From a virus: a stretch of DNA of 64,000 nucleotides. The stretch is taken from IMG/VR virus record IMGVR_UViG_3300043449_002292, positions 32,001-96,000 of that record. One strand, 5' to 3'. Positions 1 through 64,000 of the stretch are shown one piece after another; within the stretch, counting starts at the first letter, position 1, and every line of letters begins with the position of its first letter. The notes under the pieces were generated by a model, which worked only from the letters and a program-made list of their open reading frames with translations, did not search any database and was not told where the DNA came from. A program made the position numbers and the translations under genes.

Positions 1-1497
1 CTTGCCAGCCGAGAGACTCTTGAGCGTGGAGTATGCAGGCTTCAGATAGTTGCCATACTCCTCAACATCAGCGTCCTCAGCAGCCATGATGAACGCGGCC
101 GTGAGCAGGTTGATGTAGTTGTTGTCCTCGGCCTCATCGAGTATGTAGTCAACGAGGTCACGGTACACACCGTCACGCTGCATCTCATCTAGCTGCATCT
201 CCTCACGCGAGCTGAGCTTTGGCTCACCGAACTCAGCGAGAAATCCCTCACCGATTCGACGACCAAATCCCTTTCCGCTCGGACCCTTGAACTTCATATC
301 AGCAATCTGAGACAGAGCTTCATAGGTGATCATTCCCTCGAAGTTCTTGTAGATCTGCGTCTGCGTCAGGAGCTTCGGATTCTCTTCCATAGCACGCGCA
401 AACTCCGACATGCCTTCCTCTTCGATCAGCTCTTTCAGGACGCTCTGGTTCTCAGGAGCTGACAAACCGTCAATGAAAGCTTCCATAACGGAATTTCTGA
501 CGTATGCGCGGTCGTCCTTACCGCTGAGGTAAGCGAGGAGAGCACGGACGCCGGTAACATCACGGATGAATGACTGGCGGAGCCCCGAGGCTGCAGCGTA
601 ACCCATCGGCTTCGCATACTTCTGCCACTCAAAGCTTGCTGGAACAGTTGACTGAGAGGCAGGTTCAACGGATTTCTTGGAGGATTTCGAGACCTTCGCA
701 GAATCTCCAACCGCGACGGTGTTCGCCCTGATGAAATACTTCACAAAGTTCGCGAGATCCCTGTCCTTACGCTTAGTGAAGGCATCCTGAACCTTCTGCA
801 TCTTCTTATCGTCGACGTCTTCCATTCCGTCGAGGATCTCCATGAAAGTCTCAAGATCGGATCCGCTGATGAGAATATCATCAACAAGACCAATGACTTT
901 CTTGATATCGCTTCGAACCAGCCCAAAGTTTCCAAGCGCATTTGGATACTCACGAAGCAGATCCTCAAGCTCAGAATCGCCTGCTGATTTCGAGGCTCCC
1001 TCCTCCTCATCGTCGTCCGAGGGTCCGAGGTCCTCACCCTTGTAAGCCTGATACATGAGCTTTCCGACGCCCTTGTACTCATCCGACTGTTCGCGCATAA
1101 GGGCATTAAGAACTGCGTTCTTACGACGAATGGACTCGATCTGGACCTCCTCATCATCGCTGCCCTCTTCCTCAAGCTGCTCGATGATACGCTTGAATGC
1201 CATGTAAGCTTTTTCGACATGGTCGACTGGCACCATCTCAGAGAGAGCTTGCACCGCGAGACCGAGCTCTTTTGGATTCATCGGGACATATTCATCGTCC
1301 TCAACAGGTGGACGCTCAACCTCGAGCTGAGTTGACATGCGATCGCTGGGAGAGAGCGGGAGCTCTGACGGTAGTGATGACGAATCAGGACCGACTGTCA
1401 GACGACGGTTGACATCACTCTTTTTGATGTCGCTCTCGCTAAGTGACTTCCTGATTATGCTCTGCAAAACCGATTTCTTTACCCTGACAGTAGACAT
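1..1497 (-). CDS. Hypothetical protein, probably an internal head/virion protein; runs off the window edge
   Basis: Not in the ORF track because it has no stop in the window. Hand translation from ATG 1497 gives MSTVRVKKSVLQSIIRKSLSESD..., and the frame is also open at base 1 (middle not checked codon by codon). ATAATTA motif at 1527-1533. Confidence 0.75.
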   Translation of the reverse strand, partial: MSTVRVKKSVLQSIIRKSLSESDIKKSDVNRRLTVGPDSSSLPSELPLSPSDRMSTQLEVERPPVEDDEYVPMNPKELGLAVQALSEMVPVDHVEKAYMAFKRIIEQLEEEGSDDEEVQIESIRRKNAVLNALMREQSDEYKGVGKLMYQAYKGEDLGPSDDDEEEGASKSAGDSELEDLLREYPNALGNFGLVRSDIKKVIGLVDDILISGSDLETFMEILDGMEDVDDKKMQKVQDAFTKRKDRDLANFVKYFIRANTVAVGDSAKVSKSSKKSVEPASQSTVPASFEWQKYAKPMGYAAASGLRQSFIRDVTGVRALLAYLSGKDDRAYVRNSVMEAFIDGLSAPENQSVLKELIEEEGMSEFARAMEENPKLLTQTQIYKNFEGMITYEALSQIADMKFKGPSGKGFGRRIGEGFLAEFGEPKLSSREEMQLDEMQRDGVYRDLVDYILDEAEDNNYINLLTAAFIMAAEDADVEEYGNYLKPAYSTLKSLSAGK

Positions 1498-1526
1498 TCG
1501 TGATCATCCTTCGGTAAAATCTACTC

Positions 1527-1533
1527 TAATTAT
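1527..1533 (-). promoter_or_regulatory. Putative late promoter ATANTTA (ATAATTA)
   Basis: 30 nt upstream of ATG 1497; recurrent intergenic motif. Confidence 0.55.
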
Positions 1534-1554
1534 TCTACACTCAGAATAGAAAGC

Positions 1555-1585
1555 GAAAAGGCCGCGATTAGCGGCCTTTTCTTTT
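1555..1585. terminator. Intrinsic terminator, bidirectional-looking
   Basis: gaaaaggccgc-gatta-gcggccttttc, an 11-bp stem with A/T runs on both sides, just downstream of the 88-aa gene. Confidence 0.8.
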
Positions 1586-1603
1586 GCAGAAGACGTTGGG
1601 CTC

Positions 1604-1870
1604 TTACTTTGCCTTCGTCTCAGCGGCGGGGGCAGCGTCAGTCTCAGAAGCTGGGACCTCGACAACCACGGCGCCCGCAGCCTCAGCAGCCGGCGCAGCC
1701 TCAGCAGCGGGAGCAGCCTCAACGGCGGGTGCGGCAGCCTCGGTCACCTCAGCAGCGGGAGTCTCCTCAACCGCGTCGCCACCGAAGACACCGGTGTAGA
1801 AGGCGGTGAGAGCCGCGATAACGGCCGCGAGGACAGCGGCGAGGACCTTGTTGTTCTTGATCATTTCCAT
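1604..1870 (-). CDS. Small membrane-anchored/exported Ala-Glu-Pro-rich protein
   Basis: N-terminal hydrophobic helix VLAAVLAAVIAALTAFY, then EAAPAA repeats (18-bp period); AAGGAG RBS. Confidence 0.75.
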   Translation of the reverse strand: MEMIKNNKVLAAVLAAVIAALTAFYTGVFGGDAVEETPAAEVTEAAAPAVEAAPAAEAAPAAEAAGAVVVEVPASETDAAPAAETKAK

Positions 1871-1880
1871 TTCTTTCTCC

Positions 1881-2147
1881 TTAGTTGATCATGTCATCAT
1901 CGTTTGACTTTCTCTTAAACGATACCTGCCTACCCTTGTTTTTATCCACCATGGACATTTCCATCAGGGCGACATGTGAGGCAACACTCCTAAGATCACG
2001 TGCCATTCGCTCATCAAACGTAGCTAAAATATTCACCATCTCGAGCAGCTTTTCAAGCTTTTGCTCATTAATTTCCAACCTTTCCCGAAGTTCAGCTATC
2101 TCATCGCTTCGATCGTTGAACCCGAACATGGCACGTAAGAATCTCAA
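1881..2147 (-). CDS. Hypothetical coiled-coil protein
   Basis: ORF tightly packed in the operon; heptad-like IAELRERLEINEQKLEKLLE. Confidence 0.65.
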   Translation of the reverse strand: MRFLRAMFGFNDRSDEIAELRERLEINEQKLEKLLEMVNILATFDERMARDLRSVASHVALMEMSMVDKNKGRQVSFKRKSNDDDMIN

Positions 2148-2149
2148 AA

Positions 2150-2464
2150 CTAACCCTTTTCCTGCTTCGCGATGTAATCGTAGATGCTTTCAGCGTCGGA
2201 GGCCGTGAGCTTCTTGATCCTCTTCTCCTTCTTACGTTTCACCAGCTCGTCCATCATCCTGTGTGTGTGTGAGTCACCATCAACGACCAGTTGACAGAAT
2301 TCCACGAACATCTCCTGAAGGGAGAGTTTCTTTCGGAAAGCGAACACCCTCATTTCAGCGTGCAGCTCCGAGGGTATCTTGATGTGAATGCACTTCCTGG
2401 GGTCGAGGACGAGGTTCACCTGCCTACGCAGCTCCTCCGCCTCCTCCCTTCGCTCCGACTGCAT
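2150..2464 (-). CDS. Possible ribbon-helix-helix DNA-binding protein
   Basis: Alternating beta-strand KCIHIKIP followed by two helices SELHAEMRVFAFRKKLSLQEMFVEF. Confidence 0.5.
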   Translation of the reverse strand: MQSERREEAEELRRQVNLVLDPRKCIHIKIPSELHAEMRVFAFRKKLSLQEMFVEFCQLVVDGDSHTHRMMDELVKRKKEKRIKKLTASDAESIYDYIAKQEKG

Positions 2465-3311
2465 ATGAATCCGGTGGTGGCTCTGGACGTTCCAATGATA
2501 TGTGATAGTTCTTGCTCAGTAAATTTTTAAGCTGCTTATTGAGCTTATCTGCGTGATCTGGGAACTGACTTTTCAGATAAGATTCTGCCTGATCGATAAC
2601 ATTCTTCTTCACATCAACGAGAGATGTGTAATTCTTTATTAGATTTGCAATCTTCTCGGTGAATACGTCCATGTTAATCTTTGGCTCTGGCTTCTCTTTC
2701 TTGGCTTCCTGCTCATACAGGACACGAAGGGAACGATGCCGAAAGCTTTCAGCGACAGCCTCGGCGTCAGCATCATCTGCTGCTTCCATACCAGCCACAA
2801 GTGCCTGATGAACCGCCGTCTTTCCAGCTTCACTGGATTTCGGAGGCGGTGGTTTTGCTGCGCCTGGTGCCGCGGGTGCCGCGGGTGCACCTGGGACGGC
2901 AGGAGCTCCTGGTGCGGCAGGGGTGGCAGCTGGAGCTGCCGCGGCGGCGCCTGCAGCGGCCATAGGGTCAGGGGTCAGAGCAGGCGCTGGGGTTGCAGAT
3001 GCGGCAGGAGCTGGTGGAGTCAAAGCGGGTGTCGGAGCCGCTGCGGCTGCAGGATCAGGGGTCAAAGCAGGGGCCGGCGTGGCAGCGGTGGCGGCAGGAT
3101 CTGCCGGAGGAGTCGCAGCAGCAGGATCAGTCGGAGGTGGCGTAGCAGTAGGATCAGTCGGAGGTGGCGTAGCTGGTGCTGCGGCAGCAGGGTCGGCGGG
3201 CGCGCCGGGCGGTGTAGGTGCAGCCTGCTCGTAGAGCTGTTTCGTGAGGCTGAGCCTATAACCCTCCTGAATGATTAAGCGGCGAATCTGAGATTTACTT
3301 ACGACTTTCAT
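2424..3311 (-). CDS. Pro/Ala-rich protein with IIREE-type leader, probable internal head protein
   Basis: MKVVSKSQIRRLIIQEG...LYEQ; ~130-aa PA/TP low-complexity linker. Confidence 0.75.
   Translation of the reverse strand: MKVVSKSQIRRLIIQEGYRLSLTKQLYEQAAPTPPGAPADPAAAAPATPPPTDPTATPPPTDPAAATPPADPAATAATPAPALTPDPAAAAAPTPALTPPAPAASATPAPALTPDPMAAAGAAAAAPAATPAAPGAPAVPGAPAAPAAPGAAKPPPPKSSEAGKTAVHQALVAGMEAADDADAEAVAESFRHRSLRVLYEQEAKKEKPEPKINMDVFTEKIANLIKNYTSLVDVKKNVIDQAESYLKSQFPDHADKLNKQLKNLLSKNYHISLERPEPPPDSYAVGAKGGGGGAA
2850..3225. repeat. Coding low-complexity repeats (ATPPPTDP, PAPALTP, PGAPAA)
   Basis: e.g. ggatcagtcggaggtggcgtagc occurs twice with a 27-bp period near 3123-3173. Confidence 0.8.
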
Positions 3312-4033
3312 TTTGATGCCTCCACCATCCGCTCAACCTTCCTGATACGATCCTCGATGATAGACCACTTAAGTTCCTTCATCATGGCAAAAACATATGA
3401 ACGTCGATCTTTCAGGTAATCTCGATAGTATGAATGCTCCCAACAGTCCAACACAACTATGGGGACCGAAGAGAACGGTATTCCAACGTTATGTAAATCG
3501 ACCACAACATTCATGTATCTCTTCAAGAAGAAATTATAGACTGTGACAACCCAACCGTTTCTTGAGCTGAGAGCACAGGCGATGAAGTCCCGTTGCCATG
3601 CGTCAAAGCTGCCAAAGTCTCTTTCAAGTCTCATATACGCTAGCGAATCCATAGAGACCGTAGAGCGTAAATCTGAGATATTCTCGAAAAACATTCCGTG
3701 AAGAAACGCAGCATTGAGATTATGAACTTCGTCAATTTTGAGACTACGGAATGCTGAATTGTTCGGGTTCGCAGCGTCACGATCAGCTGTGTCGAGGGCC
3801 GCGGACACCTCGTTCAAGGCCTTGGCGTAACCCTCCATCAGCTCCTGATGAGCAGTCTTATTTTCCTCGCTCAGCTTCTCGGTTGCCATATCGTACTTCG
3901 AAGCGTTTACAACGTAAGCCTCGGCGAGCTTTTCGGGAGCAGGACCAACCTTACGGGAAACAGCAAGAGATTCTTTTATGATCTCATTTATATCATCCTC
4001 ATTGATTCCGAGGATTCTCTGCTTTGTTTTCAT
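3308..4033 (-). CDS. sod: Fe/Mn superoxide dismutase with N-terminal extension
   Basis: DCWEHSYY (DxWEHxYY), ERDFGSFDAWQ, NGWVV, and His ligands in TAHQEL and FLHGMFF. Start moved to ATG 4033 because the track start 4108 overlaps the upstream gene. Confidence 0.9.
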   Translation of the reverse strand: MKTKQRILGINEDDINEIIKESLAVSRKVGPAPEKLAEAYVVNASKYDMATEKLSEENKTAHQELMEGYAKALNEVSAALDTADRDAANPNNSAFRSLKIDEVHNLNAAFLHGMFFENISDLRSTVSMDSLAYMRLERDFGSFDAWQRDFIACALSSRNGWVVTVYNFFLKRYMNVVVDLHNVGIPFSSVPIVVLDCWEHSYYRDYLKDRRSYVFAMMKELKWSIIEDRIRKVERMVEASK

Positions 4034-4040
4034 GTTAGTT

Positions 4041-4373
4041 TTAAACCTCAAAATCCCTTTCGAATTCATCGATTGTGTAAACCTGCGGCGACTGACCGGG
4101 AGAAACAATCGTCTGACCTGCTGTTGACGTGATCGGACCCGTCACATTCTCAGGAGAAATCAGGCTAACTTTCACCGCTCCGCCCTCATCCTTGCTAACG
4201 CTTTGAACCGTGAATTTCTGCTTGGTTTTCTTGTTCGTCACCTCGAGACCTGCGTCGACCATGACTTTTCCGCCAGCTCCTATCACGTCCATTTCGAGCA
4301 AGGTCGAAAACAGTCTGGACTCGAACTGCTCACGAATCAGGCCGATTACCTTTTTTTCTGACCGACTTCTCAT
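4041..4373 (-). CDS. Hypothetical virion-associated protein
   Basis: Leader VIGLIREQFESRLFSTLLE; coupled to neighbours. Confidence 0.7.
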   Translation of the reverse strand: MRSRSEKKVIGLIREQFESRLFSTLLEMDVIGAGGKVMVDAGLEVTNKKTKQKFTVQSVSKDEGGAVKVSLISPENVTGPITSTAGQTIVSPGQSPQVYTIDEFERDFEV

Positions 4374-5791
4374 TTTGACTCCTTAATACCGGCAAGCTTG
4401 CACCATCTGTCGACCGCAGACTCTGTGAATATTACCGATCCCCCGACTAGACTATTAAGCTCTTTACGTAGTTCGTCCTGGTTGATAACCCTAAGGTTTG
4501 TTTTACGTTCGGAGTCCGAGGAGCCTGCCGTGATTGATGGACGACCGAGTATGTTGGACAGTGAATGACGACGAACTATCGCAGACCCACCACCGGCAGC
4601 GCCAGCGCCACCTGCGGCTGCGACACCGGCTGCAGCCGCACCAGCACCAGCACCTGCGGCTGCAGCCGCTGAGGCACCCGCTGCAGCCGCACCGCCGCCC
4701 GCGACAGCGGCTGGTGTTGGACGAGAAATTCCCAGAGAAGCCCCGATCGATGCGAGTCCTCCGAAAACTAGAGCCTCCGCCGGATCAAAAGTGACCAGAT
4801 TCGTTGAGGTGTCCGTGGTCTTCTGCGCCATCATCTCGAAAACTTTCTTGAACTCATCGAGGCTGAGAAGCTTGAGATCGTCGGAGAATTGTGAAGCCGT
4901 AAGGCTCGTGGGCTTGATTGCTGGAGTTCCTCTAAACTTCCTATAAATGCTTACTATAAACCCTTCAGCCGGCGACGAAATCTTGAAGTTACGTCCAACC
5001 ACACTATCGATATCGAACCCTTTGCTAGCAGCGAGAGATGCAAGTGTGGAGTCGAGCTTTGCGCGGCTCGGCGCCGATACCTTGAGAAAGAGCTCCTTCA
5101 CGCCACCTGGTGCGGGTTTAGGTTCACCATCATCTCCCCTGCCGACGACGTAAATTTTATCGGCAGAAACGTTCTCAAGCGGTAGAGTCGAAGACACCCC
5201 AGGCGCTGACAGCATGACATCGAAGCCTTCATCAGCCGATGCCTTTCCGATCACCATGAATTTCCTACCTTCATGATAACGATCAAAATCACCGAGAGCG
5301 GAAATTTCAGAGAATGGAACGCGGCGTGGAGACCTGAGCTTTGCACCGCCGCCCCTTAGTTTGATGAGATCGAAAACTATCGCTTCGTCAGTGAAGAACT
5401 TTAGCTCTGTCTTGAAATCGTTGATGATCAACAGACGAACTGCGTCCATCGCATTGAGGATTGTGAATTTCAAAACCTCGGCTGCTGTGATGGCATCGAC
5501 CAACTTTCTCTGGCTTCTATCGAGACCGATCGCGCTGAGGATTGGGTCCGGTTCCGAAGAAATGGCCTCCTCGAGCTTATCGATCGTCCCACGTAACGCC
5601 GCTTTCGTGTTGGACATCTTGGAGATCGCGGGAAGATCTTCGATGTCTGATAAGGGCTCAATCGATTGACGTGCAGCTTCGAATGATGCACGATCGACCG
5701 CCTCACTCATGAGGTAGTCTAAATTTCTGCGCTTGAGAGAACGGGAGGCGTCGTCATACCTACGTCCCATGTTACGCCCAATGTTGCTCAT
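4370..5791 (-). CDS. Hypothetical virion-associated protein with Ala/Gly-rich tract
   Basis: 473-aa ORF after an ATACTTA motif; C-terminal RWCKLAGI. Confidence 0.75.
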   Translation of the reverse strand: MSNIGRNMGRRYDDASRSLKRRNLDYLMSEAVDRASFEAARQSIEPLSDIEDLPAISKMSNTKAALRGTIDKLEEAISSEPDPILSAIGLDRSQRKLVDAITAAEVLKFTILNAMDAVRLLIINDFKTELKFFTDEAIVFDLIKLRGGGAKLRSPRRVPFSEISALGDFDRYHEGRKFMVIGKASADEGFDVMLSAPGVSSTLPLENVSADKIYVVGRGDDGEPKPAPGGVKELFLKVSAPSRAKLDSTLASLAASKGFDIDSVVGRNFKISSPAEGFIVSIYRKFRGTPAIKPTSLTASQFSDDLKLLSLDEFKKVFEMMAQKTTDTSTNLVTFDPAEALVFGGLASIGASLGISRPTPAAVAGGGAAAAGASAAAAAGAGAGAAAAGVAAAGGAGAAGGGSAIVRRHSLSNILGRPSITAGSSDSERKTNLRVINQDELRKELNSLVGGSVIFTESAVDRWCKLAGIKESK

Positions 5792-5817
5792 CTTGTGAGA
5801 ATACCCCTGCTGGGAAC

Positions 5818-5824
5818 TAAGTAT
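5818..5824 (-). promoter_or_regulatory. Putative late promoter ATACTTA
   Basis: 27 nt upstream of ATG 5791. Confidence 0.55.
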
Positions 5825-5825
5825 T

Positions 5826-6284
5826 TCAGATCAGTGCTATCTGGCGAACCTTTACACCCGCTTCTCTCAAGAGATCGATGCCTGACGTGTCACGATAGCG
5901 TTCGATGTAGACTATCTCATCGATTCTAGCATTAACAATCGCCTTCGCGCACATACGACATGGGCTGAGACTCACGTACATCTTCTTACGTTTCGGGCTG
6001 TTAAAGTCGAGTTTGATGAGAGCATTTACCTCGGCATGGATAAACCCTGATTCACCGGCGGCGGAGGATTCACGTGTGTTTGATCCGCCAGCGTGATCCC
6101 CGTTGTATCCGAGGGAGAGCAACTGCGTGTTATCATCCGTGACCACGATTGCGGCCACCTTAAAGTTGGGATCTGGGGATCTTTTTGAGATTGTTCGGAC
6201 TACGTCAGCCCAGATAAGATCCCAGCTGGGACGATCGTCGATTGGATTACAGCGTAAATCGTTGAGAAAATCGTTATGGGTCAA
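5826..6284 (-). CDS. dCMP deaminase
   Basis: GYNG, HAEVNAL and SPCRMC zinc-deaminase motifs. Confidence 0.92.
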   Translation of the reverse strand: MTHNDFLNDLRCNPIDDRPSWDLIWADVVRTISKRSPDPNFKVAAIVVTDDNTQLLSLGYNGDHAGGSNTRESSAAGESGFIHAEVNALIKLDFNSPKRKKMYVSLSPCRMCAKAIVNARIDEIVYIERYRDTSGIDLLREAGVKVRQIALI

Positions 6285-7129
6285 GCCCGCTCCTGATCAA
6301 AGATTGTCTCTATGTTAACATTTTTTGGCAGGCTGAAACCCGCTGCCTTTCGATGCCCACCTCCGCCGAACCTCTTGGCGACCTCGCTCACGTCGGAATC
6401 CTCATGATGAGCGCGGAGGCTCACCTTCACCTGCCGCGTCTCGTGGTCATAGAACCAGATCACCGCGAAGTCGCACTTGGGAGACAGGGCCGCCCCAATC
6501 TCCGACATCCAGTGCGATGAGTTAACGACAAGAACGTCCTTTCCATCTATCTTACGTGGTGTGGCATGCTTCGCTATCTTTGAGATGACAGTCTTCGAAT
6601 ACGCGAGGATGTAAGCCCCTCGTTCCTGGGCGTCATCCACCGCAGAATCGTCGAGGTATTTATCGAACTCCTCGAAATCGAATGGGACCATGTCGAAGGC
6701 TGCCGCGAACTCCTTTGAGTATGGGATCTGCCACTTCCAGAGATCACGGTCCTCGATGAATTTTATCATGCGAGGCGCCTCCTTACCTGGATGGAAGAAA
6801 TTCCAGGCAAGCATCGCACCGCTGTGATTCATATCAAATCGGGTGCATGAGACGTCGTGAAGCTCAACCATCGCTGACTTGTGGTGATCGATGATGAGGA
6901 AGTTGCGTGCTTCCTTTATCAGCTGCTTCGTGGTCACGTTGTCATACGAGAAATCCAAAACCACGACGTTCTTACCCTTCACGTCGGGTGGGGTTTCACC
7001 ATACTTCGCTGCGTGATATTCGGCTCGATCTCCAAGGAGCTTCCAGGCAGAGTAAGCTGCGCCGAATCCATCAGTGCAGCTCGCGTGGTAAATAACAAGA
7101 TCGACGCTTGAAGGTTCCAGCATGCTCAT
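6281..7129 (-). CDS. DHH/DHHA1 phosphoesterase (NrnB-like)
   Basis: YHASCTDG, VLDFS, IDHH, GGGGHRKAAG. Confidence 0.9.
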   Translation of the reverse strand: MSMLEPSSVDLVIYHASCTDGFGAAYSAWKLLGDRAEYHAAKYGETPPDVKGKNVVVLDFSYDNVTTKQLIKEARNFLIIDHHKSAMVELHDVSCTRFDMNHSGAMLAWNFFHPGKEAPRMIKFIEDRDLWKWQIPYSKEFAAAFDMVPFDFEEFDKYLDDSAVDDAQERGAYILAYSKTVISKIAKHATPRKIDGKDVLVVNSSHWMSEIGAALSPKCDFAVIWFYDHETRQVKVSLRAHHEDSDVSEVAKRFGGGGHRKAAGFSLPKNVNIETIFDQERA

Positions 7130-7149
7130 GTGCTCTCCGGACTAAAGTA

Positions 7150-7725
7150 TTATCCTACAGTCCCGTTCGAATTGCACATGATTGGATGGTGGCGAAAACA
7201 CCTTGGTTCATAGAGATTTTTTCCGCCAACCTCGATGAGCTTATCATCATCGACTAGCTTCGTAGTATAAAAAGCGTCATCACCGCAAATCGGGCATACA
7301 GCTGGACATTTCTCGATCCTCGTCGCGTAGGGAAGAAGCTCGCTGACCTCATCGAACGGCTCACACTTCGCGCTAAGGTCAAGGGTTGCGATTAGAACGG
7401 AAGTCCCATTCTTGATGATCTGGCGAACCGCCGGTGCCACCCCGTCTATCATGAAGGCTTCATCTATGGCCACCACATCGACATCATTCTGAAGGTCATG
7501 CAGGTGGTTCAGAATGCTTTTCCCGGATGTGACGCAGCGAGCTGGCCACTTAGCTCCGGAGTGAGTGCAGATCTGAGATTCTTCATAACGTGAGTCCATT
7601 GACGGCTTGTAAACTTGCACGTTACGTTCTTGAAGTTTGAGACGCTCCAACGACGCAATCAAGCGCGAAGTTTTAGAGCCCCACATCGGACCGCAGAAGA
7701 TGATCAGCTCTGGATTTTTAGCCAA
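7150..7725 (-). CDS. tdk: Thymidine kinase (TK1 family)
   Basis: GPMWGSKT P-loop, IDEAFM, CPIC...RCFRH zinc site, IEVGG...YEP lasso. Confidence 0.88.
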   Translation of the reverse strand: MAKNPELIIFCGPMWGSKTSRLIASLERLKLQERNVQVYKPSMDSRYEESQICTHSGAKWPARCVTSGKSILNHLHDLQNDVDVVAIDEAFMIDGVAPAVRQIIKNGTSVLIATLDLSAKCEPFDEVSELLPYATRIEKCPAVCPICGDDAFYTTKLVDDDKLIEVGGKNLYEPRCFRHHPIMCNSNGTVG

Positions 7726-8125
7726 GCTTCACCGCCCTTCCGTAATCATCCTCGAGCCTTTTCGGAACATCATCAACACGATCGCCTACCTCTATCACTT
7801 GACTATCCTCAAGAGCTTCGAGCCTGTATGGGCACTCAGATTGCACATACAGCACGTCCATAGGACGCAGGACCTTCATTCGAAAAGGATGCTTTTCTGA
7901 ATTCTCCAGAGTTTTTTCATTTCCAAATGAAACTTTAATTTTCCCACTAAGAACGAAGAATACCTCATTCTTAACGTTGTGATACTTCAAGCTTGTGCGC
8001 TCTCCCTTCCTGATGTGGATGAGCTTACCGTGAATATGACTCAAGGCATGCCAAACCCGAGTTTCGCCCCACGGTTTGCTTTCGGATATTGAGCTTGAAA
8101 CCCAAGCTTCCTTAGGCGCTGGCAT
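7718..8125 (-). CDS. Cupin, resembling the C-terminal type II mannose-6-phosphate isomerase domain
   Basis: KPWG, TSLKYHNVKNEVFFVLSG, RLEDDYGR; probable start ATG 8125. Confidence 0.8.
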   Translation of the reverse strand: MPAPKEAWVSSSISESKPWGETRVWHALSHIHGKLIHIRKGERTSLKYHNVKNEVFFVLSGKIKVSFGNEKTLENSEKHPFRMKVLRPMDVLYVQSECPYRLEALEDSQVIEVGDRVDDVPKRLEDDYGRAVKLG

Positions 8126-9128
8126 TGAGGCCCCACCAATCGAGGGTGAGCTGTAAACCCTCTTCAAACTGCACCTGAGGTTCCCAGCTGATCGCCTGCT
8201 TCGCGATTGTCACATCAGCGAGCGTGTCCCGAACGTCGCCGAGCCGGGCCGGTGCATTGCTCACCTCGAGGTTCGGGAACTTCAGACGGAGCATATCGAG
8301 AACCTCGATATTCGCGAGTGACTTACCGGATCCCACGTTAAATGCATGACCGCGAAGGGGATGCTCACACTCAGCGGCAAGCCGGTTCGCACGTGCGACG
8401 TCCTTCACGAAGACGAGATCGCGAGTCTGGTAACCGTCACCGTCGGAACGAAGCGGACGTCCCTCCTTCAGGGCGGAGCACCACGCTGCGACTGCAGTGG
8501 AGTAGGGTGACTTACCGTCCTGGCCCGGTCCGTAAACATTGAAGTAACGAAGGCAGACGCTACGCTGATCGTAGAGACGACCGAAGAGGGTCAGATAGTC
8601 CTCGATCATCCGCTTCTGAAGACCGTAGGGCGACTGTGGGTTCGAAGGCGCGAACTCCGTGGTCGGCAGCTGGTCGATCTCTCCGTAGACTGCAGAGGAG
8701 GAGGAGAAAACGAACTTCGTTCCCGTTCCACGGATCGCGTCTAGAAGGGCGAGAGTTCGAGTGACGTTGAGGTCATTCGACTCGAAAGGATGCTCAACCG
8801 AGAAACCCACACGCGGCATCGCTGCAAGGTGGAAAATCACACCATAACGACCCTCCTTTGAGCGCTCCAGGACCTGCTGACATGCGAAGTCACCCTCGAT
8901 CACAAGAATCGAGCCCTCCACGCGCGAGGACTCAGGGTGCTTACTCTCAAAGGCATCGAGCAGATCCGCCGGGGAAGCTCGGAAGCTAAGACCGATAAGA
9001 GCATCGAGGGAGCCATTCGACATATCATCTACGATGTCTATCGTGTAACCATTCTCACGCAGCTCCCGAACAACATGGGAACCGATAAAACCACAACCAC
9101 CCGTAACCAGAGCACGCTTGCTATTCAT
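8112..9128 (-). CDS. NAD-dependent NDP-sugar epimerase/dehydratase (extended SDR, GalE/WbpP-like)
   Basis: TGGCGFIG, HLAA, SSSAVYG, YGLQK, LRYFNVYGP, GDGYQTRD. Confidence 0.93.
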   Translation of the reverse strand: MNSKRALVTGGCGFIGSHVVRELRENGYTIDIVDDMSNGSLDALIGLSFRASPADLLDAFESKHPESSRVEGSILVIEGDFACQQVLERSKEGRYGVIFHLAAMPRVGFSVEHPFESNDLNVTRTLALLDAIRGTGTKFVFSSSSAVYGEIDQLPTTEFAPSNPQSPYGLQKRMIEDYLTLFGRLYDQRSVCLRYFNVYGPGQDGKSPYSTAVAAWCSALKEGRPLRSDGDGYQTRDLVFVKDVARANRLAAECEHPLRGHAFNVGSGKSLANIEVLDMLRLKFPNLEVSNAPARLGDVRDTLADVTIAKQAISWEPQVQFEEGLQLTLDWWGLNASA

Positions 9129-9131
9129 TCA

Positions 9132-10115
9132 TCACCTCTTGAAAAAATGATAACCCTTGAAATCAGTCGAGAGCAGAAATCTAATTGACAGCTTTTCATC
9201 CTTCATCTTCCTCGCTCTAACCGAGCAGAGGATGTCACACCAATCCCTGATCAATGACTGTGAAAGCTGTTCATCAGTCTGATCGATCAGTTTCGGGGAG
9301 ACGAATACCATCCCGTCCCTGATCACGCCTTCGTTGGTCGAACGAACAGCCTCCTCAACGCGTATCAGATCGACTATCGGAAAGACCTTCGGATACGGCT
9401 GCATCGGACGACCGAAGTTATCGCTGGAATTCGCGATCGCGTCCAGCATCTCGAAGTCCCTCTCGTAGCAGTGGAGCGAGTTCGAGGTGTGGACATACTC
9501 ACCGAGCTCGACCCCCAGCTCATTCGCCATGATCTCCTGCATCGTGGTGAATGCCGGAACGTCGTAGGCGATGCCGAGGATGATATCGCTCGACCGCATG
9601 TTGACGTGGAGGTGGAGCTTGCCCTCACGGATAAAGAACTGGAGCGCGAGGGTGCACGGGACATCCTTCACTGCGTGGAGGGAGTCGTCAGGGGTCCTGA
9701 TGTGGATCACCGCCCGACGGGAGTCGGGATCCTTCCGGAGCTCCTCCTTCACGTAATCCCACTGGACGATACCGCCTGCCGCGATCCGATCATGCGGTCG
9801 GAAGATTCGAGCCCCGTAGGCGGAGTTCGCCGTCTTGCCGTCATCGCTGATTCCCTTCCAGAACGATGCGTAATACGAGATCCACTCCGTGGAATCGTTA
9901 CCGCTCAGATACCACAGAGTCTCCGCGACGAAATATGACAGGGAGAAATTTCGAGCTTCCACAAATGGGAGACGATCACGCGGATCCTTAATCCTGAACT
10001 GAACGCCCAGTTTCTCCTTGATCTTCATCCCACGAGGAGATGAAACAAACTCAGACTCATCCCTGACCATCCTACAAAGATCAATGTAGGCCTGCGTGAA
10101 ATTACCGTATGTCAT
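9132..10115 (-). CDS. Thymidylate-synthase-fold enzyme with a dCMP-type specificity residue (dCMP hydroxymethylase-like)
   Basis: DSRRAVI, DVPCT, MRSSDIILGIAYD (Asp at the E. coli ThyA Asn177 position), SLHCYE; ATG 10115 overlaps the kinase stop (ATGA). Confidence 0.88.
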   Translation of the reverse strand: MTYGNFTQAYIDLCRMVRDESEFVSSPRGMKIKEKLGVQFRIKDPRDRLPFVEARNFSLSYFVAETLWYLSGNDSTEWISYYASFWKGISDDGKTANSAYGARIFRPHDRIAAGGIVQWDYVKEELRKDPDSRRAVIHIRTPDDSLHAVKDVPCTLALQFFIREGKLHLHVNMRSSDIILGIAYDVPAFTTMQEIMANELGVELGEYVHTSNSLHCYERDFEMLDAIANSSDNFGRPMQPYPKVFPIVDLIRVEEAVRSTNEGVIRDGMVFVSPKLIDQTDEQLSQSLIRDWCDILCSVRARKMKDEKLSIRFLLSTDFKGYHFFKR

Positions 10116-10639
10116 GTATTCATCTCCAACCACGTGAGAATCTCGGTGATCTCCCTGTTAAGATTCTCGTCATCGACCCAAAGTGTGAGGCACTCGCATT
10201 TCGTCCACGCTTGGAATTGCTCATAGAGACCGTCCAGCTTCCTGAGGGCTTCCTCGTCAATGTAATCGTGCAGGTCGTCACGTATCCCAGAGTAGCTCTT
10301 GCGACGGCAGATAACGAACTTACCGCCAGCCTCAGCAAACTTGTCATCAATCTTCCTGAGGATCTCAAAGTCAGTGTCCCTGTTGAAGAACTGCGCATAC
10401 ACCCACTCGGAGGCATGATTTCGGTCCATGATCACGCTGGTTCCCGTCTGCAGGAGGAACTCGGTCAGGAACGTGGATCCGTAAATCAGCAGATTCTTGA
10501 AGTAGCTCGGATCGTGAAGATCCGCATACCATTCGCCCTTGTTCTTGAAAGTAGGAACTCCGAGAAGTCTCGATAGCTCAGCGGCGATCTCGGACTTACC
10601 CGTCATGTCTGGACCCTCGAGTCCGATCAAAATTGCCAT
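10112..10639 (-). CDS. dNMP kinase (thymidylate-kinase-like)
   Basis: EGPDMTGKS P-loop, MDRNHASEWVY. Confidence 0.85.
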   Translation of the reverse strand: MAILIGLEGPDMTGKSEIAAELSRLLGVPTFKNKGEWYADLHDPSYFKNLLIYGSTFLTEFLLQTGTSVIMDRNHASEWVYAQFFNRDTDFEILRKIDDKFAEAGGKFVICRRKSYSGIRDDLHDYIDEEALRKLDGLYEQFQAWTKCECLTLWVDDENLNREITEILTWLEMNT

Positions 10640-10640
10640 T

Positions 10641-11696
10641 TCAGCCTCTCTTCGCGTGTTGCTCGATTATATCAATCTTATGCCCAGGGCTAAAATCGAC
10701 AACCTTGCGAAGGGCATTTTCCTGCTGTTCGATAATTTCGACTCTCTCCTTCACGCTCATCTGCGAGATTCTCATAACGCAGCGAATCACATCTGATGGA
10801 TCATCAACGAGAAAATCGCCTAAGCCGACGGGTCTAGCGTGAACGTATTCATTCGGAATCAGTGAGATGACGCCGGCTTGGATCGCCTCCGTGAATCGCA
10901 TCGTGATGTTGCCGTAAGGTGTGTAATCATCACGTGTGATGTGGGTCACGGCCACGGAGTTGTTGATGACGCCGAAGATCTCCTTGTAAGCAAGTCGATG
11001 ACCGAAAGCGATGTTCGGATTCTCGCGAAGCAGGATGCTTGGATCCTTGCGCTCAGGGCTCCTCTCAAGCCAGTTACCCCAGACCTTCGTCTGGATCCCA
11101 CGCTCCCGTAGTGCCTGACTTGGGTTCGAGTAATACTTTTTGAACTGCGGGTCACGATCGTAGTTGTTACCCACATAGGTGTAGTTGTATGAATACTCAG
11201 CGGGCTTGAAGAGCCGTCGTGCCGAGGAAGCCCATGGCATCGAGATTCGAGAACGCGTCTGCTCACGTGGATTGATGCAAGCGTCCGCGAGCTGAGCATT
11301 CGGCCAGCGAAGCTCCTCCTCCGGGGTCATCTTCAGATCGCCGTCATGGATGATGATGGGAACGCCCTTCTTGTGATAGTGGTCGAGGAGCTCACACTGC
11401 CGTCGGTAGTCCGGCTCGGTCGCCCGATCGCCCCCGAGGCTTGCATCATTCTTCCAGGTCGGCCAGCGCCACTCAACGAAGAGAACGTCACCTTCCGGAA
11501 ATCCAGTATCGTCGTATTCGACACCGGAATAGGGTTCGTCGTCTCGACGCTTCTGCACCTGGACCATGGTGTGGCCGCGGCGCTGCATCTCATCGACCAG
11601 ATCAACTCGACCACCACGATAGTGGTCGGGGGTGTTCGAAACAGTTTGCTTTTCGAAAGGGGTTACAAAGCCCCAGAATGAGTATAGAATTCGCAC
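10641..11696 (-). CDS. GT-B glycosyltransferase resembling T4 beta-glucosyltransferase
   Basis: 351 aa; C-terminal NITMRFTEA...FLVDDPSDVI...ERVEIIEQQ resembles my recollection of the BGT C-terminus (FITLRVWET...FYVNNRAELI...RKEMLSIQ); gene context. Confidence 0.7.
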   Translation of the reverse strand: MRILYSFWGFVTPFEKQTVSNTPDHYRGGRVDLVDEMQRRGHTMVQVQKRRDDEPYSGVEYDDTGFPEGDVLFVEWRWPTWKNDASLGGDRATEPDYRRQCELLDHYHKKGVPIIIHDGDLKMTPEEELRWPNAQLADACINPREQTRSRISMPWASSARRLFKPAEYSYNYTYVGNNYDRDPQFKKYYSNPSQALRERGIQTKVWGNWLERSPERKDPSILLRENPNIAFGHRLAYKEIFGVINNSVAVTHITRDDYTPYGNITMRFTEAIQAGVISLIPNEYVHARPVGLGDFLVDDPSDVIRCVMRISQMSVKERVEIIEQQENALRKVVDFSPGHKIDIIEQHAKRG

Positions 11697-11704
11697 CTTT
11701 TACC

Positions 11705-14700
11705 TCACATGACCTTGATTTTCTTACCTTTTGTCGACAAACCGAAGTCGGAACGATCGACCTCAGCAACGCACAGCGTGTACGGCTCGAAACCAATCTT
11801 ACCGTCCCAATCCCACATGAACATCTTTTCCGTGTTTCCAGCCTCACCCATCACCTGAAGCATGAGGTAGGGCTTACCGTTCTTCGTCTTCTTCTCGACC
11901 GAGCTCACGACGACGAACCAGTAGATGTCAAGTCTCTCCCAGTTATCGATGGAGTAAACCTCCTTGTCCTTGAATTTCTGACGAAGTTCTGGGGAGATGA
12001 GGGAGACCGGATCCATCTTACCCGAGAGCTCGATCTGCATGAGAGCCATCTCACGACGAGTCCACTCGGGCATGCCCTCAGTCTCGACGAGGAGCTCACG
12101 GAAGCGCTTGACACCACGCTGCGGATCCTTCTTAGCCCATTTCTTGATGTCCTCCGCGTTCTCGATAAGAACATGATGCATCTGCTTCCAGGATGAGAAC
12201 TGCTTACCCTTACCGACAATGCCCATCGATTCGAACCCACCGGCTTTGATGAGAGCCTCAAGGGCCCGACGATTGAACTTCGAGGGTCGCCACTGACCGT
12301 CTTCCTTCCATAGCATCTCCTCGATGGACCTATACGGACGGCATGCCACGATCTCCTCGATCGCTGTCTCACCGACGCCCTTGATTGTGTTGAAGGACGG
12401 AATTAGGAGCTTACGCTCAGCATCGACGGACCATTGGTTCGTGGAGAGGTTGATATCGACGTTGCCGATATCATAGCCCATCTTCTTCACGTCGGAGATT
12501 GCCTGGGCACGGTCGTCCGGGTTTCCGATCATCGATTCCATGTAAGCGCAGAGCCACTCAGCCTCGTAGTATGTCAGGAGCCAGGCGCAGTAGTAGGAAT
12601 CGATCGCATAGGCGAGAGCGTGGGAGAGGTTGAAGCCGTAACCTGCGAAGAAGAGGATGTCGTCCCAGAGCTTCGAGGCCACCGACTCCTTGATCCCGTT
12701 CCCGACAGCGCCGTTGACGAAGCTGTCCTTCATCGCCTTCGCCTTCTTCATCGACTCTTCAGGGTTACCGCCCTGACGCTTCAGAATGTTCTTTCGGACC
12801 TTATCACACTCGGACTTCGGGAATCCTGCCACCACGTTGCAGAGCTGCATGAGCTGCTCCTGGAAGATGATGCAGCCGAATGTTGGCTCCAGCACCTGCT
12901 TGATGAGTGGGTGCTTGTAATCAATGTTACGCGGATTCGCCTTCGCCTCGAGGTAGAGCTTATCAACCTTCGCCGCTAGCGGACCTGGCCGGAAGACTGA
13001 AGTGAGTGTGGCGATGTCGATGATCGATCGTGGCTTCGCATTCTGGAAGAGACGCTGGGCACCCTTGCTGGTGAGCTGGAAGACACCCGGGGTGCGGGTC
13101 GTCGCCTCATGGTAGACGTTCTCATACACTCTCTGATCATCAAAATCGAGCACGTCGTTCGACATATACTTATCGAACCATGCCTTGACGTCCTTGAACT
13201 TCGGGTCCTTGAGGCCATGATGACGTTCAAGGATGAGCTCGATCGTTCGACGGATCATGCGCAGAGTTTCGAGCCCGAGGAGGTCGAACTTAACCCAACC
13301 AAGCATCTCGAGATGCTTGTAGTTCATGCCCTCGACCCAGGGGGTCTGCTGCTCGCCCTTCGCCATGATGAGTGGCATCCGCTCCTGGATACGTTCGGAG
13401 ATGATGACACCTCCGGCATGACGACCGAGGGCCTTATTCTGCCGGAAGAGAACCTTGATCGACTCGGAGACCTGCGGGTACTTGTCGATGAATTCCCGGA
13501 AACTCGGGCTGTGCTCGTAGCTCTCCTCGAACGTCAGGACGAAGAGGTTCTTGTCGTCGCCGACCTTGCGGGTCGCATCCATGACCTCCTTCTCCACGGT
13601 CTTCAGGGAGGCATTCACCTCCTCGAGCGGGATGTCGTACAGTCTCGAGATATCGCGAACGAGGGTCTTCAACTTGAAGGTGTTGTAGTTCGAGATTGGA
13701 ACGATGTTCTCACCGCCGAACTTCGAACGAAGGATCGCCAGGAGCTGATCGCGGTTCTCAACGTCAGTATCGATGTCAGGTAAACCCTCACGGTCCGGAG
13801 ACAGGAACCGCTCGAAGAGCAGACCATACTTGATTGGATCAACATCGGTGATCCCGAGCACGTAGCAGACGAGCGAGCCCGCACCGGAACCTCGACCAGG
13901 ACCGATGAACATCTCCTCCTTCGCAGCCGAGATGATCTCCTTCATCGTGAGGAAGTAGGAGGCGAAATCCTTCTGCTTGATAACATCGATCTCGTAGTCT
14001 GCACGCTCAACGTAGTCCTGACGGCCAGCGAGACCCTTCGCGGCAAGACCCGCCTTCACAGCATCAACAAGTGCCTCATTCGCGGTCTTACCCTTCGGGA
14101 TGACGTAACTCGGAAGCTTAACGGAGCGATCAGGCTGCACGTCACCGATCTCCTCATGGGCGAGATGCCAGGTGCGCTCGACAGCCTTACGGATGAGATC
14201 CTCCTGGCCATGGTAGAACGCTTCGGTCTGCCGGGATGTAAGGAACTCGTCCCAGACCTGGGACGCGTTCTTCGGGTAGAGCTCACACTTCAGCTGGTCC
14301 TTGCTCTTCGGGATTGAATCAGCCGAAAGCTCGGCGTAGTTGAGCCAACCGAGCTTCTTGTAGATCTCACGCTCACGCCAGTGCTCAGGGCGGGCGTAGT
14401 GGGAGTCGCAGGTGACGACAAGCTGATCCGTCATGCCCTGCCGCTGGGCAAACTCGATGAGAGCGCGGTTGACGATGTGCTGCGCCGGGAGCCGATTGAA
14501 CTGAAGCTCCAGCATCACGTTCTTCCGACCAACGGCCCACGCGAGGCCATCGAAGGAGTTACCGATGCGGTTGATGACGCGCTCCATCATCGATGGATCG
14601 TCGAGTAGTCGGCTGTTGAGACTGTCGAAGCTGTGTTCCTGCAGCTCACGGAAAACCTCAAAGGCAAGCGGACCACCGACGCAAGCAGTCGAGACGATGA

Positions 14701-15373
14701 AGTTGTCGTCCTCCTGTGCCTCCTTCAGCATCCGAAGATCGACACGCGGGAACTTGTAGAAACCCTCGGAGTATCCGCGGCTCACAAGACCGAAGAGTCG
14801 CTCGAGACCCTTGCTGTGTCGAGGTAGGACCACGAGATGGTGACGACGGTTGATCGGATTGAAGTGCTTTGTGGACTTCGTCTCGTCCTCATTCTCGATC
14901 GTGAGGGCCGAGTTATCGGTGTCGATGCCGATCGTCTCGTCATTCTCATCGGTTGTGGCAACAATGGGAGTCACCACATTCTCGGGCTTTACCTTCGCTT
15001 TCGCGTGGCTCTTGCGATCACGCTTGAGCTGCTGCCACTCATCGTACTCACCGCGCCAGGCATCGAGATCCGGGTGGATATACATCTCACAACCTGGGAT
15101 GAGCTTGAAGTCCTTCCCAGCCTTTCGCATCTTATCGACGTGCAGCCACGCATGACCGAACGAGTTCATGTGACCGTGGTTCGTCATCGACCAGCCGTCG
15201 AGGCCATTCTCCGCGCAGAAGTCGATGTGCTCCTGTGGAAGACCGAGTCCGTCGAACACGCTGAAGCCGTCATGGGAATGCAAGCCGAAGAACTTCTCCG
15301 GACGCTTCAATTCGCTTCCATCTGCCATTTTATCTCCTGGGTCAACTATATCAGGACCCAGGATGGTTTGCAC
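11705..15373 (-). CDS. dnaE: DNA polymerase III alpha subunit (family C)
   Basis: PHP domain HSH..FSVFDG, GPGRGSGAGSLV, FERFL, PDIDTD, KFDLLGL, YGFNLSHA; no intein seen. Confidence 0.97.
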   Translation of the reverse strand: MQTILGPDIVDPGDKMADGSELKRPEKFFGLHSHDGFSVFDGLGLPQEHIDFCAENGLDGWSMTNHGHMNSFGHAWLHVDKMRKAGKDFKLIPGCEMYIHPDLDAWRGEYDEWQQLKRDRKSHAKAKVKPENVVTPIVATTDENDETIGIDTDNSALTIENEDETKSTKHFNPINRRHHLVVLPRHSKGLERLFGLVSRGYSEGFYKFPRVDLRMLKEAQEDDNFIVSTACVGGPLAFEVFRELQEHSFDSLNSRLLDDPSMMERVINRIGNSFDGLAWAVGRKNVMLELQFNRLPAQHIVNRALIEFAQRQGMTDQLVVTCDSHYARPEHWREREIYKKLGWLNYAELSADSIPKSKDQLKCELYPKNASQVWDEFLTSRQTEAFYHGQEDLIRKAVERTWHLAHEEIGDVQPDRSVKLPSYVIPKGKTANEALVDAVKAGLAAKGLAGRQDYVERADYEIDVIKQKDFASYFLTMKEIISAAKEEMFIGPGRGSGAGSLVCYVLGITDVDPIKYGLLFERFLSPDREGLPDIDTDVENRDQLLAILRSKFGGENIVPISNYNTFKLKTLVRDISRLYDIPLEEVNASLKTVEKEVMDATRKVGDDKNLFVLTFEESYEHSPSFREFIDKYPQVSESIKVLFRQNKALGRHAGGVIISERIQERMPLIMAKGEQQTPWVEGMNYKHLEMLGWVKFDLLGLETLRMIRRTIELILERHHGLKDPKFKDVKAWFDKYMSNDVLDFDDQRVYENVYHEATTRTPGVFQLTSKGAQRLFQNAKPRSIIDIATLTSVFRPGPLAAKVDKLYLEAKANPRNIDYKHPLIKQVLEPTFGCIIFQEQLMQLCNVVAGFPKSECDKVRKNILKRQGGNPEESMKKAKAMKDSFVNGAVGNGIKESVASKLWDDILFFAGYGFNLSHALAYAIDSYYCAWLLTYYEAEWLCAYMESMIGNPDDRAQAISDVKKMGYDIGNVDINLSTNQWSVDAERKLLIPSFNTIKGVGETAIEEIVACRPYRSIEEMLWKEDGQWRPSKFNRRALEALIKAGGFESMGIVGKGKQFSSWKQMHHVLIENAEDIKKWAKKDPQRGVKRFRELLVETEGMPEWTRREMALMQIELSGKMDPVSLISPELRQKFKDKEVYSIDNWERLDIYWFVVVSSVEKKTKNGKPYLMLQVMGEAGNTEKMFMWDWDGKIGFEPYTLCVAEVDRSDFGLSTKGKKIKVM

Positions 15374-15387
15374 GAGTTACGAGTCGA

Positions 15388-15999
15388 CTAGAGATCGTCC
15401 TTTGGCGTGTCGTATCGATTCAGGACGACCATATTCTTGTAAAGATCCTCCCGAGCTTGCGCTCGTTGAGCGCGACCCAGTTGGATCCGCGCTTCCAGAT
15501 CTTTCTGATAATTTGGGTCATGCTTACGTGACAGTGCTGCGTGCCACTCGTCCGATGCGTCCCTCATGCGCTTCGAGTTCGCGGCGCGCTCTCGCTCGAG
15601 AGCCCGTTCCTCGGCGGCCTCTTTATTACGTTGTTTTTGCGCCTCAGCCTCTTTCTTCTTGGCGGAAGTTATCTTGGCTTGAGCCTCTGAATGATAATCC
15701 CTGATCGCTTTGGCCGCGGCGATTCTATATTCCTTTCTCTCCCTTGGGTTGCCGTTCCACTCACGTGGGAGATACTTCGCATCGTAGAGCCCTCTTTCAA
15801 ACTCGCCCAACCACTTTGCAGGATCCCAGCCTCTGTCCATCTTATCCCTCAGCTTCGGCCAAAGATCATTCTCTGTGGTAAAATGCTTCTCCGCCTTATC
15901 TTCACCCGACTTGAACCAATCGAAAAATCCTTCGTTCAGTCTGAGCTCGCGCGTGATCTCTTCACGAATAATCCGCTTGATTCTTGAATCATTTATCAT
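15388..15999 (-). CDS. Hypothetical protein with IIREE leader
   Basis: MINDSRIKRIIREEITRELRLNEG; ATATTTA 23 nt upstream. Confidence 0.75.
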   Translation of the reverse strand: MINDSRIKRIIREEITRELRLNEGFFDWFKSGEDKAEKHFTTENDLWPKLRDKMDRGWDPAKWLGEFERGLYDAKYLPREWNGNPRERKEYRIAAAKAIRDYHSEAQAKITSAKKKEAEAQKQRNKEAAEERALERERAANSKRMRDASDEWHAALSRKHDPNYQKDLEARIQLGRAQRAQAREDLYKNMVVLNRYDTPKDDL

Positions 16000-16021
16000 T
16001 GTGGGCTGACCTCACAAACGT

Positions 16022-16028
16022 TAAATAT
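16022..16028 (-). promoter_or_regulatory. Putative late promoter ATATTTA
   Basis: Upstream of ATG 15999. Confidence 0.55.
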
Positions 16029-16036
16029 CATCTGAA

Positions 16037-16474
16037 TCACAAAACGAACGTCAGCAAGGTATTTATCTTTTTCATTCTTTCGCGATGATATTCTCTTCTT
16101 TCAGAAGTCCAACTTGATTTGGACCGCTCAGACATTTGCGTCTTTCTTTCTTCGTTACCTTCCCAGTGACCTTTCACGATGTAACTGATTTTCTTCTTAA
16201 CATCTTCTCTTCTTGTTGGGTTCTTATCTCCAAGAAGATACTTTTGTTTGTTCTCTTCGTCAGACCAAAACTTCTTCTTGATCTCTGACATTGTTTGAGA
16301 AACAGGTCTAGTCTCGATTCCATGATGTTTCATCCATCTGCAAATCGTAGATACGCCTGTGTTGTTTTCAAGAGCTATTTCTTTTTGTGTCTTCCCAAGA
16401 TCGCAATATTCACGATGAAGCCACTCTTTATCGACCCAAGGACCCGATTTTCTCATTGAAACTCCTACGCTCAT
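16037..16474 (-). CDS. AT-rich HTH/NUMOD3-like DNA-binding protein, possible homing-endonuclease remnant
   Basis: KEWLHREYCDLGKTQKEIA...STICRWMKHHGIETR HTH; basic REDVKKKIS/ERKTQMSE repeats; visibly lower GC than its flanks; no nuclease motif. Confidence 0.6.
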   Translation of the reverse strand: MSVGVSMRKSGPWVDKEWLHREYCDLGKTQKEIALENNTGVSTICRWMKHHGIETRPVSQTMSEIKKKFWSDEENKQKYLLGDKNPTRREDVKKKISYIVKGHWEGNEERKTQMSERSKSSWTSERREYHRERMKKINTLLTFVL

Positions 16475-16490
16475 AACTATAGCGTGAGTC

Positions 16491-16583
16491 TCATCTTTCT
16501 AAGAAAAGCCTACCGTTGAGGTGATCCCCAGCGTCCTTGGCTGCCGCCCTGATGATCTCGATGTTTTCCTTCGATAGTGCCAT
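16491..16583 (-). pseudogene. 30-aa ORF, probably a truncated small conserved protein
   Basis: MALSKENIEIIRAAAKDAGDHLNGRLFLER*, with AGGAG RBS and TATAAT upstream; ends where the AT-rich insert begins. Confidence 0.4.
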
Positions 16584-16636
16584 GCAGATCTCCTATCGGG
16601 GATTATAAGGAGCGACCGCCCCTCTTTTTAACCGCC

Positions 16637-16951
16637 TCAGCCCTTGCCGGGACGCTGACCACGGTGTTTCAGCTTCGACCTGGACATCTTCTCAGCCCGA
16701 TCCGTTGGCACTCCAGATGCCCTCAAGCGTGCAAGACGAACCTTCGTGAAATCGTCATCGGTCTCGTAAACCGCTCCCACGTCGAGCCCAGAATCATCGG
16801 AGCCCTCCCCACCTGGAATCATGGGTCTGTCAATGTCGTAACCGCCCTTCTCCTCCAGACCGTCATCCTGGACAATCAGTTTTTTACCGCGTTCGACGGA
16901 GGCAAGCTCCTCACGAATGATCCTTCTGAGCCGCGATTCGGTGATGCGCAT
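16637..16951 (-). CDS. Small protein with IIREE leader
   Basis: MRITESRLRRIIREEL; ATAGTTA at 16967-16973. Confidence 0.75.
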   Translation of the reverse strand: MRITESRLRRIIREELASVERGKKLIVQDDGLEEKGGYDIDRPMIPGGEGSDDSGLDVGAVYETDDDFTKVRLARLRASGVPTDRAEKMSRSKLKHRGQRPGKG

Positions 16952-16966
16952 TCCCTCTCCTATCGC

Positions 16967-16973
16967 TAACTAT
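16967..16973 (-). promoter_or_regulatory. Putative late promoter ATAGTTA
   Basis: 16 nt upstream of ATG 16951. Confidence 0.5.
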
Positions 16974-17713
16974 CTCATCCTGAGAGATCGTTCGGGGCGC
17001 TGACCAACTTTTCTCGTGGTACGGAAACGACGGGCCTCCGGCTCTGGGGGCAGAGAATATGAGTCAAGACCACCGATGAAGCCCGCGTCAACCCAGGCGA
17101 TGATGTCATCTACAAGGTTCGACGGCGTGCCCGACCACCCTGAGACACGTCCAACGTGGTCCAGTATCTCACGACGTTTGCCCTCACCCCACACCCACGC
17201 GGCGGTTCTTTTTATCTCCTGCATCCTCGTTTCAAGCTGCGTTGCAAGACGCTCCAACGACGTGACATGTTCTTCGATGGGAGCGTCCTCGACCTCAAGG
17301 TCAAGCTCAGCGGCGATCTCCATGAGACGACCGCCGTCTCCCTTCTGAAGTGCCTTGTGGGCGTCCCGGAACATCTTCGCCCTCTCAACCTGTTCACGTT
17401 CGCTGAGCTCTTCCCTGAGAAGGGCGTCAGGATGAGTTTTCGATGAGATCTTCCTGAAAAGCTTACGCTGCCATGTAGGCTGCTTGGGCGTCTCTTCCTG
17501 CTCCTCATCCGCTTTGGATATGGGATTTGACTCAGGCTGAGCCTGCTGTCTTTGAGGCATCAGGTCACCCGCTCGGGCTAGAAGCTCCATCACAGCGCGC
17601 TGAAGCTGCCATCCTCGACGATCGAATTCCTCCTCGAGATCATATAGTTCCTCTCGAAGGTAACCGATCTTCAGCGCAAGCTTTTTGAGCCGACGATCGC
17701 CAGATTGGCTCAC
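16970..17713 (-). CDS. J-domain-like (DnaJ/Hsp40-type) protein
   Basis: RKLFRKISSKTHPD...AKMFRDAHKAL: helix II, HPD, helix III pattern. Confidence 0.7.
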   Translation of the reverse strand: MSQSGDRRLKKLALKIGYLREELYDLEEEFDRRGWQLQRAVMELLARAGDLMPQRQQAQPESNPISKADEEQEETPKQPTWQRKLFRKISSKTHPDALLREELSEREQVERAKMFRDAHKALQKGDGGRLMEIAAELDLEVEDAPIEEHVTSLERLATQLETRMQEIKRTAAWVWGEGKRREILDHVGRVSGWSGTPSNLVDDIIAWVDAGFIGGLDSYSLPPEPEARRFRTTRKVGQRPERSLRMR

Positions 17714-17967
17714 CTCTTATCCAGCTCTCGGATCCAAGCTAAAACTTTAGGATCGAGCAAAGAGGCTGGCCACGCCCAAAATCTCTTGATCTCCCGTGCA
17801 TGGTGTCGTGTGAGCGCGACACAATCATTCTTAGCGTCTTTCACCCGCGTCGAGTCATGTGCAACCTTGAGCTCAGATACCCTAAACAAGTGATAGGAAA
17901 CACTCAGAATCGCGCCCAGCGTGTATGTTACCGCAGTAGCAATGAGAATATCAGAACCTAGCATCAT
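17710..17967 (-). CDS. Small membrane protein
   Basis: N-terminal hydrophobic segment; ATACTTA at 17981-17987. Confidence 0.6.
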   Translation of the reverse strand: MMLGSDILIATAVTYTLGAILSVSYHLFRVSELKVAHDSTRVKDAKNDCVALTRHHAREIKRFWAWPASLLDPKVLAWIRELDKR

Positions 17968-17979
17968 CTCACCTCGATG

Positions 17980-18489
17980 CTAAGTATTTCCACCCTCACG
18001 ATCTTGCTTCAAGCTTTTTGCGTTCCTCTTCGTTGCGACGGTCTCTGGTCGATCACCGACGGAGCGTCGACTCTCCGGATTTTCTGTATTCGCGAGAATT
18101 TCGATCCGCGCCAGCTCCTGAATCCTCAGGTTTCCCGTATCACGAACGGCCTCGAGCGCCCGACGCATCCCGTCCTGTGTAGCAGTGAGCCTGATCAGCT
18201 CGTGCTCAGAGCTACGCTGAGAAGATTGCAGTGAGGAGATGAGGGAGGTCAGAAATTCCTTTACTCGGGCTAGTTTTTGATCTGGTGGAGCATCATCGCT
18301 GCTGATCTCAGTGAGCAATTCGTTCATCAGATTGGACATCTCATTTATCACTGTCGATGTCGCGGCGTTGGAGATTCTGCGCTCCTCTATCGTTGCCTGA
18401 TTCATCTCTAGCTTGGAGATGAGCTCATTCGCAAGTTTAACAATTTCTTGCGAGACATTCGAAATTCTATCGAACTCTTCCTGCGTCAT
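17980..18489 (-). CDS. Hypothetical coiled-coil protein
   Basis: Probable start MTQEEF near 18489 (the track start 18552 lies inside a terminator); TAAAAT just upstream. Confidence 0.65.
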   Translation of the reverse strand: MTQEEFDRISNVSQEIVKLANELISKLEMNQATIEERRISNAATSTVINEMSNLMNELLTEISSDDAPPDQKLARVKEFLTSLISSLQSSQRSSEHELIRLTATQDGMRRALEAVRDTGNLRIQELARIEILANTENPESRRSVGDRPETVATKRNAKSLKQDREGGNT

Positions 18490-18518
18490 GATCAATTTTA
18501 TCGAGATGTGGAGCAGGT

Positions 18519-18556
18519 AAAAAGAAAAGGGGGTGGTCCCTTGCGAGACCACCCCC
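18519..18556 (-). terminator. Intrinsic terminator
   Basis: gggggtggtc-N8-gaccaccccc stem followed by a T-run on the minus strand, downstream of the 710-aa gene. Confidence 0.85.
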
Positions 18557-18582
18557 AGCTTGACCCTACGGGTCAGAAGCTA

Positions 18583-20715
18583 TTACAGCTTCTGGACGAC
18601 GAGCTGGTCACCAATCTCGACCGCGAAGGCGAACTTCACGCCAGCCTTGCCACCGTCGAACGAGTAGTCGGCGGAAGCAGGGGCCGCGAGCTCGGCCACG
18701 GAGCCGGAGCGGAGCAGCTGACCGTTGAAGAACACCATGGAGTTGTCCTTCGTGAGACCCGCGAAGGTCAGATCGCCCATGCCGGCGCCCGCGGTGACGT
18801 CGACAGCGGTCTCGGCTGCAACACCGGCCGCCGCGACGAAGAACGCCTTCTCGGCGCCGCCGCCCGCGGCGATCGCGTTGAACGCGCCGAGGATGGAGTC
18901 GACGGTCGGGTAGGACGTCGCGAAGGTCGCCCACTCACCGGAGTTCGCGAGCTTGAGGCCGGAGGTCGCGCTGTTGAGCAGCTGTGAACCACGGTAAGCA
19001 TCGTCGAACTTGATGAAGCCAGCAGCCACCGAGGAGCTCATGATGAAGTCACCGCTGCCGCCCTTCGTGACGCGCTGCTCGCCGCTGCGGTCGAGCGTTA
19101 GGCCATCGGCGCCGTTGAGGTTCGCCTTGACGCCCCACATCTCGGACCAGCGGTCGGTCGAGAGACCAACCTTGAACGCATTGGGGACGGAGGGCTTCAG
19201 CGAGCCGGAGATCGTCATCAGGTCGACGAAGTTGTAGGTGAGGCCCGCCTCATCCTTCATCGCGCCGGTGGCGTCGACGACGTAGAGGCGCTGCTGAGTG
19301 TCACCATCGATCTTGATCTGATTCGCGGTCACGCCGGCGTTGAAGTCAGCAACAGCACCGTTGACCGTCAGGCCGTTTCCGATGAGGGCCGCACCGCCGA
19401 TGTCGAGACCGGCCGAGCCGCTGATACCGCCCGCGACGGCGAGCTTCCCGCCGTCGAAGGTGAGGCTCGCCTCATCCTTGATCTCGTTCGACGGGCCGAC
19501 GATGTAGAGGCGCTGGGGCACGTCACCGTCGATCTTCATCTCAGGAGCGGAGACACTCACGGCAGAGCGGATCGCGCCTGAGCCGCTAATCGCCTGGTTG
19601 AACTCCCAGCCAGCCGAGGAGTTGTTCCAGATGATGGTCTTGTCGGTGGCTCCCCTGAGGGTGATACCGCCGCCAGCTGCAGTCACGTCCGTCGGGGTAG
19701 CGACAGAACCGAGCTCGACGTTCTTGTCATCGACCGTGAGGGTCGTTGAGTTCACCGTTGTGGTCGTTCCATTGACAGTGAGGTCACCCGCGACCGTGAG
19801 GTGCGAGGAGACGCTCATCGCGCCGGTGACGAAGAGCGTCGAACCGTCGAAGTTGAGGTTCGCCTCATCCTTCATCGATCCATCAGCATCGACGATGTAG
19901 AGGCGCTGGGCCACGTCGCTGTCGATCTTGATCGCGGAGGCGGAGAGCGTTCCGGCCACGTCAACGATGCCGGCGAAGTCAGCCTTGCCGGTCACGTCGA
20001 GAGTGCCACCAACGGTAGCAGCGCCGTCGACTGCAACCGAGGCGCCCTGGAGGGCTCCCGAGCCGCTGACAACGCCGACGACCGCGAGTTTGCTACCGTC
20101 GAAGGTGAGGCTCGAGGTGTCCGCGATCTCGTTGGATGCACCGACGAGGTAGAGGTTACCAGCCACGTCACCGTCGATCTTGATCTCGTTGGCGGTGATA
20201 CCGGCGTTGAAGTCAGCGACAGCGCCGGAGACGGTCATTCCGTTTCCGATCGTCGCTGCGCCGTCGACCGCGACGGAAGCGCCCTGGAGGGCGCCTGAGC
20301 CGCTGACGATTCCGACGACCGAGAGCTTGTCGCCGCTGGCGTCGTAAACGAGGCCTGCATCATTCGCGAGGTCGCCGGACACGGACGCGAAGACGAGGGA
20401 GCCTGCTCCTGCGGTGAGATTCTCAACGCGGGCGGCCGAACCGGTGATCGAGCCAACGACGTCGAGGTCCTTGAGGACTTCCATCTTGGCGGCGGGGGCC
20501 GAGGCGCTGATGTGCGCGGCGAGGTCGAGGAGCTGAACGTTTACGAATGAACCCTCCTGCTCCTTCCACTCAGCGCCGATGATGCTGCCGATCTGCTCGG
20601 TAAGAGCCTCGATATCGCCGGCGAGCGTCCCGAGCTCGAGCTCGGACTTGATCTGCTCGGCGCGGATCTTCGTCATGGATCCCGCGCGGGTATCCAGATC
20701 TGTTCTGTTAGCCAT
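18583..20715 (-). CDS. Fibre-like virion structural protein with internal repeats
   Basis: KID(G/S)D...LY.V repeat x4; GDLTVNGTTTTVNSTTLTVDDKNVELG...GGGITL..ATDKTI segment typical of phage fibres; C-terminal FNGQLL. Confidence 0.75.
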   Translation of the reverse strand: MANRTDLDTRAGSMTKIRAEQIKSELELGTLAGDIEALTEQIGSIIGAEWKEQEGSFVNVQLLDLAAHISASAPAAKMEVLKDLDVVGSITGSAARVENLTAGAGSLVFASVSGDLANDAGLVYDASGDKLSVVGIVSGSGALQGASVAVDGAATIGNGMTVSGAVADFNAGITANEIKIDGDVAGNLYLVGASNEIADTSSLTFDGSKLAVVGVVSGSGALQGASVAVDGAATVGGTLDVTGKADFAGIVDVAGTLSASAIKIDSDVAQRLYIVDADGSMKDEANLNFDGSTLFVTGAMSVSSHLTVAGDLTVNGTTTTVNSTTLTVDDKNVELGSVATPTDVTAAGGGITLRGATDKTIIWNNSSAGWEFNQAISGSGAIRSAVSVSAPEMKIDGDVPQRLYIVGPSNEIKDEASLTFDGGKLAVAGGISGSAGLDIGGAALIGNGLTVNGAVADFNAGVTANQIKIDGDTQQRLYVVDATGAMKDEAGLTYNFVDLMTISGSLKPSVPNAFKVGLSTDRWSEMWGVKANLNGADGLTLDRSGEQRVTKGGSGDFIMSSSVAAGFIKFDDAYRGSQLLNSATSGLKLANSGEWATFATSYPTVDSILGAFNAIAAGGGAEKAFFVAAAGVAAETAVDVTAGAGMGDLTFAGLTKDNSMVFFNGQLLRSGSVAELAAPASADYSFDGGKAGVKFAFAVEIGDQLVVQKL

Positions 20716-20855
20716 TTTTTCTTTCCTTTAGTTAGAGAAATACACAAACATGCGATCATTTCCACCACCATTGGGGAAGTTGATCACGATCTCTAATCAA
20801 ACGGAACAGGCGTCGGGATCGGTGCGCCATGCGCATGGGATCCTGCCTTCGAGAT

Positions 20856-20862
20856 TAAATAT
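20856..20862 (-). promoter_or_regulatory. Putative late promoter ATATTTA with a ~140-nt structured leader
   Basis: Motif followed by two hairpins before ATG 20715; phased A-tracts upstream. Confidence 0.5.
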
Positions 20863-20946
20863 TCCCGAAACGTAAATTAACGAAAATTAACGCAAAAAAA
20901 ATCGAAAAAAATTTAACGTTTCTCTAAACCAACGTGCTGATCACTA

Positions 20947-21168
20947 TCAAGCACCGTAGAGGGCCTTCTTGAGAGCCCGCACCTGGGCATCGTAAGCGCT
21001 GAACTCACCGTTCACGAACTCGAGGGCGAGCGCAGCGCAGCCACCATCGAGATCATCGAACTCGAACCTAAACTTCCCGCCTGCTCCCTTTCCCGCGCTG
21101 AGCAGTTTCCTGCCGCGCAGCTTTAGGAACGCTGCCATCGCGAGATCTGATGTCGTGTAGCTCTGCAT
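20947..21168 (-). CDS. Small DUF5659-like protein
   Basis: MQSYTTSDLAMAAFLKLRG...FRFEF pattern; ATG 21168; ATATTTA at 21199-21205. Confidence 0.6.
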   Translation of the reverse strand: MQSYTTSDLAMAAFLKLRGRKLLSAGKGAGGKFRFEFDDLDGGCAALALEFVNGEFSAYDAQVRALKKALYGA

Positions 21169-21241
21169 GATTCTGCTCCGTCCTACCTTTACTGCTGCTA
21201 AATATTGGTTCCTAAACCTGCGAAAATGCTTATTTTGAAAA

Positions 21242-22180
21242 TTATGCGACGTAAGAATACGTTGCCCTGATGACGTCGGAGACCAGCAGGTTACGTGCGA
21301 AGGTGACGCTGCCACCGGACAGGGAGTAGTCATGATCCTGGCCCTGGGTGAGCAGCTGACCGTTCAGGAACAGCATGAGGGAGCTCGCAGGATCGGGGTC
21401 CTGTGGTAGTGTCAGACCCGTCACCTCGTTATTCACGACGGTGATGCTGGCTGGCTCAACAGCGAGAGCGAAGAGCTTCGTCGTTACCTGCCGCGAGTAC
21501 ATCGCCCTGAGAACGTCGGTCTGGACGGGCGCGACCTCGTTGATGAACGTGACAGTGTTGCCTGACAGGCTGAAGTCGGATCCGAGCGTCAGGAGCTGAC
21601 CGTTCAACCACAGCATGAGTGATCCAGCGTCGATCGACTGGTTCGGCAGGGTGAAGATCGTGTTGACACCATCGCGGATACCGACGGGCTCGGCGTTGAG
21701 GACGAGATCGGTCACCGTGCCGGAGCGGGCCTGACCGGACAGCGAGACCTGAACCTGGCCGTTCGACCCCGTCGAAACGAGGACACCCTCGCCGCCGATG
21801 AGGTAGGGTGTCGATCCGTCGGACAGGGTTGTTAACGACCCGCTCAGGCCGTTCGTGGCGACTACGGGACCCGTGAACGTCGCGCCTGACAGCTGCGCCA
21901 GTCCCGTAGGATCGAGATTGCCTCCGGAAGCGAATTCCACCAGATCGCCATCCGCCGTGCCATCACGAAACCAGTATTTCTTCGAGACCCCGCCGATGAT
22001 GAGACGAACCTCCATCGACTGGAAACGAACGCCAGCCGGGATCGCCTCGACGGCAGCCGCCTTCGCAGCGGATGCGGTCGCTCCGACATACGGGCCCGAC
22101 CATGCGTCAACCGGCGCCGGGTTGACAGGTTGCAGACCGTAGGGAAGCTGCAGGCCAGCGTATGGAACGAGAGCGCTCAT
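21242..22180 (-). CDS. Virion structural/fibre-associated protein
   Basis: DGVNTIFTL; two LxLNGQLLT..D(F/Y)SLSG..VTF repeats. Confidence 0.7.
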   Translation of the reverse strand: MSALVPYAGLQLPYGLQPVNPAPVDAWSGPYVGATASAAKAAAVEAIPAGVRFQSMEVRLIIGGVSKKYWFRDGTADGDLVEFASGGNLDPTGLAQLSGATFTGPVVATNGLSGSLTTLSDGSTPYLIGGEGVLVSTGSNGQVQVSLSGQARSGTVTDLVLNAEPVGIRDGVNTIFTLPNQSIDAGSLMLWLNGQLLTLGSDFSLSGNTVTFINEVAPVQTDVLRAMYSRQVTTKLFALAVEPASITVVNNEVTGLTLPQDPDPASSLMLFLNGQLLTQGQDHDYSLSGGSVTFARNLLVSDVIRATYSYVA

Positions 22181-24207
22181 GATCTAGTCACCCGGTGCTC
22201 ATGACTGTTCGGACTGTACGATTCAGCGTTCGTCATCGTATAAACATCGTAGGAGGTTGCCGTCCCACCTGAATCGAGGACGTTAAAGGTCGACTTCAAG
22301 TAACTAGTGGTGATGTTCGCGTTCAACGCGTCAACGTCAATGACAGACGTCAATCCCGTTCCCGCGGGCAGTGCAAATGAGAAGATCCTGTTAATCGTAC
22401 CCGTACTGATGGAGAAGGGATTGCTGCCGTCCGTGAAGATCTTACCCGACAGACCACGGACATCATTCGAGCTCAGCGGGGCCTGCTCAACCGACCCAAA
22501 GAAGATGAGGTTCAGGAAGGATACGACGGTCACGGCGCTCGTGACACCCGCGGAGGAGAGGTGCTGCTGGTAGGTATCGATCACTCGGACGCGGTAACGG
22601 ATGGATGTCGAAGATTTCAGGTTCTGGTCGTTGTGGTTGAAGAGTGTGATGTTGGAAGTTCCCGGTCCGACAGATACAGGGTTCACGTTCAGGTCGATCC
22701 AAGTGTTTCCGTCCGTCGAGTACTGCAGCACGTAACTCACGAGGTTCACCAATGGGCTGATGCGTGTGATGGTTCCCGTGAGGTTGGAGGAAATATTGCC
22801 CTTCTCACGCTTCAGATTCGCTTCGATCTGCTCAAGGGACGCTCCTGCGACTGCGAGGGCGATCGTCGGCACCTGGTAGGCAGCAGGTGTCAGGTTCAGG
22901 GTCGCTGTTGCGGTAGCGCCGACTGAATCGGTGACCGTGTATCGATAGTTGAAGGCGGCGGTATTGAATGCCGTATCCGACAACGTGTGCGTGAAGCTTG
23001 ACGCAGATGAGGTCGACGTGCTTAGGGTCGTCCACCCTCCAGCGCCGCCCCGGCGCCATTCGAGGACGGCGGCGCTGACCGTCGCATTCAGGCTGTTTAT
23101 GGTGTGTGAGAAGTTGATGACGTTGCTGATGTTTGTCTGGTTGAAAGAGATCGTCGTGGATGACGTCAGACCCACCGTCGGGTTGATAGGCTCCACCGTC
23201 GCGAGGGCGAGGACCTCGGCCGCCGTCTTCCCAGTTGCGGGGATGGTATCACCCGACGCATAGCGGCCGAATGTCTTGCCACCCGAGAGGCTCACCACGA
23301 GATCATTCTGGAACACCGTCTCGCTCTGACCCCCGCCGGTCGTCGCGATCGTTATTTGACCTGTTGATCCTGTCGTGATCGAGATACCTTGGCCCGCGAC
23401 CATATAGTCGCTGCCATCGTAAAGCTTGGTCAGTGAGCCAGTAAGACTGGTGACAGAGATGTCACCGCCTGTGATGCTGACACTTCCGGAGTTCTGCGTT
23501 GCTATGGATCCAAGACCCAGGTTCGTCCGAGCGGTGGCTGCGTCTGAGGCACCGGTACCACCATCCGCTATGGCAAGATCCGTAATACCCGAGATCGTCC
23601 CACCTGTGATGGTGACGCTGTTCGAGTTTTGGGTGGATATTGTTCCCAGTCCGAGATTAGTTCGAGCTGTCGAGGCTGACGTCGCTCCCGTACCTCCGTT
23701 CGCAACTGTGACCGGTGTTGAGAGAGCAACAGTCACCGTAGATCCTGCACCGCCATCCGTGATGGTGATGCCAGTTCCTGCCTGAATCCTCGAAGTCAGA
23801 TACGATGGATCGACGCTGAGGGATAGTAAGCCACTCGGATCAGCGACCCCGACAAGACCGCTCCCATCCTCTACGCTCACGCCAGCTGATAGGGATGCAA
23901 GGTACGTTTCGTCAAGCGAAATGGTCGCGCTCCCATCGCTACCGGTCACGACGAGGGTTCCAGCTCCGGGTTTTATCGCTGACGTGCCGTCGAGGAGCGT
24001 TAGGGCACCCTTGCATCCCTCATCGATCGTCAGTCGACCCGTGATATACTCGTCGCCCTCGATCCTTAAGGACGCGCGCTTGTAGCCCTCCAGACCGATC
24101 TGGAGCTCATGCGGAGCAATCACCTTCGTGATGTCCAGCGTGCGCTTGTTTTTAACTACGACGAAGTCTTTCTTATCGACCTCACGTCTATCAATCTGCG
24201 TCGACAT
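22177..24207 (-). CDS. Tail fibre protein
   Basis: Two GGTGA...ARTNLGLG.I.TQN fibre repeats; Ser/Thr/Gly-rich. Confidence 0.8.
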   Translation of the reverse strand: MSTQIDRREVDKKDFVVVKNKRTLDITKVIAPHELQIGLEGYKRASLRIEGDEYITGRLTIDEGCKGALTLLDGTSAIKPGAGTLVVTGSDGSATISLDETYLASLSAGVSVEDGSGLVGVADPSGLLSLSVDPSYLTSRIQAGTGITITDGGAGSTVTVALSTPVTVANGGTGATSASTARTNLGLGTISTQNSNSVTITGGTISGITDLAIADGGTGASDAATARTNLGLGSIATQNSGSVSITGGDISVTSLTGSLTKLYDGSDYMVAGQGISITTGSTGQITIATTGGGQSETVFQNDLVVSLSGGKTFGRYASGDTIPATGKTAAEVLALATVEPINPTVGLTSSTTISFNQTNISNVINFSHTINSLNATVSAAVLEWRRGGAGGWTTLSTSTSSASSFTHTLSDTAFNTAAFNYRYTVTDSVGATATATLNLTPAAYQVPTIALAVAGASLEQIEANLKREKGNISSNLTGTITRISPLVNLVSYVLQYSTDGNTWIDLNVNPVSVGPGTSNITLFNHNDQNLKSSTSIRYRVRVIDTYQQHLSSAGVTSAVTVVSFLNLIFFGSVEQAPLSSNDVRGLSGKIFTDGSNPFSISTGTINRIFSFALPAGTGLTSVIDVDALNANITTSYLKSTFNVLDSGGTATSYDVYTMTNAESYSPNSHEHRVTRS

Positions 24208-24214
24208 TCAGACC

Positions 24215-24221
24215 TAAATAT
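24215..24221 (-). promoter_or_regulatory. Putative late promoter ATATTTA
   Basis: 8 nt upstream of ATG 24207. Confidence 0.5.
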
Positions 24222-24223
24222 GA

Positions 24224-24249
24224 CAAGGGACCGAATCGTCGGTCCCTTG
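24224..24249 (-). terminator. Hairpin/terminator abutting a late promoter
   Basis: caagggaccga-atcg-tcggtcccttg perfect 11-bp stem after the dCTPase stop. Confidence 0.7.
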
Positions 24250-24256
24250 CTCTCAT

Positions 24257-24640
24257 TCAGTATCCGTCTTTTAGTCTTCGACAGATTTTCTCGTGCTTCT
24301 TGAGGTATGCTTCATGCAGCTCATCAGGAGTGACACCCACGAGCTTCAGTGTCGTAAAGAAGTACTTCATCGCATCGACGATCTCCTCAAGGAATGCCTC
24401 ACGATCGAGATGAGGAACGTCGGTCTGACGATGAGGCTTGGCATTCTTCAGCTCCTGCAGAGCCTCGAACATCTCCTCCACACCGCGAAGGGTCACGTCA
24501 CGGACAAGCGTCTGTGATTGCTTCGTCGAGAGATCGATCGGCCACTGGGGGTAGTAACCCTCGAAGCGTTCACAAAGGAGCTGCATGAACTCCTCGCGAA
24601 GCTCGAACATCTGATCGAGCTTGTCAGTTGACGTCGACAT
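24257..24640 (-). CDS. All-alpha NTP pyrophosphatase (dimeric dUTPase / T4 gp56 dCTPase-like)
   Basis: VEEMFEA, FLEEIVDA, C-terminal RRLKDGY; probable start 24640. Confidence 0.8.
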   Translation of the reverse strand: MSTSTDKLDQMFELREEFMQLLCERFEGYYPQWPIDLSTKQSQTLVRDVTLRGVEEMFEALQELKNAKPHRQTDVPHLDREAFLEEIVDAMKYFFTTLKLVGVTPDELHEAYLKKHEKICRRLKDGY

Positions 24641-24866
24641 TCGCCATGCCCTCGGCGGCGAGCTCATCAGCCTTGTCCGAGAGACGCTGAACAGCATCCA
24701 GGAAGGCCTGATTGTCAGCGTCGTTGATCATGAGCTTGCTCCCGTCGACCGTCAGTCGAAGGGTCCTGAGATTATCGATGATGTCAGTTCCAGTCAGCAG
24801 GGCGAGCTGAAGAAGGTCGACGATGCGGACGATAGCCTGATCAGAAAGTGTAACTGTCTCGTTCAT
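24624..24866 (-). CDS. Hypothetical protein
   Basis: MNETVTLSDQAIVRIVDLLQLALLTGTDIIDNLR; AGGAG RBS. Confidence 0.7.
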   Translation of the reverse strand: MNETVTLSDQAIVRIVDLLQLALLTGTDIIDNLRTLRLTVDGSKLMINDADNQAFLDAVQRLSDKADELAAEGMANVDVN

Positions 24867-24916
24867 TTGATTTCTCCTGTTAGATTGTAATAGAAGCTGA
24901 GGAGGTTTATAGGAAG

Positions 24917-25726
24917 CTAGTTCTGTCTTGTCGGCGCCCACCAGGTGGTTCGACCGTCGAGTGTCTCTTCCCTGATTACCTCTTCTCCATCTTCGTCTTT
25001 AGTTCTTCCATAGCAGAGAAAAGCTTCTCCGTAGCCACCCTCGTTGTTATCAAAGTCCTTATATGATTTGATCGTTGCCCCCTGAGACTGGTATGAATCC
25101 CGGAGCACTCTCTTGATGCTGTCATTGAGAGCTTCGAACTCCTCTAGACTCAGGGAATCAACCTTTCGGTGCGGAGAGAGCCGGGCAAGCCAGAGCGAAT
25201 CGGCCTTCACGTAATTACCAACGCCAGCGATGATCCCCTGATCCATCACCGCCTCGGCAAGGGTCCACTTCGGTTTCTTCAAGAGGGACTCCTGGAACCG
25301 CTCATGGCTCACGTCCTCGGCCAGCATGTCAGGACCCAGGGTCCTTAGCTTGTCAGCCAGCTTCCGCCGCCCCCGGACCCACTTCAGAGTCCCAAAGTTA
25401 CGGGTGTCATTGTAGTAGACATCCGTTCCATCGTCGAGGCTCAGACGCATTCTGGCGTGGCGCGATGCACTTCGTGACCAATGACCCGTCATGCCCAGAG
25501 TCGACCAGATCGAGGAGTCCCCGCCGTCGAGCAGGATGTAGATGAACTTGCCATGGCACCCAGCGCCGACGATCCGCTTGGGCAGCTCAGAAACAAGTTC
25601 GTCGTAACCGTCGAAGGGTCGCTTATCGTAGCGTCCTGACAGGATCTTCAAACCCACGATCGTTCGGTCTGTGAGAGCTCGAGCGAGACCCTCGGCAGCG
25701 AGCTTGCATTCGGGACCTTCAGGCAC
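24917..25726 (-). CDS. Fpg/Nei family DNA glycosylase/AP lyase with a zincless finger
   Basis: MPEGPE, HGKF, LGMTG, DTRNFG, LGPD, GVGNY; C-terminal GRTTWW with no Cys zinc finger. Confidence 0.93.
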   Translation of the reverse strand: MPEGPECKLAAEGLARALTDRTIVGLKILSGRYDKRPFDGYDELVSELPKRIVGAGCHGKFIYILLDGGDSSIWSTLGMTGHWSRSASRHARMRLSLDDGTDVYYNDTRNFGTLKWVRGRRKLADKLRTLGPDMLAEDVSHERFQESLLKKPKWTLAEAVMDQGIIAGVGNYVKADSLWLARLSPHRKVDSLSLEEFEALNDSIKRVLRDSYQSQGATIKSYKDFDNNEGGYGEAFLCYGRTKDEDGEEVIREETLDGRTTWWAPTRQN

Positions 25727-26144
25727 TTGCCACCCCCAGGGTCTTCATCAGATGATGATGGTAATCATTGAGAGCGTGATCGTTCGGTTGCACGGCGCGC
25801 CAATCGCCGAGGATGAAGATCCGATAAGCGTCATCACCGTACTTGCCGATACCGTGGAGCTCCTTAGCCTGCTTCCAGCCGCCCGCAGCATACTCAGCCG
25901 ACATCCGCTTGAGGGTCTGCGTTCGCTTCCGCTGCATGCCGAGCGGCCGGATGAGATCCTCGAGGTCAGCGTCCGGTGCTGTTGCAAGCGCCTGTGGTGT
26001 GGGCCAGCGTTGGAACATCTCCTCGACGACGGGTTCCATCTGAGCACGCTTCGTGAGATTGAGGCACAGGCAGCAGACGAGGATCTTCCAGCCGTCTGGC
26101 CAGTACTTCTCCTGAATGAGACCGAATTTAGGTGGAATCCACAT
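25719..26144 (-). CDS. MBD4-like HhH-GPD mismatch DNA glycosylase
   Basis: WIPP..GLIQE, WKILV..LCLN.T, ELHGIGKYGDDAYRIF, PNDHALNDYH follow the MBD4 glycosylase-domain pattern. Confidence 0.88.
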   Translation of the reverse strand: MWIPPKFGLIQEKYWPDGWKILVCCLCLNLTKRAQMEPVVEEMFQRWPTPQALATAPDADLEDLIRPLGMQRKRTQTLKRMSAEYAAGGWKQAKELHGIGKYGDDAYRIFILGDWRAVQPNDHALNDYHHHLMKTLGVASA

Positions 26145-26184
26145 GTATAGATTCTACCTGAAATTTTAAGTTTTACAGGATCGA

Positions 26185-26562
26185 CTACCCGACTCCTACG
26201 AAGCCGTTTGAACCCGTGATGGTCAGGAAATTCCTGGTTGGAATGCCCGTGAGCCCCGCGATAACCGAATACGATATCGAGGCAGCGGTTGAGCTCGAGA
26301 GGAACAAGGTATCCGTTCTAATTTCACCAGTATAGCTGCTTCCCGACGGAACCGAGAAGTAGTTCGTTCCCTTGACGCCAGCTTCAGTAAACCCAAACCT
26401 GAGTGTCAATGAGCTGTTATTCTGTATCGTGAAGAAGCGGGTTACAAACGGGAAACTTACCTGGTTCACAGTCGTAACCGTCGAAGACGTTACGAATGGA
26501 ACTGCCGAAACCTGATAGGCTGGGACGAAACCCTCATGCATCGATGGATTATTCAAGCTCAT
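26185..26562 (-). CDS. Small beta-rich virion protein
   Basis: AYQVSAVPFVTSS...FPFVTRF; ATATTTA at 26579-26585. Confidence 0.7.
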   Translation of the reverse strand: MSLNNPSMHEGFVPAYQVSAVPFVTSSTVTTVNQVSFPFVTRFFTIQNNSSLTLRFGFTEAGVKGTNYFSVPSGSSYTGEIRTDTLFLSSSTAASISYSVIAGLTGIPTRNFLTITGSNGFVGVG

Positions 26563-26609
26563 GACATCTCACTGAGCTTAAATATCACGCGCGTACAAAG
26601 CTGACAGTC

Positions 26610-27446
26610 TTATTTGGCTGGTAAAGCAAGCAAAGCTGACCAGACGGAACTGTCCTGGGCTGCTACCCTGCTCTTAGCATCCGCTTCAGAGACCTTCAGG
26701 GCTGCTGCGAGAGCTGCGATGCTCTTCGGACCGATAGCACCATCGATCTTGCCGATATCAAAGCCTGCCCTGCAGAGGAGAGCCTGCGTCACCGCTGGGA
26801 AACTCTGAAGATCCCCGTGACCTACAAGAAGGGCACCGCAGAGAGCAGCTTGCTCATAACCGAGACGATCGAGGACGCCTTTGAGTTCGCCCCAGAAATC
26901 GAAGTGCCATGACTCCTTAGCGCTCTCATCCGCTAGCTTGATGACGGGAGACCATCCGAGTGGAATCGCAATCTCCCAAAGCTTGTCAAGCTGCTTGTTC
27001 GCCGGCACACCCGGAAACTTGAGCTCTGAGAGGTGCACGTCGATGCTGCGACCCGCATTATGACCAGAACGACCTGAAAGCGCGACGAACGCATTCTTCA
27101 TGGTCGCTGCGTTCCACTTGGAAGATCCGACCGCCGGTTTGCCAGCGTTCACCCAGTTGTCGTATTTTTCCCTCGCGGTCCGCTGGACTGAAACATCACG
27201 GTGGCATTCCGTAACTCGAAAGTCACCGCCCGCTGCTGCGACCGCATCAGATAGAGACTTCAGGGCAGGTGCCATCTCGGGATGAGCGACACCAGCCTTG
27301 CCGAGCTTCGCAAGCGAAATTAAGTTCGACCTGGGACCACCTGTCCCGCCAGACTTGTTGTATGACGAAGCGATCGAGGAATCAACCGGAACGAGCTTTA
27401 CTGGTGTCATGTTGCTACCCTGCATGGGGAATTGTTGTGCCCCCAC
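26610..27446 (-). CDS. Endolysin: M15 zinc peptidase plus peptidoglycan-binding domain
   Basis: R...Q, SGHNAGRSID, ESWHFD; C-terminal GFDIGKIDGAIGPKS; ATATTTA at 27454-27460; true start may be 27410. Confidence 0.8.
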   Translation of the reverse strand: MGAQQFPMQGSNMTPVKLVPVDSSIASSYNKSGGTGGPRSNLISLAKLGKAGVAHPEMAPALKSLSDAVAAAGGDFRVTECHRDVSVQRTAREKYDNWVNAGKPAVGSSKWNAATMKNAFVALSGRSGHNAGRSIDVHLSELKFPGVPANKQLDKLWEIAIPLGWSPVIKLADESAKESWHFDFWGELKGVLDRLGYEQAALCGALLVGHGDLQSFPAVTQALLCRAGFDIGKIDGAIGPKSIAALAAALKVSEADAKSRVAAQDSSVWSALLALPAK

Positions 27447-27499
27447 TCATGCTTAAATATGCCAGAGCTCGAACGATTACAACATCTTAGCGTCGAGAC

Positions 27500-28132
27500 C
27501 TAGTATCCGAACGCCTCAATCGTATGCTGAAACGGCTTACCCTCGATCTCTCGAACCTGCTGCAGCATCTCCTCCGCTAGCCAGCAGATCTCGCGTTGAG
27601 CGTCTGGCTTCATTCGAAGTCCGAGGAAATGGTTGAAAGATCGCCAGTTGAACATCACGTCCATGGTGATCTGGTTGCCGTATGGAAGGTAGAAGCGTGC
27701 TGATTCTTTGGCTCGCTTTCGATCCATTCCCCCGTCAACAAGCCTCTGCAAGGTCTCATGGTAGCGCATGATCGCGTCTTCCATAAATGCGATATACCTT
27801 GACTGCTCCTCGATCGACCAATCCTTTGGCAGGTAGTACTTGTCATCCTTCAGCTCCTTGTACCGAGCCGACTCGGCATTGATCGAGACCCCGATACGAT
27901 GCTTGAGGAGCTGGACATGGACGCTTGTATCCACTGTTACTAGGAATTGCAGGCTCGACTTTTCAAAAACCGTGTGATGGCCCTGCTCCGCAAGCATTTT
28001 TAGAAGTTGCGGAATTCTGTTACGCTTATCATTGGTAATTTCTCGTGATGTCGACGTCCACGCAGACAATGCGTGCGTTTCGTCTGATCCGTACCACCCA
28101 GTAAGCTGAACCTTGTTATCCTGAAATGACAT
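27500..28132 (-). CDS. thyX: Flavin-dependent thymidylate synthase
   Basis: GHHTVFE, KHRIGVSINAESARY, AKESARFYLP, NWRSFNHFLGLR..DAQREI. Confidence 0.93.
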   Translation of the reverse strand: MSFQDNKVQLTGWYGSDETHALSAWTSTSREITNDKRNRIPQLLKMLAEQGHHTVFEKSSLQFLVTVDTSVHVQLLKHRIGVSINAESARYKELKDDKYYLPKDWSIEEQSRYIAFMEDAIMRYHETLQRLVDGGMDRKRAKESARFYLPYGNQITMDVMFNWRSFNHFLGLRMKPDAQREICWLAEEMLQQVREIEGKPFQHTIEAFGY

Positions 28133-28337
28133 TTCTCAATCTCTCCCTGATGTATTTGTCCCAGGTGATTTCAAATCCCCACTGCACCAGCATGAGAGTG
28201 GGTCCGATGACGATGGTGATTCCTGCGGATTTTGTGACCTCACCAGTGAATGCGAATGCAATCAGAAATCCGCATGACATCGAGAGCACTCGCCAAGCAA
28301 TCACCTTGGCGAGCAGCTCAAGCTTCGCTGGTTTCAC
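28116..28337 (-). CDS. Small membrane protein (DUF2061-like)
   Basis: KVIAWRVLS..., two hydrophobic segments, FEITW. Confidence 0.55.
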   Translation of the reverse strand: MKPAKLELLAKVIAWRVLSMSCGFLIAFAFTGEVTKSAGITIVIGPTLMLVQWGFEITWDKYIRERLRNVISG

Positions 28338-29368
28338 ATAGCCACGCAGACTGTCTCAAGCAAAAGGCGGGTAACGACGTATGGATCGACGTTAGCACAG
28401 GGTCGACGATCCTCGAGGTATCCGCAGCCCTCCTGCGCGACGTGCAAGGGAATCCGAATCGAAGCACCTCGATCGCTCACACCCCATCGAAACTCTCGGT
28501 AGGAGCACGTCTCGTGGTGACCAGTGAGACGAAGCTCAATACCGTGACCGTAGTGAGAAATGTGATGCTCATGGCGAGCGCTAAGCCGTTCGCAAGCTTC
28601 CTTGATCGCATGGATTCCTTCGGGTTCACGCATCCTCTTCGTTGAGAAATTGGTATGGGCACCTGCACCGTTGAGCTCTGCTACAGGCTTCGGATCGAGC
28701 TTCACGGTAATCCCGTGCTTCTCACCAATCCGGTAGAGAAGCCAACGAGCAAAGATGAGGTGATCGGAGACTGTAAGAGCGTCCGCAGTTCCAACCTGGA
28801 ACTCCCACTGGCCGGGCATCACCTCAGCGTTGATTCCGCAGAGTAGGATCCGGGAGTCGAGGCAAGCGGCCATGTGTTCCTCGACAAGCTCACGACCGAA
28901 GACCTCATCGCTTCCGACACCACAGTAGAATGGACCCTGCTGAGGTGGGTATCCACCCGTAGGCCAGCCGAGGGGTCGACCGTCCTTGAACATCGTGTAT
29001 TCCTGCTCGATTCCGAACAGAGGCTCGTGCTCGAGTGTTCTCGCCATGACTTCACGAAGCTTACTGCGAGTATTAGACTCATGAGGCTGCCCATCGGCAG
29101 TAAACACTTCACAAAGAACAAGAATGTGAACTCTCTCGTGATTCTTATCCCGAGTGGGATCGAGTATAAAATGAGCTGGAATCAGGACACAATCGCTCTT
29201 GTCTCCTGTCGCCTGCCCAGTAGAAGATCCATCGAAAGTCCAACGAGGAACATCCTCAATTCCAAAGGGCTTGCTGGAATTATCGTATTGAAAAACTTTA
29301 GTCTTGCTTCGGAGCTTATGGGTTGGCTGGCTTCCATCCTGCCAGATGTATTCGGCAACGATGTTCAT
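28334..29368 (-). CDS. glnII: Glutamine synthetase type II
   Basis: AEYIW, LRSKT, WTFDGSSTGQA, GIEQEY, NAEVMPGQWEFQ, NGAGAH, RLTGHHET, YLEDRRP. Confidence 0.95.
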   Translation of the reverse strand: MNIVAEYIWQDGSQPTHKLRSKTKVFQYDNSSKPFGIEDVPRWTFDGSSTGQATGDKSDCVLIPAHFILDPTRDKNHERVHILVLCEVFTADGQPHESNTRSKLREVMARTLEHEPLFGIEQEYTMFKDGRPLGWPTGGYPPQQGPFYCGVGSDEVFGRELVEEHMAACLDSRILLCGINAEVMPGQWEFQVGTADALTVSDHLIFARWLLYRIGEKHGITVKLDPKPVAELNGAGAHTNFSTKRMREPEGIHAIKEACERLSARHEHHISHYGHGIELRLTGHHETCSYREFRWGVSDRGASIRIPLHVAQEGCGYLEDRRPCANVDPYVVTRLLLETVCVAM

Positions 29369-29373
29369 GACGG

Positions 29374-29976
29374 TTAGTCCAACGTGTACTTGAGGTCAAT
29401 CTTGCAGGTGAGGGTCGGAAGACGGAGCTCATTCGCAAGGTTGTGATTCTTCGCGTCCTGGGCATCGAGATACCAATCCGCGTGACCCTTCTCGTGAACC
29501 ATCTTCAGGAAGTAATCCGAGGGCTTACCGCAGTTACGGGCCATCATCTCGTAGACCTTCTTGTTCAGTCGATCGACCTCCTTCGCGTCGGCCTTGATCT
29601 CCTCGACCTTTCCGAAAGCGCCGGAAGAGACATCATGGATCATGAGGGTCGCGTCAGGGTCCATGTAGCGCATTCCCTCAGCGCCGAAGCTGAAGAGGAT
29701 AGCTCCACAGCTCATTGCCTTTCCCTCGACAATCGTCGCTACAGGAATCTTGGAGGCCCGGATCGAAGAGATCATCGACATAAGGGAGTAGACCTGACCG
29801 CCGTAGCTGTCGATCACCACCGGGATTACCGACTGACCGGTGTTCTGGGCTCGGCTCATTGCGTCCATGAACTCCTTCGCGGAGTCCTCATCGAACTTGT
29901 TGACTCGAATGATGATCGGGTCAACCCGAAGTTCCACTGCCTTGATGTGCTGAGAGACATCTGCGATAAAATTCAC
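29374..29976 (-). CDS. clpP: ClpP-like serine protease subunit
   Basis: IDSYGG, GKAMSCG (Ser), LMIHD (His), DWYL (Asp); start probably GTG near 29976. Confidence 0.88.
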   Translation of the reverse strand: MNFIADVSQHIKAVELRVDPIIIRVNKFDEDSAKEFMDAMSRAQNTGQSVIPVVIDSYGGQVYSLMSMISSIRASKIPVATIVEGKAMSCGAILFSFGAEGMRYMDPDATLMIHDVSSGAFGKVEEIKADAKEVDRLNKKVYEMMARNCGKPSDYFLKMVHEKGHADWYLDAQDAKNHNLANELRLPTLTCKIDLKYTLD

Positions 29977-30052
29977 TGCATACCCCACTTGTGTGATGTT
30001 ACTGATTATTTTTTCGATCTCTTCCTCGGAGTCATTCCGCTTCAGCCTGGCG

Positions 30053-32542
30053 CTACCCACACTTCGCGAAACCGCAGCTTCCACAGGAGAGGCAACCTTC
30101 CTGGTAGATGAGCTCCGAATTTCCACACTGTGGGCACCCTTTTTCAGTTGACTTAGTGCCATCCTTGATATACCCCTTTAAAACCCTTGCAATCACCCTA
30201 GCATATGAAAACATATCGCTATTCTTATCCTTTTGCAACTGCTCCACAACATAATGGAGCGGAACCTCATGACGTAGGGCGAGTGAGATCGTCCTCGTAA
30301 AGGCTCCCTGCGTTGGGTTGTCAAAAAGGTTCACGACGTCCTTGAAGATGAGATTATCGTCATCTCCGACAGGAACAACGAGATTGTAGGTTGCGACGCC
30401 ATCACGCTTACCATTCTTGACGAGTGAGCCAGACTTGTACTTCTTTGGGATCTCGATGTTCTCCGGAATCCCGCAGAAGACCTCATACGGCTTACCCTCA
30501 TTGAGTCCGATCAGGACGAGCCAAGATTCGGTGACGTCACCGTTACGAACTGTCGCACGATGTATGTCACAATCAAGAGACTTCGGACGCTTCGGGATGA
30601 GGCGACCGTCCTCACCCTTCTTTTCCTTCTTCGGTTCATCAACCTGAACAAGAACGCCCGTCCTGCAACCATCGCGATAGACCGTGAAGCCCTTACATCC
30701 CATCTTCCATGCCTTCAGATAGACATCGTTCACGATCTCGCGGGTGGCAGAGTTGGGTAGGTTGCATGTCTTAGAGATCGAGTGATCGATCCACCTCTGG
30801 GCTGCAGCCTGAATCTCAACCGACTTCGTCCAGTCGATGTCATTCGCAGTTCCACCCCAGTATGGGCTCTCCTTCGGGTCGGTCTTACCAGTGATATCCA
30901 TCCACTTCTTGAACCAGTGGTGGTAGACCGTATACTCCTGCCACTTGTCGCCCATCGGATCGACAAAGTCAACCCTGGAAGTGAGATCACCCTGTGTGAT
31001 CTTGCGACGGCGCTTGTAGGAGAGGAGGAATGCGGGTTCGATGCCGGATGTCGTCCGAGTGAGACATGAAACCGAGCCGACTGGTGCCGTGGTGGTAAGC
31101 GCGATGTTACGACGACCCGTGGTCCTCCACATGTCCATAGCATCTTCTTCGCAGGCAGAAATTACCTTTCTGAGATATTTGTGACTCTTTTCCTTCTCGT
31201 AGTCCCATACCGGGAAGGCGCCTCTCTCCTTCGCCATGATAAGTGACGACGTGTGTGCACCGATGGCAAGCTCCTTGTAGATCGACTCTGTGATCTCAAT
31301 TGAGCGACTGTCTCCGTAGCGCACATTTAACGCGGCGAGCGCGTCTCCGAGACCAGTGATGCCAAGACCGGTGCGACGACCGTTGAGTCCTGCAGCTCGG
31401 ATCTTCTGCCAGAGATCAATCTCAATCTGCTTGACATTTGCAGGCTCCTTGTCATTGCGGATCTTCTCAAGAATCCGATCGACACATTCAACCTCGAGAT
31501 CAACGAGATCATCCATCAGGCGCTGTGCCTTCATGACAACCTCATTGAAAAAGTCGAAGTCGAACCTTGCGTCATCAGTGAATGGGTCCCTCACGAATGA
31601 TGTGAGATTGACCACCATCAGACGGCAGGAGTCGTATGGGCTTAGCGGGATCTCACCGCATGGATTGGTGGAGATTGTCTTGTAACCGACATCGCGGTAG
31701 CAATCCACGATACCCTGATCTACCACCGTATCCCAGAAGAGCGCGCCGGGCTCAGCGGAAGCCCATGCAGCATCCACAAACTTATTCCAGACCTGCTTCG
31801 CGTCGACCATCTTGACGATCTCCGCGTCCTCGGGGTGTGCCTCGACCGGCCAGCGAAGGCAGAACCCGACGTTGCTCTCCACTGCCTGCATGAACTCATC
31901 GGTGAAGCGGATGGAGATATTGGCACCGGTCACCTTCTTCAGGTCACGCTTGATATCGATGAAGGTCTCGATCTCCGGGTGCCGGCAGTCGATGGTGAGC
32001 ATGAGAGCACCACGTCGCCCGCCCTGCGCAACCTCACGGCAGGAGTTGGAGAAGCGCTCCATGAAGACGCCGATGCCATCTGTCGTCCGGGCAGCGTTGG
32101 AGGTCGGCTGGCCCTTCGGGCGGATGGTCGAGATGTCAAACCCGACACCCCCACGCCTCTTCATGATCTGGACCTGCTCCTGATCCGTGAAGAGGATCCC
32201 GGCGTAGCTGTCATGCGGCTGGTCAATCACGAAACAGTTCGAGAGCGACTGGAGCTGGTGCGGGTTTCCGATCCCAGACATTGGGGAGCCCTGCGGGACG
32301 ACATCAGCAAAATTCTTCAGCAGATCATAGATCTCATCCTCACCCATCGGATTTGGATACTTCGACTCGATTCGAGCAAACTCACGTGCGAGCCGACGGT
32401 GCATCATGTCAGGATCTACCTCAAGGATGTTATCATCCTTGTCACGCAGGGCGTATTTCATAAAAACATCTGGGGCCAGATCATCATTCTCGAAATAAGC
32501 CGTCGTCCTCTCGAGGACCTCACCCTTGCTGAAAGACATCAT
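30053..32542 (-). CDS. nrdJ: Class II (B12-dependent) ribonucleotide reductase
   Basis: SNCF, RRGALM, TNPCGE, TTAPVGS, SKTCN, TVYRDG; C-terminal CPQC...CGSC. Confidence 0.93.
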   Translation of the reverse strand: MMSFSKGEVLERTTAYFENDDLAPDVFMKYALRDKDDNILEVDPDMMHRRLAREFARIESKYPNPMGEDEIYDLLKNFADVVPQGSPMSGIGNPHQLQSLSNCFVIDQPHDSYAGILFTDQEQVQIMKRRGGVGFDISTIRPKGQPTSNAARTTDGIGVFMERFSNSCREVAQGGRRGALMLTIDCRHPEIETFIDIKRDLKKVTGANISIRFTDEFMQAVESNVGFCLRWPVEAHPEDAEIVKMVDAKQVWNKFVDAAWASAEPGALFWDTVVDQGIVDCYRDVGYKTISTNPCGEIPLSPYDSCRLMVVNLTSFVRDPFTDDARFDFDFFNEVVMKAQRLMDDLVDLEVECVDRILEKIRNDKEPANVKQIEIDLWQKIRAAGLNGRRTGLGITGLGDALAALNVRYGDSRSIEITESIYKELAIGAHTSSLIMAKERGAFPVWDYEKEKSHKYLRKVISACEEDAMDMWRTTGRRNIALTTTAPVGSVSCLTRTTSGIEPAFLLSYKRRRKITQGDLTSRVDFVDPMGDKWQEYTVYHHWFKKWMDITGKTDPKESPYWGGTANDIDWTKSVEIQAAAQRWIDHSISKTCNLPNSATREIVNDVYLKAWKMGCKGFTVYRDGCRTGVLVQVDEPKKEKKGEDGRLIPKRPKSLDCDIHRATVRNGDVTESWLVLIGLNEGKPYEVFCGIPENIEIPKKYKSGSLVKNGKRDGVATYNLVVPVGDDDNLIFKDVVNLFDNPTQGAFTRTISLALRHEVPLHYVVEQLQKDKNSDMFSYARVIARVLKGYIKDGTKSTEKGCPQCGNSELIYQEGCLSCGSCGFAKCG

Positions 32543-32548
32543 TACTCC

Positions 32549-33940
32549 TTACTTGCTGCCGGTCACTTCCTGCCACTTCTTACGCAGGAGTTTCTTGGCG
32601 TCGTTGTTGTCTTGCGTCATCGATTCCTGCAGCGTCAAGCTGTTCTCATCAAGAATTTTAATCCTAGACTGCGAGGTGTCGATGTGAATAGGAAAAAGAA
32701 TCCCATCCCGCCCGGCTCGGTTCTTTGCCACGAAAAGCCGACCAGAGCCGTCAGCTTTTTCGCTGGGCTTTCTTGAGAGCGAGACGACGACATCGGCGAC
32801 CATCGCCTTACCGTAGGCCTCGCTCATGTTCTCAAGCCCAACAACATCAGAAGAGGATGCCTCTCGATTTGCCTGGGATGCAGTCCAGATTGGGATGTTT
32901 AGCTCCATCGCGAGATTACGTAGCTCCTCGTAAACGAGCTTCAGCTCGTGACGGAGCGAGTCGAACGTTCTGGAAGATCGCATGATGTCTGCATAATCGA
33001 TCACAACGAGGCTCGGGACGAAACCCTTCAGGTTGAGCTTCTCGATGTGATTCCTGATCGTCTGCACCGTCGCGGTGCCCGTCGGATACTCCTTGATGAT
33101 GAGACGACCAAGGTCCATGTTCTTGTAGGTCGCGAGAACGTCCTCCTTCATATCAGGAACATCGTTCGACGGAATGCCGCAGAGGTTCGAGTCGTAGCGG
33201 AGGCCGACAGCCGTCTCGGTGAGTTCGAAGGTGTAATGGACGACGTTCTTTCCCATCTTGAGGGCATGCGCGCCCATCGCCGTGAGCCAGTGTGACTTAC
33301 CAACACCCGTCGGAGCGACAACAACGCCGAGCTCTCCACGCCCAAGCCCTCCACGCAGGATGTCCTTACCATCTAAAACCTCGAGACCCGTTGGACATGG
33401 ATTACGATTGATCTTCACGAAGCGCGCCTCGGCATCCTCGAAGAAATCGTGGCCCGTGGTGTTGGCCATACCGACGGAGACTGCCTTCTTCATGAGATCG
33501 ACGACAGACTCGAACTTGTCGGTTGCGACCATCTCGACCGCCTTCTCGAGAGCCTCACGGAAAGCCTGACGCTTGCAGAAATCGAGAGATTTCTCCTTCA
33601 CGTAGCCGAGGTCACCGGGATCGGGATTAGCCCGCATACGATGCAGGAAATCGATGATCTGATCCTTGAGGATCGCATCGGGCCCCTGCTGCAGGTCCTC
33701 CTTGATGATGGAGACGAGCAGCTGCATCGTTGGGAAGCACTTGAACTTCTCAAAATGCTTGAAGTAGCGATCCGTTAGGAACGCGAGGTACTTCAGGTCG
33801 AAGTAATCAGGTCGCATAACCTCAACCATCTGGGCAGCCCAGACGTGATCGGTCAGTAGACCCTGAAAAATCTTCTCCTGAAACGACTTACCGTACTGGC
33901 GAAATAGTGCCTCGCCAGCGTTAATCTCGTTGGACGTCAT
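32549..33940 (-). CDS. Replicative helicase (DnaB / T4 gp41-like)
   Basis: APTGVGKS, IDYAD, TASQANR, KNRAG. Confidence 0.93.
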   Translation of the reverse strand: MTSNEINAGEALFRQYGKSFQEKIFQGLLTDHVWAAQMVEVMRPDYFDLKYLAFLTDRYFKHFEKFKCFPTMQLLVSIIKEDLQQGPDAILKDQIIDFLHRMRANPDPGDLGYVKEKSLDFCKRQAFREALEKAVEMVATDKFESVVDLMKKAVSVGMANTTGHDFFEDAEARFVKINRNPCPTGLEVLDGKDILRGGLGRGELGVVVAPTGVGKSHWLTAMGAHALKMGKNVVHYTFELTETAVGLRYDSNLCGIPSNDVPDMKEDVLATYKNMDLGRLIIKEYPTGTATVQTIRNHIEKLNLKGFVPSLVVIDYADIMRSSRTFDSLRHELKLVYEELRNLAMELNIPIWTASQANREASSSDVVGLENMSEAYGKAMVADVVVSLSRKPSEKADGSGRLFVAKNRAGRDGILFPIHIDTSQSRIKILDENSLTLQESMTQDNNDAKKLLRKKWQEVTGSK

Positions 33941-33948
33941 GAGCTCTC

Positions 33949-34914
33949 TTAAATATGAAGAAGTTGATTCGTCAGCTGGAAGAAAGTTCGTTCGCGGTCG
34001 AAGTTATTGATTCCGGACTTGACCAGCAACCGAAGATAGTCCATTTTATTGGCCTCTGGCCTAAATGATTCGAGCCCGGAGTCGATTTTCCCAACTTGAT
34101 TTCCGGACAATGACGTAACATCGAGGTACATCAACTGCCAGTTGAGTCGTGCCTCAGCAGCTCCTTCAACGATATTCCTGAAGAGCTGCGGACCTTTCGG
34201 CGTCGCTCGTCCCTCCGCGAGCTTCACGATATCATCCGGGTGTAACGTATCATCCCCCGCGATCTCGGGAAATCTCTTCGCCATCGTCTTCCAGCCAGCG
34301 CCGTCTATACCGGGAATTCCATCCGAGCCGTCACCTACGAAGCAACGAGTCGCGATGAAGTTAGCCGCCGTGCACCCGAACCGCTCGACCACGTCAGGTG
34401 AGGATACGAACATCTTCGAGGTTGGGCTCCAGATCCTGACGCGATCATCAAGAAGCTGGTAATAGTCCTTGTCGGATGAGATGATGACACATGGATCCTC
34501 CTTCATCCGGTATCGAGCGATGTAACCGATAACGTCGTCCGCCTCACAGTCGGTGACATAACTCTGTTGGACTGGTAAGAGCTTCAGGATCTGCACAAGT
34601 GTGGCAACCTGCCAGTTCCTGTTCTGGACCGTATCGGGTATATCACCCTCATAGTAGCGATTAAGCTTTTGCGGCTTCCGTTTAGCCTTGTACTCTGAGA
34701 ATAGAGCTCGCCGCCTGGGAGAACCTCCGCCCTCCCAGACGACGATGATTCGCTTCGGCCCCAATGCCTCCGCTTTCGCACCGAGATCATTCAGGAATCC
34801 GACGATACCACCGACTGCCTGCCCATTTGCACCCAAAGTTGGATTTGCGCAGAAATGGCGCGTAAACAAATTGAGCCCGTCCGCCAGGACAATCGGCCTA
34901 CCCTTCAACATCAT
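33949..34914 (-). CDS. 5'-3' exonuclease / flap endonuclease (T4 RNase H-like)
   Basis: ADGLN, YKAKR, EADDVI, SSDKDYYQL, GDGSDGIPG. Confidence 0.92.
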   Translation of the reverse strand: MMLKGRPIVLADGLNLFTRHFCANPTLGANGQAVGGIVGFLNDLGAKAEALGPKRIIVVWEGGGSPRRRALFSEYKAKRKPQKLNRYYEGDIPDTVQNRNWQVATLVQILKLLPVQQSYVTDCEADDVIGYIARYRMKEDPCVIISSDKDYYQLLDDRVRIWSPTSKMFVSSPDVVERFGCTAANFIATRCFVGDGSDGIPGIDGAGWKTMAKRFPEIAGDDTLHPDDIVKLAEGRATPKGPQLFRNIVEGAAEARLNWQLMYLDVTSLSGNQVGKIDSGLESFRPEANKMDYLRLLVKSGINNFDRERTFFQLTNQLLHI

Positions 34915-36110
34915 GCCTCCGGGTCGATGTCAGCGCCGACCATCTGGTCCTTCAGCGCGCGCATCTCCTCGTATGACTCTGGATCGATATCAAGATCCGC
35001 CGTGCTCACCGAGGTGCGAATGAGTGCCTTCTCGAGGAGCCCATCGATCCATGGCTTGTACTGCGGATCCGCCCACATCTCACCGAAGTCGGACTTGTGG
35101 AACTTCTTCTCGATGATGTTCTCATTCTTCTCATTAACGACCCGCATCGTCTTCCAGGCGCCAGCGCCCTCAATCTCGACCTGATGGTCGTTCACCATGT
35201 CGGGACCGTGCTCGCGAAGGACATCGAAGACCTCCTCATGCTCCTCGATGCCCTTACCGAAGATGATCCGGAAATGGACCTTTCGGAAAGGAGGGGCGAC
35301 TTTGTTCTTGATCGTCTTCGCCCAGACGTTGATGCCAATCGCCTCACCCTGCTTGTTCTCGATGGGAGCGCCGGCACCGAGCTTGAGACGGACCGAGGCA
35401 TGGAACGGGATCGCCATGCCGCCGGGGGTCGTCGTTGGATCGCCATGCATGACGCCGATCTTCGTGCGGATCTGGTTTAGGATGACGAAGAGGACGTTCT
35501 GATCGCCGATGACGCCGGTGATCTTGCGCATGCCCTTCGAGATCGCTCGAGCCTGGAGACCGATCGTGTCCTTATCGTAGGCACCCTCGAGCTCAGCCTT
35601 CGGGGAGCTCGCTGCGACCGAGTCCCAAATGATCGTGATCGGAACATCCTTCGCCATCGCCTTTGCCTTCAGGATCGTCTTCTCGGCGATGTCAAGCACC
35701 TCCTCGGTGCAGTGAGTGTCGACGTAGACGAATCGCTTCGAGACGTCGACGCCGAGCGCCGCGAGATTCTCGACCGAGGTGCCGTTCTCGGTGTCGATGT
35801 AGACCACGATACCACCCATCGACTGGGTGGAACGGGCGATCTGCGTTGCGATGTGGCTCTTACCGATCGAGGGCGGACCGAAGATCTCAACAATTCGACC
35901 CTCCGGTAGTCCACCGTTCGCACGATTGGCGACGATTAGATCGAGCTGCTTCGAGCCGCTTGAGATCCAGCGCTTCACGTGAGTCGGTGACGTATCGACC
36001 GCCAAGTTGTAGGCGATCCGTGATCCATGATCCTTGTTGAGGGACGAGATGAGCTCACTGGTAAAATCATCAGCAGCCGTCTTCGCTGCTGCAGCATCCT
36101 TCTTTGCCAT
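34911..36110 (-). CDS. recA: RecA/UvsX recombinase
   Basis: GPPSIGKS, YIDTE, WDSVAA, NQIR.KIG, PGG.A..FHAS, KNKVAPPF. Confidence 0.95.
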   Translation of the reverse strand: MAKKDAAAAKTAADDFTSELISSLNKDHGSRIAYNLAVDTSPTHVKRWISSGSKQLDLIVANRANGGLPEGRIVEIFGPPSIGKSHIATQIARSTQSMGGIVVYIDTENGTSVENLAALGVDVSKRFVYVDTHCTEEVLDIAEKTILKAKAMAKDVPITIIWDSVAASSPKAELEGAYDKDTIGLQARAISKGMRKITGVIGDQNVLFVILNQIRTKIGVMHGDPTTTPGGMAIPFHASVRLKLGAGAPIENKQGEAIGINVWAKTIKNKVAPPFRKVHFRIIFGKGIEEHEEVFDVLREHGPDMVNDHQVEIEGAGAWKTMRVVNEKNENIIEKKFHKSDFGEMWADPQYKPWIDGLLEKALIRTSVSTADLDIDPESYEEMRALKDQMVGADIDPEA

Positions 36111-36125
36111 GTTGACTCCTTCGAT

Positions 36126-36154
36126 ATTCTAAATTGCTTACCTGAAATGTGCAA
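36126..36154 (-). promoter_or_regulatory. Sigma70-like promoter of recA
   Basis: TTGCAC-17 nt-TAGAAT, then AAGGAG RBS. Confidence 0.6.
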
Positions 36155-36155
36155 A

Positions 36156-36183
36156 GGGCGGAGAGGTTTAACCCTTCCGCCCC
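36156..36183 (-). terminator. Hairpin/terminator after SSB
   Basis: gggcgga..ggtttaacc..tccgccc imperfect stem, TTT on the minus strand. Confidence 0.55.
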
Positions 36184-36207
36184 CGCATCAATCACCGGAC
36201 CCTGGAA

Positions 36208-37038
36208 TCAGAACCCGCTGTCCTCGAGATCAGCGAACGCGTCATCGAGATCACGGGCTGCTGCCTTCGGACCGCCGCCCGACTTCTTCGCCGGCTTCGG
36301 ATCATCGTCATCGAACGATGCGAGCTTGCTGTCGGTCTCACTCTTTGCAGGACCACCACGGCTCGTGCCGGAGTCGCTCGAGGCACCACCGTTGATCCAA
36401 TCATTGACGATCTTCTCGATCTCCTCGTAAGGCTTGAGGTTCACCGCCTCATCGACCTCGGGGATCGAATCAAGCCACTTCTTCGCCTGGGCGGAATCAC
36501 GGCTGAGGGGCTCAACCTTCGCACGGGGAGAAACCTTCGTATCGGCAAACTGCTTACCGGGCAGCTTCGAGACCGTCACGCGGATGTCACGACCCTCGAG
36601 CGGATCGGTGATATCGCCGTAGTCCTCATCGAGCATGAGGTTGAGGATGTCCTGGTAGACCATCTTACCGAAGGACCAGATACGGACGCCCTTGTCCTCC
36701 TCACCGCGGACGATGACCGGAGCGAAGGTGCGCATCTTCGGGGCGACCTTCTTCGCGAGCTCACGGCTCGTGTCGCTGCCCTCATCGTAGAGCTTACCAC
36801 GAAGCTCCTTGATTGGATCGGGCTTGCCAAACTGGAACGGAGCGAGGATACCCGGACTGTTGCCGATGTTGTAGTAGTACCAGCGATCCTTGAAGGGCTG
36901 ACCGTCGTTGTTCGGGAACGCCAGGAGTCGAACCGTGTACTCCTTGCCCTCCTCAGGCTTCCACTGCTGGTCACGCTTGTTGTTCTTACCGGAGAGTTCG
37001 CCGAGCTTGCGGCGGATTGCGTCTAGATCGATTGCCAT
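36208..37038 (-). CDS. Single-stranded DNA-binding protein (gp32-like)
   Basis: WKP...VRLL, DYGDITDP..GRDI, acidic C-terminal DLDDAFADL. Confidence 0.85.
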   Translation of the reverse strand: MAIDLDAIRRKLGELSGKNNKRDQQWKPEEGKEYTVRLLAFPNNDGQPFKDRWYYYNIGNSPGILAPFQFGKPDPIKELRGKLYDEGSDTSRELAKKVAPKMRTFAPVIVRGEEDKGVRIWSFGKMVYQDILNLMLDEDYGDITDPLEGRDIRVTVSKLPGKQFADTKVSPRAKVEPLSRDSAQAKKWLDSIPEVDEAVNLKPYEEIEKIVNDWINGGASSDSGTSRGGPAKSETDSKLASFDDDDPKPAKKSGGGPKAAARDLDDAFADLEDSGF

Positions 37039-37150
37039 GATGTTTTAGTTTTCCTTGATTGATTGTTGTTGATAGACAGGGAGTTTCGGCTTTCGCTTCC
37101 CCTCCCCGGGGTTACCCGATGTCCCGCCTTTAGGGCCAAGACATAGGGAG
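37039..37150 (-). promoter_or_regulatory. Structured 5' leader of the SSB gene
   Basis: Three short hairpins, then an unstructured A/C-rich stretch; TGAAAA-16-TACAAT upstream. Confidence 0.5.
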
Positions 37151-37175
37151 ATTGTAATGGGTTCTTTTGATGTTT

Positions 37176-37451
37176 TCAGCGCTTCTTGCGCTTTCCCTTA
37201 CCGAGACCGCCGAACGAACGCCTTGCAACGTTGGTGATATCACGACGTGGACCGGGAGGGCGCATGCCGAGCGGCAGCGTGTAACCAGCGACCGCACCAG
37301 CACCGGAGAACTCATCGAGCTCCGCCTCTTCCATGCTGCAGCTGTGCCCCTCACCTTCCTCATACATCACTCCGCACTCAGAGCAGCGACGCATGCCCTC
37401 AAGAGCTTCCATGATCATAAGGCGAAGAGATGAGCGATCTAGCGTGTCCAT
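37176..37451 (-). CDS. Small protein with leader-like motif
   Basis: LRLMIMEALE...LDEFSGAGAVAGYTLPLG; ATAATTA at 37457-37463. Confidence 0.65.
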   Translation of the reverse strand: MDTLDRSSLRLMIMEALEGMRRCSECGVMYEEGEGHSCSMEEAELDEFSGAGAVAGYTLPLGMRPPGPRRDITNVARRSFGGLGKGKRKKR

Positions 37452-37459
37452 ACTCTTAA

Positions 37460-38044
37460 TTATTCAGTTCCGACCTTTCTGACAAGGATATCACGCGCAG
37501 AACGCAGGAGAATTGTGAGCGTCGGCTCGGCAGTAGGAGCAAGTCGACTCTCGACCCAATCAGGCGGGCGACTCGGTCCACGGATCGCCATGAACTCCTC
37601 CTCGGTGAGCTTCACGTCGTAGTGTTGAAGCAGGAAGAGCGAACGCTCGGGGATCGTCATCCGCGACATTCCCTCGTTCGGCTTGTAGAAAGCTCCGAGC
37701 TTCTCACGACGCCAGCCCTCCTCCTCAGGAACGAAGTAGGGCTCCTCGAGGTTGCCGACCTTACCGACCTCATGCAGGAGGCCGACGATGAGGATCGACT
37801 CCGTCGTTGCTCCCATCTCGAAGGTATCGTTGATTCGTTTCATACCCTTCGCAACAGTGATCGCCTGCTGGACGAGCCCACCCGGTTCGCAGCCGGGACT
37901 GTCGTTACGCGGCTCAGCCGGGCACATGAGAAGACGCTCACCGAGCTCATCCATCATGCGGGTGAGACCCTCACCGCGGTTGATCTTATCAACGAGCTTG
38001 GCGTAGCTCGTCCAGAGGTCAGTCAGCTCTCGTTCGTTCATCAT
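37460..38044 (-). CDS. HD-domain-like protein with degenerate metal ligands
   Basis: PA....PGGL, GLLHEVGK, ERSLFLLQ layout of YhaM-like HD proteins, but HD is HE. Confidence 0.7.
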   Translation of the reverse strand: MMNERELTDLWTSYAKLVDKINRGEGLTRMMDELGERLLMCPAEPRNDSPGCEPGGLVQQAITVAKGMKRINDTFEMGATTESILIVGLLHEVGKVGNLEEPYFVPEEEGWRREKLGAFYKPNEGMSRMTIPERSLFLLQHYDVKLTEEEFMAIRGPSRPPDWVESRLAPTAEPTLTILLRSARDILVRKVGTE

Positions 38045-38085
38045 GGGTTATTATTACATGACGCCGCGAGATTTGCAAACTTGAA

Positions 38086-38499
38086 TTAGCCCCAGTGAAT
38101 CCAGAGGCCGTTCGACAAGGCGTCGACCTTCAACCGTGTTGGAAGGGCGATCCTATCCGTCTTCTCAGCAGCCCATAACGTTGATTTGATCATTCTGATC
38201 GCGACAGCTGGGCTATAATCCATCAGATCCGATGAGACACTGATCGAGATGCCATTTCTAGACACGTATTTCTGCGGCTCTCCGAAGATTCCACGCAGCA
38301 CCTCTGACTTTGCTGCTATCCTGATTACGTCATAGATGTCCTGCAGCCAATCCTCTCCGCCGCCCATGAATCTCGATAGATCGAGTCCGTTGATTATCTG
38401 CTCGGGATCTCTCTCCACCAAGCCCAGATCGTTCCACCCAGGCGGAGCGTCACCGAACCCCTTGTACTTACCCTGCAGCTTGCGTCTGATCGCTGACAT
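38086..38499 (-). CDS. Hypothetical protein
   Basis: GGAGGAG RBS; packed between neighbours. Confidence 0.6.
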   Translation of the reverse strand: MSAIRRKLQGKYKGFGDAPPGWNDLGLVERDPEQIINGLDLSRFMGGGEDWLQDIYDVIRIAAKSEVLRGIFGEPQKYVSRNGISISVSSDLMDYSPAVAIRMIKSTLWAAEKTDRIALPTRLKVDALSNGLWIHWG

Positions 38500-39670
38500 G
38501 TTGCTCCTCCTCTATGTATGCAGGAGAGAGGGAAAGCTCAAAGTGACCCAGGCCCTCAACATCGAGGCCACGACGTGTGAGTGCCGCGAGTCGATCCACG
38601 CTTCCGGGATGTACGTCAACCAGCAGGGCATCGTGGAGAACATAGCAGGGGATGACGTCGAGATCCTCTGCCTCGATGCTCTCCAGCAGGTCGCCGAATC
38701 CACCGAGAGCGACATCCACCGCGGTCGACTGCGTGAAGTGTGAGATGAGCAGGTGCTGCTCGGTCGCCTCCGGGAGGGGGCGTCCCCAGTGACTCCTGAT
38801 CGCCCCCTCCCGCGCGAGCTCGGACGACAGGCGCCCCCGCAGGCCTGAGAGTCCAAAGTAATCCTCGATCTGCTTGATCACCCGCGTGTTAATGGACCCA
38901 AGCTCCTCTGTGATACCAGCGCGTGATGAGCCGTAAAGCATCTTCAACGTGGCAAGCTTCACCTGCCTGCGATTCGCAGCCCCTCCGAGCCTCTCTGCGA
39001 CATCAGAATAGATGTCAACAGGTGCAGACCCATTGGCGAGTAGACGTAGGACTCGGGGCTCGAGGGACACAAAATCGATCTGCGTCATCCGTCCACCATC
39101 GAATCGGCTCGCGAGGATCCTCCGGTGATCCTTCTGCAGCGTGAGAATTCGCGGGCCCTCCCTCACGGTAAGGCGACCCGTCGCCGTCGCATGGGAGTAG
39201 ATAGGTGGCTGGCACATGAAATCCGGACCTGGCTCGAAGCTGTCAAGCACGCTCGTCGATGATCGTCCCTGCTCGATGCGGAGGGAGGAAAGGTCAACCC
39301 GGCAGGGCTGCAGCTTCGAAAGAACCCGGCGGGAGCCTGCAAGACAATCCGCGTAATCGCCCAGTGCCTCAAGGGTGTCCAGGACCGTGCCCTCGATCCC
39401 TCGCAGGTGCTCACCGAGGATGCGCTGCGGGATCACGAGCGGCCATGGAATGGGACCGCGAGCGAGACCCTCCATCGAGAGACGATACTCTGCCGGAATG
39501 AAGTCCGGAACCTCATGCCCGATCGTTTCCATGAGCGCGCCCAGGGACCTTATCTGGGTGTGATCACCCAGGATCCACGACGAATCAGGGGCACGACCCC
39601 ACGAGACCTGCGCTTCATCGATAACAAGATCGCGAGCTGAGTTGAGCGCTCGACCTGAGATTGCAAGCAT
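38468..39670 (-). CDS. Truncated family A DNA polymerase-like protein
   Basis: TATGRL, motif A DFVSLEPR, motif B RRQVK....LYG, QSTAVD, motif C HDAL. Confidence 0.8.
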   Translation of the reverse strand: MLAISGRALNSARDLVIDEAQVSWGRAPDSSWILGDHTQIRSLGALMETIGHEVPDFIPAEYRLSMEGLARGPIPWPLVIPQRILGEHLRGIEGTVLDTLEALGDYADCLAGSRRVLSKLQPCRVDLSSLRIEQGRSSTSVLDSFEPGPDFMCQPPIYSHATATGRLTVREGPRILTLQKDHRRILASRFDGGRMTQIDFVSLEPRVLRLLANGSAPVDIYSDVAERLGGAANRRQVKLATLKMLYGSSRAGITEELGSINTRVIKQIEDYFGLSGLRGRLSSELAREGAIRSHWGRPLPEATEQHLLISHFTQSTAVDVALGGFGDLLESIEAEDLDVIPCYVLHDALLVDVHPGSVDRLAALTRRGLDVEGLGHFELSLSPAYIEEEQHVSDQTQAAG

Positions 39671-39700
39671 GCTGAATAGTAACCTGGGTCAGGATCAATT

Positions 39701-42700
39701 TCACCCTGCCGCATCAGCAAGGCACTCCTCGATCTTCGCCTGCAGGAGAGCCGCAGCCTCCTCACCGAGCAGCGGTAGAAGGGCGGGCAGGTTCTGAAGA
39801 ACAGCGATGAGAGCGGCGAGCTTCTGGGCCGCGGCGGCGACCTGAGCGGCCTTCGCAGCAGCCTCCTCAGCGGCGGCGGCGGCAGCAGCGACATCTATCC
39901 GCGTCTGCTCAGGGATCGCGGCGAGCAGGGCGTCCGCGGCCTGCTCGGCCTTTTCATTAATCTCGGCCTCGACTTCGGCAGCAAGCCTTGTCAGTTCCTT
40001 TTTCGCTTGAACCTCGAGATCATGGATGAATTCGTGCAGATCATCGCAGGCGTTATTAACCTGGCTAGTGACCGCCGTCGTTACGTCCTCTGTTGAGGGT
40101 GTGGGAGCGGCTGGCTCCAGTATTCCGACCGCTGGGGACGTTTTCGTTGTGTCAGAGAAATCCACCACAGCTTTCGCGAGCTGCTGATTGATGCTCGAGT
40201 ATGTCGGAAACCCAGCGCTGTATGCCATCTGAAGCTCTGTCTTGAACCCATCCTTACCGATGGTCGAGTCGACGGAGACCACGAAGTAGCAGCTATCGAT
40301 GGAAGTTCCCGTTCCAAAATCAACGAAAAATCGTTGCATCGGGTGGAAAAGAGGGCATCCGATTGTGGTCATTCCGAGCTTCGCCGGAAGCACCTGCATC
40401 GGCACACCGGAATCGACATTCTCATCCGCCCTTTCACCGTCAGAGTTGAAAGCACGGCCGAGGAGCATGTTCGCCATTGCGGCGTTTCCACCTGTCGTGA
40501 GAGATGCATTCACAACCGCCGACGTTGATGAGCCGTAGATGATAGTTGGCATACCGGCCGCGACGACTCGCTTTATTTCATCGTAGCTGCCCGCCACACG
40601 CAGAAGGACAGTGCCGTTTTCGACGTTTCTGATGACACTTTCGACAGTTTGTTCAGCCGAGGAGATCCTTTGCAAGCTCGCCTTATCGACAGTCTCGAGA
40701 ATACCAGCGTCCAGTCCAGCTTTCACCGCAGCGAGGGCAGCGTTCTCCTTCTGATCGTTATTACCCGATCTAACGTACTCTGATACGGGAATCTGGATCA
40801 TGCTCAGCTCGTTGTCCTTTGCCGCTGTGATGATCTCCGATAGCGTTGAGCTCGGCTCCATGGCGCTATCGTAGACATGCAGCTTGATCAAGGTCTTGGG
40901 CCTACCAGTTTCTTGATTGATGAGCGGTTCGCCTGCCTCGTCCAGGAGCTGACAGCCCTCGACGTGAACCTGCACGCGCCCAAATTTGATCTTCCTCTCG
41001 GGTATTCCAACCTCGCTAAGACGCTCCTCGAGGGTGAGCGCGGAGTTGGGTCTGAACGTTCCCTTGTACGGCTTGCCGTCGCGGCCTGTCAGGGTCACTG
41101 GTTTAAACTCTAAAGACTCTGCCTTGCCCTCATTTCCTGCCTTCTGGTTGTAAAAACCCGCCATTAGGTAAGCTCGTGCTGGCGCGAATGAGACGAATCG
41201 ATCATTGAGGAGACGGATGAATGACCTCGAGGAGAGCTCAGGGGTCTCCTTCACCTCCTTCAGGACCGCCGCCTTGAGACGACCCGCCTCTATCGGAAAG
41301 CAGCTGATCGGCAGGTCATGGACCGCTCCCGCGAGCTTGTTGAACGGGTAGAAGATGACCTGAACCTCCTCGTATTGCTTGGTGTTCAGGATAGGCTCCG
41401 CGACCATCTTCATGAAGACCGACCCGAATGAGTAGTATTCTGTTAGTTTCGAGAATGCTCCGCTATCGTAAACTGCCGTGCCCTTTTTCGCCTCCCCCGT
41501 CTGCGTTTTGGTCAAGTTCCCGTTTGCGTCTTTCGTCTCACCAACGATGAGGTTAGACGCCAGCGCGGCGCAGCGGTTTGGGTCTGCCACGAAAGGTGCT
41601 GCCAACTCATCGGACTCAAATTTGGGAAGTGAACTGAAGATGCTCTCGTAGGTTTGCGTGACCTCCTTCGCAAATTTTTCGGCCTCCCCGGAGACGTTGC
41701 TGGCGTTCGTTAGCACGGTCCTCCCGTAAAGTTCGAGCAGCTTGGAGCTGATCTCGGCGTCGGCGCCTTTGCTTTGCAGCAGATCCTTGATCTCGCCCAT
41801 CCTCTCCTTGTTACCAGCAGCTTTCAGGGCACCCGCGGCGTCCTTCAAGGTGTCAAGCACGTCGTACTGGGCCATCGAGGGTGTGGTCCCCCGACCTCGC
41901 AACTCAGCAAGACGATCGTTGATGGCCTCGACCAGCTTCTCCAGTGCAGGTAGCACGTTTGAATTTCCGCGCGGACCCGTGTTGAGCAGATCCATGCTTC
42001 CCACCGTCTGGATGGACAGGGTAACCTTAATCTGCCCGCCCTCCTCAAAGGAGTACGTGGAATTCGAGACCCTGTATCGTGCCTGGTGCTTCAAGGAATC
42101 GAGGAACTTGCCTATTGGATTTTTGGAGTCGATTCCGCCCTCAGGATGCGACCAACCGTAGGTGATATCGAGGAATGTCGTGCCGTAGAGATCAGGTCGA
42201 ACGAAGGCAGCCATCTCGCGAAGCCGCGAGCGATCGTGAATTACGAGCTCAAGCCTGCCTGTCGTGAAATCAGAGATGCTGCCCTGCATTTTCGTTGTCA
42301 GCTGCAGGTTCCCAAGGCTCGCGATGGGACGTAACCTGTCAATAACAGGCACGAACTCGAACCCCACCTCCCCCATGTTCACCAGCGTCTGTGGGGAAGT
42401 GAACAGCTCGATCCCGGAACGGGTCCCCAGCCCGAGGTCCAAAACTTCGCTTTTAACGTTCTCCGCCTGACTGGCGAGGATGGAGCTGTCGGCTGACCCG
42501 AGGCTCGGGGGATTGAGGAAGCCGTGGAGGGTCAACGCGGGGGCGACGGTTCCGACCGCGCGGCGTGTGCTCACAAGCTCCAGGTTGATGTATGGGACGC
42601 ACTTGCTGAACTCCAACGTCGGGATCGCGTTCATGAAAATCTCGATCGCACCTGTGTCCTTCACCATTGGACTCATGAACGGATTGAACACGGAGATAGC

Positions 42701-43216
42701 GTAAAAATTCTGATCCTTGATCGTCGGTTCAACTTTGAATTCTTTTTCTTGGGAGAGAGCTTGGGGGTTTGATATTATACCCGTCGGCTCCTTCACCTCG
42801 AATTTGTCGGTGGTACGTGTTGGAACAGCATAAAACTTAAGCTGTCCCTCGTTGGAAAGATCGTCATTTATGATGTATTTTTTAAGCTCATCAGGTGACT
42901 TTGACGCAGCCTGCACGAACTTGCCTATGCACACCGAGCCGTAGACGAGCTCTGCCACGAGATCCGACAGCGTATTTCCAGTGTCGTATGAGACGGAGCG
43001 TGTGATCTTCGCCGACTTCTTCAGAATATCCGCAAGCTGCGTCGCGTCTATGGCGTTGCGGGTCCTGTCCTGCTGCGCTTGAGCAAGGCCTGCCCGCACA
43101 TCTTCGAACTGCTCGGAAAGGCTCCAAGATTGCTCGATAAAAGCACCATCGGTGACAGCCTGGAAGTAGGTGGCAAGATCCTTGACAGCCTGCGAGACGA
43201 GGGGTGAGCGTGGCAC
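39701..43216 (-). CDS. Large baseplate hub / tail-associated protein
   Basis: Position after the baseplate genes; ITYGWSHP; C-terminal TIGCP...QRFFVDFGTGT..D..YFV..V. Confidence 0.6.
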   Translation of the reverse strand: MPRSPLVSQAVKDLATYFQAVTDGAFIEQSWSLSEQFEDVRAGLAQAQQDRTRNAIDATQLADILKKSAKITRSVSYDTGNTLSDLVAELVYGSVCIGKFVQAASKSPDELKKYIINDDLSNEGQLKFYAVPTRTTDKFEVKEPTGIISNPQALSQEKEFKVEPTIKDQNFYAISVFNPFMSPMVKDTGAIEIFMNAIPTLEFSKCVPYINLELVSTRRAVGTVAPALTLHGFLNPPSLGSADSSILASQAENVKSEVLDLGLGTRSGIELFTSPQTLVNMGEVGFEFVPVIDRLRPIASLGNLQLTTKMQGSISDFTTGRLELVIHDRSRLREMAAFVRPDLYGTTFLDITYGWSHPEGGIDSKNPIGKFLDSLKHQARYRVSNSTYSFEEGGQIKVTLSIQTVGSMDLLNTGPRGNSNVLPALEKLVEAINDRLAELRGRGTTPSMAQYDVLDTLKDAAGALKAAGNKERMGEIKDLLQSKGADAEISSKLLELYGRTVLTNASNVSGEAEKFAKEVTQTYESIFSSLPKFESDELAAPFVADPNRCAALASNLIVGETKDANGNLTKTQTGEAKKGTAVYDSGAFSKLTEYYSFGSVFMKMVAEPILNTKQYEEVQVIFYPFNKLAGAVHDLPISCFPIEAGRLKAAVLKEVKETPELSSRSFIRLLNDRFVSFAPARAYLMAGFYNQKAGNEGKAESLEFKPVTLTGRDGKPYKGTFRPNSALTLEERLSEVGIPERKIKFGRVQVHVEGCQLLDEAGEPLINQETGRPKTLIKLHVYDSAMEPSSTLSEIITAAKDNELSMIQIPVSEYVRSGNNDQKENAALAAVKAGLDAGILETVDKASLQRISSAEQTVESVIRNVENGTVLLRVAGSYDEIKRVVAAGMPTIIYGSSTSAVVNASLTTGGNAAMANMLLGRAFNSDGERADENVDSGVPMQVLPAKLGMTTIGCPLFHPMQRFFVDFGTGTSIDSCYFVVSVDSTIGKDGFKTELQMAYSAGFPTYSSINQQLAKAVVDFSDTTKTSPAVGILEPAAPTPSTEDVTTAVTSQVNNACDDLHEFIHDLEVQAKKELTRLAAEVEAEINEKAEQAADALLAAIPEQTRIDVAAAAAAAEEAAAKAAQVAAAAQKLAALIAVLQNLPALLPLLGEEAAALLQAKIEECLADAAG

Positions 43217-43510
43217 TTAGGTGGACCTCAGGGCTTCCGACAGGTCCGTCGGAATGAGAACGCGCGTGCCCGGTGGCACCTGCAACCACCAACCTATCTC
43301 GGAGGCTGCCGCGATCACCCACCAGTACTTACCGTCACCGTAATACTGCCCAGCGAGCTGATCGAGTCGCTGGCCCTCGGCGAGAGTGATCTCGCTGACC
43401 TGCAACCGACCTGCACGAACCGCATCGCGGAGCTTCAGGAACGAATTTGCCGTGGAGAGACGTTGCGGTGTTCCAACGATAATATCTTTCTGGTATCTGC
43501 TGACTGCCAT
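43217..43510 (-). CDS. LysM/tail-X-like baseplate wedge protein (gp53-like)
   Basis: GQRLDQLAGQYYGDGKYWWVIAAAS...PGTRVLIP. Confidence 0.85.
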   Translation of the reverse strand: MAVSRYQKDIIVGTPQRLSTANSFLKLRDAVRAGRLQVSEITLAEGQRLDQLAGQYYGDGKYWWVIAAASEIGWWLQVPPGTRVLIPTDLSEALRST

Positions 43511-43528
43511 CTCTGGTATCCTTGGGTA

Positions 43529-46500
43529 TTAGAATAACTTCTGAAGCACGCTTTGTTTATAAGCCTCTTCATATGCTACCTTGGAGCCTGCGTTGTCTCC
43601 CCGCTCGAGAGTGCGAGTTTGAGTTCCGGCCCCATACGGCTCGCTATCCCCGCCCTCGACCACGGAGTTGATGAGATTTCCGATGGGATAGATCGGCGCC
43701 CTGTTGAAGCCCTCATGATCGAGGCCCGGCGCGATGTCATGGATGGGCTCAAGGGATACCTGCACCTTGCAGGCGCGGGGAGCACGGTTACCGGGTCCAT
43801 CCTCACCAGCGCCCCAGACGATGCCCTGATCCATCCAGGTGAACTGCAGCTGCGTAACAACGCCGGCAAGTCCAAGCCCACGTGTGGTCTCGAAAGATCT
43901 GACGATCGCATTATTCTCGGGATCATAGAATGACGTCACATCTGCGCTTGCGTCGAACCCCGCGGCGGCGGCTTTGGAATATTTTTCAGGGTCTACTATT
44001 ATCGATTTTCCGATAGGCAAACCCAATCCCTCACCGCTGATGATTCTGAAAATGTTGTCGTAATATTCACCAGATAGAGCCGGGTCTTTTATAGCAGTCC
44101 CCTCCGACTCAAGCTCAACTAAATGCTTGCCGTCAAAAGTCGCGTAAACTCCGGGTGAGATCGTATAGAGCGTGCTCGCCGCGAAACCAGCCGTAGCCGT
44201 GCTCTGCTTTTTTTCCTTGTCCTGATACCCAAATATTCTCTTGAGATTGAATCTTGAGTAATTGGATCGTATGAGATCCCCAATTCGAACCCTCACCACC
44301 GGGGTCGCTGTGGGTATTTGAGAAAATGGTTGCGTGAATTTAAAGTCCGAAGTAGTTCCTACTTTCGCTGTTAGATCACGACCCTTCGACCACTGAGGAT
44401 ATACCATCGTGGTGAGCTTGTTAATCTGCCACCACATGTAATCAAAATCATCAGGGTTCATGGCCACTATGTTAAACGAGAACCCGACCGAACGCTTGGT
44501 GTCCTTGTATGTCTTAACCTCCTCGATTCGACCGTAACCACCCGCGCTGTTGTAGTTTGCTGTGTAGCTGTCGCTGAGGTCCTCGAGGAACGCGTGAAAC
44601 GCTATGATCTCGTTTGTCCTTAGGTCCTGAAAGTAGAAGGGCATGTACTCGGCATCGAGCGTCGACTCAATCGCAGATACCTGCTCGGGAGAGAATCTCA
44701 ACCGCCCGTTGACATCGCCTTGCGTTGTTACAGACTTAATTCGATAGGAAATTCTGCTGTTACTTTCATCTAGCAGGGAACGATAGGATTGTGTGATATC
44801 AGAGGGAACAAGATGATACGAGGGTAGATCGTATAACGCGTAGCTTGTGCCACGTCGATTTTTGATCTTGTCACCGTAAACTCGTCTTGCTCCGAACCCC
44901 TGCATTAGAACCTTCTGACCGCCCGTATTTGACAAGGGATCAAAGTTCGCATACACGACATCGGGGTCGGACTCGAGGTCCGTCTTACGGTAATCTATCG
45001 CAGCAGCTTGCGTGTAAGCTAGATCTCCGATCTGGGCCAGCGTGTTAACGAACTTGAAGAGCTTCGAATCGAATATGCTCGGACCGCTGCCGATTCCGAC
45101 GATGTCCAGGGCTGCCGCGCCGACTGCGGATCCGAAATTTTCGATCGAGCTTCCAAGTGCAGCGGTATCCCGATTGAGCTCACGAATGATACCCATGTAG
45201 TACTGTCGTGATGTGGAATCAGCGTAGATGACAAGGATCCGAGCCGTGATCTCTCCGAGGAGTACAGCCGTGTTACCGTTGAGAATGATGCCAAGATCAA
45301 GGATAAGGGACGGATCGATACCGTAAGAGACACCCAGGAACGACGCGAGACCCGCAACGACGCAATCGCCGTATCCAACGAGCTTGTTGGTCGGCATGTA
45401 GATGGGATTCTGCAACGAGAGACCCGTTAGATCACTGAGAGCATTCAAACCCTGCGTGAGCGTGCCGAGCAGCGAATCCGCAGGCTCATACTTGAATTTC
45501 CCGGACTTTAACTTCCTTGGATTTCTCAAGCCAGAGTTTACCTCGGCTGGAACATCACCCTTTTCGCCCCCGGGTATTAGACCGATCACGGCAGCGGCAA
45601 GGACGGCAGCGACGAACGTGCCGCCCGTGACGAAAGCTGCGAACGCGGCTTGACTTGTGGTGGCACCTGTGAAGGTAGCATCGGGACTGAAAGGAACGGG
45701 CCACACACGACTGGCGTATCTTCCGTCCGTGTTGCCCAAACCATCATCACTCGTGATCGCGTCCTGACCACCGTTCGCCATCGTTCGATTGAGATCGTCC
45801 AGGGACGTTCCCTGCGCGGCGACAGCGACCCTGATGGGCTCCTCAAGCTGCGAGATCCCACCCGGTCCCGCTAGCCACTGATTAAAATCTTCATACTTGG
45901 CGGGTTCCACGCCCATCGCCGAGACCATCAGGTTGCGACCGATCTCACCGAGATCTTTAACATCCGTGAGCTTCACGTCCGAGACATCGTAAGATGATCC
46001 CAGGGACCCAACCCCGAGCCTGACCCTCTTGCTCGTTGCCGCCCCATCATCGACCGTGAAGCTTCTATCATCGAAAGTATCACCGCCATCGACGGTGAGA
46101 TTTCCTGAGTAGAGATTCTTGTTTGAGAGTGCCTGGCCGATCGAGCTCACGTAAGCTTTGGCACCAGCCGTCGTTGTCTTTACGGCACCGTCCGCTGCGT
46201 CCGAGCCGACGACACCGGATAGCAGCTCGTGACCGCTGAGCTCGACGGAATCGTTCGCCTCGCCGAGCGGTCCTGTTTTTACGATATCCTCGATCAAGGC
46301 ACCGTCGAGGGGCGAGCCCGGCAACCCATCACGGTAAGCGGCGTCACGCAACCCGGACTGATCCGAGAACCCACGCTCCTCTATCGAAAGGTCATTAAGG
46401 GGAAAGGGGTTCGCATGTGGAGGAGGGTTCGGTCCGTTGTACTCGACGATGTCCTCGGTCGGAACGACCCCCTTCGTCAAGCTGCTGATGTAGCTCCGCA

Positions 46501-46636
46501 AGGTCTGTCGGTTAGCTGTCGAGTAGTCGTTGTCACCCGGCTCGATGATCCCATCACCATCCGGTGTGGTCGTGTCACCGAGCCCAGTTCGAGCTTCGAA
46601 CTTTGGAACTGGTGGGGTAAATCTCGTGCTTGACAT
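43529..46636 (-). CDS. Baseplate/tube-initiator-type structural protein
   Basis: PFYFQDLRT...LSDSYTANY..GYGRIEEVKTY..TKRSVGFSF...KLTTMVYPQW, PVVRVRIGDLI; directly downstream of the tape measure. Confidence 0.65.
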   Translation of the reverse strand: MSSTRFTPPVPKFEARTGLGDTTTPDGDGIIEPGDNDYSTANRQTLRSYISSLTKGVVPTEDIVEYNGPNPPPHANPFPLNDLSIEERGFSDQSGLRDAAYRDGLPGSPLDGALIEDIVKTGPLGEANDSVELSGHELLSGVVGSDAADGAVKTTTAGAKAYVSSIGQALSNKNLYSGNLTVDGGDTFDDRSFTVDDGAATSKRVRLGVGSLGSSYDVSDVKLTDVKDLGEIGRNLMVSAMGVEPAKYEDFNQWLAGPGGISQLEEPIRVAVAAQGTSLDDLNRTMANGGQDAITSDDGLGNTDGRYASRVWPVPFSPDATFTGATTSQAAFAAFVTGGTFVAAVLAAAVIGLIPGGEKGDVPAEVNSGLRNPRKLKSGKFKYEPADSLLGTLTQGLNALSDLTGLSLQNPIYMPTNKLVGYGDCVVAGLASFLGVSYGIDPSLILDLGIILNGNTAVLLGEITARILVIYADSTSRQYYMGIIRELNRDTAALGSSIENFGSAVGAAALDIVGIGSGPSIFDSKLFKFVNTLAQIGDLAYTQAAAIDYRKTDLESDPDVVYANFDPLSNTGGQKVLMQGFGARRVYGDKIKNRRGTSYALYDLPSYHLVPSDITQSYRSLLDESNSRISYRIKSVTTQGDVNGRLRFSPEQVSAIESTLDAEYMPFYFQDLRTNEIIAFHAFLEDLSDSYTANYNSAGGYGRIEEVKTYKDTKRSVGFSFNIVAMNPDDFDYMWWQINKLTTMVYPQWSKGRDLTAKVGTTSDFKFTQPFSQIPTATPVVRVRIGDLIRSNYSRFNLKRIFGYQDKEKKQSTATAGFAASTLYTISPGVYATFDGKHLVELESEGTAIKDPALSGEYYDNIFRIISGEGLGLPIGKSIIVDPEKYSKAAAAGFDASADVTSFYDPENNAIVRSFETTRGLGLAGVVTQLQFTWMDQGIVWGAGEDGPGNRAPRACKVQVSLEPIHDIAPGLDHEGFNRAPIYPIGNLINSVVEGGDSEPYGAGTQTRTLERGDNAGSKVAYEEAYKQSVLQKLF

Positions 46637-46872
46637 CAGAATCTCCTGGGCTGCCGACGACCGGGCTGCTTGGGGGTCGTATCGACCCCAGCTTTATTTA
46701 GTGAGGAGGCGAACTTACCCATCGCGTCTCCAGGTAGTCCAGCGCAGAGGTGCTCATAGGGTTTAAGCTGCTCCGCAAGTGCTGCGATCGCAGCTGGACG
46801 ATCGGCCTCAGGCACCTGCTCGAGAAGCGATTGATAGATGGGAGTCATCTTAAGGAGTTCTATGAGGGTCAT
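46636..46872 (-). CDS. Hypothetical protein
   Basis: Coupled ORF between the tape measure and baseplate genes. Confidence 0.6.
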   Translation of the reverse strand: MTLIELLKMTPIYQSLLEQVPEADRPAAIAALAEQLKPYEHLCAGLPGDAMGKFASSLNKAGVDTTPKQPGRRQPRRF

Positions 46873-46879
46873 GTTCTAT

Positions 46880-49800
46880 TCACTTCGGTTTCGGTGGGTT
46901 CCAAGTGTCGCCATCTTTGGTTTTGTTATATCCAATTGAGGTGTCATTCTCGAAGATGTCGTTGATTCCGTCGTTGTTCTGCATGAACTTCTTGAAATTG
47001 TCCGTCGCTGCGACGTAACCGCCCATGATCAGTGATTCGGAGATCTTCTGGGCGTTCATTGTCACGTTGAGCTGCACGTTGACATTCACGGTCCCTCCAG
47101 CCACGCTCAGGGAGGTCTTCGCGACCCTCATGTTCTTCTCAAGGCGATCGATCGTCGCGTCGAGTCGAACGGTCTCAAGGTCGGCGAGGATCTCATTGAT
47201 ATTCATGGTGTGACCGACGAGGGCTGTGAGCCGCTCCTCGAACTGCGTCATACGATCCTCGCTGAGACCTTTAACGACATCCTCGATGTTGTAAGCGAGA
47301 TCTGTGATGCCCTTGATAGCCTCGTTGAGGGGCTGGATCTCCTTCACGGCATCTTTCATATTCTTGATGTTGTTGATCATCTCGCTTGAGATTCCGAAAT
47401 CCGCGCCGAAGGACTGGCCCACCCAGAATCCGAACTGCCCGAGCAATGCGATGAATCCACCCGGCATATCAGCCAGGGTTTGGGCTGACGTCAGGGACGT
47501 CAGATTTGGGATAACGGTATTCACGTCGGTCAGACCTTCAAGCGAGGTGATGATCGTCTTCAGCGCGTCAATGGCCTTCGACATGTTCTGCACGGTGTCT
47601 TTCGTTTCATCGGTGATGGAGTTATCTTTGAATTTTTCATTAAACTGTGTTGCGAAGACGCCGAGCTGAGCCACCATGCCGGTTCCACCGGTAAGATCCA
47701 GCATTTTTTTATTGGCATCATCGACGTCTCCTATTCCGATCAACGTGGTGATCGTTGTTCCGATCGACGTGAGAGCAACGTTCAGACCCCCGATAGACTT
47801 TGCGGAATCACCTGCAACCCCATAGTTCAGGTAGTCTGCAAACCATCCGGAAAGGGCTAGGACCCTGCTCAGAAATCCCGTCGTCCCTTCCTCACCTGTC
47901 GTTCCGGTTAGGTCCTGCAACCTCCTCGTCGCTTCTTTGGTGTCACCCAGACCCGCCAGCGTCGTGATGATGGCGCCAATTCCCGTGACGGCCGCACCCA
48001 GCTTGCCGATCTGCTCGCCCTTGCCCGCGGCCGCGGAGGCGTCGCCCATCAAGTTGAGCTGGCCGATCAGGCCCATCCTCTTGCCGTCGCCCTTCAGGAG
48101 CGTGAAGGCGGTCGCGATGGCATCAAACATTCCCTCTGTATCGATCGTTCCGGCCCAGTCCTTCGGAATCGCAGCATCGATCGCTGAGACTGAGTTGATC
48201 ACGCCCTGCAATGTGGTCGCTATCTGCTGCAGGGATCCGATCTGGCTGGTCATCCCCGCGGCATACGTCAGATTCGTCTTGAACGTCTCATCGCTGAACG
48301 GTTCCACAAGCTGCTTGATCACGTCCCCGATACCCTCCAGGACGCTCGTCAGAACCCCTTTCGTGCCCTCGGCGACACCGAGCTTGCTGGCGACCCAGGT
48401 GGCAGCCGCAGCACCGACAAGTCCCATCGTGCCCATCTTCTCGTGCATCTTGCTGATGCCGAACATGGCACCCGCGACCGCGATGCCGAACACGGCAAGG
48501 ATACCTCCCAAGGCAAGGAGGTCCCCTATGCCGACATTCTCGAGTTTCTTCGCTGACTCAGCTATAAGGTCAACGAAGCTGTAGGTCTTATCAGGCAGCG
48601 GCTCCATGAGCGAGGCCATGAGCTCGGCGATGGCGCCTCCGATCGTCTTGATCGCCACGCCGACGGCAGCGGCCATCGTTGCGATCCTGAGCGGATCCTC
48701 TATGATATCGAAGAGCCTCTCCATCATGCCCTTACCGGTGGTAAGCGTGTCAGCTATCGGTGACTCGATCCCGCTCGAAAGACCTGAGGCGACATCTGCC
48801 GCGGCCCCCGAGGCAGCCCCGACAGCGCCCCCGGTGGATACCGCCTCCCCGACCGCATCGAATATCTTTCCAGTCTCCCCGAAGAACATGTTCGCGATCT
48901 CGGTGATCGTCGACATGATCGGACCACCCCCGACGAAGATTCCAGCGATCGCGGTTGCCCAGGGATACTGCTCGAACATCCTCATGATCGCGTCAATGAT
49001 TGCGCCACCGAGATCCGGCAGCTGATCCAGCAGCTTCGGAAGCGCGACCTTCAGGCGATCGACGGATTTTTTGAAGGCTGATTGGATCCCGCCCGTGACG
49101 CCTGATTCTCCATCATCCGTGAACATCTTCGTCAGGTTGTCGATCCACCTTGGGATGCTATCGACGAGCCACTCAACGCCGCCGACAAGAACGTCAAGCA
49201 TGAACTGTCCGAACCTCGCGGCCATATCCATGAAGCTAAAGTTTCCAACCCCCTCTGTGAAAGCTTTGGAAATGGATGTGAAGACGCCACCGAGGAGCTC
49301 CTTAACGCCCCCGACCACATCGCCCTCCTTCACCTTGGTTATGAAACTCTCAACGCTTGTTGCGATCTCCTCGAACATCGTGCCGATCTTGGTGAACAGC
49401 CCAAGAAATGCTTGACCATCATCATTCTTGAACAGGACCGCCGAGAATATCCTACCCACCCTCTGACCGATTACAGCCACGTCAATCATCTTCTTAGCAA
49501 GGTCCCCGATAGTTTTTAGGACACCTTTTGAGCCAAAGAACCCCCGACCGAATCCCTCGAAGAATGCTGACATGAAACCCGTGAATTCCTTAAACGGCGT
49601 GATGACGTTCTCAATGTTGTCCGCAAGATCCTTGAATGTCTCCTCGGTCGACTTCTGCTTCTTGTTCGCCGCGTCAGCGCCCGCGACGATCTCATCGTAG
49701 GACATCGCCAGACCCTGTGAGGAGAACGCAAGACTCACCTGCTTCTCGGTGAGACCCGCAGTGTCAGCGAGCAGCTTGCGATCCACGCGTGACATCTCGT

Positions 49801-50956
49801 CGATCGATCTGCCCGTCGCCGCGAACGCGCGCTGGAGCTCCTGCAGACGATCGGCTGCGCCTTCCATGTTCCTCAGCTTCAGGGGATCGAGAACCATGCC
49901 GAAACCCTGCGCGAGGCTGGCGGCCGCCTCCGCACCCTGCTCGAAGTCATCGAACTTGTCAACGAGCCCGGTGAGCTCGGTGATCTCTATGCCTAGCTTT
50001 CGTGTGAAGACGGCGGCCTGAGTCATCTCCTTCACGTAATTGCCAGTCATCTTTCCCAGGAGCTTGAAATTGTTCAACGCAGCGCCGACGTCCTTTCCGA
50101 GAACCTTCGTGGAGATACCGAAATTTCTTCCGATCTTGTCGACCGATGACAATATCTCCTGAGAGAGTGACTTGGTGCTTCTGCCAGTCGCAATGGCAAG
50201 GGTCGCGGTTTGCTGCATCGCCTCGGAGGAGAAACCGAGACCTTCCTTCAGGAGGTAGAGCTCGTCCGAGGCTTCGTTGAACTCCGAACCCAGCGCGTCG
50301 GTGATCGCCCCCATATCCTCGAAGACTTCCATGGCCTTCTCAACACGGTCGATGGATCCATCGATTCCAGGGGCGAACTTGGAGGCGAAGACGTTCGCTC
50401 CTCCTGCAGCCTCCTTCAGGCTGCTCCCCATCGTTGTCGCCATTGTCTTGACACGAGCCGCTGATGTCTCAGTGAAGCTGCCAACTTTCGCGCGCACCTT
50501 CTCGTAGGCTTCGGCGAGCTCGTACAACTTCTGCGCCATCTCGACCGCTTTCTTAATGAGAGTGTCGTACATTGTCGAGAGAACTCCGAAGGCAGCCTGC
50601 ACCGGGTTCATGATGATATCATGAAGTGAGGTGAAGTTCGTTCCCAGGAGCGCAAGACCCTCACTGAAGGGCGTGGTGAACTTCTCCCACACTCCCTCAC
50701 CGACGAAATCTTTTATCTTTCCGGTGAACGTGCTCCACATGCCGCTGGTCTTCTCGAGCTCCTCACCGGCGGACGACATGCTGCCCGCCATGTCATTGAC
50801 CGCTGGCACTGCATCCTGCGCAGCTTCCGTCACGTTTCGGAACGCGGCGGCCTGGGATCCAGCACCCTCCGAGATCGCAGTCAGCAGCTCACGCTGCTGC
50901 TTGAGGGACGCGTTAATCTCCTGAAGTATCTGTAGTTGCTCAGCTTGGATGTCCAC
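46880..50956 (-). CDS. Tape measure protein
   Basis: 1358 aa, helical Ala/Gly-rich with hydrophobic stretches; located after tube and chaperones; ATAGTTA at 50980-50986. Confidence 0.85.
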   Translation of the reverse strand: MDIQAEQLQILQEINASLKQQRELLTAISEGAGSQAAAFRNVTEAAQDAVPAVNDMAGSMSSAGEELEKTSGMWSTFTGKIKDFVGEGVWEKFTTPFSEGLALLGTNFTSLHDIIMNPVQAAFGVLSTMYDTLIKKAVEMAQKLYELAEAYEKVRAKVGSFTETSAARVKTMATTMGSSLKEAAGGANVFASKFAPGIDGSIDRVEKAMEVFEDMGAITDALGSEFNEASDELYLLKEGLGFSSEAMQQTATLAIATGRSTKSLSQEILSSVDKIGRNFGISTKVLGKDVGAALNNFKLLGKMTGNYVKEMTQAAVFTRKLGIEITELTGLVDKFDDFEQGAEAAASLAQGFGMVLDPLKLRNMEGAADRLQELQRAFAATGRSIDEMSRVDRKLLADTAGLTEKQVSLAFSSQGLAMSYDEIVAGADAANKKQKSTEETFKDLADNIENVITPFKEFTGFMSAFFEGFGRGFFGSKGVLKTIGDLAKKMIDVAVIGQRVGRIFSAVLFKNDDGQAFLGLFTKIGTMFEEIATSVESFITKVKEGDVVGGVKELLGGVFTSISKAFTEGVGNFSFMDMAARFGQFMLDVLVGGVEWLVDSIPRWIDNLTKMFTDDGESGVTGGIQSAFKKSVDRLKVALPKLLDQLPDLGGAIIDAIMRMFEQYPWATAIAGIFVGGGPIMSTITEIANMFFGETGKIFDAVGEAVSTGGAVGAASGAAADVASGLSSGIESPIADTLTTGKGMMERLFDIIEDPLRIATMAAAVGVAIKTIGGAIAELMASLMEPLPDKTYSFVDLIAESAKKLENVGIGDLLALGGILAVFGIAVAGAMFGISKMHEKMGTMGLVGAAAATWVASKLGVAEGTKGVLTSVLEGIGDVIKQLVEPFSDETFKTNLTYAAGMTSQIGSLQQIATTLQGVINSVSAIDAAIPKDWAGTIDTEGMFDAIATAFTLLKGDGKRMGLIGQLNLMGDASAAAGKGEQIGKLGAAVTGIGAIITTLAGLGDTKEATRRLQDLTGTTGEEGTTGFLSRVLALSGWFADYLNYGVAGDSAKSIGGLNVALTSIGTTITTLIGIGDVDDANKKMLDLTGGTGMVAQLGVFATQFNEKFKDNSITDETKDTVQNMSKAIDALKTIITSLEGLTDVNTVIPNLTSLTSAQTLADMPGGFIALLGQFGFWVGQSFGADFGISSEMINNIKNMKDAVKEIQPLNEAIKGITDLAYNIEDVVKGLSEDRMTQFEERLTALVGHTMNINEILADLETVRLDATIDRLEKNMRVAKTSLSVAGGTVNVNVQLNVTMNAQKISESLIMGGYVAATDNFKKFMQNNDGINDIFENDTSIGYNKTKDGDTWNPPKPK

Positions 50957-51001
50957 GCTATCTCACCGATGCTATTCCCTAACTATGCGGGAGAGCTTTT
51001 T

Positions 51002-51262
51002 TCAGTAACGCCATTCCCTTCCGATAACGCGTCTGAACTCGGCCGCAGCAACCTGACGTGTCCTTATCATCTCGGTGACAGCGTCAAGGTTCGTGCTATT
51101 GTCGCAGAGCGCCTCGTAGAGCCGCCGTGAGGCGTTCATCGCATTGCGGATCGCCTCCACTTGCTTCTTATCACCGGAGAAGCTCGGGACGTTTCCGCCC
51201 TCGAGGATGTAACGACCTGCTGACCTGAAGATCTCCGTGAGAACTTTTTCCTGTTTTTCCAT
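51002..51262 (-). CDS. Hypothetical tail-region protein
   Basis: AGGAG RBS; ATACTTA at 51282-51288. Confidence 0.7.
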   Translation of the reverse strand: MEKQEKVLTEIFRSAGRYILEGGNVPSFSGDKKQVEAIRNAMNASRRLYEALCDNSTNLDAVTEMIRTRQVAAAEFRRVIGREWRY

Positions 51263-51287
51263 CTTGCAAAACTCCTGCGATTAAGTA

Positions 51288-51560
51288 TTACGTGAATCGA
51301 CGAAGCCGCGCAGGAGTCTCCCCCCGATGCATCCCCATCAGCGCACGTGTCTGGGCGTCGTTCTGATGGGCAGCTCGGGTCGGTGTGTTCTGCTTCTCAC
51401 TGTTACGTGAGAGCTCCTTGTTGAGCCGTGTGATGAACCAGGCACGATACTGGATGGGAATGTTGTAGCACTCCCAGTAGCTGAAGCCCATGTAATACAT
51501 GAGCAGGAAGCTCTGCTCGAGGTAGATCTCACGATCCTCAGGCGTCAGGCCAAAAAAAGC
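51288..51560 (-). CDS. Tail assembly chaperone C-terminal extension, probably reached by frameshift
   Basis: Frame opens across the T7 run: FFGLTPEDREIYLEQSFLLMYYMGFSYWECYNIPIQYRAWF. Confidence 0.6.
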   Translation of the reverse strand, partial: AFFGLTPEDREIYLEQSFLLMYYMGFSYWECYNIPIQYRAWFITRLNKELSRNSEKQNTPTRAAHQNDAQTRALMGMHRGETPARLRRFT

Positions 51561-52380
51561 TGGCGCCGAGCGGCACCCGCACCTCGCTCTGCTCACCGCA
51601 GGATGCGCAGTCGAACTCTCCCTTCAGCTCGATGCCGGGCTCATTCGCGTCGATGTGCTTACGAAGCGCCATCGAGTCACGGGCAGGCATGTTGCGGATG
51701 AAGCCGTTGATCGAGGAGCGGTCGGTCTTACCATCGATCGAGACGATGGAATACTGGAGACGGGTGGTCACCGCGCTGTCAGCGATCGCACCCTGCTTCT
51801 TCGCGCGTTCCGTGATGGTGTTGATCTCCTCCTCATCACGACCCGTCAGGAACTTGAAGTGCACGGCCTTCTTCGTGATCGGAAGCTTGAACTCGAAGAC
51901 GTTCTGACCCACGGTGACAGGGTCAGCCTGGAGACGCTTGATCGGCATGTCGGCAAGGTTGAACTCCTGCTTCGAGCGAGTGTTGCACTTCGGGCAGTCA
52001 GCCTCAACACGATACTCCGCACCGTAACCGGTGATGCGAAGGGCGACCATGATCGCGTTACGATCACCAGCGAGCATGTCCTGCACCTGGATCCGCTTGT
52101 CCGTCAGGCAGCTCCTGATAAGTTCGGTGATGACGGTGCCCTTCTTGATGAGAGCGCGTGAGGTCAGGATGTCCTCCTCACGGGCGGTCATCGCACGAAT
52201 ATCAACGGTCTCCCTCTTGTGAAGCGGACTCTCCGTTGGATAGACGACACCGTTCGAGGGAAGCGGAACGGACTCCACCGGAACCTCGAAACCGAAATCA
52301 TCGCGCATGACATCCTTCGTCTGGATGCCCGCTGGAACCGCCCCACCGAAAAGTGCACTACGATCTGTCTCACCTGCCAC
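51538..52380 (-). CDS. Tail assembly chaperone / T4 gp26-like baseplate hub assembly protein
   Basis: PLPSNG..YP, MTAREEDIL, GDRNAI..LRITGYG, two CxxC, ends FFWPDA. Confidence 0.8.
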   Translation of the reverse strand: MAGETDRSALFGGAVPAGIQTKDVMRDDFGFEVPVESVPLPSNGVVYPTESPLHKRETVDIRAMTAREEDILTSRALIKKGTVITELIRSCLTDKRIQVQDMLAGDRNAIMVALRITGYGAEYRVEADCPKCNTRSKQEFNLADMPIKRLQADPVTVGQNVFEFKLPITKKAVHFKFLTGRDEEEINTITERAKKQGAIADSAVTTRLQYSIVSIDGKTDRSSINGFIRNMPARDSMALRKHIDANEPGIELKGEFDCASCGEQSEVRVPLGASFFWPDA

Positions 52381-52434
52381 GTTGTTGACTCCTAAAATTT
52401 GCTATAGCAATTGTTAGCAATCATATGAGCAAGT

Positions 52435-52465
52435 AAAAAAATGGCCACGCAAAATGCGTGGCCAT
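52435..52465 (-). terminator. Intrinsic terminator after tail tube
   Basis: atggccacgc-aaaat-gcgtggccat followed by a T-run on the minus strand. Confidence 0.85.
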
Positions 52466-52487
52466 CCTTCTTTTAGTGTTATTCCGA

Positions 52488-52976
52488 TCAGTACTGTAGG
52501 ACGCAGTTGTCGAAGCGGAGTGTGAGGGCAATTTCCATGATGTCATCGCCATCATACTTGAGCTCACCGAAGCCCGCCGAGGTGATGAAGGCTCCCTTAA
52601 TATCCCAGAGCTCGATAACGGTGCCGACCGGATCGAGGAGCTTCAGCTGGCAGTCGCGCTTGTAGAAGTCAGCGTAGCCTGCGCGTCCTGATACCGACTC
52701 AAAGTGGGTGCGAATCCATTCCATCACCTGCTGGGCGCCTGAGGGGGCGATCGCATCGTAGAGGGTCACGTCGATCGTCTCGAAGGTCGTCTTGCCGGCG
52801 ATGTAACGACGCGAGTTGATCCAAGGGATCTCCTTCTCCTCAGTCTTCACGCTTGGGCGCTTCGTTGACTTGATGAGGTAAGCATCGATTCCCTCGATGG
52901 CAAAAACCCATCGGTTCGACCTCTTCGGTTCAAACTTGTTGGGTAGCATATCGGTGACTGAGAGTGTCTCGGCCAT
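52488..52976 (-). CDS. Tail tube protein (gp19-like)
   Basis: FEPKRSNRW, GAQQVMEW, YKRD, WDIKGAFI, LTLRFD; ATAGTTA at 52993-52999. Confidence 0.9.
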   Translation of the reverse strand: MAETLSVTDMLPNKFEPKRSNRWVFAIEGIDAYLIKSTKRPSVKTEEKEIPWINSRRYIAGKTTFETIDVTLYDAIAPSGAQQVMEWIRTHFESVSGRAGYADFYKRDCQLKLLDPVGTVIELWDIKGAFITSAGFGELKYDGDDIMEIALTLRFDNCVLQY

Positions 52977-53017
52977 TGTGTCTCCTGTTCCTTAACTATT
53001 GTTGTTATTCTAAATTC

Positions 53018-56000
53018 TTAGAAATTAGCCGCGTTTCTTGCCTCAAAGTCGATCGAGATGAACTCGGCCGCCTTCGTGGGCTGCAGGTAAATCTTACCGC
53101 GGATGGTGTTGTTCTCGATGTCAGCCTGCGTTGTCGTTGTCGTATCGATCTGGACACGGTAACGCTCGACACCACGCTGCGCCTGCACCTGCTTCATGAT
53201 GGGGGTCACGAGGGAGTTGAAGCGGGCGATGGTTGCCTCACGGTTCGGCTCGAAGAGAAGGGTGTAAGCGACGGCCTTCACTCGACGACGAACCTCGATG
53301 AGGAGTCGACGGACGTTGACGCGATCGAGGGCCGAACCTTCAGCAAGCGTTGTTCGTTGTCCGTTGATAATGATCCCAGCGCCCAGTGAGGCGACGATCG
53401 GGTTGATACCGGCGTCATACACGGTGTCGACATTCTCCGCTAGGAACTTCGTGCTGAGCTCCTCTGCAGGGATAATCGCGCGGACGTAACCTGCGGGAGC
53501 ATTCCACGCGTAACCGATACGATCGTTCTGACCGAAGGCACCGAGGACCATCGCGGAAGCCGGAACTCTCATGGACACCGGGATCCCGTTTCCTGGATCG
53601 ATCGAGGCGAAGAGATCCGGGAAGTATGCAGCACCGAAGGAGTTGTTAAGACCGCGGTTACGGAAGCGTGTCGTTGTGTAGTTGACGTTGACACTCGGAT
53701 ACGTGTCGGAGGAGATCGACGCGGTGATGTAGCTGTTGGTCTCGTCCTTCAACTCAACGTCCATGATGTAGAGCGCATCAAACTTCGTCTGCATGGACGA
53801 CAGGGCATAATCCGTGACTGCGGGATGACGAACATCCGGGATCGCCAGGAGGCTAACGTCGGAGTAGGTCTTGTTCGACATGATATCGACCGCCTTGCGG
53901 TAAGCAGCGACCGTCGGTCCGTTGAGCTCTCCCTGGTTGGTGTTATCGAGCTCACGACGGATAGCAGAGTCACGCATGTAGAACTTGTCAGCGTCGAAGA
54001 CGTTCAGACCATCGAATCCGCCCTGCATGAAGGTTACGAACTTCAGGTAGCTCCTGTTTGAAGCGTATGAGAAGTCGACGTTAACGTCCAGGAACCTTCC
54101 ACCCAGGGTGCTATCAAGAACTCCGTCACGCTGGTATACAGCCTCATCCCAGCGGGTCGTATCAATCGTGGTGTCGGAGCTTGTCATCACCTGGACCCTC
54201 TCCAGCGTGAAGAGGTTCTTGTTGAAGAGATCCGCGTCAACCACGGAGCCATTGACGTTCTGAGCACCCTCGTTTCCACCCGCCCAGGGGTTCTGGTATG
54301 TCGTGTGGAACTTGGGGAAATACTTCGTGTATGCAGAGAACGCGCCAGCGCCCAGGAGCGTGGTAGGAGCCGTGGTTCCATCGTTCGGCTGCGTTGTTGA
54401 GTTGCAGACATTGAACTGTGGTCCCCAGTAATACTTGCTCTCACCAGTCGCATTCGGATCGGCAGCGGCGGCGCCGATATTGATGCTGTGCCTGAAGAAG
54501 ATCGGCAGCTCACGAGCATTCGTCGTTGGAACGGTGAGGTGTGGGCTGTTACCGTAAGATCCTGTGGTGAGGAACCCAGAACCTGATGTCACAAGGTGGT
54601 AGTATCCACGTGAACCGACCGGCAGTGTGTTGGTCGGAACAATCTTGTTGATGACATCGTCTGAGAGTTCGATCCTGATACGACGTGAGGCCTTACCGTA
54701 GAGACCGTCCTCGATAACTTTCTGCGCGTCAGCCGTGCGATCGAAATCAAAGTAGGTGTTGAGATCACCGATCTTCTTTCCAACGAAGTTGGAGCTGTCA
54801 GGATCGAGATCACAATCAACGTAACTCTCTAGGACGACGGGTGAATCATCGCTGTCATCGAAGCTCCGCAGCTTGACGGTGAACCTACCGTAGGAGTCAG
54901 CCGTGGTAGGATACTTGATGTTCTCGATTGTTATCTTGTAGAGCTCGTTTGAATCGGCGCCGTCGGAACGTGCGTGGAACTTGAAGAGGTTGTACCTTGT
55001 TCCACCGAAGTTCTGGGAGACGATGAACGGGGTCGCTGGGTGCTGATAACGATCCTCGAAACCCTCGTAGTTGGGGAACGTGGCAGTTCCGTTATTTGCC
55101 GTCTGCGTTCCACTCAGGCAGAAGACGATCTCCTCGATCGATGTGTTCACGTCGACGCGACGAACGAGATCCTGTGCGGCGATTCCGGATCCTGTTGGAA
55201 CCGCGAAGGCATCGAGAACATCGTAATGGTTGTAGAGAACGTATCCATACTCCTCGACAAGACGGGGATTTGTGTTTAACGTTCTCGCGAAGTAGCTGAG
55301 ATCGCTTGGGTTAAGCGAGGCGCTGATAACGCTCGGATACGCATCCGAGTCGGTGTGGCCGTTCAGGAACAGGGTGAAGTTCTGCTTGCCGCTGCGAAGA
55401 TCGAGCGACCCAGTGAACCATCCCTTAGCCGGAATCGCGGTCGTAGCAGCGGAAGAGTAGGTATCCGAAGTGGCTCCGGGAGCGGAGCTCGAAACGGTGA
55501 TCTGAACGCCTGACGCGGCGAAGAGAACGCCGCGGATGATCGGCTGCGCCGCGGTCGACGTCTGAACTCCTGAATCAGAGAGTAACCAGGAACCAGCAGA
55601 TTCCGACATGTAGCAGCCGAGGAAGTATGTCCTTCCGTTGATTCCGCTCGTGGTGGCGTATGGATTGTTTCCAAGCTGACCCGTCGCAGTCTGCACCTTC
55701 TGCGACCCTACCACGAAGCCAGCGTTAGTAACCTTGCCAGCGTTCGGGGAAGCTGTCGTGCGTTTATTTCCATCACCGACGCCAAGAACCCTGACATACG
55801 TTCCCGCCGATGCGTTGTTCAGCCACTGATTCAGGGCCACCGGCGCCGGACGATCAGCGCTTGGGTATCCAAACTCAGTCCTGAACTGCTGAGCGTTGGC
55901 GAAAGTCAGGGGAACGAAAGCAGTTCCCTGATCGGCTGTTCCGATCACTCCCGCGGCGCGACCCGATGGTTGAACCTCGGTCACCCCACCGGTGCTATCG

Positions 56001-56032
56001 ATCTCATTTAACGTGATATTTGGCGCAGCCAT
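53018..56032 (-). CDS. Tail sheath protein (paralogue 2)
   Basis: FMQGGFDG, WNAPAGY.R, INPI, LDRVNVRRLL, LFEPN, PTKAAEFISIDF; ATAGTTA at 56058-56064. Confidence 0.92.
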   Translation of the reverse strand: MAAPNITLNEIDSTGGVTEVQPSGRAAGVIGTADQGTAFVPLTFANAQQFRTEFGYPSADRPAPVALNQWLNNASAGTYVRVLGVGDGNKRTTASPNAGKVTNAGFVVGSQKVQTATGQLGNNPYATTSGINGRTYFLGCYMSESAGSWLLSDSGVQTSTAAQPIIRGVLFAASGVQITVSSSAPGATSDTYSSAATTAIPAKGWFTGSLDLRSGKQNFTLFLNGHTDSDAYPSVISASLNPSDLSYFARTLNTNPRLVEEYGYVLYNHYDVLDAFAVPTGSGIAAQDLVRRVDVNTSIEEIVFCLSGTQTANNGTATFPNYEGFEDRYQHPATPFIVSQNFGGTRYNLFKFHARSDGADSNELYKITIENIKYPTTADSYGRFTVKLRSFDDSDDSPVVLESYVDCDLDPDSSNFVGKKIGDLNTYFDFDRTADAQKVIEDGLYGKASRRIRIELSDDVINKIVPTNTLPVGSRGYYHLVTSGSGFLTTGSYGNSPHLTVPTTNARELPIFFRHSINIGAAAADPNATGESKYYWGPQFNVCNSTTQPNDGTTAPTTLLGAGAFSAYTKYFPKFHTTYQNPWAGGNEGAQNVNGSVVDADLFNKNLFTLERVQVMTSSDTTIDTTRWDEAVYQRDGVLDSTLGGRFLDVNVDFSYASNRSYLKFVTFMQGGFDGLNVFDADKFYMRDSAIRRELDNTNQGELNGPTVAAYRKAVDIMSNKTYSDVSLLAIPDVRHPAVTDYALSSMQTKFDALYIMDVELKDETNSYITASISSDTYPSVNVNYTTTRFRNRGLNNSFGAAYFPDLFASIDPGNGIPVSMRVPASAMVLGAFGQNDRIGYAWNAPAGYVRAIIPAEELSTKFLAENVDTVYDAGINPIVASLGAGIIINGQRTTLAEGSALDRVNVRRLLIEVRRRVKAVAYTLLFEPNREATIARFNSLVTPIMKQVQAQRGVERYRVQIDTTTTTQADIENNTIRGKIYLQPTKAAEFISIDFEARNAANF

Positions 56033-56070
56033 TCGTTGAACTCCTTAATCTCTCGCTTAACTATTGCTGA

Positions 56071-59000
56071 TTATACGAACTCAACACCCGCGGGGGTGAT
56101 GATAAAGTCGACAGCGATGAACTCAACCGCGCGGGTTGGGACCACGATAATCCTACCGTTGAGCCTGCTGGCCTCTACGTCAGCCTGGGTGTTGTTGGTA
56201 TCATCGCAGATGATCCTGAACTGCTCAACTCCCGCCTGTGCCTTCACAAGGGAAAGCAGCGGGGTCGCACGATCGACGAATGTCTTCCTTGTCGTTGCAT
56301 CGTTGGGCTCGAAGAGAAGACCACGCGCGACGCCGAGAATGATCCTCTTGAGCTCCAGGAAGAGACGACGGACATTGACGCGATCGAAAGCTGACTTCGA
56401 GAGCTGCAGGGTCTTCTGTCCGAAGATGACGAACCCGCTACCCGGGAAGGTTGCGATCGGGTTGATCGAATTCTCGTAGAGGTAATCACGATCAGCTGCC
56501 GAGAGTCGAACCTCAACGTTGCCTACGAAATCGAGAGCAGCGCGGTTGAAGCCTGCGGGAGCATACCACGGGTAGGAGACCCTGTCACCGTATCCGATCG
56601 CTCCGAGCGCCGCCACCGATGCGGGCACCTTGACCTTACGGTTCGTCGTCGTATCATTCACAAAGACGTCCGGGAAGTAAGTCGCGACGTAGTTGCTGTT
56701 GATCGCGCGGGCGGTGAGAGCATCCGTCGTCTTCGTCACATTGGGCTTCGTTCCTGAATCCTCAAAGATTCGAACGTTCGCATCAGTGTAGGACGGCATG
56801 TCGAGGACATACATTCCAAGAGCGTAGCTTGGAAGTCGACGGGTGATGTAATCGGTAATCAGCGGCTCCTTGATTCCCGGCGTAGCGATCACGTTGACGT
56901 TGACCGTCAGCTTGTCTGTCATGAGCTTCGAGGCGACACGATATGAATTGATCGCGTTGTTGCTGAGGTTGTCACCCGCAGGATCGTATCCCAGACCCGA
57001 TCGAGCAAGCGGTTCGGATCCACCGACAGCCAGACCGCCCGTATCCGTCGACGTTGCGCGATCACCGAGGCGAGCCGCTGCAGCGTCGAGGACGTTGAGA
57101 CCGTCGAATCCACCGTAGAAGATCGTGGAGAACTTCGCATACTCGGAGAATTTGTTGAATGTGTTGACGGAGCCCGACAGAAGCGAGGCGAAAGTAAGCC
57201 TGCTCAGGGAGCTGTCGGTGATCCTATAGTCCACAGCATCCGGAACCCCGTTACGTATGTAAGCAGCCTCCTTCATGTGGGCCTCGATGGTTCCCGTTAC
57301 ATCGGAGAGCGTCTGATTGGAAAGGGCGACACGTGCCAGCGTGAACTTGTTGGCGTTGAAAGCATCAGCATCCGAGCCGGTCAGCAGCGCGTCGAGCTTC
57401 TGAATCCCCTGGAACTTTGAGTAAGCGAGAACCAGAGGGTTGAAGGCGTAACCAGCGTTCGCGTCCATGACCGAGTTCTCAATTTTACCCGAGACGGTTC
57501 CGGACGGGACGAGCTTCTCAAACTTCACACCCCAGTGCAGGCGGGAGTCTGGGATCTCGAGGATTCCCGGCGACCCGATGTATGATGAGCCGTCAACAGT
57601 TCCCCTCGTTGCCTTGAAGCGGAACGGAAGCGGTGGGACAATAGAGCCGGTCAGGCCCGTTGCGATCGAGCTGCTGCAGGCGAGGCGTGGTAGCACCCCT
57701 CCGCCAGAGCCGTAGGTCCTCGTTCCGATGATGAGGGCGCTCTGCGTATCCGTAAGGGTCTGGGTCGTGCGAACGACAGGAACACCGCGGAAACCGAAGG
57801 GCAGGGCGTTCGTTGGAACCGCGCCGGAATCAAGCTGGCTGGAAATCCGCACTCGAATTCGACGGCTCGCGTTCGGGAACTTACCGCTGATCAGCAGCCT
57901 CTGCTCCGACTCATCCGCAGCATCGAAGTTGAAGGTTACCTTACGATCTCCGATCTTCTTGGCAACGTAGTTCGTGCTGTTCGGATTGAGATCGCAGCCA
58001 GTGAAGCTCTCGAGAACCTTCGTCGATGTGTCGGTGTCGAAGAGATCACGAACCAGGACGTCGAACGTTCCGTATGGGTTCTTCGGATCCGTGGAGGCCT
58101 TCATGTTGACGATCGAGATCTTGAAGAGATCGTTGCCTGAGGAACCATCCGTGAGGGTCTCGAAGTGGAAGAGGTCATACTCAAAACCACCATACGGCTG
58201 CGAGATGATCGCTGGGGTCCGCGGGGTCGTGTAGCGGGTATCGTAACGTCCGAACTTCTGCAGGAAGAGGTCGTTTGAGCCTGAGGCGATCGCGATGCAG
58301 CTGTCACCGGTCGTATCGATGGGAGCAAGCTCGTCCTCAACCGGAAAATCGACGTAGAGCAGGTGCTGCTCGTCCTGGAACTTGCGGGGGTCCGTGTTGA
58401 GAACCTTTCCGAAGTAGTCCGTAGCGTTGGGGTCGAAGGACGCGGTCAGTATCCTGACGCCAGAGACCGAATCGGTCGTTCCGAACGTGGCACCCTGTGA
58501 TGAGGAGATTACGAACTTGAACTTCTTGTATGTTGTGGAGTTTGAATCGAGATCCGTCGAGGCGATGTCATCGAAAGCTGCTCCCGTCCCGCTCCACTGC
58601 GATGCCGCCCCGGTCATGTCAAGGACCATACCGCGGGCGCCGGTTGGGAAGAACAGCATACCACGAACGACGTTTATCGTGTCGTTCGAGGTTGGGTTGA
58701 AGCTCGGGTTATCGCTGAAAACCGGGAATCCACGCCACTCGGAGGGAGTTGACGTATCGGATGGCAGCTTGTGACGAGCAACGAGGAACTGCACCGCGCC
58801 AGTCTTACGAAGGTCGGTTGGGGGCTGGGCGACTGTTGAGCCGAGGACCTTGAAACCAGCGTTACGAACGGTTCCCTGTCCAGCTGTCGTGGAGAAATCA
58901 GAGGTGGTGGCATTCGCACCCGCGCCGAGGACGCGGATGAATGTGAGGGCACCCTTGTTCTTCAGCCACTCGTTCGCGGCGTAAGAGGCTGGACGATCCG

Positions 59001-59184
59001 GGTCGAGGCCACCGAAGCGTGCCTCGAAGTCCGAGAACGACGCGACGATGGTGGGCACGAAGGCAGGACCGGATGCGGCTGCACCGATGAGACCGCCAGG
59101 AACCCCAGTGGGCTGGGCTCCGGGTGCGGTGAGCTCAATCTCCTGCTCGAAAAATCCAGGAGAGCGAAATACCTGTTCCGACAT
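56071..59184 (-). CDS. Tail sheath protein (paralogue 1)
   Basis: SPGFFEQEI, GPAFVP, WYAPAGFNR, FGQKT, DRVNVRRL, PTRAVEFIAVDF; ATACTTA at 59220-59226. Confidence 0.93.
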   Translation of the reverse strand: MSEQVFRSPGFFEQEIELTAPGAQPTGVPGGLIGAAASGPAFVPTIVASFSDFEARFGGLDPDRPASYAANEWLKNKGALTFIRVLGAGANATTSDFSTTAGQGTVRNAGFKVLGSTVAQPPTDLRKTGAVQFLVARHKLPSDTSTPSEWRGFPVFSDNPSFNPTSNDTINVVRGMLFFPTGARGMVLDMTGAASQWSGTGAAFDDIASTDLDSNSTTYKKFKFVISSSQGATFGTTDSVSGVRILTASFDPNATDYFGKVLNTDPRKFQDEQHLLYVDFPVEDELAPIDTTGDSCIAIASGSNDLFLQKFGRYDTRYTTPRTPAIISQPYGGFEYDLFHFETLTDGSSGNDLFKISIVNMKASTDPKNPYGTFDVLVRDLFDTDTSTKVLESFTGCDLNPNSTNYVAKKIGDRKVTFNFDAADESEQRLLISGKFPNASRRIRVRISSQLDSGAVPTNALPFGFRGVPVVRTTQTLTDTQSALIIGTRTYGSGGGVLPRLACSSSIATGLTGSIVPPLPFRFKATRGTVDGSSYIGSPGILEIPDSRLHWGVKFEKLVPSGTVSGKIENSVMDANAGYAFNPLVLAYSKFQGIQKLDALLTGSDADAFNANKFTLARVALSNQTLSDVTGTIEAHMKEAAYIRNGVPDAVDYRITDSSLSRLTFASLLSGSVNTFNKFSEYAKFSTIFYGGFDGLNVLDAAAARLGDRATSTDTGGLAVGGSEPLARSGLGYDPAGDNLSNNAINSYRVASKLMTDKLTVNVNVIATPGIKEPLITDYITRRLPSYALGMYVLDMPSYTDANVRIFEDSGTKPNVTKTTDALTARAINSNYVATYFPDVFVNDTTTNRKVKVPASVAALGAIGYGDRVSYPWYAPAGFNRAALDFVGNVEVRLSAADRDYLYENSINPIATFPGSGFVIFGQKTLQLSKSAFDRVNVRRLFLELKRIILGVARGLLFEPNDATTRKTFVDRATPLLSLVKAQAGVEQFRIICDDTNNTQADVEASRLNGRIIVVPTRAVEFIAVDFIITPAGVEFV

Positions 59185-59250
59185 CAGTTGCTCCTAATCT
59201 TAATGGGCTAATCAAAAGCTAAGTATGTCATAGGAGCGGAAACGACGCAG

Positions 59251-60516
59251 TCATTTTAAGTCCTTGTCGGACTTTGCGATTCTCCTGACGGTCGTGAGAA
59301 CTTCCTCTCCGTGGGCCGCAGAAACCCTCCTGACCCTCACGGTCACGTCCATGGGTTTACCCGTTATGGGATCCTCGGTGAGTCTCCTGGTGGTGCTGCG
59401 GGTTCGCAGCGAGGTAGATTCCATGCCTCCCACAGCCGTCGTCGGATTCTCCCGAATCCCGCTTCCGACCCGCTGGTTTCCACCCGCTGCGCGCTCAGCC
59501 TGACGATCCGTGCTTGTGCCGATGGAACCTTGAATCTCCGGCCCGTCGACGGTCGCGATGGGATCGAGGATCCTAGAATCGATCCGCATGTCGGCGAAGT
59601 TGCCCGGGGGCTCCGGATCGACCATGCCGTTGATTATTCCGAACGAGAACTGGGTCGCTGAGACTGTCCTCCTGATGCCGTTCGGAATTCCAGGTGATGA
59701 TGGCAGGACGATGAAGGCTGGGATGGAGGCCTTCAGGGTGTGCTTGATCGCGCGTTCATCATCGCTCATGTTGTCGAACGTGGTCTCGGACGAGACATCG
59801 GGGTCGAATGTGGCGTTGAACCAGTAACCCGAATCCGTCTCAAGGCGGTAAGATCTCGCGCGGACGTTGTGGTAACCGCTCAGTATCGTGGTCAGGATCT
59901 CGTTGCTATGCTGCATGAACTGCGTCCATAGGGTGATCTCGTAGCTTGCTGTGAAGAATTTCGGAACTGGGATGGAGATTGTCTCGTAAATTCCAGCACC
60001 GAGATTAGGCTCGAGAAGGCGACCACCTGCCATCCGCCCTGGTCGATCCAGACTGTCACGTCTGGAGCCGGTGGTTGGTGCTCCCACAGATTCCAGGCCG
60101 AGCGAGTTGATCACACGCTGGTAGATGGGATCGTCCTCGGACAGTCGACGCTTCACATCGATCGTGCCGATGTCACCCATCTCAATGATCTTCTGCGCTT
60201 CCTGCGCAACACCTGACCTCTGTATCGTGATCAGCGGAAGTATCAATGCGCCGTTCTTGTCCCGCAGCGGTTGCTTCCTGCGGGTGATCGCGAAACGCTC
60301 ACCTGTCGCGAAGATGATGGGAACCTTCTTCGTGGATCCATCCTTCTGCCTGTAGATGAGGGGCAGGTCCTTGTCGAAGAGGTTGAAGAGCGCGCGGTCG
60401 ACGTCCTCCAACCCGACGCTCGGGATGACCAGATCCTCGGGAACTGCCGAACCCTCGTAACCAAGATCGATCTTGTCGCGTCCGTAGCGCTTCCCAACAG
60501 CATACCTTGTGCTCAT
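59251..60516 (-). CDS. Tail terminator / sheath stabiliser (gp15-like)
   Basis: KVPIIFATGERF...LPLITIQR, PKF..SYEITLWT; position between neck and sheath. Confidence 0.7.
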   Translation of the reverse strand: MSTRYAVGKRYGRDKIDLGYEGSAVPEDLVIPSVGLEDVDRALFNLFDKDLPLIYRQKDGSTKKVPIIFATGERFAITRRKQPLRDKNGALILPLITIQRSGVAQEAQKIIEMGDIGTIDVKRRLSEDDPIYQRVINSLGLESVGAPTTGSRRDSLDRPGRMAGGRLLEPNLGAGIYETISIPVPKFFTASYEITLWTQFMQHSNEILTTILSGYHNVRARSYRLETDSGYWFNATFDPDVSSETTFDNMSDDERAIKHTLKASIPAFIVLPSSPGIPNGIRRTVSATQFSFGIINGMVDPEPPGNFADMRIDSRILDPIATVDGPEIQGSIGTSTDRQAERAAGGNQRVGSGIRENPTTAVGGMESTSLRTRSTTRRLTEDPITGKPMDVTVRVRRVSAAHGEEVLTTVRRIAKSDKDLK

Positions 60517-61166
60517 TCGTCACCGTAGAATGATGAGTTGATCCCATCAGGAGAGACCTTCTTGGGTCCGGTGATGGGAGCATCGAGCTTACCGTCCGCC
60601 TGCAACTCGCGCCGGTCCGCCGTTGTGCCGAGCTCGTTCGTAGCCGCCCCTCGTTGCTGGACGAAGGTGTCCTGGGAAACCCGCTCCGTCTCGTATGTTG
60701 CCGCGGCGGGGCCCTGGAACGCCTTGTCGATGAGACCCTCGCGAGCCTGCTTACCCATCAACTTGTAACCCGTCACGTGCTCCACCTGCCCGAAGATCTT
60801 GCTGATCGTGATGACCTGGGTAATCTCGAAGAAAACTGCACCGTATGAGAAGAAATCTCCCATTTTTAAGCGAAGCCCCTTATCGACGAGGTCCTGAGAG
60901 TGTATCCTCACCTCAATCGCGTGGAACTTCTCACTGCCGAACTTGTTCGTCTTTACCTCGCCCGCCGACCACTCAACGAGAGCATCGATCTCGAGCGGCG
61001 CATCGAACACCTTCTCGGTCGACTCCTCGTAAACATCGTGAACCTGCGTGACATCGACACGGATCGGATAATAGAAGATCTTCTGGCCGATAACGTCCTT
61101 GATGATCTCCTTTGTGAGGTCGCTGATTAGATCAAGCTCACGGGGTGTGATGAAGAGCCGCGCCAT
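60513..61166 (-). CDS. Neck / head-closure protein (gp14-like)
   Basis: GQKIFYY, VYEES..K.F, GDFFSYG..FFEI; synteny. Confidence 0.7.
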   Translation of the reverse strand: MARLFITPRELDLISDLTKEIIKDVIGQKIFYYPIRVDVTQVHDVYEESTEKVFDAPLEIDALVEWSAGEVKTNKFGSEKFHAIEVRIHSQDLVDKGLRLKMGDFFSYGAVFFEITQVITISKIFGQVEHVTGYKLMGKQAREGLIDKAFQGPAAATYETERVSQDTFVQQRGAATNELGTTADRRELQADGKLDAPITGPKKVSPDGINSSFYGDE

Positions 61167-61169
61167 GCA

Positions 61170-62342
61170 TCACCCGATGGTGATCACGCGGCCCATAGGA
61201 ACCGGGATCGCCTTGAGTATCTTCTGTTGATTATCAATCTCGGAAGCTTTCGTCTCGATGAGCTTGTTGTATGTCATCGAGTCGAGCATCTCCTTCAGGT
61301 CCGTCCTCAGCTTTTCCTTCTCCTCCTTCCCGGCTGATTTCAGGTCGCCTCCATCAAGCTGGAGCTCGCCGCCCGGGATCGGAACCGATCCAAATTTTGA
61401 CCTGATCATACCGAGCAGCTCCTTGCAGAGCGCGAGGGTGTACTGCCTCACCCACTGACGTGCCATGGAGTTGACCCGTGAATACTGGAAATTACCGTAG
61501 GGAACGTTGGAGAGGTTCGAGACGCCGTTGATGGAGTTGTCGGTAAAAGCTGGTGTCAATGGGTTGGACTCAAAGCCCACGCGAACCCAAAGCTTCAACG
61601 GGTTCTCGGCGGTGGGGGTCGGAAAGATCCTAATCTTCGTGCCTGTCACCCTGTAGCTGTAGTTTGAGCGACGGACGCGGTTGGAGATGTTCATCTGCCC
61701 GCCGCGGAGGATATCCTCGAAGACTGGTAGGACGTAGAAGACGGTCTCCGGTGTGAACGACTCGAACGAGAACTCGTTGTTGAGGTAGTTGATCGCCGAA
61801 GTGGTATCGAAGAACCTGTATGCAGCCGAGGGATTGAAGTGCATGATCTCGAAGACACGCATCTTCCGATGCTCAGGGTTGAGGGATGAGCTGACGATAG
61901 GGGTGTTCGTTGCTGGATCCACGAGATCGGTGTAGAGATCGTAGTCCTGGACATTCTGGCGGAGCTGTATCGACCCAGAGACCGAGTTGTACGTTCCTCC
62001 GAGGCCTGCCTCCACAGCGTAGGGCTCCGCGAGACGTATGATGTAGTTCAGCGTGTCGCGTGGAAACTTCTGGGTCGCGCTATCGAGGCTGCTCGTCTGC
62101 ATTCCAAGCAGCGAGAGCAGCTGGCTCTTCGCCTGGTACTGGTTGACGATCGAGCCGTACTCAAGGAATGCCTCCTCGAAGCAAGCCCAGATCTGCTTCC
62201 TGGTGAGCTCGACCGAGAGTATATCATCCCCGAGCCGTCGCTTCACGAAGGTGATCATCGCGTCCGCCTCGGTCTGAAAGTTCGAGTCGGAATCGAAGAA
62301 GCCGAATGGTGTCGGACTTAGTGTGCTGGTAAACGATGACAT
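61170..62342 (-). CDS. Neck / head-tail adaptor (gp13-like)
   Basis: RRLG....VELT, WVRQYTLALCKELLG.IRSKF..PIPGG..LDG. Confidence 0.8.
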   Translation of the reverse strand: MSSFTSTLSPTPFGFFDSDSNFQTEADAMITFVKRRLGDDILSVELTRKQIWACFEEAFLEYGSIVNQYQAKSQLLSLLGMQTSSLDSATQKFPRDTLNYIIRLAEPYAVEAGLGGTYNSVSGSIQLRQNVQDYDLYTDLVDPATNTPIVSSSLNPEHRKMRVFEIMHFNPSAAYRFFDTTSAINYLNNEFSFESFTPETVFYVLPVFEDILRGGQMNISNRVRRSNYSYRVTGTKIRIFPTPTAENPLKLWVRVGFESNPLTPAFTDNSINGVSNLSNVPYGNFQYSRVNSMARQWVRQYTLALCKELLGMIRSKFGSVPIPGGELQLDGGDLKSAGKEEKEKLRTDLKEMLDSMTYNKLIETKASEIDNQQKILKAIPVPMGRVITIG

Positions 62343-62365
62343 CGCTCTTCCCCAGCCCTAAATAG

Positions 62366-62392
62366 GAACGAGCAGGGAACACCTGCTCGTTC
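62366..62392 (-). terminator. Hairpin/terminator abutting a promoter-like motif
   Basis: gaacgagcagg-gaaca-cctgctcgttc 11-bp stem immediately followed on the minus strand by CTATTTA (62359-62365). Confidence 0.7.
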
Positions 62393-62414
62393 TCTAATCA
62401 ATTGTTTTTCGATC

Positions 62415-63623
62415 TCAGACGAAGGAGGAAATCAGCATCCGACGACCACCACGATTCATACTGTCCATCAGGTGATGGGCTGCCGAGAACTGATACATCT
62501 CAACGGCGAGCTTACGCATCTCGCTCTCATACAGGGCGGCCCTTCGAGCACGTATCCTGGACTCCGACATCGTCTTCGCACCTGCTGGCGCAGCAGGACG
62601 AATCGCAGCTGCCGCCCCAGCGGTCGCTGCCGACGCTTTAGCAAGGCCACGGGAGGCTGCGTCCAGGGCGTTCGCGATCATGGTGCGAACAGCATTAGCG
62701 GCTTTACCTGCAAGACCGATAAGAAAATCTATGAAGGATATGAAAGCCATTCCCGTCATGATAGCGCCCACACCGACCGCAGTCAAGAGAGTTTCCACTG
62801 CAGCCACAGCACTTTTGAGCGTGTTCTTTATGAAGTTTAGAACCTCCTGAAGACCTGCTTTCATGGCACTTTGAACGTTGGTTACAAAGTTTGCCCATGC
62901 CGTGCCCATGGCGTCCTTAAAAATTTTCAGGTTGCAGTCTGTCGCAAACTTCTGTTTCGCCCGAAGCTGATCATTTATCAATGTGCTAAGAGCAGAGAAC
63001 GTTCCTGCGAGGGCCTCAATCGCTCCCTCGGACAATCCTGCGGTGAACGCGGCGCCCGCCATGCGAGCGGCAGTCTGGAGAGCGCCCGTGAGTCCACCCT
63101 GTCCGCCAGCCGTGCGTAAACTGCTCGCCATCTTGGAGAAGGTGCTGGCAGTCGCTTCCTGTATTCTCTCGGTTGCGATCAGCTCTGCTGTCACAGCTCC
63201 CACCCTTCCTGCCAGTCCGACCGCGGCGAGGGCGTCGGGTAGACTCTTCACAAAAACTTCGATTCTACAGGCGTCGTCCACACCTGGACGGCCCGGGACG
63301 TCAGGGCTCGGAGGGGCACCGCCACCGCCAGCCGCAGCGGGCTTATTCTTCAGCTGGGCAGCGACAGCCATGATGGCCGTGGCAGCCTTCGATCCGGCGG
63401 CAACGGGCTTCAGCGGCTGACCTAGCTTCGCTGTCTGAACCGCGTTGGTGCTGATATCGGCGCTGTAGCTGTAGGTGGCATCCTGCCACGTGACCACGTT
63501 ACCGGCGACCTTCACATTCTTTGCCTCCGCAGCTTGAGCAGCAGTGGAAGCCTGCTCCATGAGGTATGATCTCCTCATCTCCTGGTTGACGATGGCACGA
63601 AGCTGTGACTCAGTTATCCTCAT
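62415..63623 (-). CDS. Ala-rich protein with IIREE-type leader and a hydrophobic segment; candidate ejected/internal protein
   Basis: MRITESQLRAIVNQEMRRSYLMEQ; LLTAVGVGAIMTGMAFISFIDFLIGL. Confidence 0.75.
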   Translation of the reverse strand: MRITESQLRAIVNQEMRRSYLMEQASTAAQAAEAKNVKVAGNVVTWQDATYSYSADISTNAVQTAKLGQPLKPVAAGSKAATAIMAVAAQLKNKPAAAGGGGAPPSPDVPGRPGVDDACRIEVFVKSLPDALAAVGLAGRVGAVTAELIATERIQEATASTFSKMASSLRTAGGQGGLTGALQTAARMAGAAFTAGLSEGAIEALAGTFSALSTLINDQLRAKQKFATDCNLKIFKDAMGTAWANFVTNVQSAMKAGLQEVLNFIKNTLKSAVAAVETLLTAVGVGAIMTGMAFISFIDFLIGLAGKAANAVRTMIANALDAASRGLAKASAATAGAAAAIRPAAPAGAKTMSESRIRARRAALYESEMRKLAVEMYQFSAAHHLMDSMNRGGRRMLISSFV

Positions 63624-63639
63624 TTTATCTCCTAAAATC

Positions 63640-64000
63640 TTATCTATCTACGAGAATATGCTCAAGCAGCGATTTTAGCAGGATTCTCCTGCCATCTTGG
63701 ATATCACCGCGTTCCCCTTTAACTATTCCCCAGTACATGTTTTTCATCTCCTGGTTCAGGTTTTTTGGAACGTAGCTATCGAATGATGACTTATCACCAG
63801 CCGCGATGAATCCACGCATCATGGTTCCTGAGATCTGCGTGGTTTCCGACCTTGGAACTGCGACCTGCTGGAACTTCTCCAGCACGGCAGGATCTTTGAT
63901 CGTGCTCCTCATCTTGGCAGGGGAGTACTTGACTTTCGCATCCTCAACATCGGAGTAGAAGATGAAGCGACTGACGATGCCCTTCAGGTCTCGCATCTTG
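63640..64000 (-). CDS. C-terminus of a cytidylyltransferase-like (HxGH family) protein; start outside the window
   Basis: ISGTMMRGFIAAGDKSSF...VP matches the ISxTxxR C-terminal motif; the N-terminus is not visible. Confidence 0.5.
   Translation of the reverse strand, partial: KMRDLKGIVSRFIFYSDVEDAKVKYSPAKMRSTIKDPAVLEKFQQVAVPRSETTQISGTMMRGFIAAGDKSSFDSYVPKNLNQEMKNMYWGIVKGERGDIQDGRRILLKSLLEHILVDR

What the first reader, a model, noticed from the sequence alone, without database searches (positions are those of the whole stretch)
5826..15373. DnaE-coupled operon for a sugar-hypermodified cytosine with its own nucleotide-sugar enzymes
Seen: nine abutting or overlapping genes: dnaE, BGT-like glycosyltransferase, dNMP kinase, TS-fold enzyme with the dCMP-type Asp, NDP-sugar epimerase, cupin isomerase, thymidine kinase, DHH phosphoesterase and dCMP deaminase. 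Elsewhere in the window are a dCTPase-like pyrophosphatase (24257) and a separate ThyX (27500). Known: T4 makes glucosyl-hmC using gp42 (dCMP hydroxymethylase), gp1 (dNMP kinase), gp56 (dCTPase), dCMP deaminase and alpha/beta-GT, drawing on host UDP-glucose and a family B polymerase. Inference: the same logic is rebuilt here around a family C polymerase. The embedded epimerase and cupin suggest the sugar is not plain glucose, so this may be an undescribed glycosyl-(hydroxymethyl)cytosine that protects against restriction and CRISPR nucleases.
Basis: partly seen in the sequence, partly recalled or inferred. Interest (0 to 1): 0.9.

Follow-up and report, generated by a model that had tools for sequence, protein, structure and literature searches.

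The report
Phage sugar-tagged hydroxymethylcytosine DNA pathway
An uncultured giant phage carries, right behind its DnaE-type DNA polymerase, a T4-like gene set that most likely replaces cytosine in its DNA with hydroxymethylcytosine and then attaches a sugar. The sugar supply is set by the phage's own UDP-sugar epimerase, so this is a new variant of a known anti-restriction strategy, not a new principle.

Summary
Nine co-oriented, abutting minus-strand genes (5826-15373) are dCMP deaminase, DHH phosphoesterase, thymidine kinase, small cupin, GalE-like SDR, TS homologue, P-loop nucleotide kinase, GT-B glycosyltransferase and DnaE. ThyX (27500) and a gp56-superfamily NTP pyrophosphatase (24257) lie nearby.

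The TS homologue matches T4 gp42 at 12 of 12 active-site positions. It lacks the D169N change that marks 5-hydroxycytosine synthases, and it has the deoxy-type Arg/Ser instead of MilA's Lys/Ala. It is therefore a predicted dCMP hydroxymethylase.

The glycosyltransferase family (492 clusters) matches only T4 beta-glucosyltransferase in the PDB, and only over its C-terminal, sugar-nucleotide-binding half.

Synteny was counted in 36 distinct metagenomic loci:
- Conserved: kinase 36, TS 35, DnaE 34, epimerase 33.
- Clade-specific: cupin 18, second SDR 15, UDP-galactopyranose mutase 13.

The sugar is unidentified. A 4-epimer such as Gal or GalNAc is plausible, and the cupin's role is unsupported.

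Precedents exist: Enterococcus phage VPE25 (DnaE, TS, BGT) and epimerase-dependent glycosyltransferases acting on 5hmC. This scan already found the same family on other DNA (e1-5318885, e1-5318900) and reached the same verdict.

Verdict: new variant of a known kind, all by inference, with no chemistry shown.

The parts
11705..15373 (-). DnaE-type (family C) DNA polymerase alpha subunit, 1222 aa, with PHP, core, finger and HhH domains
   Evidence: Pfam PHP, DNA_pol3_alpha, DNA_pol3_finger and HHH_6. phrog_405 at 6.8e-224. Below 30% identity to any GenBank phage DnaE. Lies next to the glycosyltransferase in 34 of 36 loci.
10641..11696 (-). GT-B glycosyltransferase, a distant relative of T4 beta-glucosyltransferase; predicted DNA 5hmC glycosyltransferase
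   Evidence: The family profile A1 hits only T4 BGT in the PDB, at E 1.1e-6, with R267/E270 aligned to BGT R269/E272. hhalign gives 94% probability over the C-terminal 129 columns. AF2 model pLDDT 93. Top Foldseek hit is T4 BGT 1c3j, 1.2e-10. No tblastn hit in 50,697 phage records. 492 clusters at 50% identity in metagenomes.
10112..10639 (-). P-loop nucleotide kinase of the dTMP-kinase/YorR type (phrog_761); predicted 5hm-dCMP kinase
   Evidence: P-loop GPDMTGKS. phrog_761 at 1.3e-9, the same PHROG as RB69p045 at 1.6e-45. Best PDB hit is YorR, 0.013. Found with the glycosyltransferase in 36 of 36 loci. No similarity to T4 gp1.
9132..10133 (-). Thymidylate-synthase-fold enzyme; predicted dCMP 5-hydroxymethylase
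   Evidence: Best PDB hit is MilA CMP hydroxymethylase, 1e-47. Matches T4 gp42 at 12 of 12 active-site positions (E58 R126 R127 D143 C146 T147 R166 S167 D169 D177 H207 Y209). The same signature occurs in 36 of the 37 distinct family TS homologues aligned, the window's included; one has Gln at position 127.
8112..9128 (-). GalE-like NAD-dependent UDP-sugar 4-epimerase (SDR)
   Evidence: Pfam Epimerase, 1.8e-48. TIGR01179 galE scores 171.7 bits, below its cut-off of 262. Best PDB hits are UDP-Glc and UDP-GlcNAc 4-epimerases. GxxGxxG, SSS and YxxxK motifs are present, and Thr sits at the E. coli GalE Y299 gatekeeper position. Found with the glycosyltransferase in 33 of 36 loci.
7718..8125 (-). 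Small PMI-like cupin of unknown activity (likely start ATG at 8125; the ORF is open to 8167)
   Evidence: PF01050 scores 24.4 bits against a cut-off of 23.6; Cupin_2 at 2.9e-5. phrog_7851 at 6e-17. AF2 pLDDT 90. Only generic cupin fold hits. No invariant His in family alignment A5. Present in 18 of 36 loci, all in one GT clade.
7150..7725 (-). Thymidine kinase (TK1 type)
   Evidence: Pfam TK, 6.7e-37. NF003296 at 1.1e-43. P-loop GPMWGSKT. Present in 23 of 36 loci.
6281..7129 (-). DHH/DHHA1 phosphoesterase (NrnA/RecJ-like); possibly turns oligonucleotides into mononucleotides
   Evidence: Pfam DHHA1 and DHH. phrog_4771 at 3e-80. DHH and GGGH motifs present. Present in 23 of 36 loci.
5826..6284 (-). 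dCMP deaminase
   Evidence: Pfam dCMP_cyt_deam_1, 1.8e-19. phrog_174 at 1.1e-37. HAE and PCxxC zinc motifs present. Present in 33 of 36 loci.
24257..24697 (-). All-alpha NTP pyrophosphohydrolase of the T4 gp56 superfamily; candidate dCTPase
   Evidence: phrog_12184 at 5.5e-14, phrog_173 at 7.4e-8 and phrog_18650 at 0.005. T4 and RB69 gp56 hit phrog_173 and phrog_18650. Pairwise BLAST to gp56 gives E 0.002 over 42 aa. No Pfam, NCBIfam or MazG hit.
27500..28132 (-). ThyX flavin-dependent thymidylate synthase, the separate dTMP route
   Evidence: Pfam Thy1, 2.3e-37.

Best explanation
The window comes from an uncultured giant myovirus. The IMG/VR record is 143 kb and estimated 43% complete. The operon is a pre-replicative cytosine-replacement pathway followed by post-replicative glycosylation.

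Inferred steps:
1. The gp56-like NTPase (24257) and the dCMP deaminase drain dCTP and dCMP. The deaminase also feeds dUMP to ThyX for dTMP synthesis, and TK and the DHH esterase salvage nucleotides.
2. The TS homologue converts dCMP to 5-hydroxymethyl-dCMP using methylene-tetrahydrofolate.
3. The adjacent dTMP-kinase-like P-loop kinase makes the diphosphate, and host NDK makes 5hm-dCTP.
4. The DnaE replicase incorporates 5hmC in place of C.
5. The BGT-like GT-B transferase then flips out 5hmC in duplex DNA and attaches a sugar from a UDP-sugar.
6. The GalE-like 4-epimerase sets or maintains the donor pool, most simply UDP-Gal or UDP-GalNAc made from the host's UDP-Glc or UDP-GlcNAc.

The cupin is a clade-specific accessory of unknown role. 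The expected outcome is DNA that resists restriction enzymes and Cas nucleases.

What is shown: gene identities, active-site signatures and synteny. What is inferred: every enzymatic step, the DNA acceptor and the sugar.
For: TS homologue:
- It shares 12 of 12 active-site residues with T4 gp42, as do 35 of the 36 other distinct family homologues; one has Gln at position 127.
- L143D and N177D are present and D169 is retained. The tested 5hoC synthase RB69 gp48 has E143 and N169 instead (rule from PMC13326640).
- Arg and Ser replace MilA's Lys133 and Ala176, which is the deoxy-substrate type (PMC5175136).
- A separate ThyX covers dTMP synthesis.

Glycosyltransferase:
- T4 BGT is the only PDB sequence match, at E 1e-6, with the UDP-binding Arg and Glu aligned.
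- hhalign gives 94% probability.
- T4 BGT is the top fold hit, and T4 AGT is also among the top hits.

Synteny in 36 distinct loci, with GT identity down to 33%: kinase 36, TS 35, DnaE 34, deaminase 33, epimerase 33.

Kinase: it falls in the same PHROG as the kinase next to the first DNA glycosyltransferase of RB69.

NTPase: it falls in the same PHROGs as gp56.

Epimerase: it has 4-epimerase motifs, not dehydratase motifs, and its best PDB hits are UDP-hexose and UDP-HexNAc 4-epimerases.

Precedents:
- Epimerase-dependent glycosyltransferases on 5hmC have been reconstituted (bioRxiv 10.1101/2023.12.21.572611).
- VPE25 combines DnaE, a TS homologue and a BGT, and its cytosines are modified (PMC4999554).
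- The sister clade adds a UDP-galactopyranose mutase between TS and GT, which implies flux through UDP-Gal.
Against: The similarity to BGT covers only the donor-binding half. The acceptor (N-terminal) domain has no detectable sequence relative, so DNA as the acceptor rests on context alone.

A 4-epimerase is reversible and could simply top up UDP-Glc. Its score is below NCBIfam's GalE cut-off.

The kinase is not related to T4 gp1, and its substrate is unknown.

The NTPase has no Pfam hit, and its specificity is unknown.

The record is only 43% complete, so missing or extra pathway genes cannot be judged.
Confidence: 0.62

Rival explanations
1. This is plain glucosyl-5hmC, as in T4 and probably VPE25. 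The transferase uses UDP-glucose. The reversible GalE-like epimerase only tops up UDP-Glc from UDP-Gal during the heavy demand of modifying a DNA of about 330 kb at about 55% GC, or it serves another process.
For: The only sequence relative of the glycosyltransferase with a known function is a glucosyltransferase. 4-epimerases are freely reversible (established knowledge of GalE). No other sugar-nucleotide gene (Glf, NTP transferase, second SDR or second GT) is present in the 143 kb held.
Against: The epimerase is kept with the glycosyltransferase in 33 of 36 loci. Sister clades add a UDP-galactopyranose mutase or a second SDR beside the glycosyltransferase, which points to non-glucose donors in the family. 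In reconstituted metavirome clusters, paired glycosyltransferases needed their epimerase in order to act.
Confidence: 0.17
2. The phage makes 5hmC DNA, but the glycosyltransferase, epimerase and cupin glycosylate something other than DNA, such as a virion protein, a host envelope polymer or a small molecule. The DNA would then carry bare 5hmC.
For: The N-terminal acceptor domain of the glycosyltransferase has no detectable similarity to BGT. Fold hits to lipid, sugar and small-molecule GT-B enzymes score almost as well as BGT. Small PMI-like cupins are common in phages without any known link to DNA.
Against: The glycosyltransferase sits between dnaE and the kinase/TS pair in essentially every locus, at 36, 35 and 34 of 36. 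This is the same neighbourhood as T4 43/42/beta-gt and RB69 kinase/GT/TS. No structural or envelope genes are interleaved.
Confidence: 0.08
3. The TS homologue makes a different C5 product, such as 5-methyl-dCMP, 5-hydroxy-dCMP or hm-CMP for a nucleoside metabolite. The downstream chemistry would then differ from the T4 scheme.
For: Overall identity to T4 gp42 is only about 26%. The best PDB match is MilA, a CMP enzyme of antibiotic biosynthesis. The kinase / first GT / TS trio resembles the 5hoC clusters of RB69, DLP3 and RL38J1.
Against: D169 is retained, whereas every tested 5hoC synthase has Asn there. L143 is Asp, not a bulky hydrophobic residue, which argues against a methylase. Arg126 and Ser167 mark the deoxy type, unlike MilA's Lys and Ala.
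Confidence: 0.06

Closest known systems
T-even phage glucosyl-5hmC system (T4 gp42, gp1, gp56, Cd, alpha- and beta-glucosyltransferase)
   Same: Both have a pre-replicative dCMP hydroxymethylase with identical active-site residues. Both have a gp56-superfamily NTPase and a dCMP deaminase. The glycosyltransferase is homologous to BGT in its UDP-sugar-binding domain. In both, the hydroxymethylase and GT genes lie next to the replicative polymerase gene.
   Different: The polymerase here is family C (DnaE), not family B. The kinase is dTMP-kinase/YorR-like and unrelated to gp1. dTMP comes from ThyX, not from Td. The N-terminal domain of the glycosyltransferase is unrelated in sequence. The phage encodes its own GalE-like epimerase, and in this clade a cupin, so the donor is probably not host UDP-glucose. 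TK and a DHH esterase sit inside the operon.
Enterococcus phage VPE25/VFW (Andrewesvirinae)
   Same: It has a DnaE-type polymerase, a TS homologue with the same D143/D169/D177 signature (the window's best PHROG, phrog_5131, is also VPE25's), a BGT-family transferase and TK within one 12-kb region. Its DNA has been shown to be modified at cytosine (PMC4999554).
   Different: VPE25's glycosyltransferase is a close BGT orthologue, reported as about 40% identical to T4 BGT. The window's glycosyltransferase gives only E 6e-4 against it. VPE25 has no GalE-like epimerase or cupin and has a dUTPase. It is an 86-kb siphovirus of a Gram-positive host.
Metavirome MT/TET (5mYOX) 'subclass II' GT plus epimerase clusters (Pyle et al., bioRxiv 10.1101/2023.12.21.572611)
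   Same: A DNA glycosyltransferase is paired with a sugar-nucleotide epimerase. In those clusters GT activity on 5hmC depended on the epimerase, and the products were Hex-, HexNAc- or HexA-5hmC. That paper also notes GT-B enzymes beside thymidylate synthase homologues, polymerases and epimerases in metagenomes.
   Different: Those clusters make 5hmC after replication (C5-methyltransferase plus TET) and at specific sites. Here 5hmC would be made as a nucleotide and would replace all C. I could not test whether this GT family was among theirs.
Glycosylated 5-hydroxycytosine systems of RB69, DLP3 and Rhizobium phage RL38J1 (Lee et al., NAR 2026, PMC13326640)
   Same: Both have the gene trio of a phrog_761-type nucleotide kinase, a first DNA glycosyltransferase and a MilA-like TS homologue. 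Both have phage-encoded donor-sugar genes; RL38J1 has a UDP-galactopyranose mutase, as does the sister clade here.
   Different: Those TS homologues are flavin-dependent 5hodCMP synthases marked by D169N. The window's enzyme keeps D169 and matches gp42. The sugars there are Araf or Gal-Glc on an ether oxygen, and the glycosyltransferases are unrelated GT4-like enzymes.

Membership tests
[quoted passage not shown] | Catalytic Cys (E. coli C146), Glu58, the Arg126'/Arg127 and Arg166 phosphate clamp, and the His207/Tyr209 ribose contacts | tested here: met
   All are present in the window protein and in 35 of the 36 other distinct family homologues; one has Gln at position 127.
[quoted passage not shown] | Asp in place of Asn177, which confers cytosine specificity | tested here: met
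   IAYD aligns to LPFN. The rule comes from PMC5175136 and PMC13326640.
[quoted passage not shown] | An acidic residue in place of Leu143, which admits water and gives a hydroxymethyl instead of a methyl group | tested here: met
   DVPC aligns to LAPC. The rule is quoted.
[quoted passage not shown] | Deoxyribose type: Arg126' and Ser167, not MilA's Lys133' and Ala176 | tested here: met
   DSRRAV and RSSD here, against MilA's DSKRAV and RAND (PMC5175136).
[quoted passage not shown] | Converts dCMP and methylene-THF to 5hm-dCMP | not testable with these tools
   This needs an enzyme assay or in vivo nucleoside LC-MS.
5-hydroxy-dCMP synthase (RB69 gp48 type) | Asn in place of Asp169 (D169N), the diagnostic residue | tested here: not met
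   The window and all family members keep Asp169, while RB69 gp48 has Asn (rule).
T4 beta-glucosyltransferase family (CAZy GT63) | GT-B two-Rossmann fold | tested here: met
   AF2 model with pLDDT 93.4 and pTM 0.90. The top Foldseek hits are T4 BGT 1c3j and 1qkj, E about 1e-10, TM 0.64-0.68.
T4 beta-glucosyltransferase family (CAZy GT63) | C-terminal UDP-sugar-binding motif with Arg269 and Glu272 | tested here: met
   The profile aligns the invariant R267 and E270 (NITMRFTEAI) to BGT's ITLRVWETM.
T4 beta-glucosyltransferase family (CAZy GT63) | Full-length sequence homology, including the N-terminal DNA/acceptor domain and the catalytic Asp100 | tested here: not met
   hhalign aligns only the C-terminal 129 columns. 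There is no hit to the BGT PHROG 7922. Pairwise BLAST gives E 0.12. An invariant D118-x-D120 follows a beta strand, as D100 does in BGT, but I could not superpose the structures residue by residue.
T4 beta-glucosyltransferase family (CAZy GT63) | Transfers a hexose to 5hmC in duplex DNA | not testable with these tools
   Only context supports it: the gene sits between dnaE, the kinase and the TS homologue in 34-36 of 36 loci.
UDP-hexose 4-epimerase (GalE/WbpP type SDR) | GxxGxxG NAD site, the Ser/Thr-Tyr-x3-Lys triad, and no Asp-Glu dehydratase pair | tested here: met
   GGCGFIG, FSSSSAVYGE and YGLQK are present. The best PDB hits are UDP-Glc and UDP-GlcNAc 4-epimerases, E down to 2.5e-51.
UDP-hexose 4-epimerase (GalE/WbpP type SDR) | Score over NCBIfam's GalE equivalog cut-off | tested here: not met
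   TIGR01179 scores 171.7 bits against a cut-off of 262.3. It is GalE-like, not a certified GalE. Thr at the Y299 gatekeeper position suggests that N-acetylated or other substrates are possible; that last point is my own inference.
Type II phosphomannose isomerase cupin (PF01050) | Pfam gathering score | tested here: met
   24.4 bits against a cut-off of 23.6, which is marginal. The C-terminal EDDYGR motif resembles ManC from my own recollection.
Type II phosphomannose isomerase cupin (PF01050) | Conserved metal ligands of the cupin motifs (His/His/Glu/His) | tested here: not met
   No invariant His occurs in the 18-sequence family alignment. The invariant polar residues are K41, K46, E48, C92, Y94 and E106. 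The fold search gives only generic cupins.
T4 gp56 dCTPase/dUTPase (all-alpha NTP pyrophosphohydrolase) | Sequence membership in the gp56 family | tested here: inconclusive
   It hits gp56's PHROGs: phrog_173 at 7.4e-8 and phrog_18650 at 0.005. The best hit, however, is phrog_12184. There is no Pfam MazG or NCBIfam hit. Pairwise BLAST against gp56 gives E 0.002 over 42 aa.
T4 gp1 dNMP kinase | Sequence homology to gp1 | tested here: not met
   BLAST gives E 1.6, and no gp1 homologue is found in the 143-kb record. The kinase belongs instead to phrog_761, the dTMP-kinase/YorR type.

The most novel reading that the evidence does not exclude
The donor is not a simple 4-epimer. In this clade the GalE-like SDR and the His-less cupin, whose conserved residues are Lys, Lys, Glu, Cys and Tyr, would act together on a UDP-4-keto intermediate, much as RmlC or CapF do. 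That would make a rare hexose which the BGT-like enzyme puts on 5hmC. Sister clades would swap the cassette, using a UDP-galactopyranose mutase to give galactofuranosyl-hmC or a second SDR to give another sugar. This single giant-phage lineage would then carry a family of undescribed 5hmC glycoforms, generated by module exchange around a fixed DnaE-kinase-GT-hydroxymethylase core.
Probability: 0.2. Interest if true: 0.75.

Novelty: new variant of a known kind. Interest (0 to 1): 0.55.

Why it matters
If the prediction holds, a widespread lineage of uncultured giant phages replaces all cytosine with a glycosylated 5hmC. The lineage is represented by contigs up to 290 kb from many metagenomes, and its glycosyltransferase family has 492 clusters at 50% identity. 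The sugar would be chosen by exchangeable phage-encoded donor modules: an epimerase alone, or an epimerase with a cupin, a UDP-galactopyranose mutase or a second SDR.

That would extend the T4 paradigm to DnaE-replicated phages. It would add a second, very divergent branch of BGT-like DNA glycosyltransferases that could be useful as 5hmC-labelling enzymes with new donor specificities. It would also bear on which restriction, type IV and CRISPR defences can act on these phages. In practice, such DNA may be under-represented or mis-called in some sequencing libraries.

It does not reveal a new principle. The pre-replicative hydroxymethylase route, BGT-type transfer, the DnaE context and epimerase-dependent glycosyltransferases are each already documented.

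Tried and rejected
1. 5-hydroxycytosine pathway (RB69/DLP3/RL38J1 type). I considered it because of the kinase / first GT / MilA-like TS trio. I rejected it because D169 is retained in every family member.
2. CMP hydroxymethylase for a nucleoside metabolite (MilA type). Rejected on the Arg/Ser deoxy signature and on the replication context.
3. Canonical PMI or an NDP-sugar ketoisomerase as the identity of the cupin. phmmer against the PDB gave only E of about 0.3. The AF2 model gave generic cupin hits, and no metal-binding His is conserved. The activity remains unassigned.
4. Cultured relatives. megablast of the operon and tblastn of the glycosyltransferase against 50,697 phage records found nothing. 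The DnaE is below 30% identical to any of them.
5. Further sugar genes in the phage's own 143-kb record. Searches for GLF, NTP_transferase, GT-A, GT1 and a second SDR found none, and MazG and gp1 also gave nothing. This is uninformative, because the record is 43% complete.
7. Promoter and terminator scan of 4000-17000. It found fewer sites than in shuffled sequence. This is weakly compatible with a single transcription unit and is not evidence on its own.
8. Fused forms of remote GT-family members. They gave leads only and are listed under things noticed.

Full report
WHAT IS THERE. The window is bases 32001-96000 of a 142,859-bp IMG/VR virus record that CheckV rates 43% complete. The genome is therefore probably above 300 kb. 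The window also encodes two tail-sheath paralogues of about 1000 aa, RecA, a DnaB-like helicase, a ribonucleotide reductase, ClpP and ThyX.

Between 5826 and 15373 there are nine minus-strand ORFs separated by -22 to +20 nt. The consensus scan found no excess of promoter- or terminator-like sites in this region.
- DnaE (PHP, core, fingers, HhH)
- a protein with only a weak Glyco_trans_1_2 hit
- a P-loop kinase (phrog_761, 'thymidylate kinase')
- a thymidylate-synthase-fold protein
- an NAD-dependent epimerase
- a small cupin
- a TK1-type thymidine kinase
- a DHH/DHHA1 esterase
- a dCMP deaminase

Catalytic motifs are intact: HAE and PCxxC, DHH and GGGH, P-loops, GxxGxxG and YxxxK.

THE TS HOMOLOGUE. 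Its best solved relative is MilA, the CMP 5-hydroxymethylase of mildiomycin biosynthesis (E 1e-47). True thymidylate synthases score about 1e-23. I aligned it with reference enzymes taken from annotated records:
- E. coli ThyA
- T4 gp42 (dCMP hydroxymethylase)
- RB69 gp48 (5-hydroxy-dCMP synthase, shown experimentally in PMC13326640)
- SPO1 gp29 (dUMP hydroxymethylase)
- the VPE25 enzyme

At twelve active-site positions (E. coli numbering 58, 126, 127, 143, 146, 147, 166, 167, 169, 177, 207, 209) the window protein reads ERRDCTRSDDHY. This is identical to T4 gp42 and to VPE25. The other enzymes read as follows:
- ThyA: ERRLCHRSDNHY
- SPO1 gp29: ERQDCNRSDNHY
- RB69 gp48: ERRECTRSNDHF

The published rules are these. 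N177D specifies cytosine. An acidic residue at 143 gives hydroxymethyl and not methyl. D169N marks the flavin-dependent 5-hydroxycytosine synthases (PMC13326640). MilA's preference for ribo-CMP rests on Lys133' and Ala176, where deoxy enzymes have Arg and Ser (PMC5175136). The window protein has Arg and Ser.

Of the 37 distinct TS homologues from this phage family, the window's included, 36 carry the same twelve residues; one has Gln at position 127. The enzyme is therefore predicted to be a dCMP 5-hydroxymethylase. It is predicted not to be a thymidylate synthase, which is ThyX's job here, nor a methylase, nor a 5hoC synthase, nor a CMP enzyme. This is a signature-based inference; no activity was measured.

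THE GLYCOSYLTRANSFERASE. It has no PHROG or NCBIfam family and no tblastn match in 50,697 GenBank phage records. It has many metagenomic relatives:
- 136 clusters at 90% identity in the word-indexed search
- 492 clusters at 50% identity at E<=1e-3 in the exhaustive search, with 132 of them at E<=1e-30

A profile of 37 family members matches only one protein family in the PDB, T4 beta-glucosyltransferase (E 1.1e-6). The invariant R267 and E270 fall on BGT's UDP-binding R269 and E272. Profile-profile comparison with T4 and VPE25 BGT gives 94% probability, but only over the C-terminal 129 columns.

The AlphaFold model is confident (pLDDT 93). It is a GT-B fold whose top PDB matches are T4 BGT, with T4 alpha-glucosyltransferase also high. 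Other GT-B enzymes score nearly as well.

So 'BGT-like' is correct for the donor-binding half. The acceptor half is a family of its own. DNA as the acceptor is inferred from context.

THE OTHER PARTS.
- Kinase. It shares its only PHROG (761) with RB69p045, the 'nucleotide kinase' next to the first DNA arabinosyltransferase of RB69. Its best PDB hit is YorR, as reported for the DLP3 counterpart (Table 1). It is unrelated to T4 gp1.
- NTPase. The 146-aa ORF at 24257 matches phrog_12184, phrog_173 and phrog_18650. The latter two are the PHROGs of T4 and RB69 gp56. It has no Pfam hit, so it is a gp56-superfamily NTPase of unknown specificity.
- Epimerase. It is GalE-like. Its best PDB matches are UDP-Glc and UDP-GlcNAc 4-epimerases, and it has epimerase, not dehydratase, motifs. 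It scores below NCBIfam's GalE cut-off. Thr occupies the position of E. coli GalE Tyr299. By the 'gatekeeper' idea, which I take from my own knowledge, this would allow bulkier substrates such as N-acetylhexosamines.
- Cupin. It passes PF01050 only marginally (24.4 bits against 23.6). It belongs to a large group of small phage cupins. No His is conserved across its 18 homologues. Its fold matches only generic cupins. Its activity is unknown.

SYNTENY. Contigs that carry homologues of the glycosyltransferase were fetched and searched with the window's proteins. There are 36 distinct loci with at least 6 kb on both sides, and their GT identity to the window ranges from 33% to 89%. Within 8 kb of the glycosyltransferase these loci carry:
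- kinase 36
- TS homologue 35
- DnaE 34
- dCMP deaminase 33
- GalE-like epimerase 33
- TK 23
- DHH esterase 23
- cupin 18
- a second SDR 15
- UDP-galactopyranose mutase 13
- an MT-A70 methyltransferase 10

On a maximum-likelihood tree of the glycosyltransferases, all cupin-bearing loci form one clade. The mutase marks a subclade of that clade, with one further occurrence elsewhere. The second SDR marks the deeper branches. Because whole genomes co-diverge, this shows modular cassette change along the lineage. It does not show co-evolution of the glycosyltransferase with its donor.

The fixed core is therefore DnaE, kinase, glycosyltransferase, hydroxymethylase, epimerase and deaminase, and the sugar accessories vary. 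In the window's own record no other glycosyltransferase, SDR, mutase or sugar nucleotidyltransferase was found, but more than half of the genome is missing.

MECHANISM. The best reading, at 0.62, is the T4 scheme rebuilt with other parts:
1. The dCTP/dCMP pool is depleted and diverted by the NTPase and the deaminase.
2. dCMP is hydroxymethylated.
3. The cluster kinase and host NDK phosphorylate the product.
4. DnaE incorporates 5hmC.
5. The BGT-like enzyme glycosylates the DNA after replication, using a UDP-sugar whose C4 configuration is set by the phage epimerase. Gal or GalNAc are the simplest guesses.

Rivals:
- Plain glucose, with the epimerase only balancing the pools (0.17).
- A non-DNA acceptor (0.08).
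- A different C5 product (0.06).

COMPARISON AND NOVELTY. Each ingredient is documented elsewhere:
- T4 places genes 43, 42 and beta-gt together.
- Enterococcus phage VPE25 combines DnaE, a same-signature TS homologue, a BGT and TK, and its cytosines resist bisulfite conversion and restriction (PMC4999554).
- Pyle et al. reconstituted metavirome glycosyltransferases that need a paired epimerase to put Hex, HexNAc or HexA on 5hmC. They also noted GT-B enzymes beside thymidylate synthase homologues, polymerases and epimerases.
- Lee et al. described kinase/GT/TS trios with phage-made donor sugars on 5hoC.

What is new here is the particular combination and the lineage. These are uncultured giant myoviruses with a very divergent BGT-like family and exchangeable donor cassettes around a hydroxymethylase core. 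This scan has already met the family twice on other DNA. The follow-ups e1-5318885 and e1-5318900 reached the same reading, which I re-derived independently here.

I rate it a new variant of a known kind, with interest 0.55.

Noticed in passing
window 24917-26144 (with 24257-24697): A base-excision cluster sits beside the gp56-like NTPase. It holds an Fpg/Nei glycosylase (269 aa; H2TH and Fapy_DNA_glyco) and a 141-aa HhH-GPD glycosylase (Pfam 8.2e-9; no PHROG). Relatives L003 and L004 also have an Fpg/Nei gene upstream of dnaE. This may be repair of deaminated or oxidised modified cytosine.
   Followed up: partly
window 3308-4108: An Fe/Mn superoxide dismutase C-terminal domain (Pfam 5.5e-18) in a 266-aa protein that has a long N-terminal extension. 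It is conserved downstream of the operon in 30 of 36 related loci.
   Followed up: partly
window 16037-16474; L040 4496-9466: An HNH endonuclease-like ORF (phrog_7545, 1.5e-9) lies about 660 nt upstream of dnaE. In the L040-type relatives dnaE is split into two ORFs (609 and 745 aa) with a 311-aa ORF between them, which suggests a mobile-element insertion.
   Followed up: no
P0179, P0249, P0200 (remote members of the glycosyltransferase family): Some distant family members are fused to other domains: a class I SAM methyltransferase (P0179), a NodU/CmcH-type carbamoyltransferase C-terminal domain (P0249) or an HTH_58 domain (P0200). These fusions hint at further tailoring of the sugar and at DNA binding.
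   Followed up: partly
L002 1836-3159 and 13870-14472; L058 8760-10004: Relatives carry extra genes beside the cluster. L002 has a HAD hydrolase and a sugar-1-phosphate nucleotidyltransferase upstream of dnaE. The mutase clade has an MT-A70 adenine methyltransferase between the DHH esterase and the deaminase. L058 has a B12-binding radical SAM enzyme directly upstream of the glycosyltransferase.
   Followed up: partly
window 53018-56032 and 56071-59184: Two adjacent tail-sheath paralogues of about 1000 aa each (Phage_sheath_1C / Phage_sheath_1). Large proteins with no Pfam hit lie at 39701-43216, 43529-46636 and 46880-50956.
   Followed up: no
window 28334-29368, 29374-30162, 38468-39670: A short glutamine-synthetase-like protein (344 aa), a ClpP-like protease with an N-terminal extension, and a 400-aa protein with only a weak DNA_pol_A match (1.3e-5) in a phage that already has DnaE.
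   Followed up: no
window 8112-9128, residues about 44-84 of the epimerase: The GalE-like epimerase and its phage orthologues carry an insertion of about 20 residues between the NAD-binding strand and the next conserved block, relative to E. coli GalE. T. maritima GalE also fails to align across this stretch. Its role is unknown.
   Followed up: no

Follow-up and report, generated by a model that had tools for sequence, protein, structure and literature searches.

The window analysed here, 64,000 nucleotides covering positions 32,001 to 96,000 of the virus record IMGVR_UViG_3300043449_002292, carries on its reverse strand an open reading frame (9132–10115) for a 327-amino-acid protein of the thymidylate synthase (TS) fold, and the question raised by this locus is which nucleotide the enzyme modifies and which group it transfers. 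We consider it likely that the protein is a folate-dependent dCMP 5-hydroxymethylase feeding the production of DNA with glycosylated 5-hydroxymethylcytosine (5hmC), an assignment predicted from residue signatures. In this large uncultured phage the TS gene shares its operon with genes for a nucleotide kinase and for a DNA sugar transferase like that of T4, and the system is therefore a new example of a known way in which phages disguise their cytosines; its chemistry is not of a new kind. Fold, residues, synteny and partner genes were observed directly.

Fold and closest structures

The TS gene starts with an ATG. An in-frame GTG lies upstream at 10133 and is an unlikely start because homologues begin at the ATG. 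The protein matches PF00303 (Pfam; E 5.6e-33), and its best match in a HMMER search against PDB chains (E 1e-47) is MilA, the CMP 5-hydroxymethylase of mildiomycin biosynthesis (PDB 5JNH, 5B6D, 5B6E, 5JP9). MilA is also the best structural match: residues 1–327 of the AF2 model (pLDDT 94.6) align with residues 4–323 of 5jnh at Z 37.8, with an rmsd of 2.0 Å over 302 residues and 34% identity, and this full-length match takes in the C-terminal helical extension of the predicted hydroxymethylase. TS-family structures gave Z values ranging from 25 to 38, the HY126 dCMP hydroxylase AfhB being second-best at 27.1 and ThyA scoring about 25.

Databases label the frame thymidylate synthase, but an ordinary enzyme of that kind is barely credible. 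Every NCBIfam ThyA equivalog falls far under its cut-off (105 versus 327 bits for the best), four ThyA positions are altered (N177D, H147T, L143D and W83I, the last being Ile in the query), and the genome already has its own dTMP route in the flavin-dependent thymidylate synthase ThyX (27500–28132, reverse strand; PF02511, E 1.6e-38 and 2.3e-37). Jumbo phages as a rule encode one of the two, TS or ThyX (PMC7824862), and the presence of ThyX in the same genome counts for the dCMP hydroxymethylase reading of the TS gene.

Substrate and product signatures in the active site

The query was aligned by MAFFT with E. coli ThyA, T4 gp42, SPO1 gp29 and RB69 gp48, and by HMMER with PDB chains, and all of these alignments gave one common register. 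Within it, RSSDIILGIAYD aligns with ThyA R166–N177, such that R174-S-S-D177-I-I-L-G181-I-A-Y-D185 of the query corresponds to R166-S-C-D169-V-F-L-G173-L-P-F-N177 of ThyA, and therefore Asp185 (codon 9561–9563) stands at the N177 position, where the sequence-only reading had placed it. That reading had also pointed to Asp in the dCMP hydroxymethylase T4 gp42 and to a PCT instead of a PCH motif at the catalytic Cys, and both points agree with the alignments. The dUMP enzymes ThyA and SPO1 gp29 carry Asn at this cytosine-specifying position and T4 gp42, RB69 gp48, MilA and the query carry Asp, while the context of the catalytic Cys154 is V-P-C-T in the query versus A-P-C-H in ThyA. Asp185 is invariant in 86 aligned homologues and in 62 related viral loci, and Asp occupies the position in 160 of 163 aligned rows, which comprise the query and its relatives, the reference enzymes, and those 50%-identity representatives that matched best; to judge from these alignments, it is not there by chance. 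In a metagenomic survey, positions 177 and 147 were those that best separated cytosine-modified from unmodified contigs (PMC8670742).

The mark of a hydroxymethylase, defined on the ternary complex of the T4 enzyme (dCH), is an acidic residue (Asp or Glu) at the third position ahead of the catalytic Cys, together with a Ser/Thr-x-Tyr motif (PMC6400193). The query has both: Asp151, equivalent to ThyA L143 and T4 Asp145, lies three residues ahead of Cys154 (Asp151-Val-Pro-Cys154, ThyA L143 to C146; codons 9654–9665), where it is the putative water-activating residue, and S98-A-Y100 corresponds to T4 Ser94 and Tyr96. In ThyA numbering the full pattern reads R126, R127, L143D, C146, H147T, S167, D169, G173 and N177D, with W80, Y94, H207 and Y209 kept. 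This fits the hydroxymethylase pattern and lacks that of the hydroxylases. Contrary to the earlier claim that sequence cannot separate hydroxymethyl, methyl and hydroxyl transfer, the published signatures do separate them, although as correlative rules based on few characterised enzymes.

A dCMP methyltransferase of the XP12 type, yielding 5-methyl-dCMP and leaving the neighbouring glycosyltransferase (GT) to act on some other target, draws on the intact folate-site residues of the query and on the finding (Liu and Santi 1992) that the single change N177D makes a dCMP methylase out of ThyA. It is nevertheless very unlikely: at the L143 position a methyl-forming enzyme is expected to have a bulky, water-excluding hydrophobic side chain (Leu in ThyA), whereas the query has Asp151, and the query retains the S-x-Y motif; in T4 dCH the D145N change abolishes hydroxymethylation (PMC6400193). 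Moreover, a single O-transferase accompanies the TS gene in 58 of the 62 related loci, such transferases need a hydroxyl, and searches of the cluster revealed no TET-like oxygenase.

Hydroxyl transfer deserves closer comparison. The flavin-dependent 5-hydroxy-dCMP synthases RB69 gp48, DLP3 gp80 and HY126 AfhB (PMC13326640; PDB 9IQC, 9IQU) share with the query the TS fold, N177D, an acidic residue at L143, Thr147 and a nearby Tmk-like kinase and GT, and the phages RB69, DLP3 and RL38J1, which contain 5-hydroxycytosine, likewise combine kinase, GT and TS homologue. An enzyme of this type, with the GT ether-linking a sugar to 5-hydroxycytosine, would also accord with the rank of AfhB among the structural matches. 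These enzymes differ from the query, however, in their use of flavin and O2, their length of about 235–260 amino acids and the changes D169N, G173V and W80I/R. D169N is the diagnostic residue of the group (PMC13326640), and in four aligned reference enzymes (RB69, Thanatos, Maestro and RL38J1) it goes along with G173V and the loss of W80, all four having Asn at D169, Val at G173 and Ile or Arg at W80. The query keeps the pterin-binding Asp177 at the D169 position (codon 9585–9587), as well as Gly181 (G173) and Trp86 (W80). In a quick maximum-likelihood tree, with long branches and an unresolved backbone and used only for the separateness of this group, the four synthases form a starred clade (98*) with the query outside. 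We regard such an activity as quite unlikely. A phylogeny, which the sequence-only reading had proposed as a check, sets the query apart from the 5-hydroxy-dCMP synthases and, with its unresolved backbone, supports no characterised hydroxymethylase as sister to the query.

The likeness to MilA raises the further prospect of a hydroxymethylase that acts on the ribonucleotide CMP, as MilA and BcmA do, and serves RNA modification or a small molecule of nucleoside type instead of DNA. MilA is the closest enzyme in sequence and solved structure, C-terminal extension included, and has Asp at both the N177 and the L143 positions as well as C-T after Pro/Ala. Yet the residues that favour ribose in MilA, Ala176 and Lys133, which BcmA shares as Ala and Lys, are replaced in the query by Ser175 (S167) and Arg133 (R126), as in dCMP and dUMP enzymes; the rule that Ser and Arg denote a deoxyribonucleotide rests on the A176S/K133R mutant of MilA, which switches to dCMP (PMC5175136). 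Ala at the S167 position occurs in only six of the 163 rows, four of which also have Lys at R126, and in none of the query clade. Furthermore, the MilA gene belongs to a bacterial antibiotic cluster, whereas the TS gene shares a phage replicase operon with genes for dCMP deaminase, thymidine kinase and a nucleotide kinase, and no MilB-like N-glycosidase was seen. A CMP enzyme is accordingly highly improbable. Ordinary ThyA, a CMP-specific MilA orthologue and a 5-hydroxy-dCMP synthase were all rejected, on residues, equivalog scores, ThyX, tree and synteny.

For the dCMP hydroxymethylase, a close known parallel is T4 gp42 (dCH; PDB 1B5E, 6A9A series), which is identical to the query at all compared active-site positions and also has a BGT-type GT alongside and a separate dTMP route. 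It differs in overall sequence (about 26–29% identity), in being only 246 amino acids long without the C-terminal helical extension of about 90 residues, and in falling in another part of the tree. On a mechanism modelled by homology on T4 gp42 and MilA, Cys154 would attack C6 of dCMP while Asp185 would protonate and hold cytosine N3/N4; CH2-THF, bound by Asp177, Gly181 and Trp86, would give the methylene, and water in place of hydride, with Asp151 as its activator alongside Ser98 and Tyr100, would add to the exocyclic methylene to yield 5hm-dCMP.

Conservation was followed at three depths. In the small reference alignment C154, E65, Y100, R174, H215 and Y217 (ThyA C146, Glu58, Tyr94, Arg166, His207 and Tyr209) are invariant; in the wider family alignment the same holds for C154, E65, Y100, H215 and Y217 but not R174, and in the closer alignment C154 is not invariant. 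Across the wide alignment there is no variation at D151 and Y100, and in the close family S98 is invariant as well.

Neighbouring genes and the glycosyltransferase

The operon, like all genes described here, lies on the reverse strand. At its head is a frame (11705–15373, 1222 amino acids) which, from its sequence and its synteny with gp329 of Bacillus phage G, we infer to be a DnaE-type DNA polymerase III alpha. It is followed by a GT-B glycosyltransferase (10641–11696, 351 amino acids), one gene away from the TS gene, and by a Tmk-like P-loop nucleotide kinase (10112–10639, 175 amino acids; phrog_761 'thymidylate kinase', 1.3e-09, with weak PF02223 and TIGR00041 matches) that is homologous to phage G gp315 (E 3.7e-08). 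The kinase lies upstream of the TS gene and its TGA overlaps the TS start codon as ATGA, a coupling that counts for the dCMP hydroxymethylase reading. In T4 the corresponding roles fall to a gp1-type dNMP kinase and a polymerase of family B.

The glycosyltransferase appears to be a distant relative of T4 beta-glucosyltransferase (BGT). Its AF2 model (pLDDT 94.6) has the two-Rossmann GT-B fold, with a UDP-binding C-terminal domain that can be aligned to BGT. Foldseek placed T4 BGT (1c3j) first, with AGT (1xv5) also high, and comparison with BGT 1nzd gave a VIA Z of 22.9 over 306 residues; other GT-B enzymes score within 1–2 Z, and membership of the T4 BGT-like DNA glycosyltransferase family is therefore only suggestive. 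An HMM of the GT family matches T4 BGT (4e-10 among 20 targets) and gave no match to the RB69 or RL38J1 5-hydroxycytosine transferases, which argues further against a 5-hydroxy-dCMP synthase. In hhalign the match to BGT has 68% probability (E 4.7e-05) over 131 columns, confined to the C-terminal domain, and the R-x-x-E of BGT 'ITLRVWET' aligns with the invariant R267 and E270. The relationship emerges only from profile and structure comparison, direct BLASTP against T4 BGT being insignificant (E 0.12). The sequence-only reading had noted a GT near the TS gene and had taken it to favour a product bearing a hydroxyl, an interpretation which these results support.

On the other side of the TS gene lies an extended short-chain dehydrogenase/reductase (SDR) resembling the NDP-hexose 4-epimerases GalE and WbpP (8112–9128, 338 amino acids; PF01370, 1.8e-48; TIGR01179 GalE, 1.8e-50, under its cut-off), whose best PDB match is the UDP-glucose 4-epimerase 4zrm (2.5e-51), followed by WbgU, WbpP and MoeE5. 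Because this GalE-like epimerase adjoins the TS gene, the sugar is likely to be something other than plain glucose. Next come a small cupin like the C-terminal part of PMI (7718–8167, 149 amino acids; weak PF07883 and PF01050, phrog_7851), with generic phage cupins as Atlas neighbours and no match in a PDB sequence search, a thymidine kinase (7150–7725; PF00265, 6.7e-37), a DHH/DHHA1 phosphoesterase (6281–7129; phrog_4771, 3e-80) and a dCMP deaminase (5826–6284; PF00383, 1.8e-19; phrog_174, 1.1e-37). Further away, a nucleoside-triphosphate pyrophosphohydrolase-like protein (24257–24697) is a candidate dCTPase, tentatively named from its PHROG matches (phrog_12184, 5.5e-14; phrog_173, 7.4e-08); it has no Pfam or PDB sequence match. 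Models for MazG (PF03819), dUTPase (PF00692) and T4 gp56 matched nothing in the 143-kb contig, which says little because the contig holds about 43% of the genome.

Taken with the active-site chemistry, these genes suggest a pathway, of which we infer the substrate and product, the sugar and the sequence of reactions. The translationally coupled Tmk-like kinase would convert 5hm-dCMP to the diphosphate, host NDP kinase and phage DnaE replicase would bring 5hmC into DNA, and the BGT-like enzyme would glycosylate the hydroxymethyl group there, probably with a C4-epimerised UDP-hexose supplied by the adjoining GalE-like enzyme as donor. ThyX, dCMP deaminase and thymidine kinase would supply dTMP separately, and dCTP might be removed by the pyrophosphohydrolase.

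Related viral loci

Starting from the closer family alignment of the TS protein, 62 related viral loci were found, in all of which positions 143, 147, 167, 169, 173 and 177 are invariant. In 59 of them the module has a DnaE counterpart, 56–91% identical, on its upstream side, and the SDR is present in 58 and directly adjoins the TS gene in most of these. The dCMP deaminase occurs in 55 loci, the Tmk-like kinase lies near the TS gene in 52, the cupin is found in 29, and a pyrophosphohydrolase homologue lies no more than 10 kb from the TS gene in 32.

The TS gene is accompanied by exactly one type of O-transferase in the 58 loci mentioned above, and never by two: a BGT-like GT-B in 39, a GT4-like enzyme of about 430 amino acids in 10, a 380-amino-acid GT in one and a carbamoyltransferase in eight. 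Three or four types of transferase thus alternate in the GT slot, with a single type in each phage. The last eight relatives, whose TS genes are 47–64% identical to the query, have in this slot a NodU/TobZ-type carbamoyltransferase, likened by type to an enzyme of the MetaGPA contigs. In that system a TS homologue and a carbamoyltransferase were shown experimentally to produce 5-carbamoyloxymethylcytosine from 5hmdC (PMC8670742), and this pairing also argues against a 5-hydroxy-dCMP synthase. The MetaGPA contigs resemble the related loci further in the co-occurrence of dCMP deaminase and pyrophosphohydrolase, and differ from the window, which has a GT and not a carbamoyltransferase.

Among cultured phages, the only match covering 96% of the query is gp319 of Bacillus phage G, at 33% identity. 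At the substrate-defining positions its signature residues are those of the query, position 127 being Gln, and it lies near the alpha-glucosyltransferase gp313, the kinase homologue gp315, the dCMP deaminase gp317 and the DnaE gp329. In the tree it differs from the query in grouping with SPO1 gp29 (97*), despite its Asp at 177. To our knowledge, the product of gp319 has not been characterised so far.

The prediction is that decorated 5-hydroxymethylcytosine takes the place of cytosine in a common group of uncultured large phages. If true, this would affect the sequencing of their DNA, resistance to restriction and CRISPR nucleases, and ways of finding hosts. The antibiotic enzyme MilA is linked to a phage family of the same full-length architecture, the TS family offers a clean set of natural cases on which to test the published residue rules for methyl, hydroxymethyl and hydroxyl products in the TS superfamily, and one conserved predicted hydroxymethylase with interchangeable, mutually exclusive O-transferases constitutes a compact reservoir of candidate enzymes for DNA modification.

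The SDR remains linked to the TS gene even where a carbamoyltransferase is the only O-transferase, which hints that it is more than a supplier of donor sugar. It is a possibility, if a rather doubtful one, that this widespread clade makes a cytosine hypermodification not yet described. In the phage studied here the base could be 5hmC bearing, for example, a galactosyl, GalNAc or uronosyl group and changed further by the cupin; such a DNA base would be new. The best conserved gene in the cluster is that for the DHH/DHHA1 phosphoesterase, with 86–89% identity in the closest loci.

Active-site residues of the TS-fold protein

The TS-fold gene lies on the minus strand, with an ATG at 10115 and a stop at 9132, and encodes 327 aa; there is also an in-frame GTG at 10133 and the homologues start at the ATG. 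The protein matches Pfam Thymidylat_synt (E 5.6e-33) and PHROG thymidylate-synthase families (up to 2e-55). HMMER alignments to PDB chains, and a MAFFT alignment with reference enzymes from annotated records (E. coli ThyA, T4 gp42, SPO1 gp29 and RB69 gp48), yielded a single register in which R174-S-S-D177-I-I-L-G181-I-A-Y-D185 corresponds to ThyA R166-S-C-D169-V-F-L-G173-L-P-F-N177. As the sequence-only reading had proposed, Asp185 occupies the position that is Asn in the dUMP enzymes ThyA and SPO1 gp29 and Asp in T4 gp42, RB69 gp48 and MilA, and the catalytic Cys154 lies in V-P-C-T rather than the A-P-C-H of ThyA. All 86 sequences of one alignment share Asp185, and Asp was found at this position in 160 of 163 aligned rows, which comprise the protein and its relatives together with reference enzymes and the best 50%-identity representatives.

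According to the same reading, methyl, hydroxymethyl and hydroxyl transfer could not be told apart from sequence; this proved too cautious, since published residue signatures allow more. In a metagenome-wide association study, positions 177 and 147 (E. coli ThyA numbering) were the two that discriminated best between TS homologues on cytosine-modified contigs and all others (PMC8670742), and the protein shows the "modified" state at both. In the ternary complex of T4 dCH (gp42), Ser-x-Tyr and an Asp (or Glu) three positions ahead of the catalytic Cys make up the hydroxymethylation signature, and this Asp activates water, D145N being dead (PMC6400193). The TS-fold protein carries D151-V-P-C154 and S98-A-Y100, and has the same residues as T4 gp42 at every position compared. 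It is predicted, with good confidence, to be a dCMP 5-hydroxymethylase. By analogy, Asp185 would hold dCMP while Cys154 adds to its C6, an exocyclic methylene would come from CH2-THF, bound by Asp177, Gly181 and Trp, and water activated by Asp151, Ser98 and Tyr100 would yield 5hm-dCMP.

Structural and phylogenetic placement

RB69 gp48, DLP3 gp80, RL38J1 gp216 and others are flavin-/O2-dependent 5-hydroxy-dCMP synthases, for which D169N was proposed as the diagnostic residue (Lee et al. 2026, PMC13326640). In our alignment D169N, G173V and loss of W80 occur in all of RB69 gp48, Thanatos-2, Maestro and RL38J1 gp216, whereas the TS-fold protein retains the folate site, with Asp177, Gly181 and the Trp at the W80 position. 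A maximum-likelihood tree built quickly from 72 sequences, with an unresolved backbone and long-branch warnings, groups these four enzymes in a starred clade of their own (98*), apart from the TS-fold protein. The latter falls in a starred clade (99*) made up of seven close relatives, which is nested among Asp-bearing metagenomic proteins in a group with weak support (81). The phylogeny suggested earlier as a check bears out only the separateness of the 5-hydroxy clade and supports no sister-group conclusion for the protein. Although a 5-hydroxy-dCMP synthase is favoured by a gene trio and three residues in common, the lack of D169N and the different clade make it quite unlikely.

The AlphaFold2 model (pLDDT 94.6) can be superposed on MilA from end to end (Z 37.8, rmsd 2.0 Å, 302 residues, 34% identity), ten Z units above HY126 dCMP hydroxylase (Z 27.1), with ThyA at about 25. 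Because the match is full-length, the C-terminal helical extension of about 90 residues, which is missing from T4 gp42, is a MilA-type feature. The CMP preference of MilA derives from Ala176 and Lys133, and an A176S/K133R mutant switches to dCMP (PMC5175136). A ribo-specific MilA orthologue is very unlikely, given that the protein has Ser175 and Arg133 instead and is located in a replication operon. TS homologues specialised for 5hmC have been described from jumbo phages (PMC7824862) and from metagenomes (PMC8670742); new here is an uncharacterised protein of this kind that has the architecture of MilA and belongs to an uncultured but widespread clade of phages.

The operon and its glycosyltransferase

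The 142,859-bp IMG/VR viral contig, of which the window is bases 32001-96000, was judged about 43% complete, and the source is therefore a large ("jumbo"-range) phage. The operon genes, all on the minus strand and mostly abutting or overlapping, encode a DnaE-type polymerase (11705-15373), a 351-aa GT (10641-11696), a Tmk-like P-loop kinase (10112-10639), the TS-fold protein (9132-10115), a GalE/WbpP-like SDR (8112-9128; best matches UDP-glucose 4-epimerase, WbgU, WbpP and MoeE5), a small cupin (7718-8167), a thymidine kinase (7150-7725), a DHH/DHHA1 phosphoesterase (6281-7129) and a dCMP deaminase (5826-6284). The TS-fold ATG overlaps the stop of the kinase gene as ATGA, coupling the two translationally, and 3 nt separate its stop from the SDR start. 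At 86-89% identity in loci whose TS gene is 73-78% identical, the phosphoesterase gene is the best conserved of the cluster. Just upstream of the operon lies a small HNH endonuclease-like ORF (16037-16474; phrog_7545, 1.5e-09), and a 266-aa protein (3308-4108), about 60% identical in related loci, has the C-terminal domain of Fe/Mn superoxide dismutase (5.5e-18).

ThyX is encoded on the same contig (27500-28132), and dTMP is therefore independent of the TS-fold gene; jumbo phages normally carry TS or ThyX, not both (PMC7824862). An ordinary ThyA, with Asn in place of Asp185, is the least probable reading of all. Beyond ThyX lies a phage GlnII-type glutamine synthetase (28334-29368; NF041605, E 1e-144, 481.6 bits, just below the 500-bit cut-off). 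A pyrophosphohydrolase-like protein (24257-24697) matches phrog_12184 (5.5e-14) and is only a candidate dCTPase, since comparison with Pfam, PDB sequences and T4 gp56 gave no match; beside it is an Fpg/Nei-type DNA glycosylase (24917-25726; H2TH 2.5e-17). A 710-aa protein (18583-20715) gave a weak rifampin ADP-ribosyltransferase motif match (PF12120, 1.6e-05) over 24 residues only, which is probably not meaningful.

The pairing of a dCMP hydroxymethylase with a DNA glycosyltransferase is textbook T-even biology. The GT model (pLDDT 94.6) has T4 beta-glucosyltransferase (BGT) as its best Foldseek (E 1e-9) and VIA (Z 22.9, 306 residues) match; further GT-B enzymes, T4 alpha-glucosyltransferase among them, follow within 1-2 Z. 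Among 20 targets, the GT family profile matched T4 BGT (4e-10), and not the RB69 and RL38J1 5hoC transferases; in Enterococcus phage nattely it also matched a GT encoded two genes away from the TS homologue. Plain BLASTP against T4 BGT did not reach significance, while hhalign linked the C-terminal domains (E 4.7e-05), placing the invariant R267 and E270 under the R-x-x-E of BGT. In the proposed pathway, whose steps are inferred from the families named, 5hm-dCTP would come from the kinase together with host enzymes, the DnaE replicase would incorporate it, and the GT would then glycosylate 5hmC in DNA. Judging from the GalE-like SDR, the donor may be a C4-epimerised UDP-hexose, UDP-HexNAc or UDP-uronate, and the sugar is probably not glucose.

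Related loci and the transferase slot

More than 1,200 TS-fold homologues were found at E below 1e-10, about 120 of them at 64-86% identity on contigs of up to 252 kb. We fetched 62 IMG/VR loci with TS copies 47-78% identical to this one; positions 143, 147, 167, 169, 173 and 177 are invariant in all 62, the S-x-Y motif having been demanded by the search pattern. Synteny is conserved: within 10 kb of the TS gene occur DnaE (59 loci), SDR (58), dCMP deaminase (55), kinase (52), thymidine kinase (37), DHH (35), pyrophosphohydrolase (32) and cupin (29). The SDR, usually the immediate neighbour, adjoins the TS gene also in the eight loci with a carbamoyltransferase and no GT, and may have a role beyond supplying the donor sugar.

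The transferase slot varies and is never doubly occupied. In 39 loci it holds a BGT-like GT-B, and in 10 a protein of about 430 aa without a Pfam hit (e.g., L025:8672-9994 and L035:7031-8323), placed by Atlas features and structure among GT4/GT1 GT-B enzymes (TM 0.7-0.8). One locus has another GT, of 380 aa, and eight have a NodU/TobZ-type carbamoyltransferase, with an ATP-grasp protein in most and a 218-aa unknown; four loci, two of them cut by the contig end, have no transferase. If the enzyme supplies a cytosine carrying a hydroxyl, one would expect it to be conserved and the O-transferases beside it to be interchangeable, as seen here; this agrees with the earlier suggestion, made from the nearby GT, of such a product. 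A carbamoyltransferase beside TS homologues on modified contigs converts 5hmdC to 5-carbamoyloxymethylcytosine, and does not convert 5mdCTP or 5hmdUTP (PMC8670742), so that the carbamoyltransferase loci point to hydroxymethyl as the product group. A dCMP methylase, against which Asp151 and the O-transferases count, is likewise improbable, ranking between a 5-hydroxy-dCMP synthase and a MilA orthologue. Interest in the predicted hydroxymethylase centres on the sugar, which is probably other than glucose, and on a slot filled by one of several transferases.

The carbamoyltransferase module, at L008:6278-10005 and in L023, L041, L044, L047-L049 and L057, never occurs together with a GT, and its ATP-grasp protein has a C-terminal EcbF/BcbF phosphatase-like part. 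Bacillus phage G gp319 (in locus L013, phage G positions 228463-239461) shares the signature residues at substrate-defining positions and the same full-length build, yet in the tree it falls with SPO1 gp29, a dUMP enzyme. Genes nearby encode an alpha-glucosyltransferase (gp313), a kinase homologue (gp315), a dCMP deaminase (gp317) and DnaE (gp329), and phage G may also make glycosylated 5hmC.

Follow-up and report, generated by a model that had tools for sequence, protein, structure and literature searches.

Four overlapping open reading frames, all on the minus strand, exactly fill positions 24257-26144 of the window (the whole 64,000-nucleotide stretch analysed here, positions 32,001 to 96,000 of IMG/VR record IMGVR_UViG_3300043449_002292) and encode an MBD4-like glycosylase, a Nei-type enzyme, a small conserved protein and an all-alpha pyrophosphatase (Table 1). 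A four-gene operon over this interval had been proposed from sequence alone, and this claim held: the frames are co-directional, the Nei gene begins with a GTG that overlaps the stop of the MBD4-like gene by 8 nt, and the pyrophosphatase start overlaps the small ORF by 17 nt. These overlaps, a Shine-Dalgarno sequence before the small ORF and a terminal hairpin make it likely that the four genes form one operon. The hairpin lies directly past the last stop, ahead of the AT-rich start region of the next gene, which is tail-fibre-like; its role as a terminator is inferred, as a consensus terminator scan did not call it for want of a T-run behind it. Across 23900-26800, promoter and terminator consensus matches were no more numerous than expected by chance, and a DNA-level search of the operon region against 50,697 phage records found no match. 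Related metagenome phages (45-93% identity) keep the gene order of the operon, which is therefore not a chance arrangement of ORFs.

Table 1. Features of the operon and of the linked nucleotide-metabolism genes, with positions given in the window.
Feature	Position	Strand	Basis
MBD4-type HhH-GPD DNA glycosylase, stand-alone, 141 aa	25719..26144	-	MBD4 homology and Pfam
Fpg/Nei glycosylase/AP lyase, zincless-finger (mimivirus Nei1 / NEIL1) type, 269 aa	24917..25726	-	Pfam and PDB
Conserved small protein, 80 aa, no assigned function	24624..24866	-	Start/Shine-Dalgarno and 14-member alignment
All-alpha NTP pyrophosphohydrolase (MazG / dimeric dUTPase / DCTPP1-like), 127 aa	24257..24640	-	phrog_12184, AF2 and Foldseek
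Hairpin, 10-bp stem and 6-nt loop (putative terminator)	24224..24249	-	Read from sequence
TS homologue with dCMP hydroxymethylase signature, outside operon	9132..10133	-	Pfam and residue typing
dCMP-deaminase-family enzyme, outside operon	5826..6284	-	Pfam dCMP_cyt_deam_1, 70 bits

The first gene product is collinear over approximately 130 residues with the glycosylase domain of human and mouse MBD4/MED1 (PDB 3IHO, 4E9E-H, 4DK9, 1NGN, 6VJW). A phmmer search of the PDB matched this domain at E 8e-33 over residues 2-132, with EndoIII the runner-up family at E 0.09, and the Pfam HhH-GPD model scored 36.2 bits, above its cut-off; PHROGs holds no family for the protein. As in MBD4, the HhH-GPD core lacks an iron-sulfur cluster: the C-terminal Cys4 loop of the Nth, MutY and Mig type is absent, with no C-terminal Cys and only three Cys residues overall, all in the helix LVCCLCLN. 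The catalytic Asp (D122, human D560) and Tyr102 (human Y540) are invariant in a 22-member family alignment, Gln11 (human Q449) is nearly so, the equivalents of Leu506/Gly507 are conserved, and the segment LHGIGKYG... P-N-D-H aligns with human HGIGKYG... P-E-D-H. In human MBD4, Gln449 (essential) and Tyr540 read the base and Arg468 forms the finger (PMC3479182). Bifunctional HhH enzymes of the Nth/OGG1 type carry a catalytic Lys, and a non-basic residue at that position marks a monofunctional enzyme (PMC8307549); a Tyr occupies it here, and the phage glycosylase is therefore read as monofunctional.

Several features set the phage enzyme apart from MBD4. The methyl-CpG-binding domain and linker are absent, MBD4 homology beginning at residue 2 of the 141-aa protein (family members are 134-176 aa long, a longer length class not being covered), and the gene is phage-encoded, in an operon with a Nei and a pyrophosphatase. 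The Arg468 finger, which in MBD4 plugs the space vacated by the flipped base, is missing, with Leu30 at its position (L, Q or M in most of the family), while three positions downstream the human pocket residue Gly471 is replaced by Arg33, a near-invariant Arg in the family, and human Lys562 is replaced by Ala. Given these finger and pocket changes, the substrate range may differ from that of MBD4. The enzyme is predicted to be a monofunctional G:T / G:U / G:5hmU mismatch glycosylase, although no activity data exist for any phage member.

The second gene product matched Pfam Fapy_DNA_glyco (62.5 bits) and the H2TH domain (PF06831; 63.1 bits against a cut-off of 34.7), and its best PDB matches were to mimivirus Nei1 (MvNei1; 3a46, 3a42, 3vk7, 4nrw) at E 7e-39, compared with E 9e-25 for the best bacterial Fpg and only weak similarity to human NEIL1 (E about 1e-3). 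Following the GTG start, the protein begins P-E-G-P-E, so that the Pro2-Glu3 nucleophile/acid pair is present, as it is in at least 20 relatives; the Lys of HGKF aligns with its MvNei1 equivalent, and RTTWWAP, which holds the conserved DNA-contacting Arg, aligns with R-T-T-Y-W-A-P. The Cys4 zinc finger is absent, with a single Cys in the C-terminal 45 residues. The protein thus shares its Pro-Glu terminus, H2TH domain and zincless finger with MvNei1 (PDB 3A46, 3VK7, 4NRW), from which it differs in being approximately 20 residues shorter and, unlike both MvNei1 and NEIL1, in being translationally coupled to a monofunctional glycosylase. It fell under every NCBIfam Fpg/Nei equivalog cut-off (TIGR00577, 164.7 against 203.3 bits; the Nei models far under). 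Nei was found in just 34 of the 50,697 phage records overall. In the DnaE giant phages, to which the window belongs, it adjoins the MBD4-like gene at most loci despite local rearrangements, and it also occurs, non-adjacent, in two distant near-complete records bearing the MBD4-like gene. Tight linkage is nevertheless confined to this one clade and could partly reflect descent.

The listed 105-aa, GTG-initiated form of the small ORF is too long, and ATG 24866, preceded by an AGGAG Shine-Dalgarno sequence, gives the 80-aa protein. Its core motif is LTGTDI[VI]DN[LM]R, with Q, G-T-D, D and R invariant in the alignment, and it lies next to the MBD4-like gene in most DnaE-clade loci, even those without Nei or pyrophosphatase. 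No PHROGs family or NCBIfam model matched it, Pfam returned only a sub-threshold hit to DUF7799, and the ESM Atlas places it in unnamed, virus-only clusters. The protein is modelled with good confidence (AF2 pLDDT 87.8), but a fold search found no significant match. A winged-helix-like reading was considered and rejected, as Foldseek against the PDB yielded only weak rows (TM 0.2-0.36).

For the fourth gene, relatives and overlap geometry place the start at ATG 24640 rather than at that of the listed 146-aa form (24257-24697). The protein matched phrog_12184 'nucleotide pyrophosphohydrolase' (5.5e-14) and, under the cut-off, PF08761 dUTPase_2 (19 bits), where, like T4 gp56, it aligns to the C-terminal part of the profile only. 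The residues of its metal motifs EE..E and EE..D (E55, E56, E59, E85, E86, D89) are invariant, and the AF2 model (pLDDT 88.6) is a bundle of four helices (7-25, 40-65, 80-101 and 105-125). The top Foldseek matches (human DCTPP1, YpjD, DR2231 and mouse dCTPase) had probability 1.0 but E 0.08, and all leading matches fell within the all-alpha NTP pyrophosphohydrolase superfamily, to which its metal motifs and modelled fold assign the protein. T4 gp56 and mammalian DCTPP1 (RS21-C6) share the four-helix fold and the EExxE / ExxD metal motifs, but similarity to gp56 is marginal by BLASTP (E 0.002, only the C-terminal 42 residues), and gp56 as a phmmer query found one clade member at 5e-5. The original prediction had named this gene a dCTPase: its four gene identifications all held, including the pyrophosphatase fold, but dCTP specificity is unproven.

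Elsewhere in the window, a thymidylate synthase (TS) homologue (Pfam Thymidylat_synt, 114.6 bits) was aligned with E. coli ThyA, T4 gp42 and the Xp12 enzyme and carries, in E. coli numbering, N177D and L143D with D169 retained. N177D indicates a dCMP substrate, L143D/E water access, and retention of D169 that the enzyme is not a 5hoC synthase (PMC13326640). All criteria for a T4-like 5hmdCMP synthase, including the catalytic Cys146, are met. The DNA of this phage is therefore probably built with a hydroxymethyl-type cytosine, the base being inferred from the TS signature and the product unmeasured. The phage also encodes a kinase, a GT-like gene, a dCMP deaminase, a TK and a separate ThyX. The GT-like gene showed nothing significant against T4 beta-glucosyltransferase (E 0.12), and a sugar component of the modification is possible but remains a guess. 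Neither gp56, a trimeric dUTPase and MazG, nor an Xth-type AP endonuclease, a PNK 3'-phosphatase and ligases of both families, were found in the searched 143 kb; this is only 43% of the genome, so these absences say little.

MBD4-like relatives were identified on at least 586 IMG/VR contigs. Prokaryote genome contigs gave no match to a single-protein query, and a narrower alignment used as the query recovered only nine MAG contigs from 185,579 prokaryote species genomes (a pattern-limited search). Of the non-canonical TS homologues typed in records bearing the MBD4-like gene, 20 of 20 distinct sequences were of the Asp177 type, in D143 (hydroxymethyl-type), E143+N169 (5-hydroxy-type) and N143 (Xp12, methyl) forms, and such a homologue was present in all three MBD4-like-bearing IMG/VR records of at least 90% completeness, while a TS-family gene of any kind occurs in 5.7% of the 50,697 phage records. 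It also occurs in Xp12, for which 5mC is experimentally established, its relatives and cyanophage S-TIM54, and a dCMP-deaminase-family gene was found in S-TIM54 and in all five MBD4-like-bearing records of at least 70% completeness. Co-occurrence of MBD4-like genes with Asp-type TS homologues had been proposed as a check on the original prediction, which it passed. However, in two relatives (87% and 70% complete) carrying the whole module, neither a TS homologue nor a C5-methyltransferase was detected. The MBD4-like gene is also missing from most cytosine-modified phages (T-even phages, PaMx74, Bosa) and is therefore dispensable.

The association extends to a distant group of cultured phages. 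In Xp12, the TS homologue produces 5mdCMP and the DNA is fully 5mC (bioRxiv 10.1101/2024.12.05.627091). As in the window's phage, members of the Xp12 group (Bosavirus) combine an MBD4-like gene with an all-alpha NTP pyrophosphatase, an Asp177 TS and a dCMP deaminase; in Xp12 and Donnerlittchen, the MBD4-like gene lies directly upstream of genes for the NTP-PPase, Asp-type TS, dCMP deaminase and DHFR. The two systems are otherwise dissimilar: the Xp12 group are PolA siphoviruses of 60 kb, whereas the window's clade are DnaE giant phages; their glycosylases are only ~36% identical; the Xp12-group pyrophosphatase is a PRA-PH fusion rather than dUTPase_2-like; their TS carries Asn143 (methyl) where the window TS carries Asp143; and their operon lacks both Nei and the small ORF.

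One clade of the Xp12 group (Bosa, DoCa10) is without the MBD4-like gene and shows an excess of C-to-T change. Site patterns were counted over 15 kb, not complete genomes, a derived state being one private to a single tip or clade with all others agreeing. This clade accumulated 265 G:C>A:T against 10 A:T>G:C transitions, compared with 119 and 52, respectively, on all gene-bearing branches of the group (p 2.6e-15). Its G:C>A:T changes were 5.2-fold those of the sister clade, while transversions were similar (111 versus 90), and its GC content was 64.6-65.4% versus 66.6-67.7%. Hosts of the clades with and without the gene are interleaved. The result rests on one loss event and concerns glycosylases only ~36% identical to that of the window.

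Taken together, these data favour, with a probability of roughly 0.62, the reading that the operon guards a cytosine-modified phage genome. The argument is one of comparison (co-occurrence and mutation spectrum); no enzyme activity was measured, and the repair-arm role claimed in the original prediction is supported to that extent and not by assay. MBD4 removes T, U and 5hmU opposite G (PMC3458566, PMC3479182), which are exactly the deamination products expected in a phage with modified cytosine. In the proposed scheme, the MBD4-type glycosylase would flip out and excise the uracil-type base that faces G after deamination of a C5-modified cytosine, namely T from 5mC or 5hmU from 5hmC (in this phage most likely 5hmU or a derivative), lesions that host Ung would be unable to process. 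The coupled Nei-type enzyme would then cleave the abasic site by beta,delta-elimination and would also remove oxidised pyrimidines, with gap filling and ligation left to enzymes unidentified in this analysis. The pyrophosphatase would act on the nucleotide pool, most likely on dCTP and/or dUTP, so keeping unmodified C and U out of the DNA. What each enzyme acts on, that the glycosylase hands over to Nei, the specificity of the pyrophosphatase and the actual base in the phage DNA are all inferences in this scheme, and a sugar-decorated 5hmU might not fit the glycosylase pocket. Policing of 5hmU opposite A by the MBD4-like enzyme was set aside, as MBD4 requires G opposite the lesion.

Mammalian counterparts are TDG with NEIL1/NEIL2, and the NEIL-PNKP branch of base excision repair, which is independent of AP endonuclease. 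The proposed phage pathway would resemble these in that a monofunctional G:T/G:U glycosylase subject to product inhibition works with a beta,delta-lyase of the Nei type, which acts on its abasic product. Physical or kinetic coupling has not been shown in the phage, and no 3'-phosphatase was found in the searched 143 kb.

It could be argued that the operon serves general base excision, countering oxidative and UV damage in a giant aquatic phage, and has no connection with base modification; the MBD4-like enzyme would then clear U and T arising from ordinary deamination and Nei would clear oxidised pyrimidines. Nei/NEIL enzymes do act mainly on oxidised pyrimidines, and MvNei1 is the closest structure; a superoxide dismutase was noted in the same window in the original prediction, from sequence alone, and the two fairly complete module-bearing relatives without a detectable TS homologue fit this view. 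It nevertheless appears unlikely, as all non-canonical TS homologues found in MBD4-like-bearing records are of the dCMP-acting Asp177 type, the Xp12 group has the gene inserted as the first of its operon for cytosine modification, and its loss there coincides with a rise specific to G:C>A:T transitions and not transversions. More remote still is the possibility that the glycosylase-lyase pair is a weapon, analogous to the dC-specific endonucleases of T4, in which the MBD4-like enzyme, its pocket altered, would excise unmodified cytosine (or uracil) and Nei would cleave the resulting abasic sites, destroying host DNA or phage DNA that had taken in unmodified C. Such a role would explain the co-occurrence with cytosine replacement and dCTPase-like genes equally well, the pocket and finger residues are unlike those of human MBD4, and the pocket of human MBD4 can accommodate cytosine, which then acts as an inhibitor (PMC3479182). 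Against this, the Gln and Tyr that read uracil and thymine are conserved, cytosine is a poor leaving group for this enzyme class, and the C-to-T rise after gene loss in 5mC phages is predicted by repair but not by degradation of host DNA.

A narrower alternative, which concerns only the fourth gene and which the balance of evidence disfavours by a small margin, is that the pyrophosphatase does routine work as a dUTPase or house-cleaning NTPase and is not a dCTPase that enforces cytosine replacement. Its nearest phage homologues (33-35% identity) are Gordonia and Mycobacterium phage genes annotated as dUTPase or NTP pyrophosphohydrolase, from actinophages not known for DNA modification; DR2231, which is dUTP-specific, and dimeric dUTPases are among its structural neighbours; and as no trimeric dUTPase was found in the searched 143 kb, the dUTPase role appears vacant. 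Conversely, its highest-ranked structural neighbours are human DCTPP1 and mouse dCTPase, and T4 gp56 is itself annotated as both dCTPase and dUTPase. Other MBD4-like lineages have either a genuine gp56-like gene at a distance of 3-5 kb or an adjacent PRA-PH-type pyrophosphatase, a pattern suggesting that an enzyme of this kind has been needed repeatedly alongside the cytosine pathway.

Studies of hypermodified phage DNA have centred on the synthesis of the modified bases and the defeat of restriction, and the cost side has hardly been addressed. In a genome where every C is 5-substituted, each deamination would yield a T-like base invisible to host uracil repair. If the genome-guarding reading is correct, a widespread phage family supplements the known modification pathways with a repair arm, and, because the presence of the MBD4-like gene is predictive of an Asp177 TS homologue, it could serve as a metagenome marker for cytosine-modified genomes. 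The family would also offer compact (~140 aa) G:T / G:5hmU glycosylases that methylation-sequencing chemistry might exploit, and would bear on the origin of eukaryotic MBD4 and NEIL1-type enzymes. The literature searched, the coverage of which was incomplete, yielded no description of MBD4-like enzymes from phages.

A bolder reading, offered only as a possibility, is that the MBD4-like glycosylase and zincless Nei are an old phage-borne repair pair for cytosine-replaced genomes, with which the eukaryotic MBD4 domain, and perhaps Nei of the NEIL1/mimivirus Nei1 type, may share a direct origin; eukaryotes could in that case have acquired their machinery against 5mC deamination from phages, or phages theirs from eukaryotes, a direction on which no phylogeny is available. 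As a further strand of this speculation, the glycosylase might be retained chiefly to reverse damage that the phage inflicts on itself at replication forks through its deaminase, since such dCMP deaminases of phages attack 5mC and 5hmC in single-stranded DNA (bioRxiv 10.1101/2024.12.05.627091). The bolder reading is backed by the distribution of the family (at least 586 viral contigs, against only nine MAG contigs in the pattern-limited search) and by the best solved relatives of both the glycosylase and the Nei, which are eukaryotic or giant-virus proteins.

The minus-strand module of four genes, encoding an MBD4-like glycosylase, a Nei-type enzyme, a small protein and a pyrophosphatase, is best read as a repair arm for a phage genome carrying modified cytosine, a reading to which we assign a probability of about 0.62. 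The source record spans 142,859 bp in IMG/VR (43% complete by CheckV), of which the window covers bases 32001-96000, and every long ORF of the window lies on the minus strand. The original prediction of a four-gene operon at 24257-26144 held, with the start codons of the third and fourth genes corrected: the small-ORF start was moved inward relative to the listed ORF, giving an 80-aa product that fits the 67-128 aa of its relatives, while the pyrophosphatase start overlaps the small ORF by 17 nt and yields the 127-aa form seen in 16 relatives. The Nei gene starts with GTG and overlaps the stop of the MBD4-like gene by 8 nt. The ORF directly upstream of the operon had no Pfam or PHROG match and is missing at that position in related phages L002/L003, where a VanY-type endolysin abuts the glycosylase gene; in this related freshwater phage Nei is also separated from the small ORF by an inserted Methyltransf_21 (FkbM-type) methyltransferase gene (L002/L003:11864-12598).

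Features of the module and of neighbouring loci (window coordinates)
Feature	Position	Strand	Details
DHH/DHHA1 phosphoesterase	6281-7129		between dCMP deaminase and thymidine kinase
TS homologue	9132-10133	-	thymidylate-synthase family
Hairpin	24224-24249		10 bp, past last stop of operon
Pyrophosphatase gene	ATG at 24640, end at 24257	-	127 aa, fourth gene
Small ORF	ATG at 24866	-	80 aa, third gene; AGGAG in front
Fpg/Nei gene	24917-25726	-	269 aa, second gene
MBD4-like glycosylase gene	25719-26144	-	141 aa, first gene of four
Upstream ORF	26185-26562		125 aa
ThyX	27500-28132		separate from TS homologue
Glutamine synthetase	28334-29368		344 aa, both Pfam domains; between RNR and ThyX
ClpP-type protease	29374-30162		between RNR and ThyX

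The first protein of the module scored above threshold for Pfam HhH-GPD, and the human and mouse MBD4 glycosylase domain matched its residues 2-132 (E 8e-33), with endonuclease III as the next solved family (E 0.09). In an alignment of 22 members of the family, which share 34-82% identity with the window protein, the catalytic Asp D122 (human D560) and Tyr Y102 (human Y540) were invariant and Gln Q11 (human Q449) nearly so. In MBD4, Gln449 is essential and contacts N3/O2 of the flipped base, Tyr540 reads O2, and the 5-hydroxymethyl group of 5hmU makes no contacts, leaving the pocket open at C5 (PMC3479182). Because Tyr540 occupies the site of the catalytic Lys in bifunctional HhH enzymes (PMC8307549), the phage enzyme is likely to be monofunctional and to leave an abasic site, an inference from sequence made without measured activity. 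In contrast to human MBD4, the Arg468 finger that fills the duplex gap is Leu in the window protein and L/Q/M in most relatives, a near-invariant Arg lies three residues downstream at human pocket residue Gly471, and Lys562 is replaced by Ala in the window protein. As the methyl-CpG-binding domain is also missing, the protein is classed as an MBD4-type glycosylase domain rather than an MBD4 orthologue, with a substrate range that is inferred and not assayed.

The second protein contains both Fpg/Nei domains (Pfam), begins Met-Pro-Glu-Gly-Pro-Glu and has mimivirus Nei1 as its best match (E 7e-39 versus 9e-25 for the best bacterial Fpg), and it fell under the cut-off of every NCBIfam Fpg/Nei equivalog. 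Since its last 45 residues hold a single Cys and it retains the Arg found in MvNei1's RTT[YW]WAP motif, it is a zincless-finger enzyme. The third protein belongs to a virus-only family (ESM Atlas clusters), and its confident model (pLDDT 87.8) had no significant structural neighbour in Foldseek; its gene stays with the glycosylase gene even in loci without Nei or pyrophosphatase.

The fourth protein matched phrog_12184 'nucleotide pyrophosphohydrolase' (5.5e-14) and, below threshold, Pfam dUTPase_2 over a C-terminal segment that T4 gp56 also matches; direct similarity to T4 gp56 was marginal (E 0.002 over 42 residues). The EE..E and EE..D motifs are invariant across the family, and the AlphaFold model is a four-helix bundle (pLDDT 88.6) whose top Foldseek rows, at E only 0.08, were all all-alpha NTP pyrophosphatases (human DCTPP1, B. 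subtilis YpjD, D. radiodurans DR2231, mouse dCTPase and phage dimeric dUTPases). Among phage genes it is closest to those of Gordonia and Mycobacterium phages annotated as dUTPase or NTP-PPase. Membership of the all-alpha NTP-pyrophosphatase fold is solid, and the predicted label of dCTPase is only a reasonable guess. A search of the 143 kb of the record (43% of the genome) turned up no further relative of dUTPase, MazG or gp56. Just downstream of the module in two relatives (L005:9099-10004 and L045:12049-12990), an N-terminal dUTPase_2-like all-alpha pyrophosphatase is fused to a C-terminal NT5C-type deoxypyrimidine 5'-nucleotidase, so that, by inference, a single protein may take dNTP to nucleoside.

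Evidence for modified cytosine in the window phage comes from a stretch ~15 kb downstream of the module encoding a dCMP deaminase, DHH phosphoesterase, thymidine kinase, cupin, NDP-sugar epimerase, TS homologue, kinase, GT-like protein and DnaE. Aligned with E. coli ThyA (whose numbering is used), T4 gp42 and the Xp12 enzyme, the TS homologue shows Asp in place of both Asn177 and Leu143 and retains Asp169. The N177D change turns substrate choice to dCMP, while L143D/E is the mark of hydroxymethylases and D169N that of 5-hydroxy-dCMP synthases (PMC13326640), so the enzyme carries a 5hmdCMP-synthase signature at the residue level, its product being inferred. As the GT-like gene has no significant similarity to T4 beta-glucosyltransferase, a sugar on the modified base remains a guess. 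The DHH/DHHA1 phosphoesterase might serve either the nucleotide pathway or end-cleaning in repair.

Relatives of the MBD4-like gene are widespread, with 96 clusters of ~140-aa proteins in the protein database and at least 586 IMG/VR contigs encoding one. In the DnaE clade, related phages that have DnaE in common with the window phage, the glycosylase is 45-93% identical to the window's, Nei, the small ORF and pyrophosphatase nearly always lie within a few kb with differing spacing and inserted genes, and a distance of <10 kb to the TS homologue, kinase, GT and DnaE is common. Among cultured phages, tblastn identified the glycosylase in the Xp12 group (Bosavirus, including Stenotrophomonas phage AXL_1), Janthinobacterium phage Donnerlittchen and cyanophage S-TIM54. 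In Xp12 and Donnerlittchen, the gene immediately precedes an all-alpha (PRA-PH) pyrophosphatase fusion, followed by an Asp177 TS homologue, dCMP deaminase and DHFR; Xp12 DNA is fully 5mC, with 5mdCMP made by its TS homologue (bioRxiv 10.1101/2024.12.05.627091). S-TIM54 encodes an Asp177 TS homologue and ThyX, and in other distant lineages the glycosylase gene has a true gp56-like gene (E 1e-22) 3-5 kb away. Comparison therefore shows a trio of MBD4-like glycosylase, all-alpha pyrophosphatase and dCMP-modifying TS homologue recurring in unrelated phage backbones, with a different pyrophosphatase subfamily in each. Nei was detected in only 34 of 50,697 phage records, and two distant near-complete records also carry it, non-adjacent to the MBD4-like gene.

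The predicted co-occurrence with Asp-type TS homologues held, with two exceptions. Whole records behind 69 IMG/VR loci were searched for TS-family genes and each was typed; Asp177 was present in all 20 distinct non-canonical homologues, D143 in 15 of the 20 and the 5-hydroxy signature E143 + N169 in two, position 143 being N in Xp12-type enzymes and C in S-TIM54. The Asn177 genes found were high-scoring canonical ThyA, which near-complete records pair with an Asp-type copy. An Asp-type homologue occurred in 3/3 records ≥90% complete; any TS-family gene was detectable in 5.7% of the 50,697 phage records. The exceptions, L029 (G038, 87% complete) and L045 (G052, 70%), carry the full module and a dCMP deaminase without a TS homologue or C5-methyltransferase in the available sequence, and these phages may use a different modification route, or none. 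dCMP deaminase was present in all five MBD4-like-bearing records ≥70% complete and in S-TIM54. The E143 + N169 + D177 homologues (L050/L098 from G005; L060/L075/L099/L103 from G015 and G030) fit the 5-hydroxy-dCMP synthase signature (PMC13326640; product inferred from residues), and one copy has an in-frame TAA within the Pfam match.

Phages of the Xp12 group either have or cleanly lack the MBD4-like gene at a single site, which lies where the cytosine-methylation operon begins and is flanked by a 76-aa gene and the pyrophosphatase. The MBD4-like gene is present in Xp12, YB23, MET13-T1, Ep029, FMYAK-P1, DoCa6 and AXL_1, and replaced by a gap of ~75 nt in Bosa, DLP4, DoCa10, Elanor and the more distant PaMx74 (contrast set: L121, L122, L123, L126, L127 versus L007, L124, L128, L129, L130). 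A reference-anchored alignment of seven genomes (15,001 columns) gave a tree in which (Bosa, DoCa10) is sister to (AXL_1, DoCa6), followed by (Xp12, FMYAK-P1) and Elanor, with all supports 1.0. Site patterns were counted where one tip or clade had a private state and all others agreed.

Transitions by branch in Xp12-group phages
Branch	MBD4-like gene	G:C>A:T	A:T>G:C
Bosa	absent	141	7
DoCa10	absent	69	2
Bosa + DoCa10 stem	absent	55	1
AXL_1	present	23	3
DoCa6	present	19	4
AXL_1 + DoCa6 stem	present	9	10
Xp12	present	16	26
FMYAK-P1	present	52	9

The pooled ratio of G:C>A:T to A:T>G:C was 265:10 without the gene versus 119:52 with it (Fisher p 2.6e-15). Between the sister clades, G:C>A:T changes differed 5.2-fold (265 without versus 51 with) while transversions were nearly equal (111 versus 90); a three-taxon version gave the same outcome, and GC of aligned columns was 64.6-65.4% without the gene versus 66.6-67.7% with it. 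Hosts are interleaved: a single X. arboricola strain yielded both DoCa6 and DoCa10, and a single S. maltophilia strain both AXL_1 and DLP4. The excess after loss fits the prediction for a 5mC-deamination repair enzyme, with the reservation that it reflects one loss event. A rival explanation, that the glycosylase degrades host DNA instead of repairing phage DNA, is very unlikely, and the G:C>A:T excess on gene loss speaks against it. Because there was a single loss and these enzymes are only ~36% identical to the window's, the test supports the repair function of the family without proving that of the window gene.

Under the repair reading, the MBD4-type enzyme would flip and excise, monofunctionally, a deaminated modified cytosine opposite G (5hmU in the window phage, T or 5hoU in other lineages), and the coupled Nei-type enzyme would cut the abasic site by beta,delta-elimination. 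Finishing the repair would take a 3'-phosphatase, polymerase and ligase; none was found for this role in the 143 kb searched (43% of the genome), and the host may therefore supply them, or their genes may lie elsewhere. The pyrophosphatase would remove dCTP and/or dUTP from the nucleotide pool. Deamination could arise by spontaneous decay in virions or from the phage's own deaminase; mSCD-B5, a deaminase linked to Xp12-type TS, attacks ssDNA 5mC and 5hmC in vitro (bioRxiv 10.1101/2024.12.05.627091). The enzyme kinds in the module are already known. New, as far as the literature searched shows, are the stand-alone phage MBD4-type form with its relocated arginine, its repeated genetic linkage with zincless Nei and with pathways of cytosine replacement, and the mutational trace that loss of the MBD4-like gene leaves.

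MBD4-like genes also occur on a 305-kb contig in MAG 'Methylococcaceae TMED69' (L113) and a 335-kb contig in MAG 'Neomarinimicrobiota' (L118), which could be misbinned giant phages or true cellular copies. The glutamine synthetase and ClpP-type protease of the window are both kept in L002 and L003. In two close relatives (L004:4365-8264 and a GCA_041442895 contig) the ribonucleotide reductase is interrupted, in one by a Vsr-like (homing-endonuclease-type) gene lying between its two parts and in the other by an intein, and an intein signal is also present in the DnaE of the latter.
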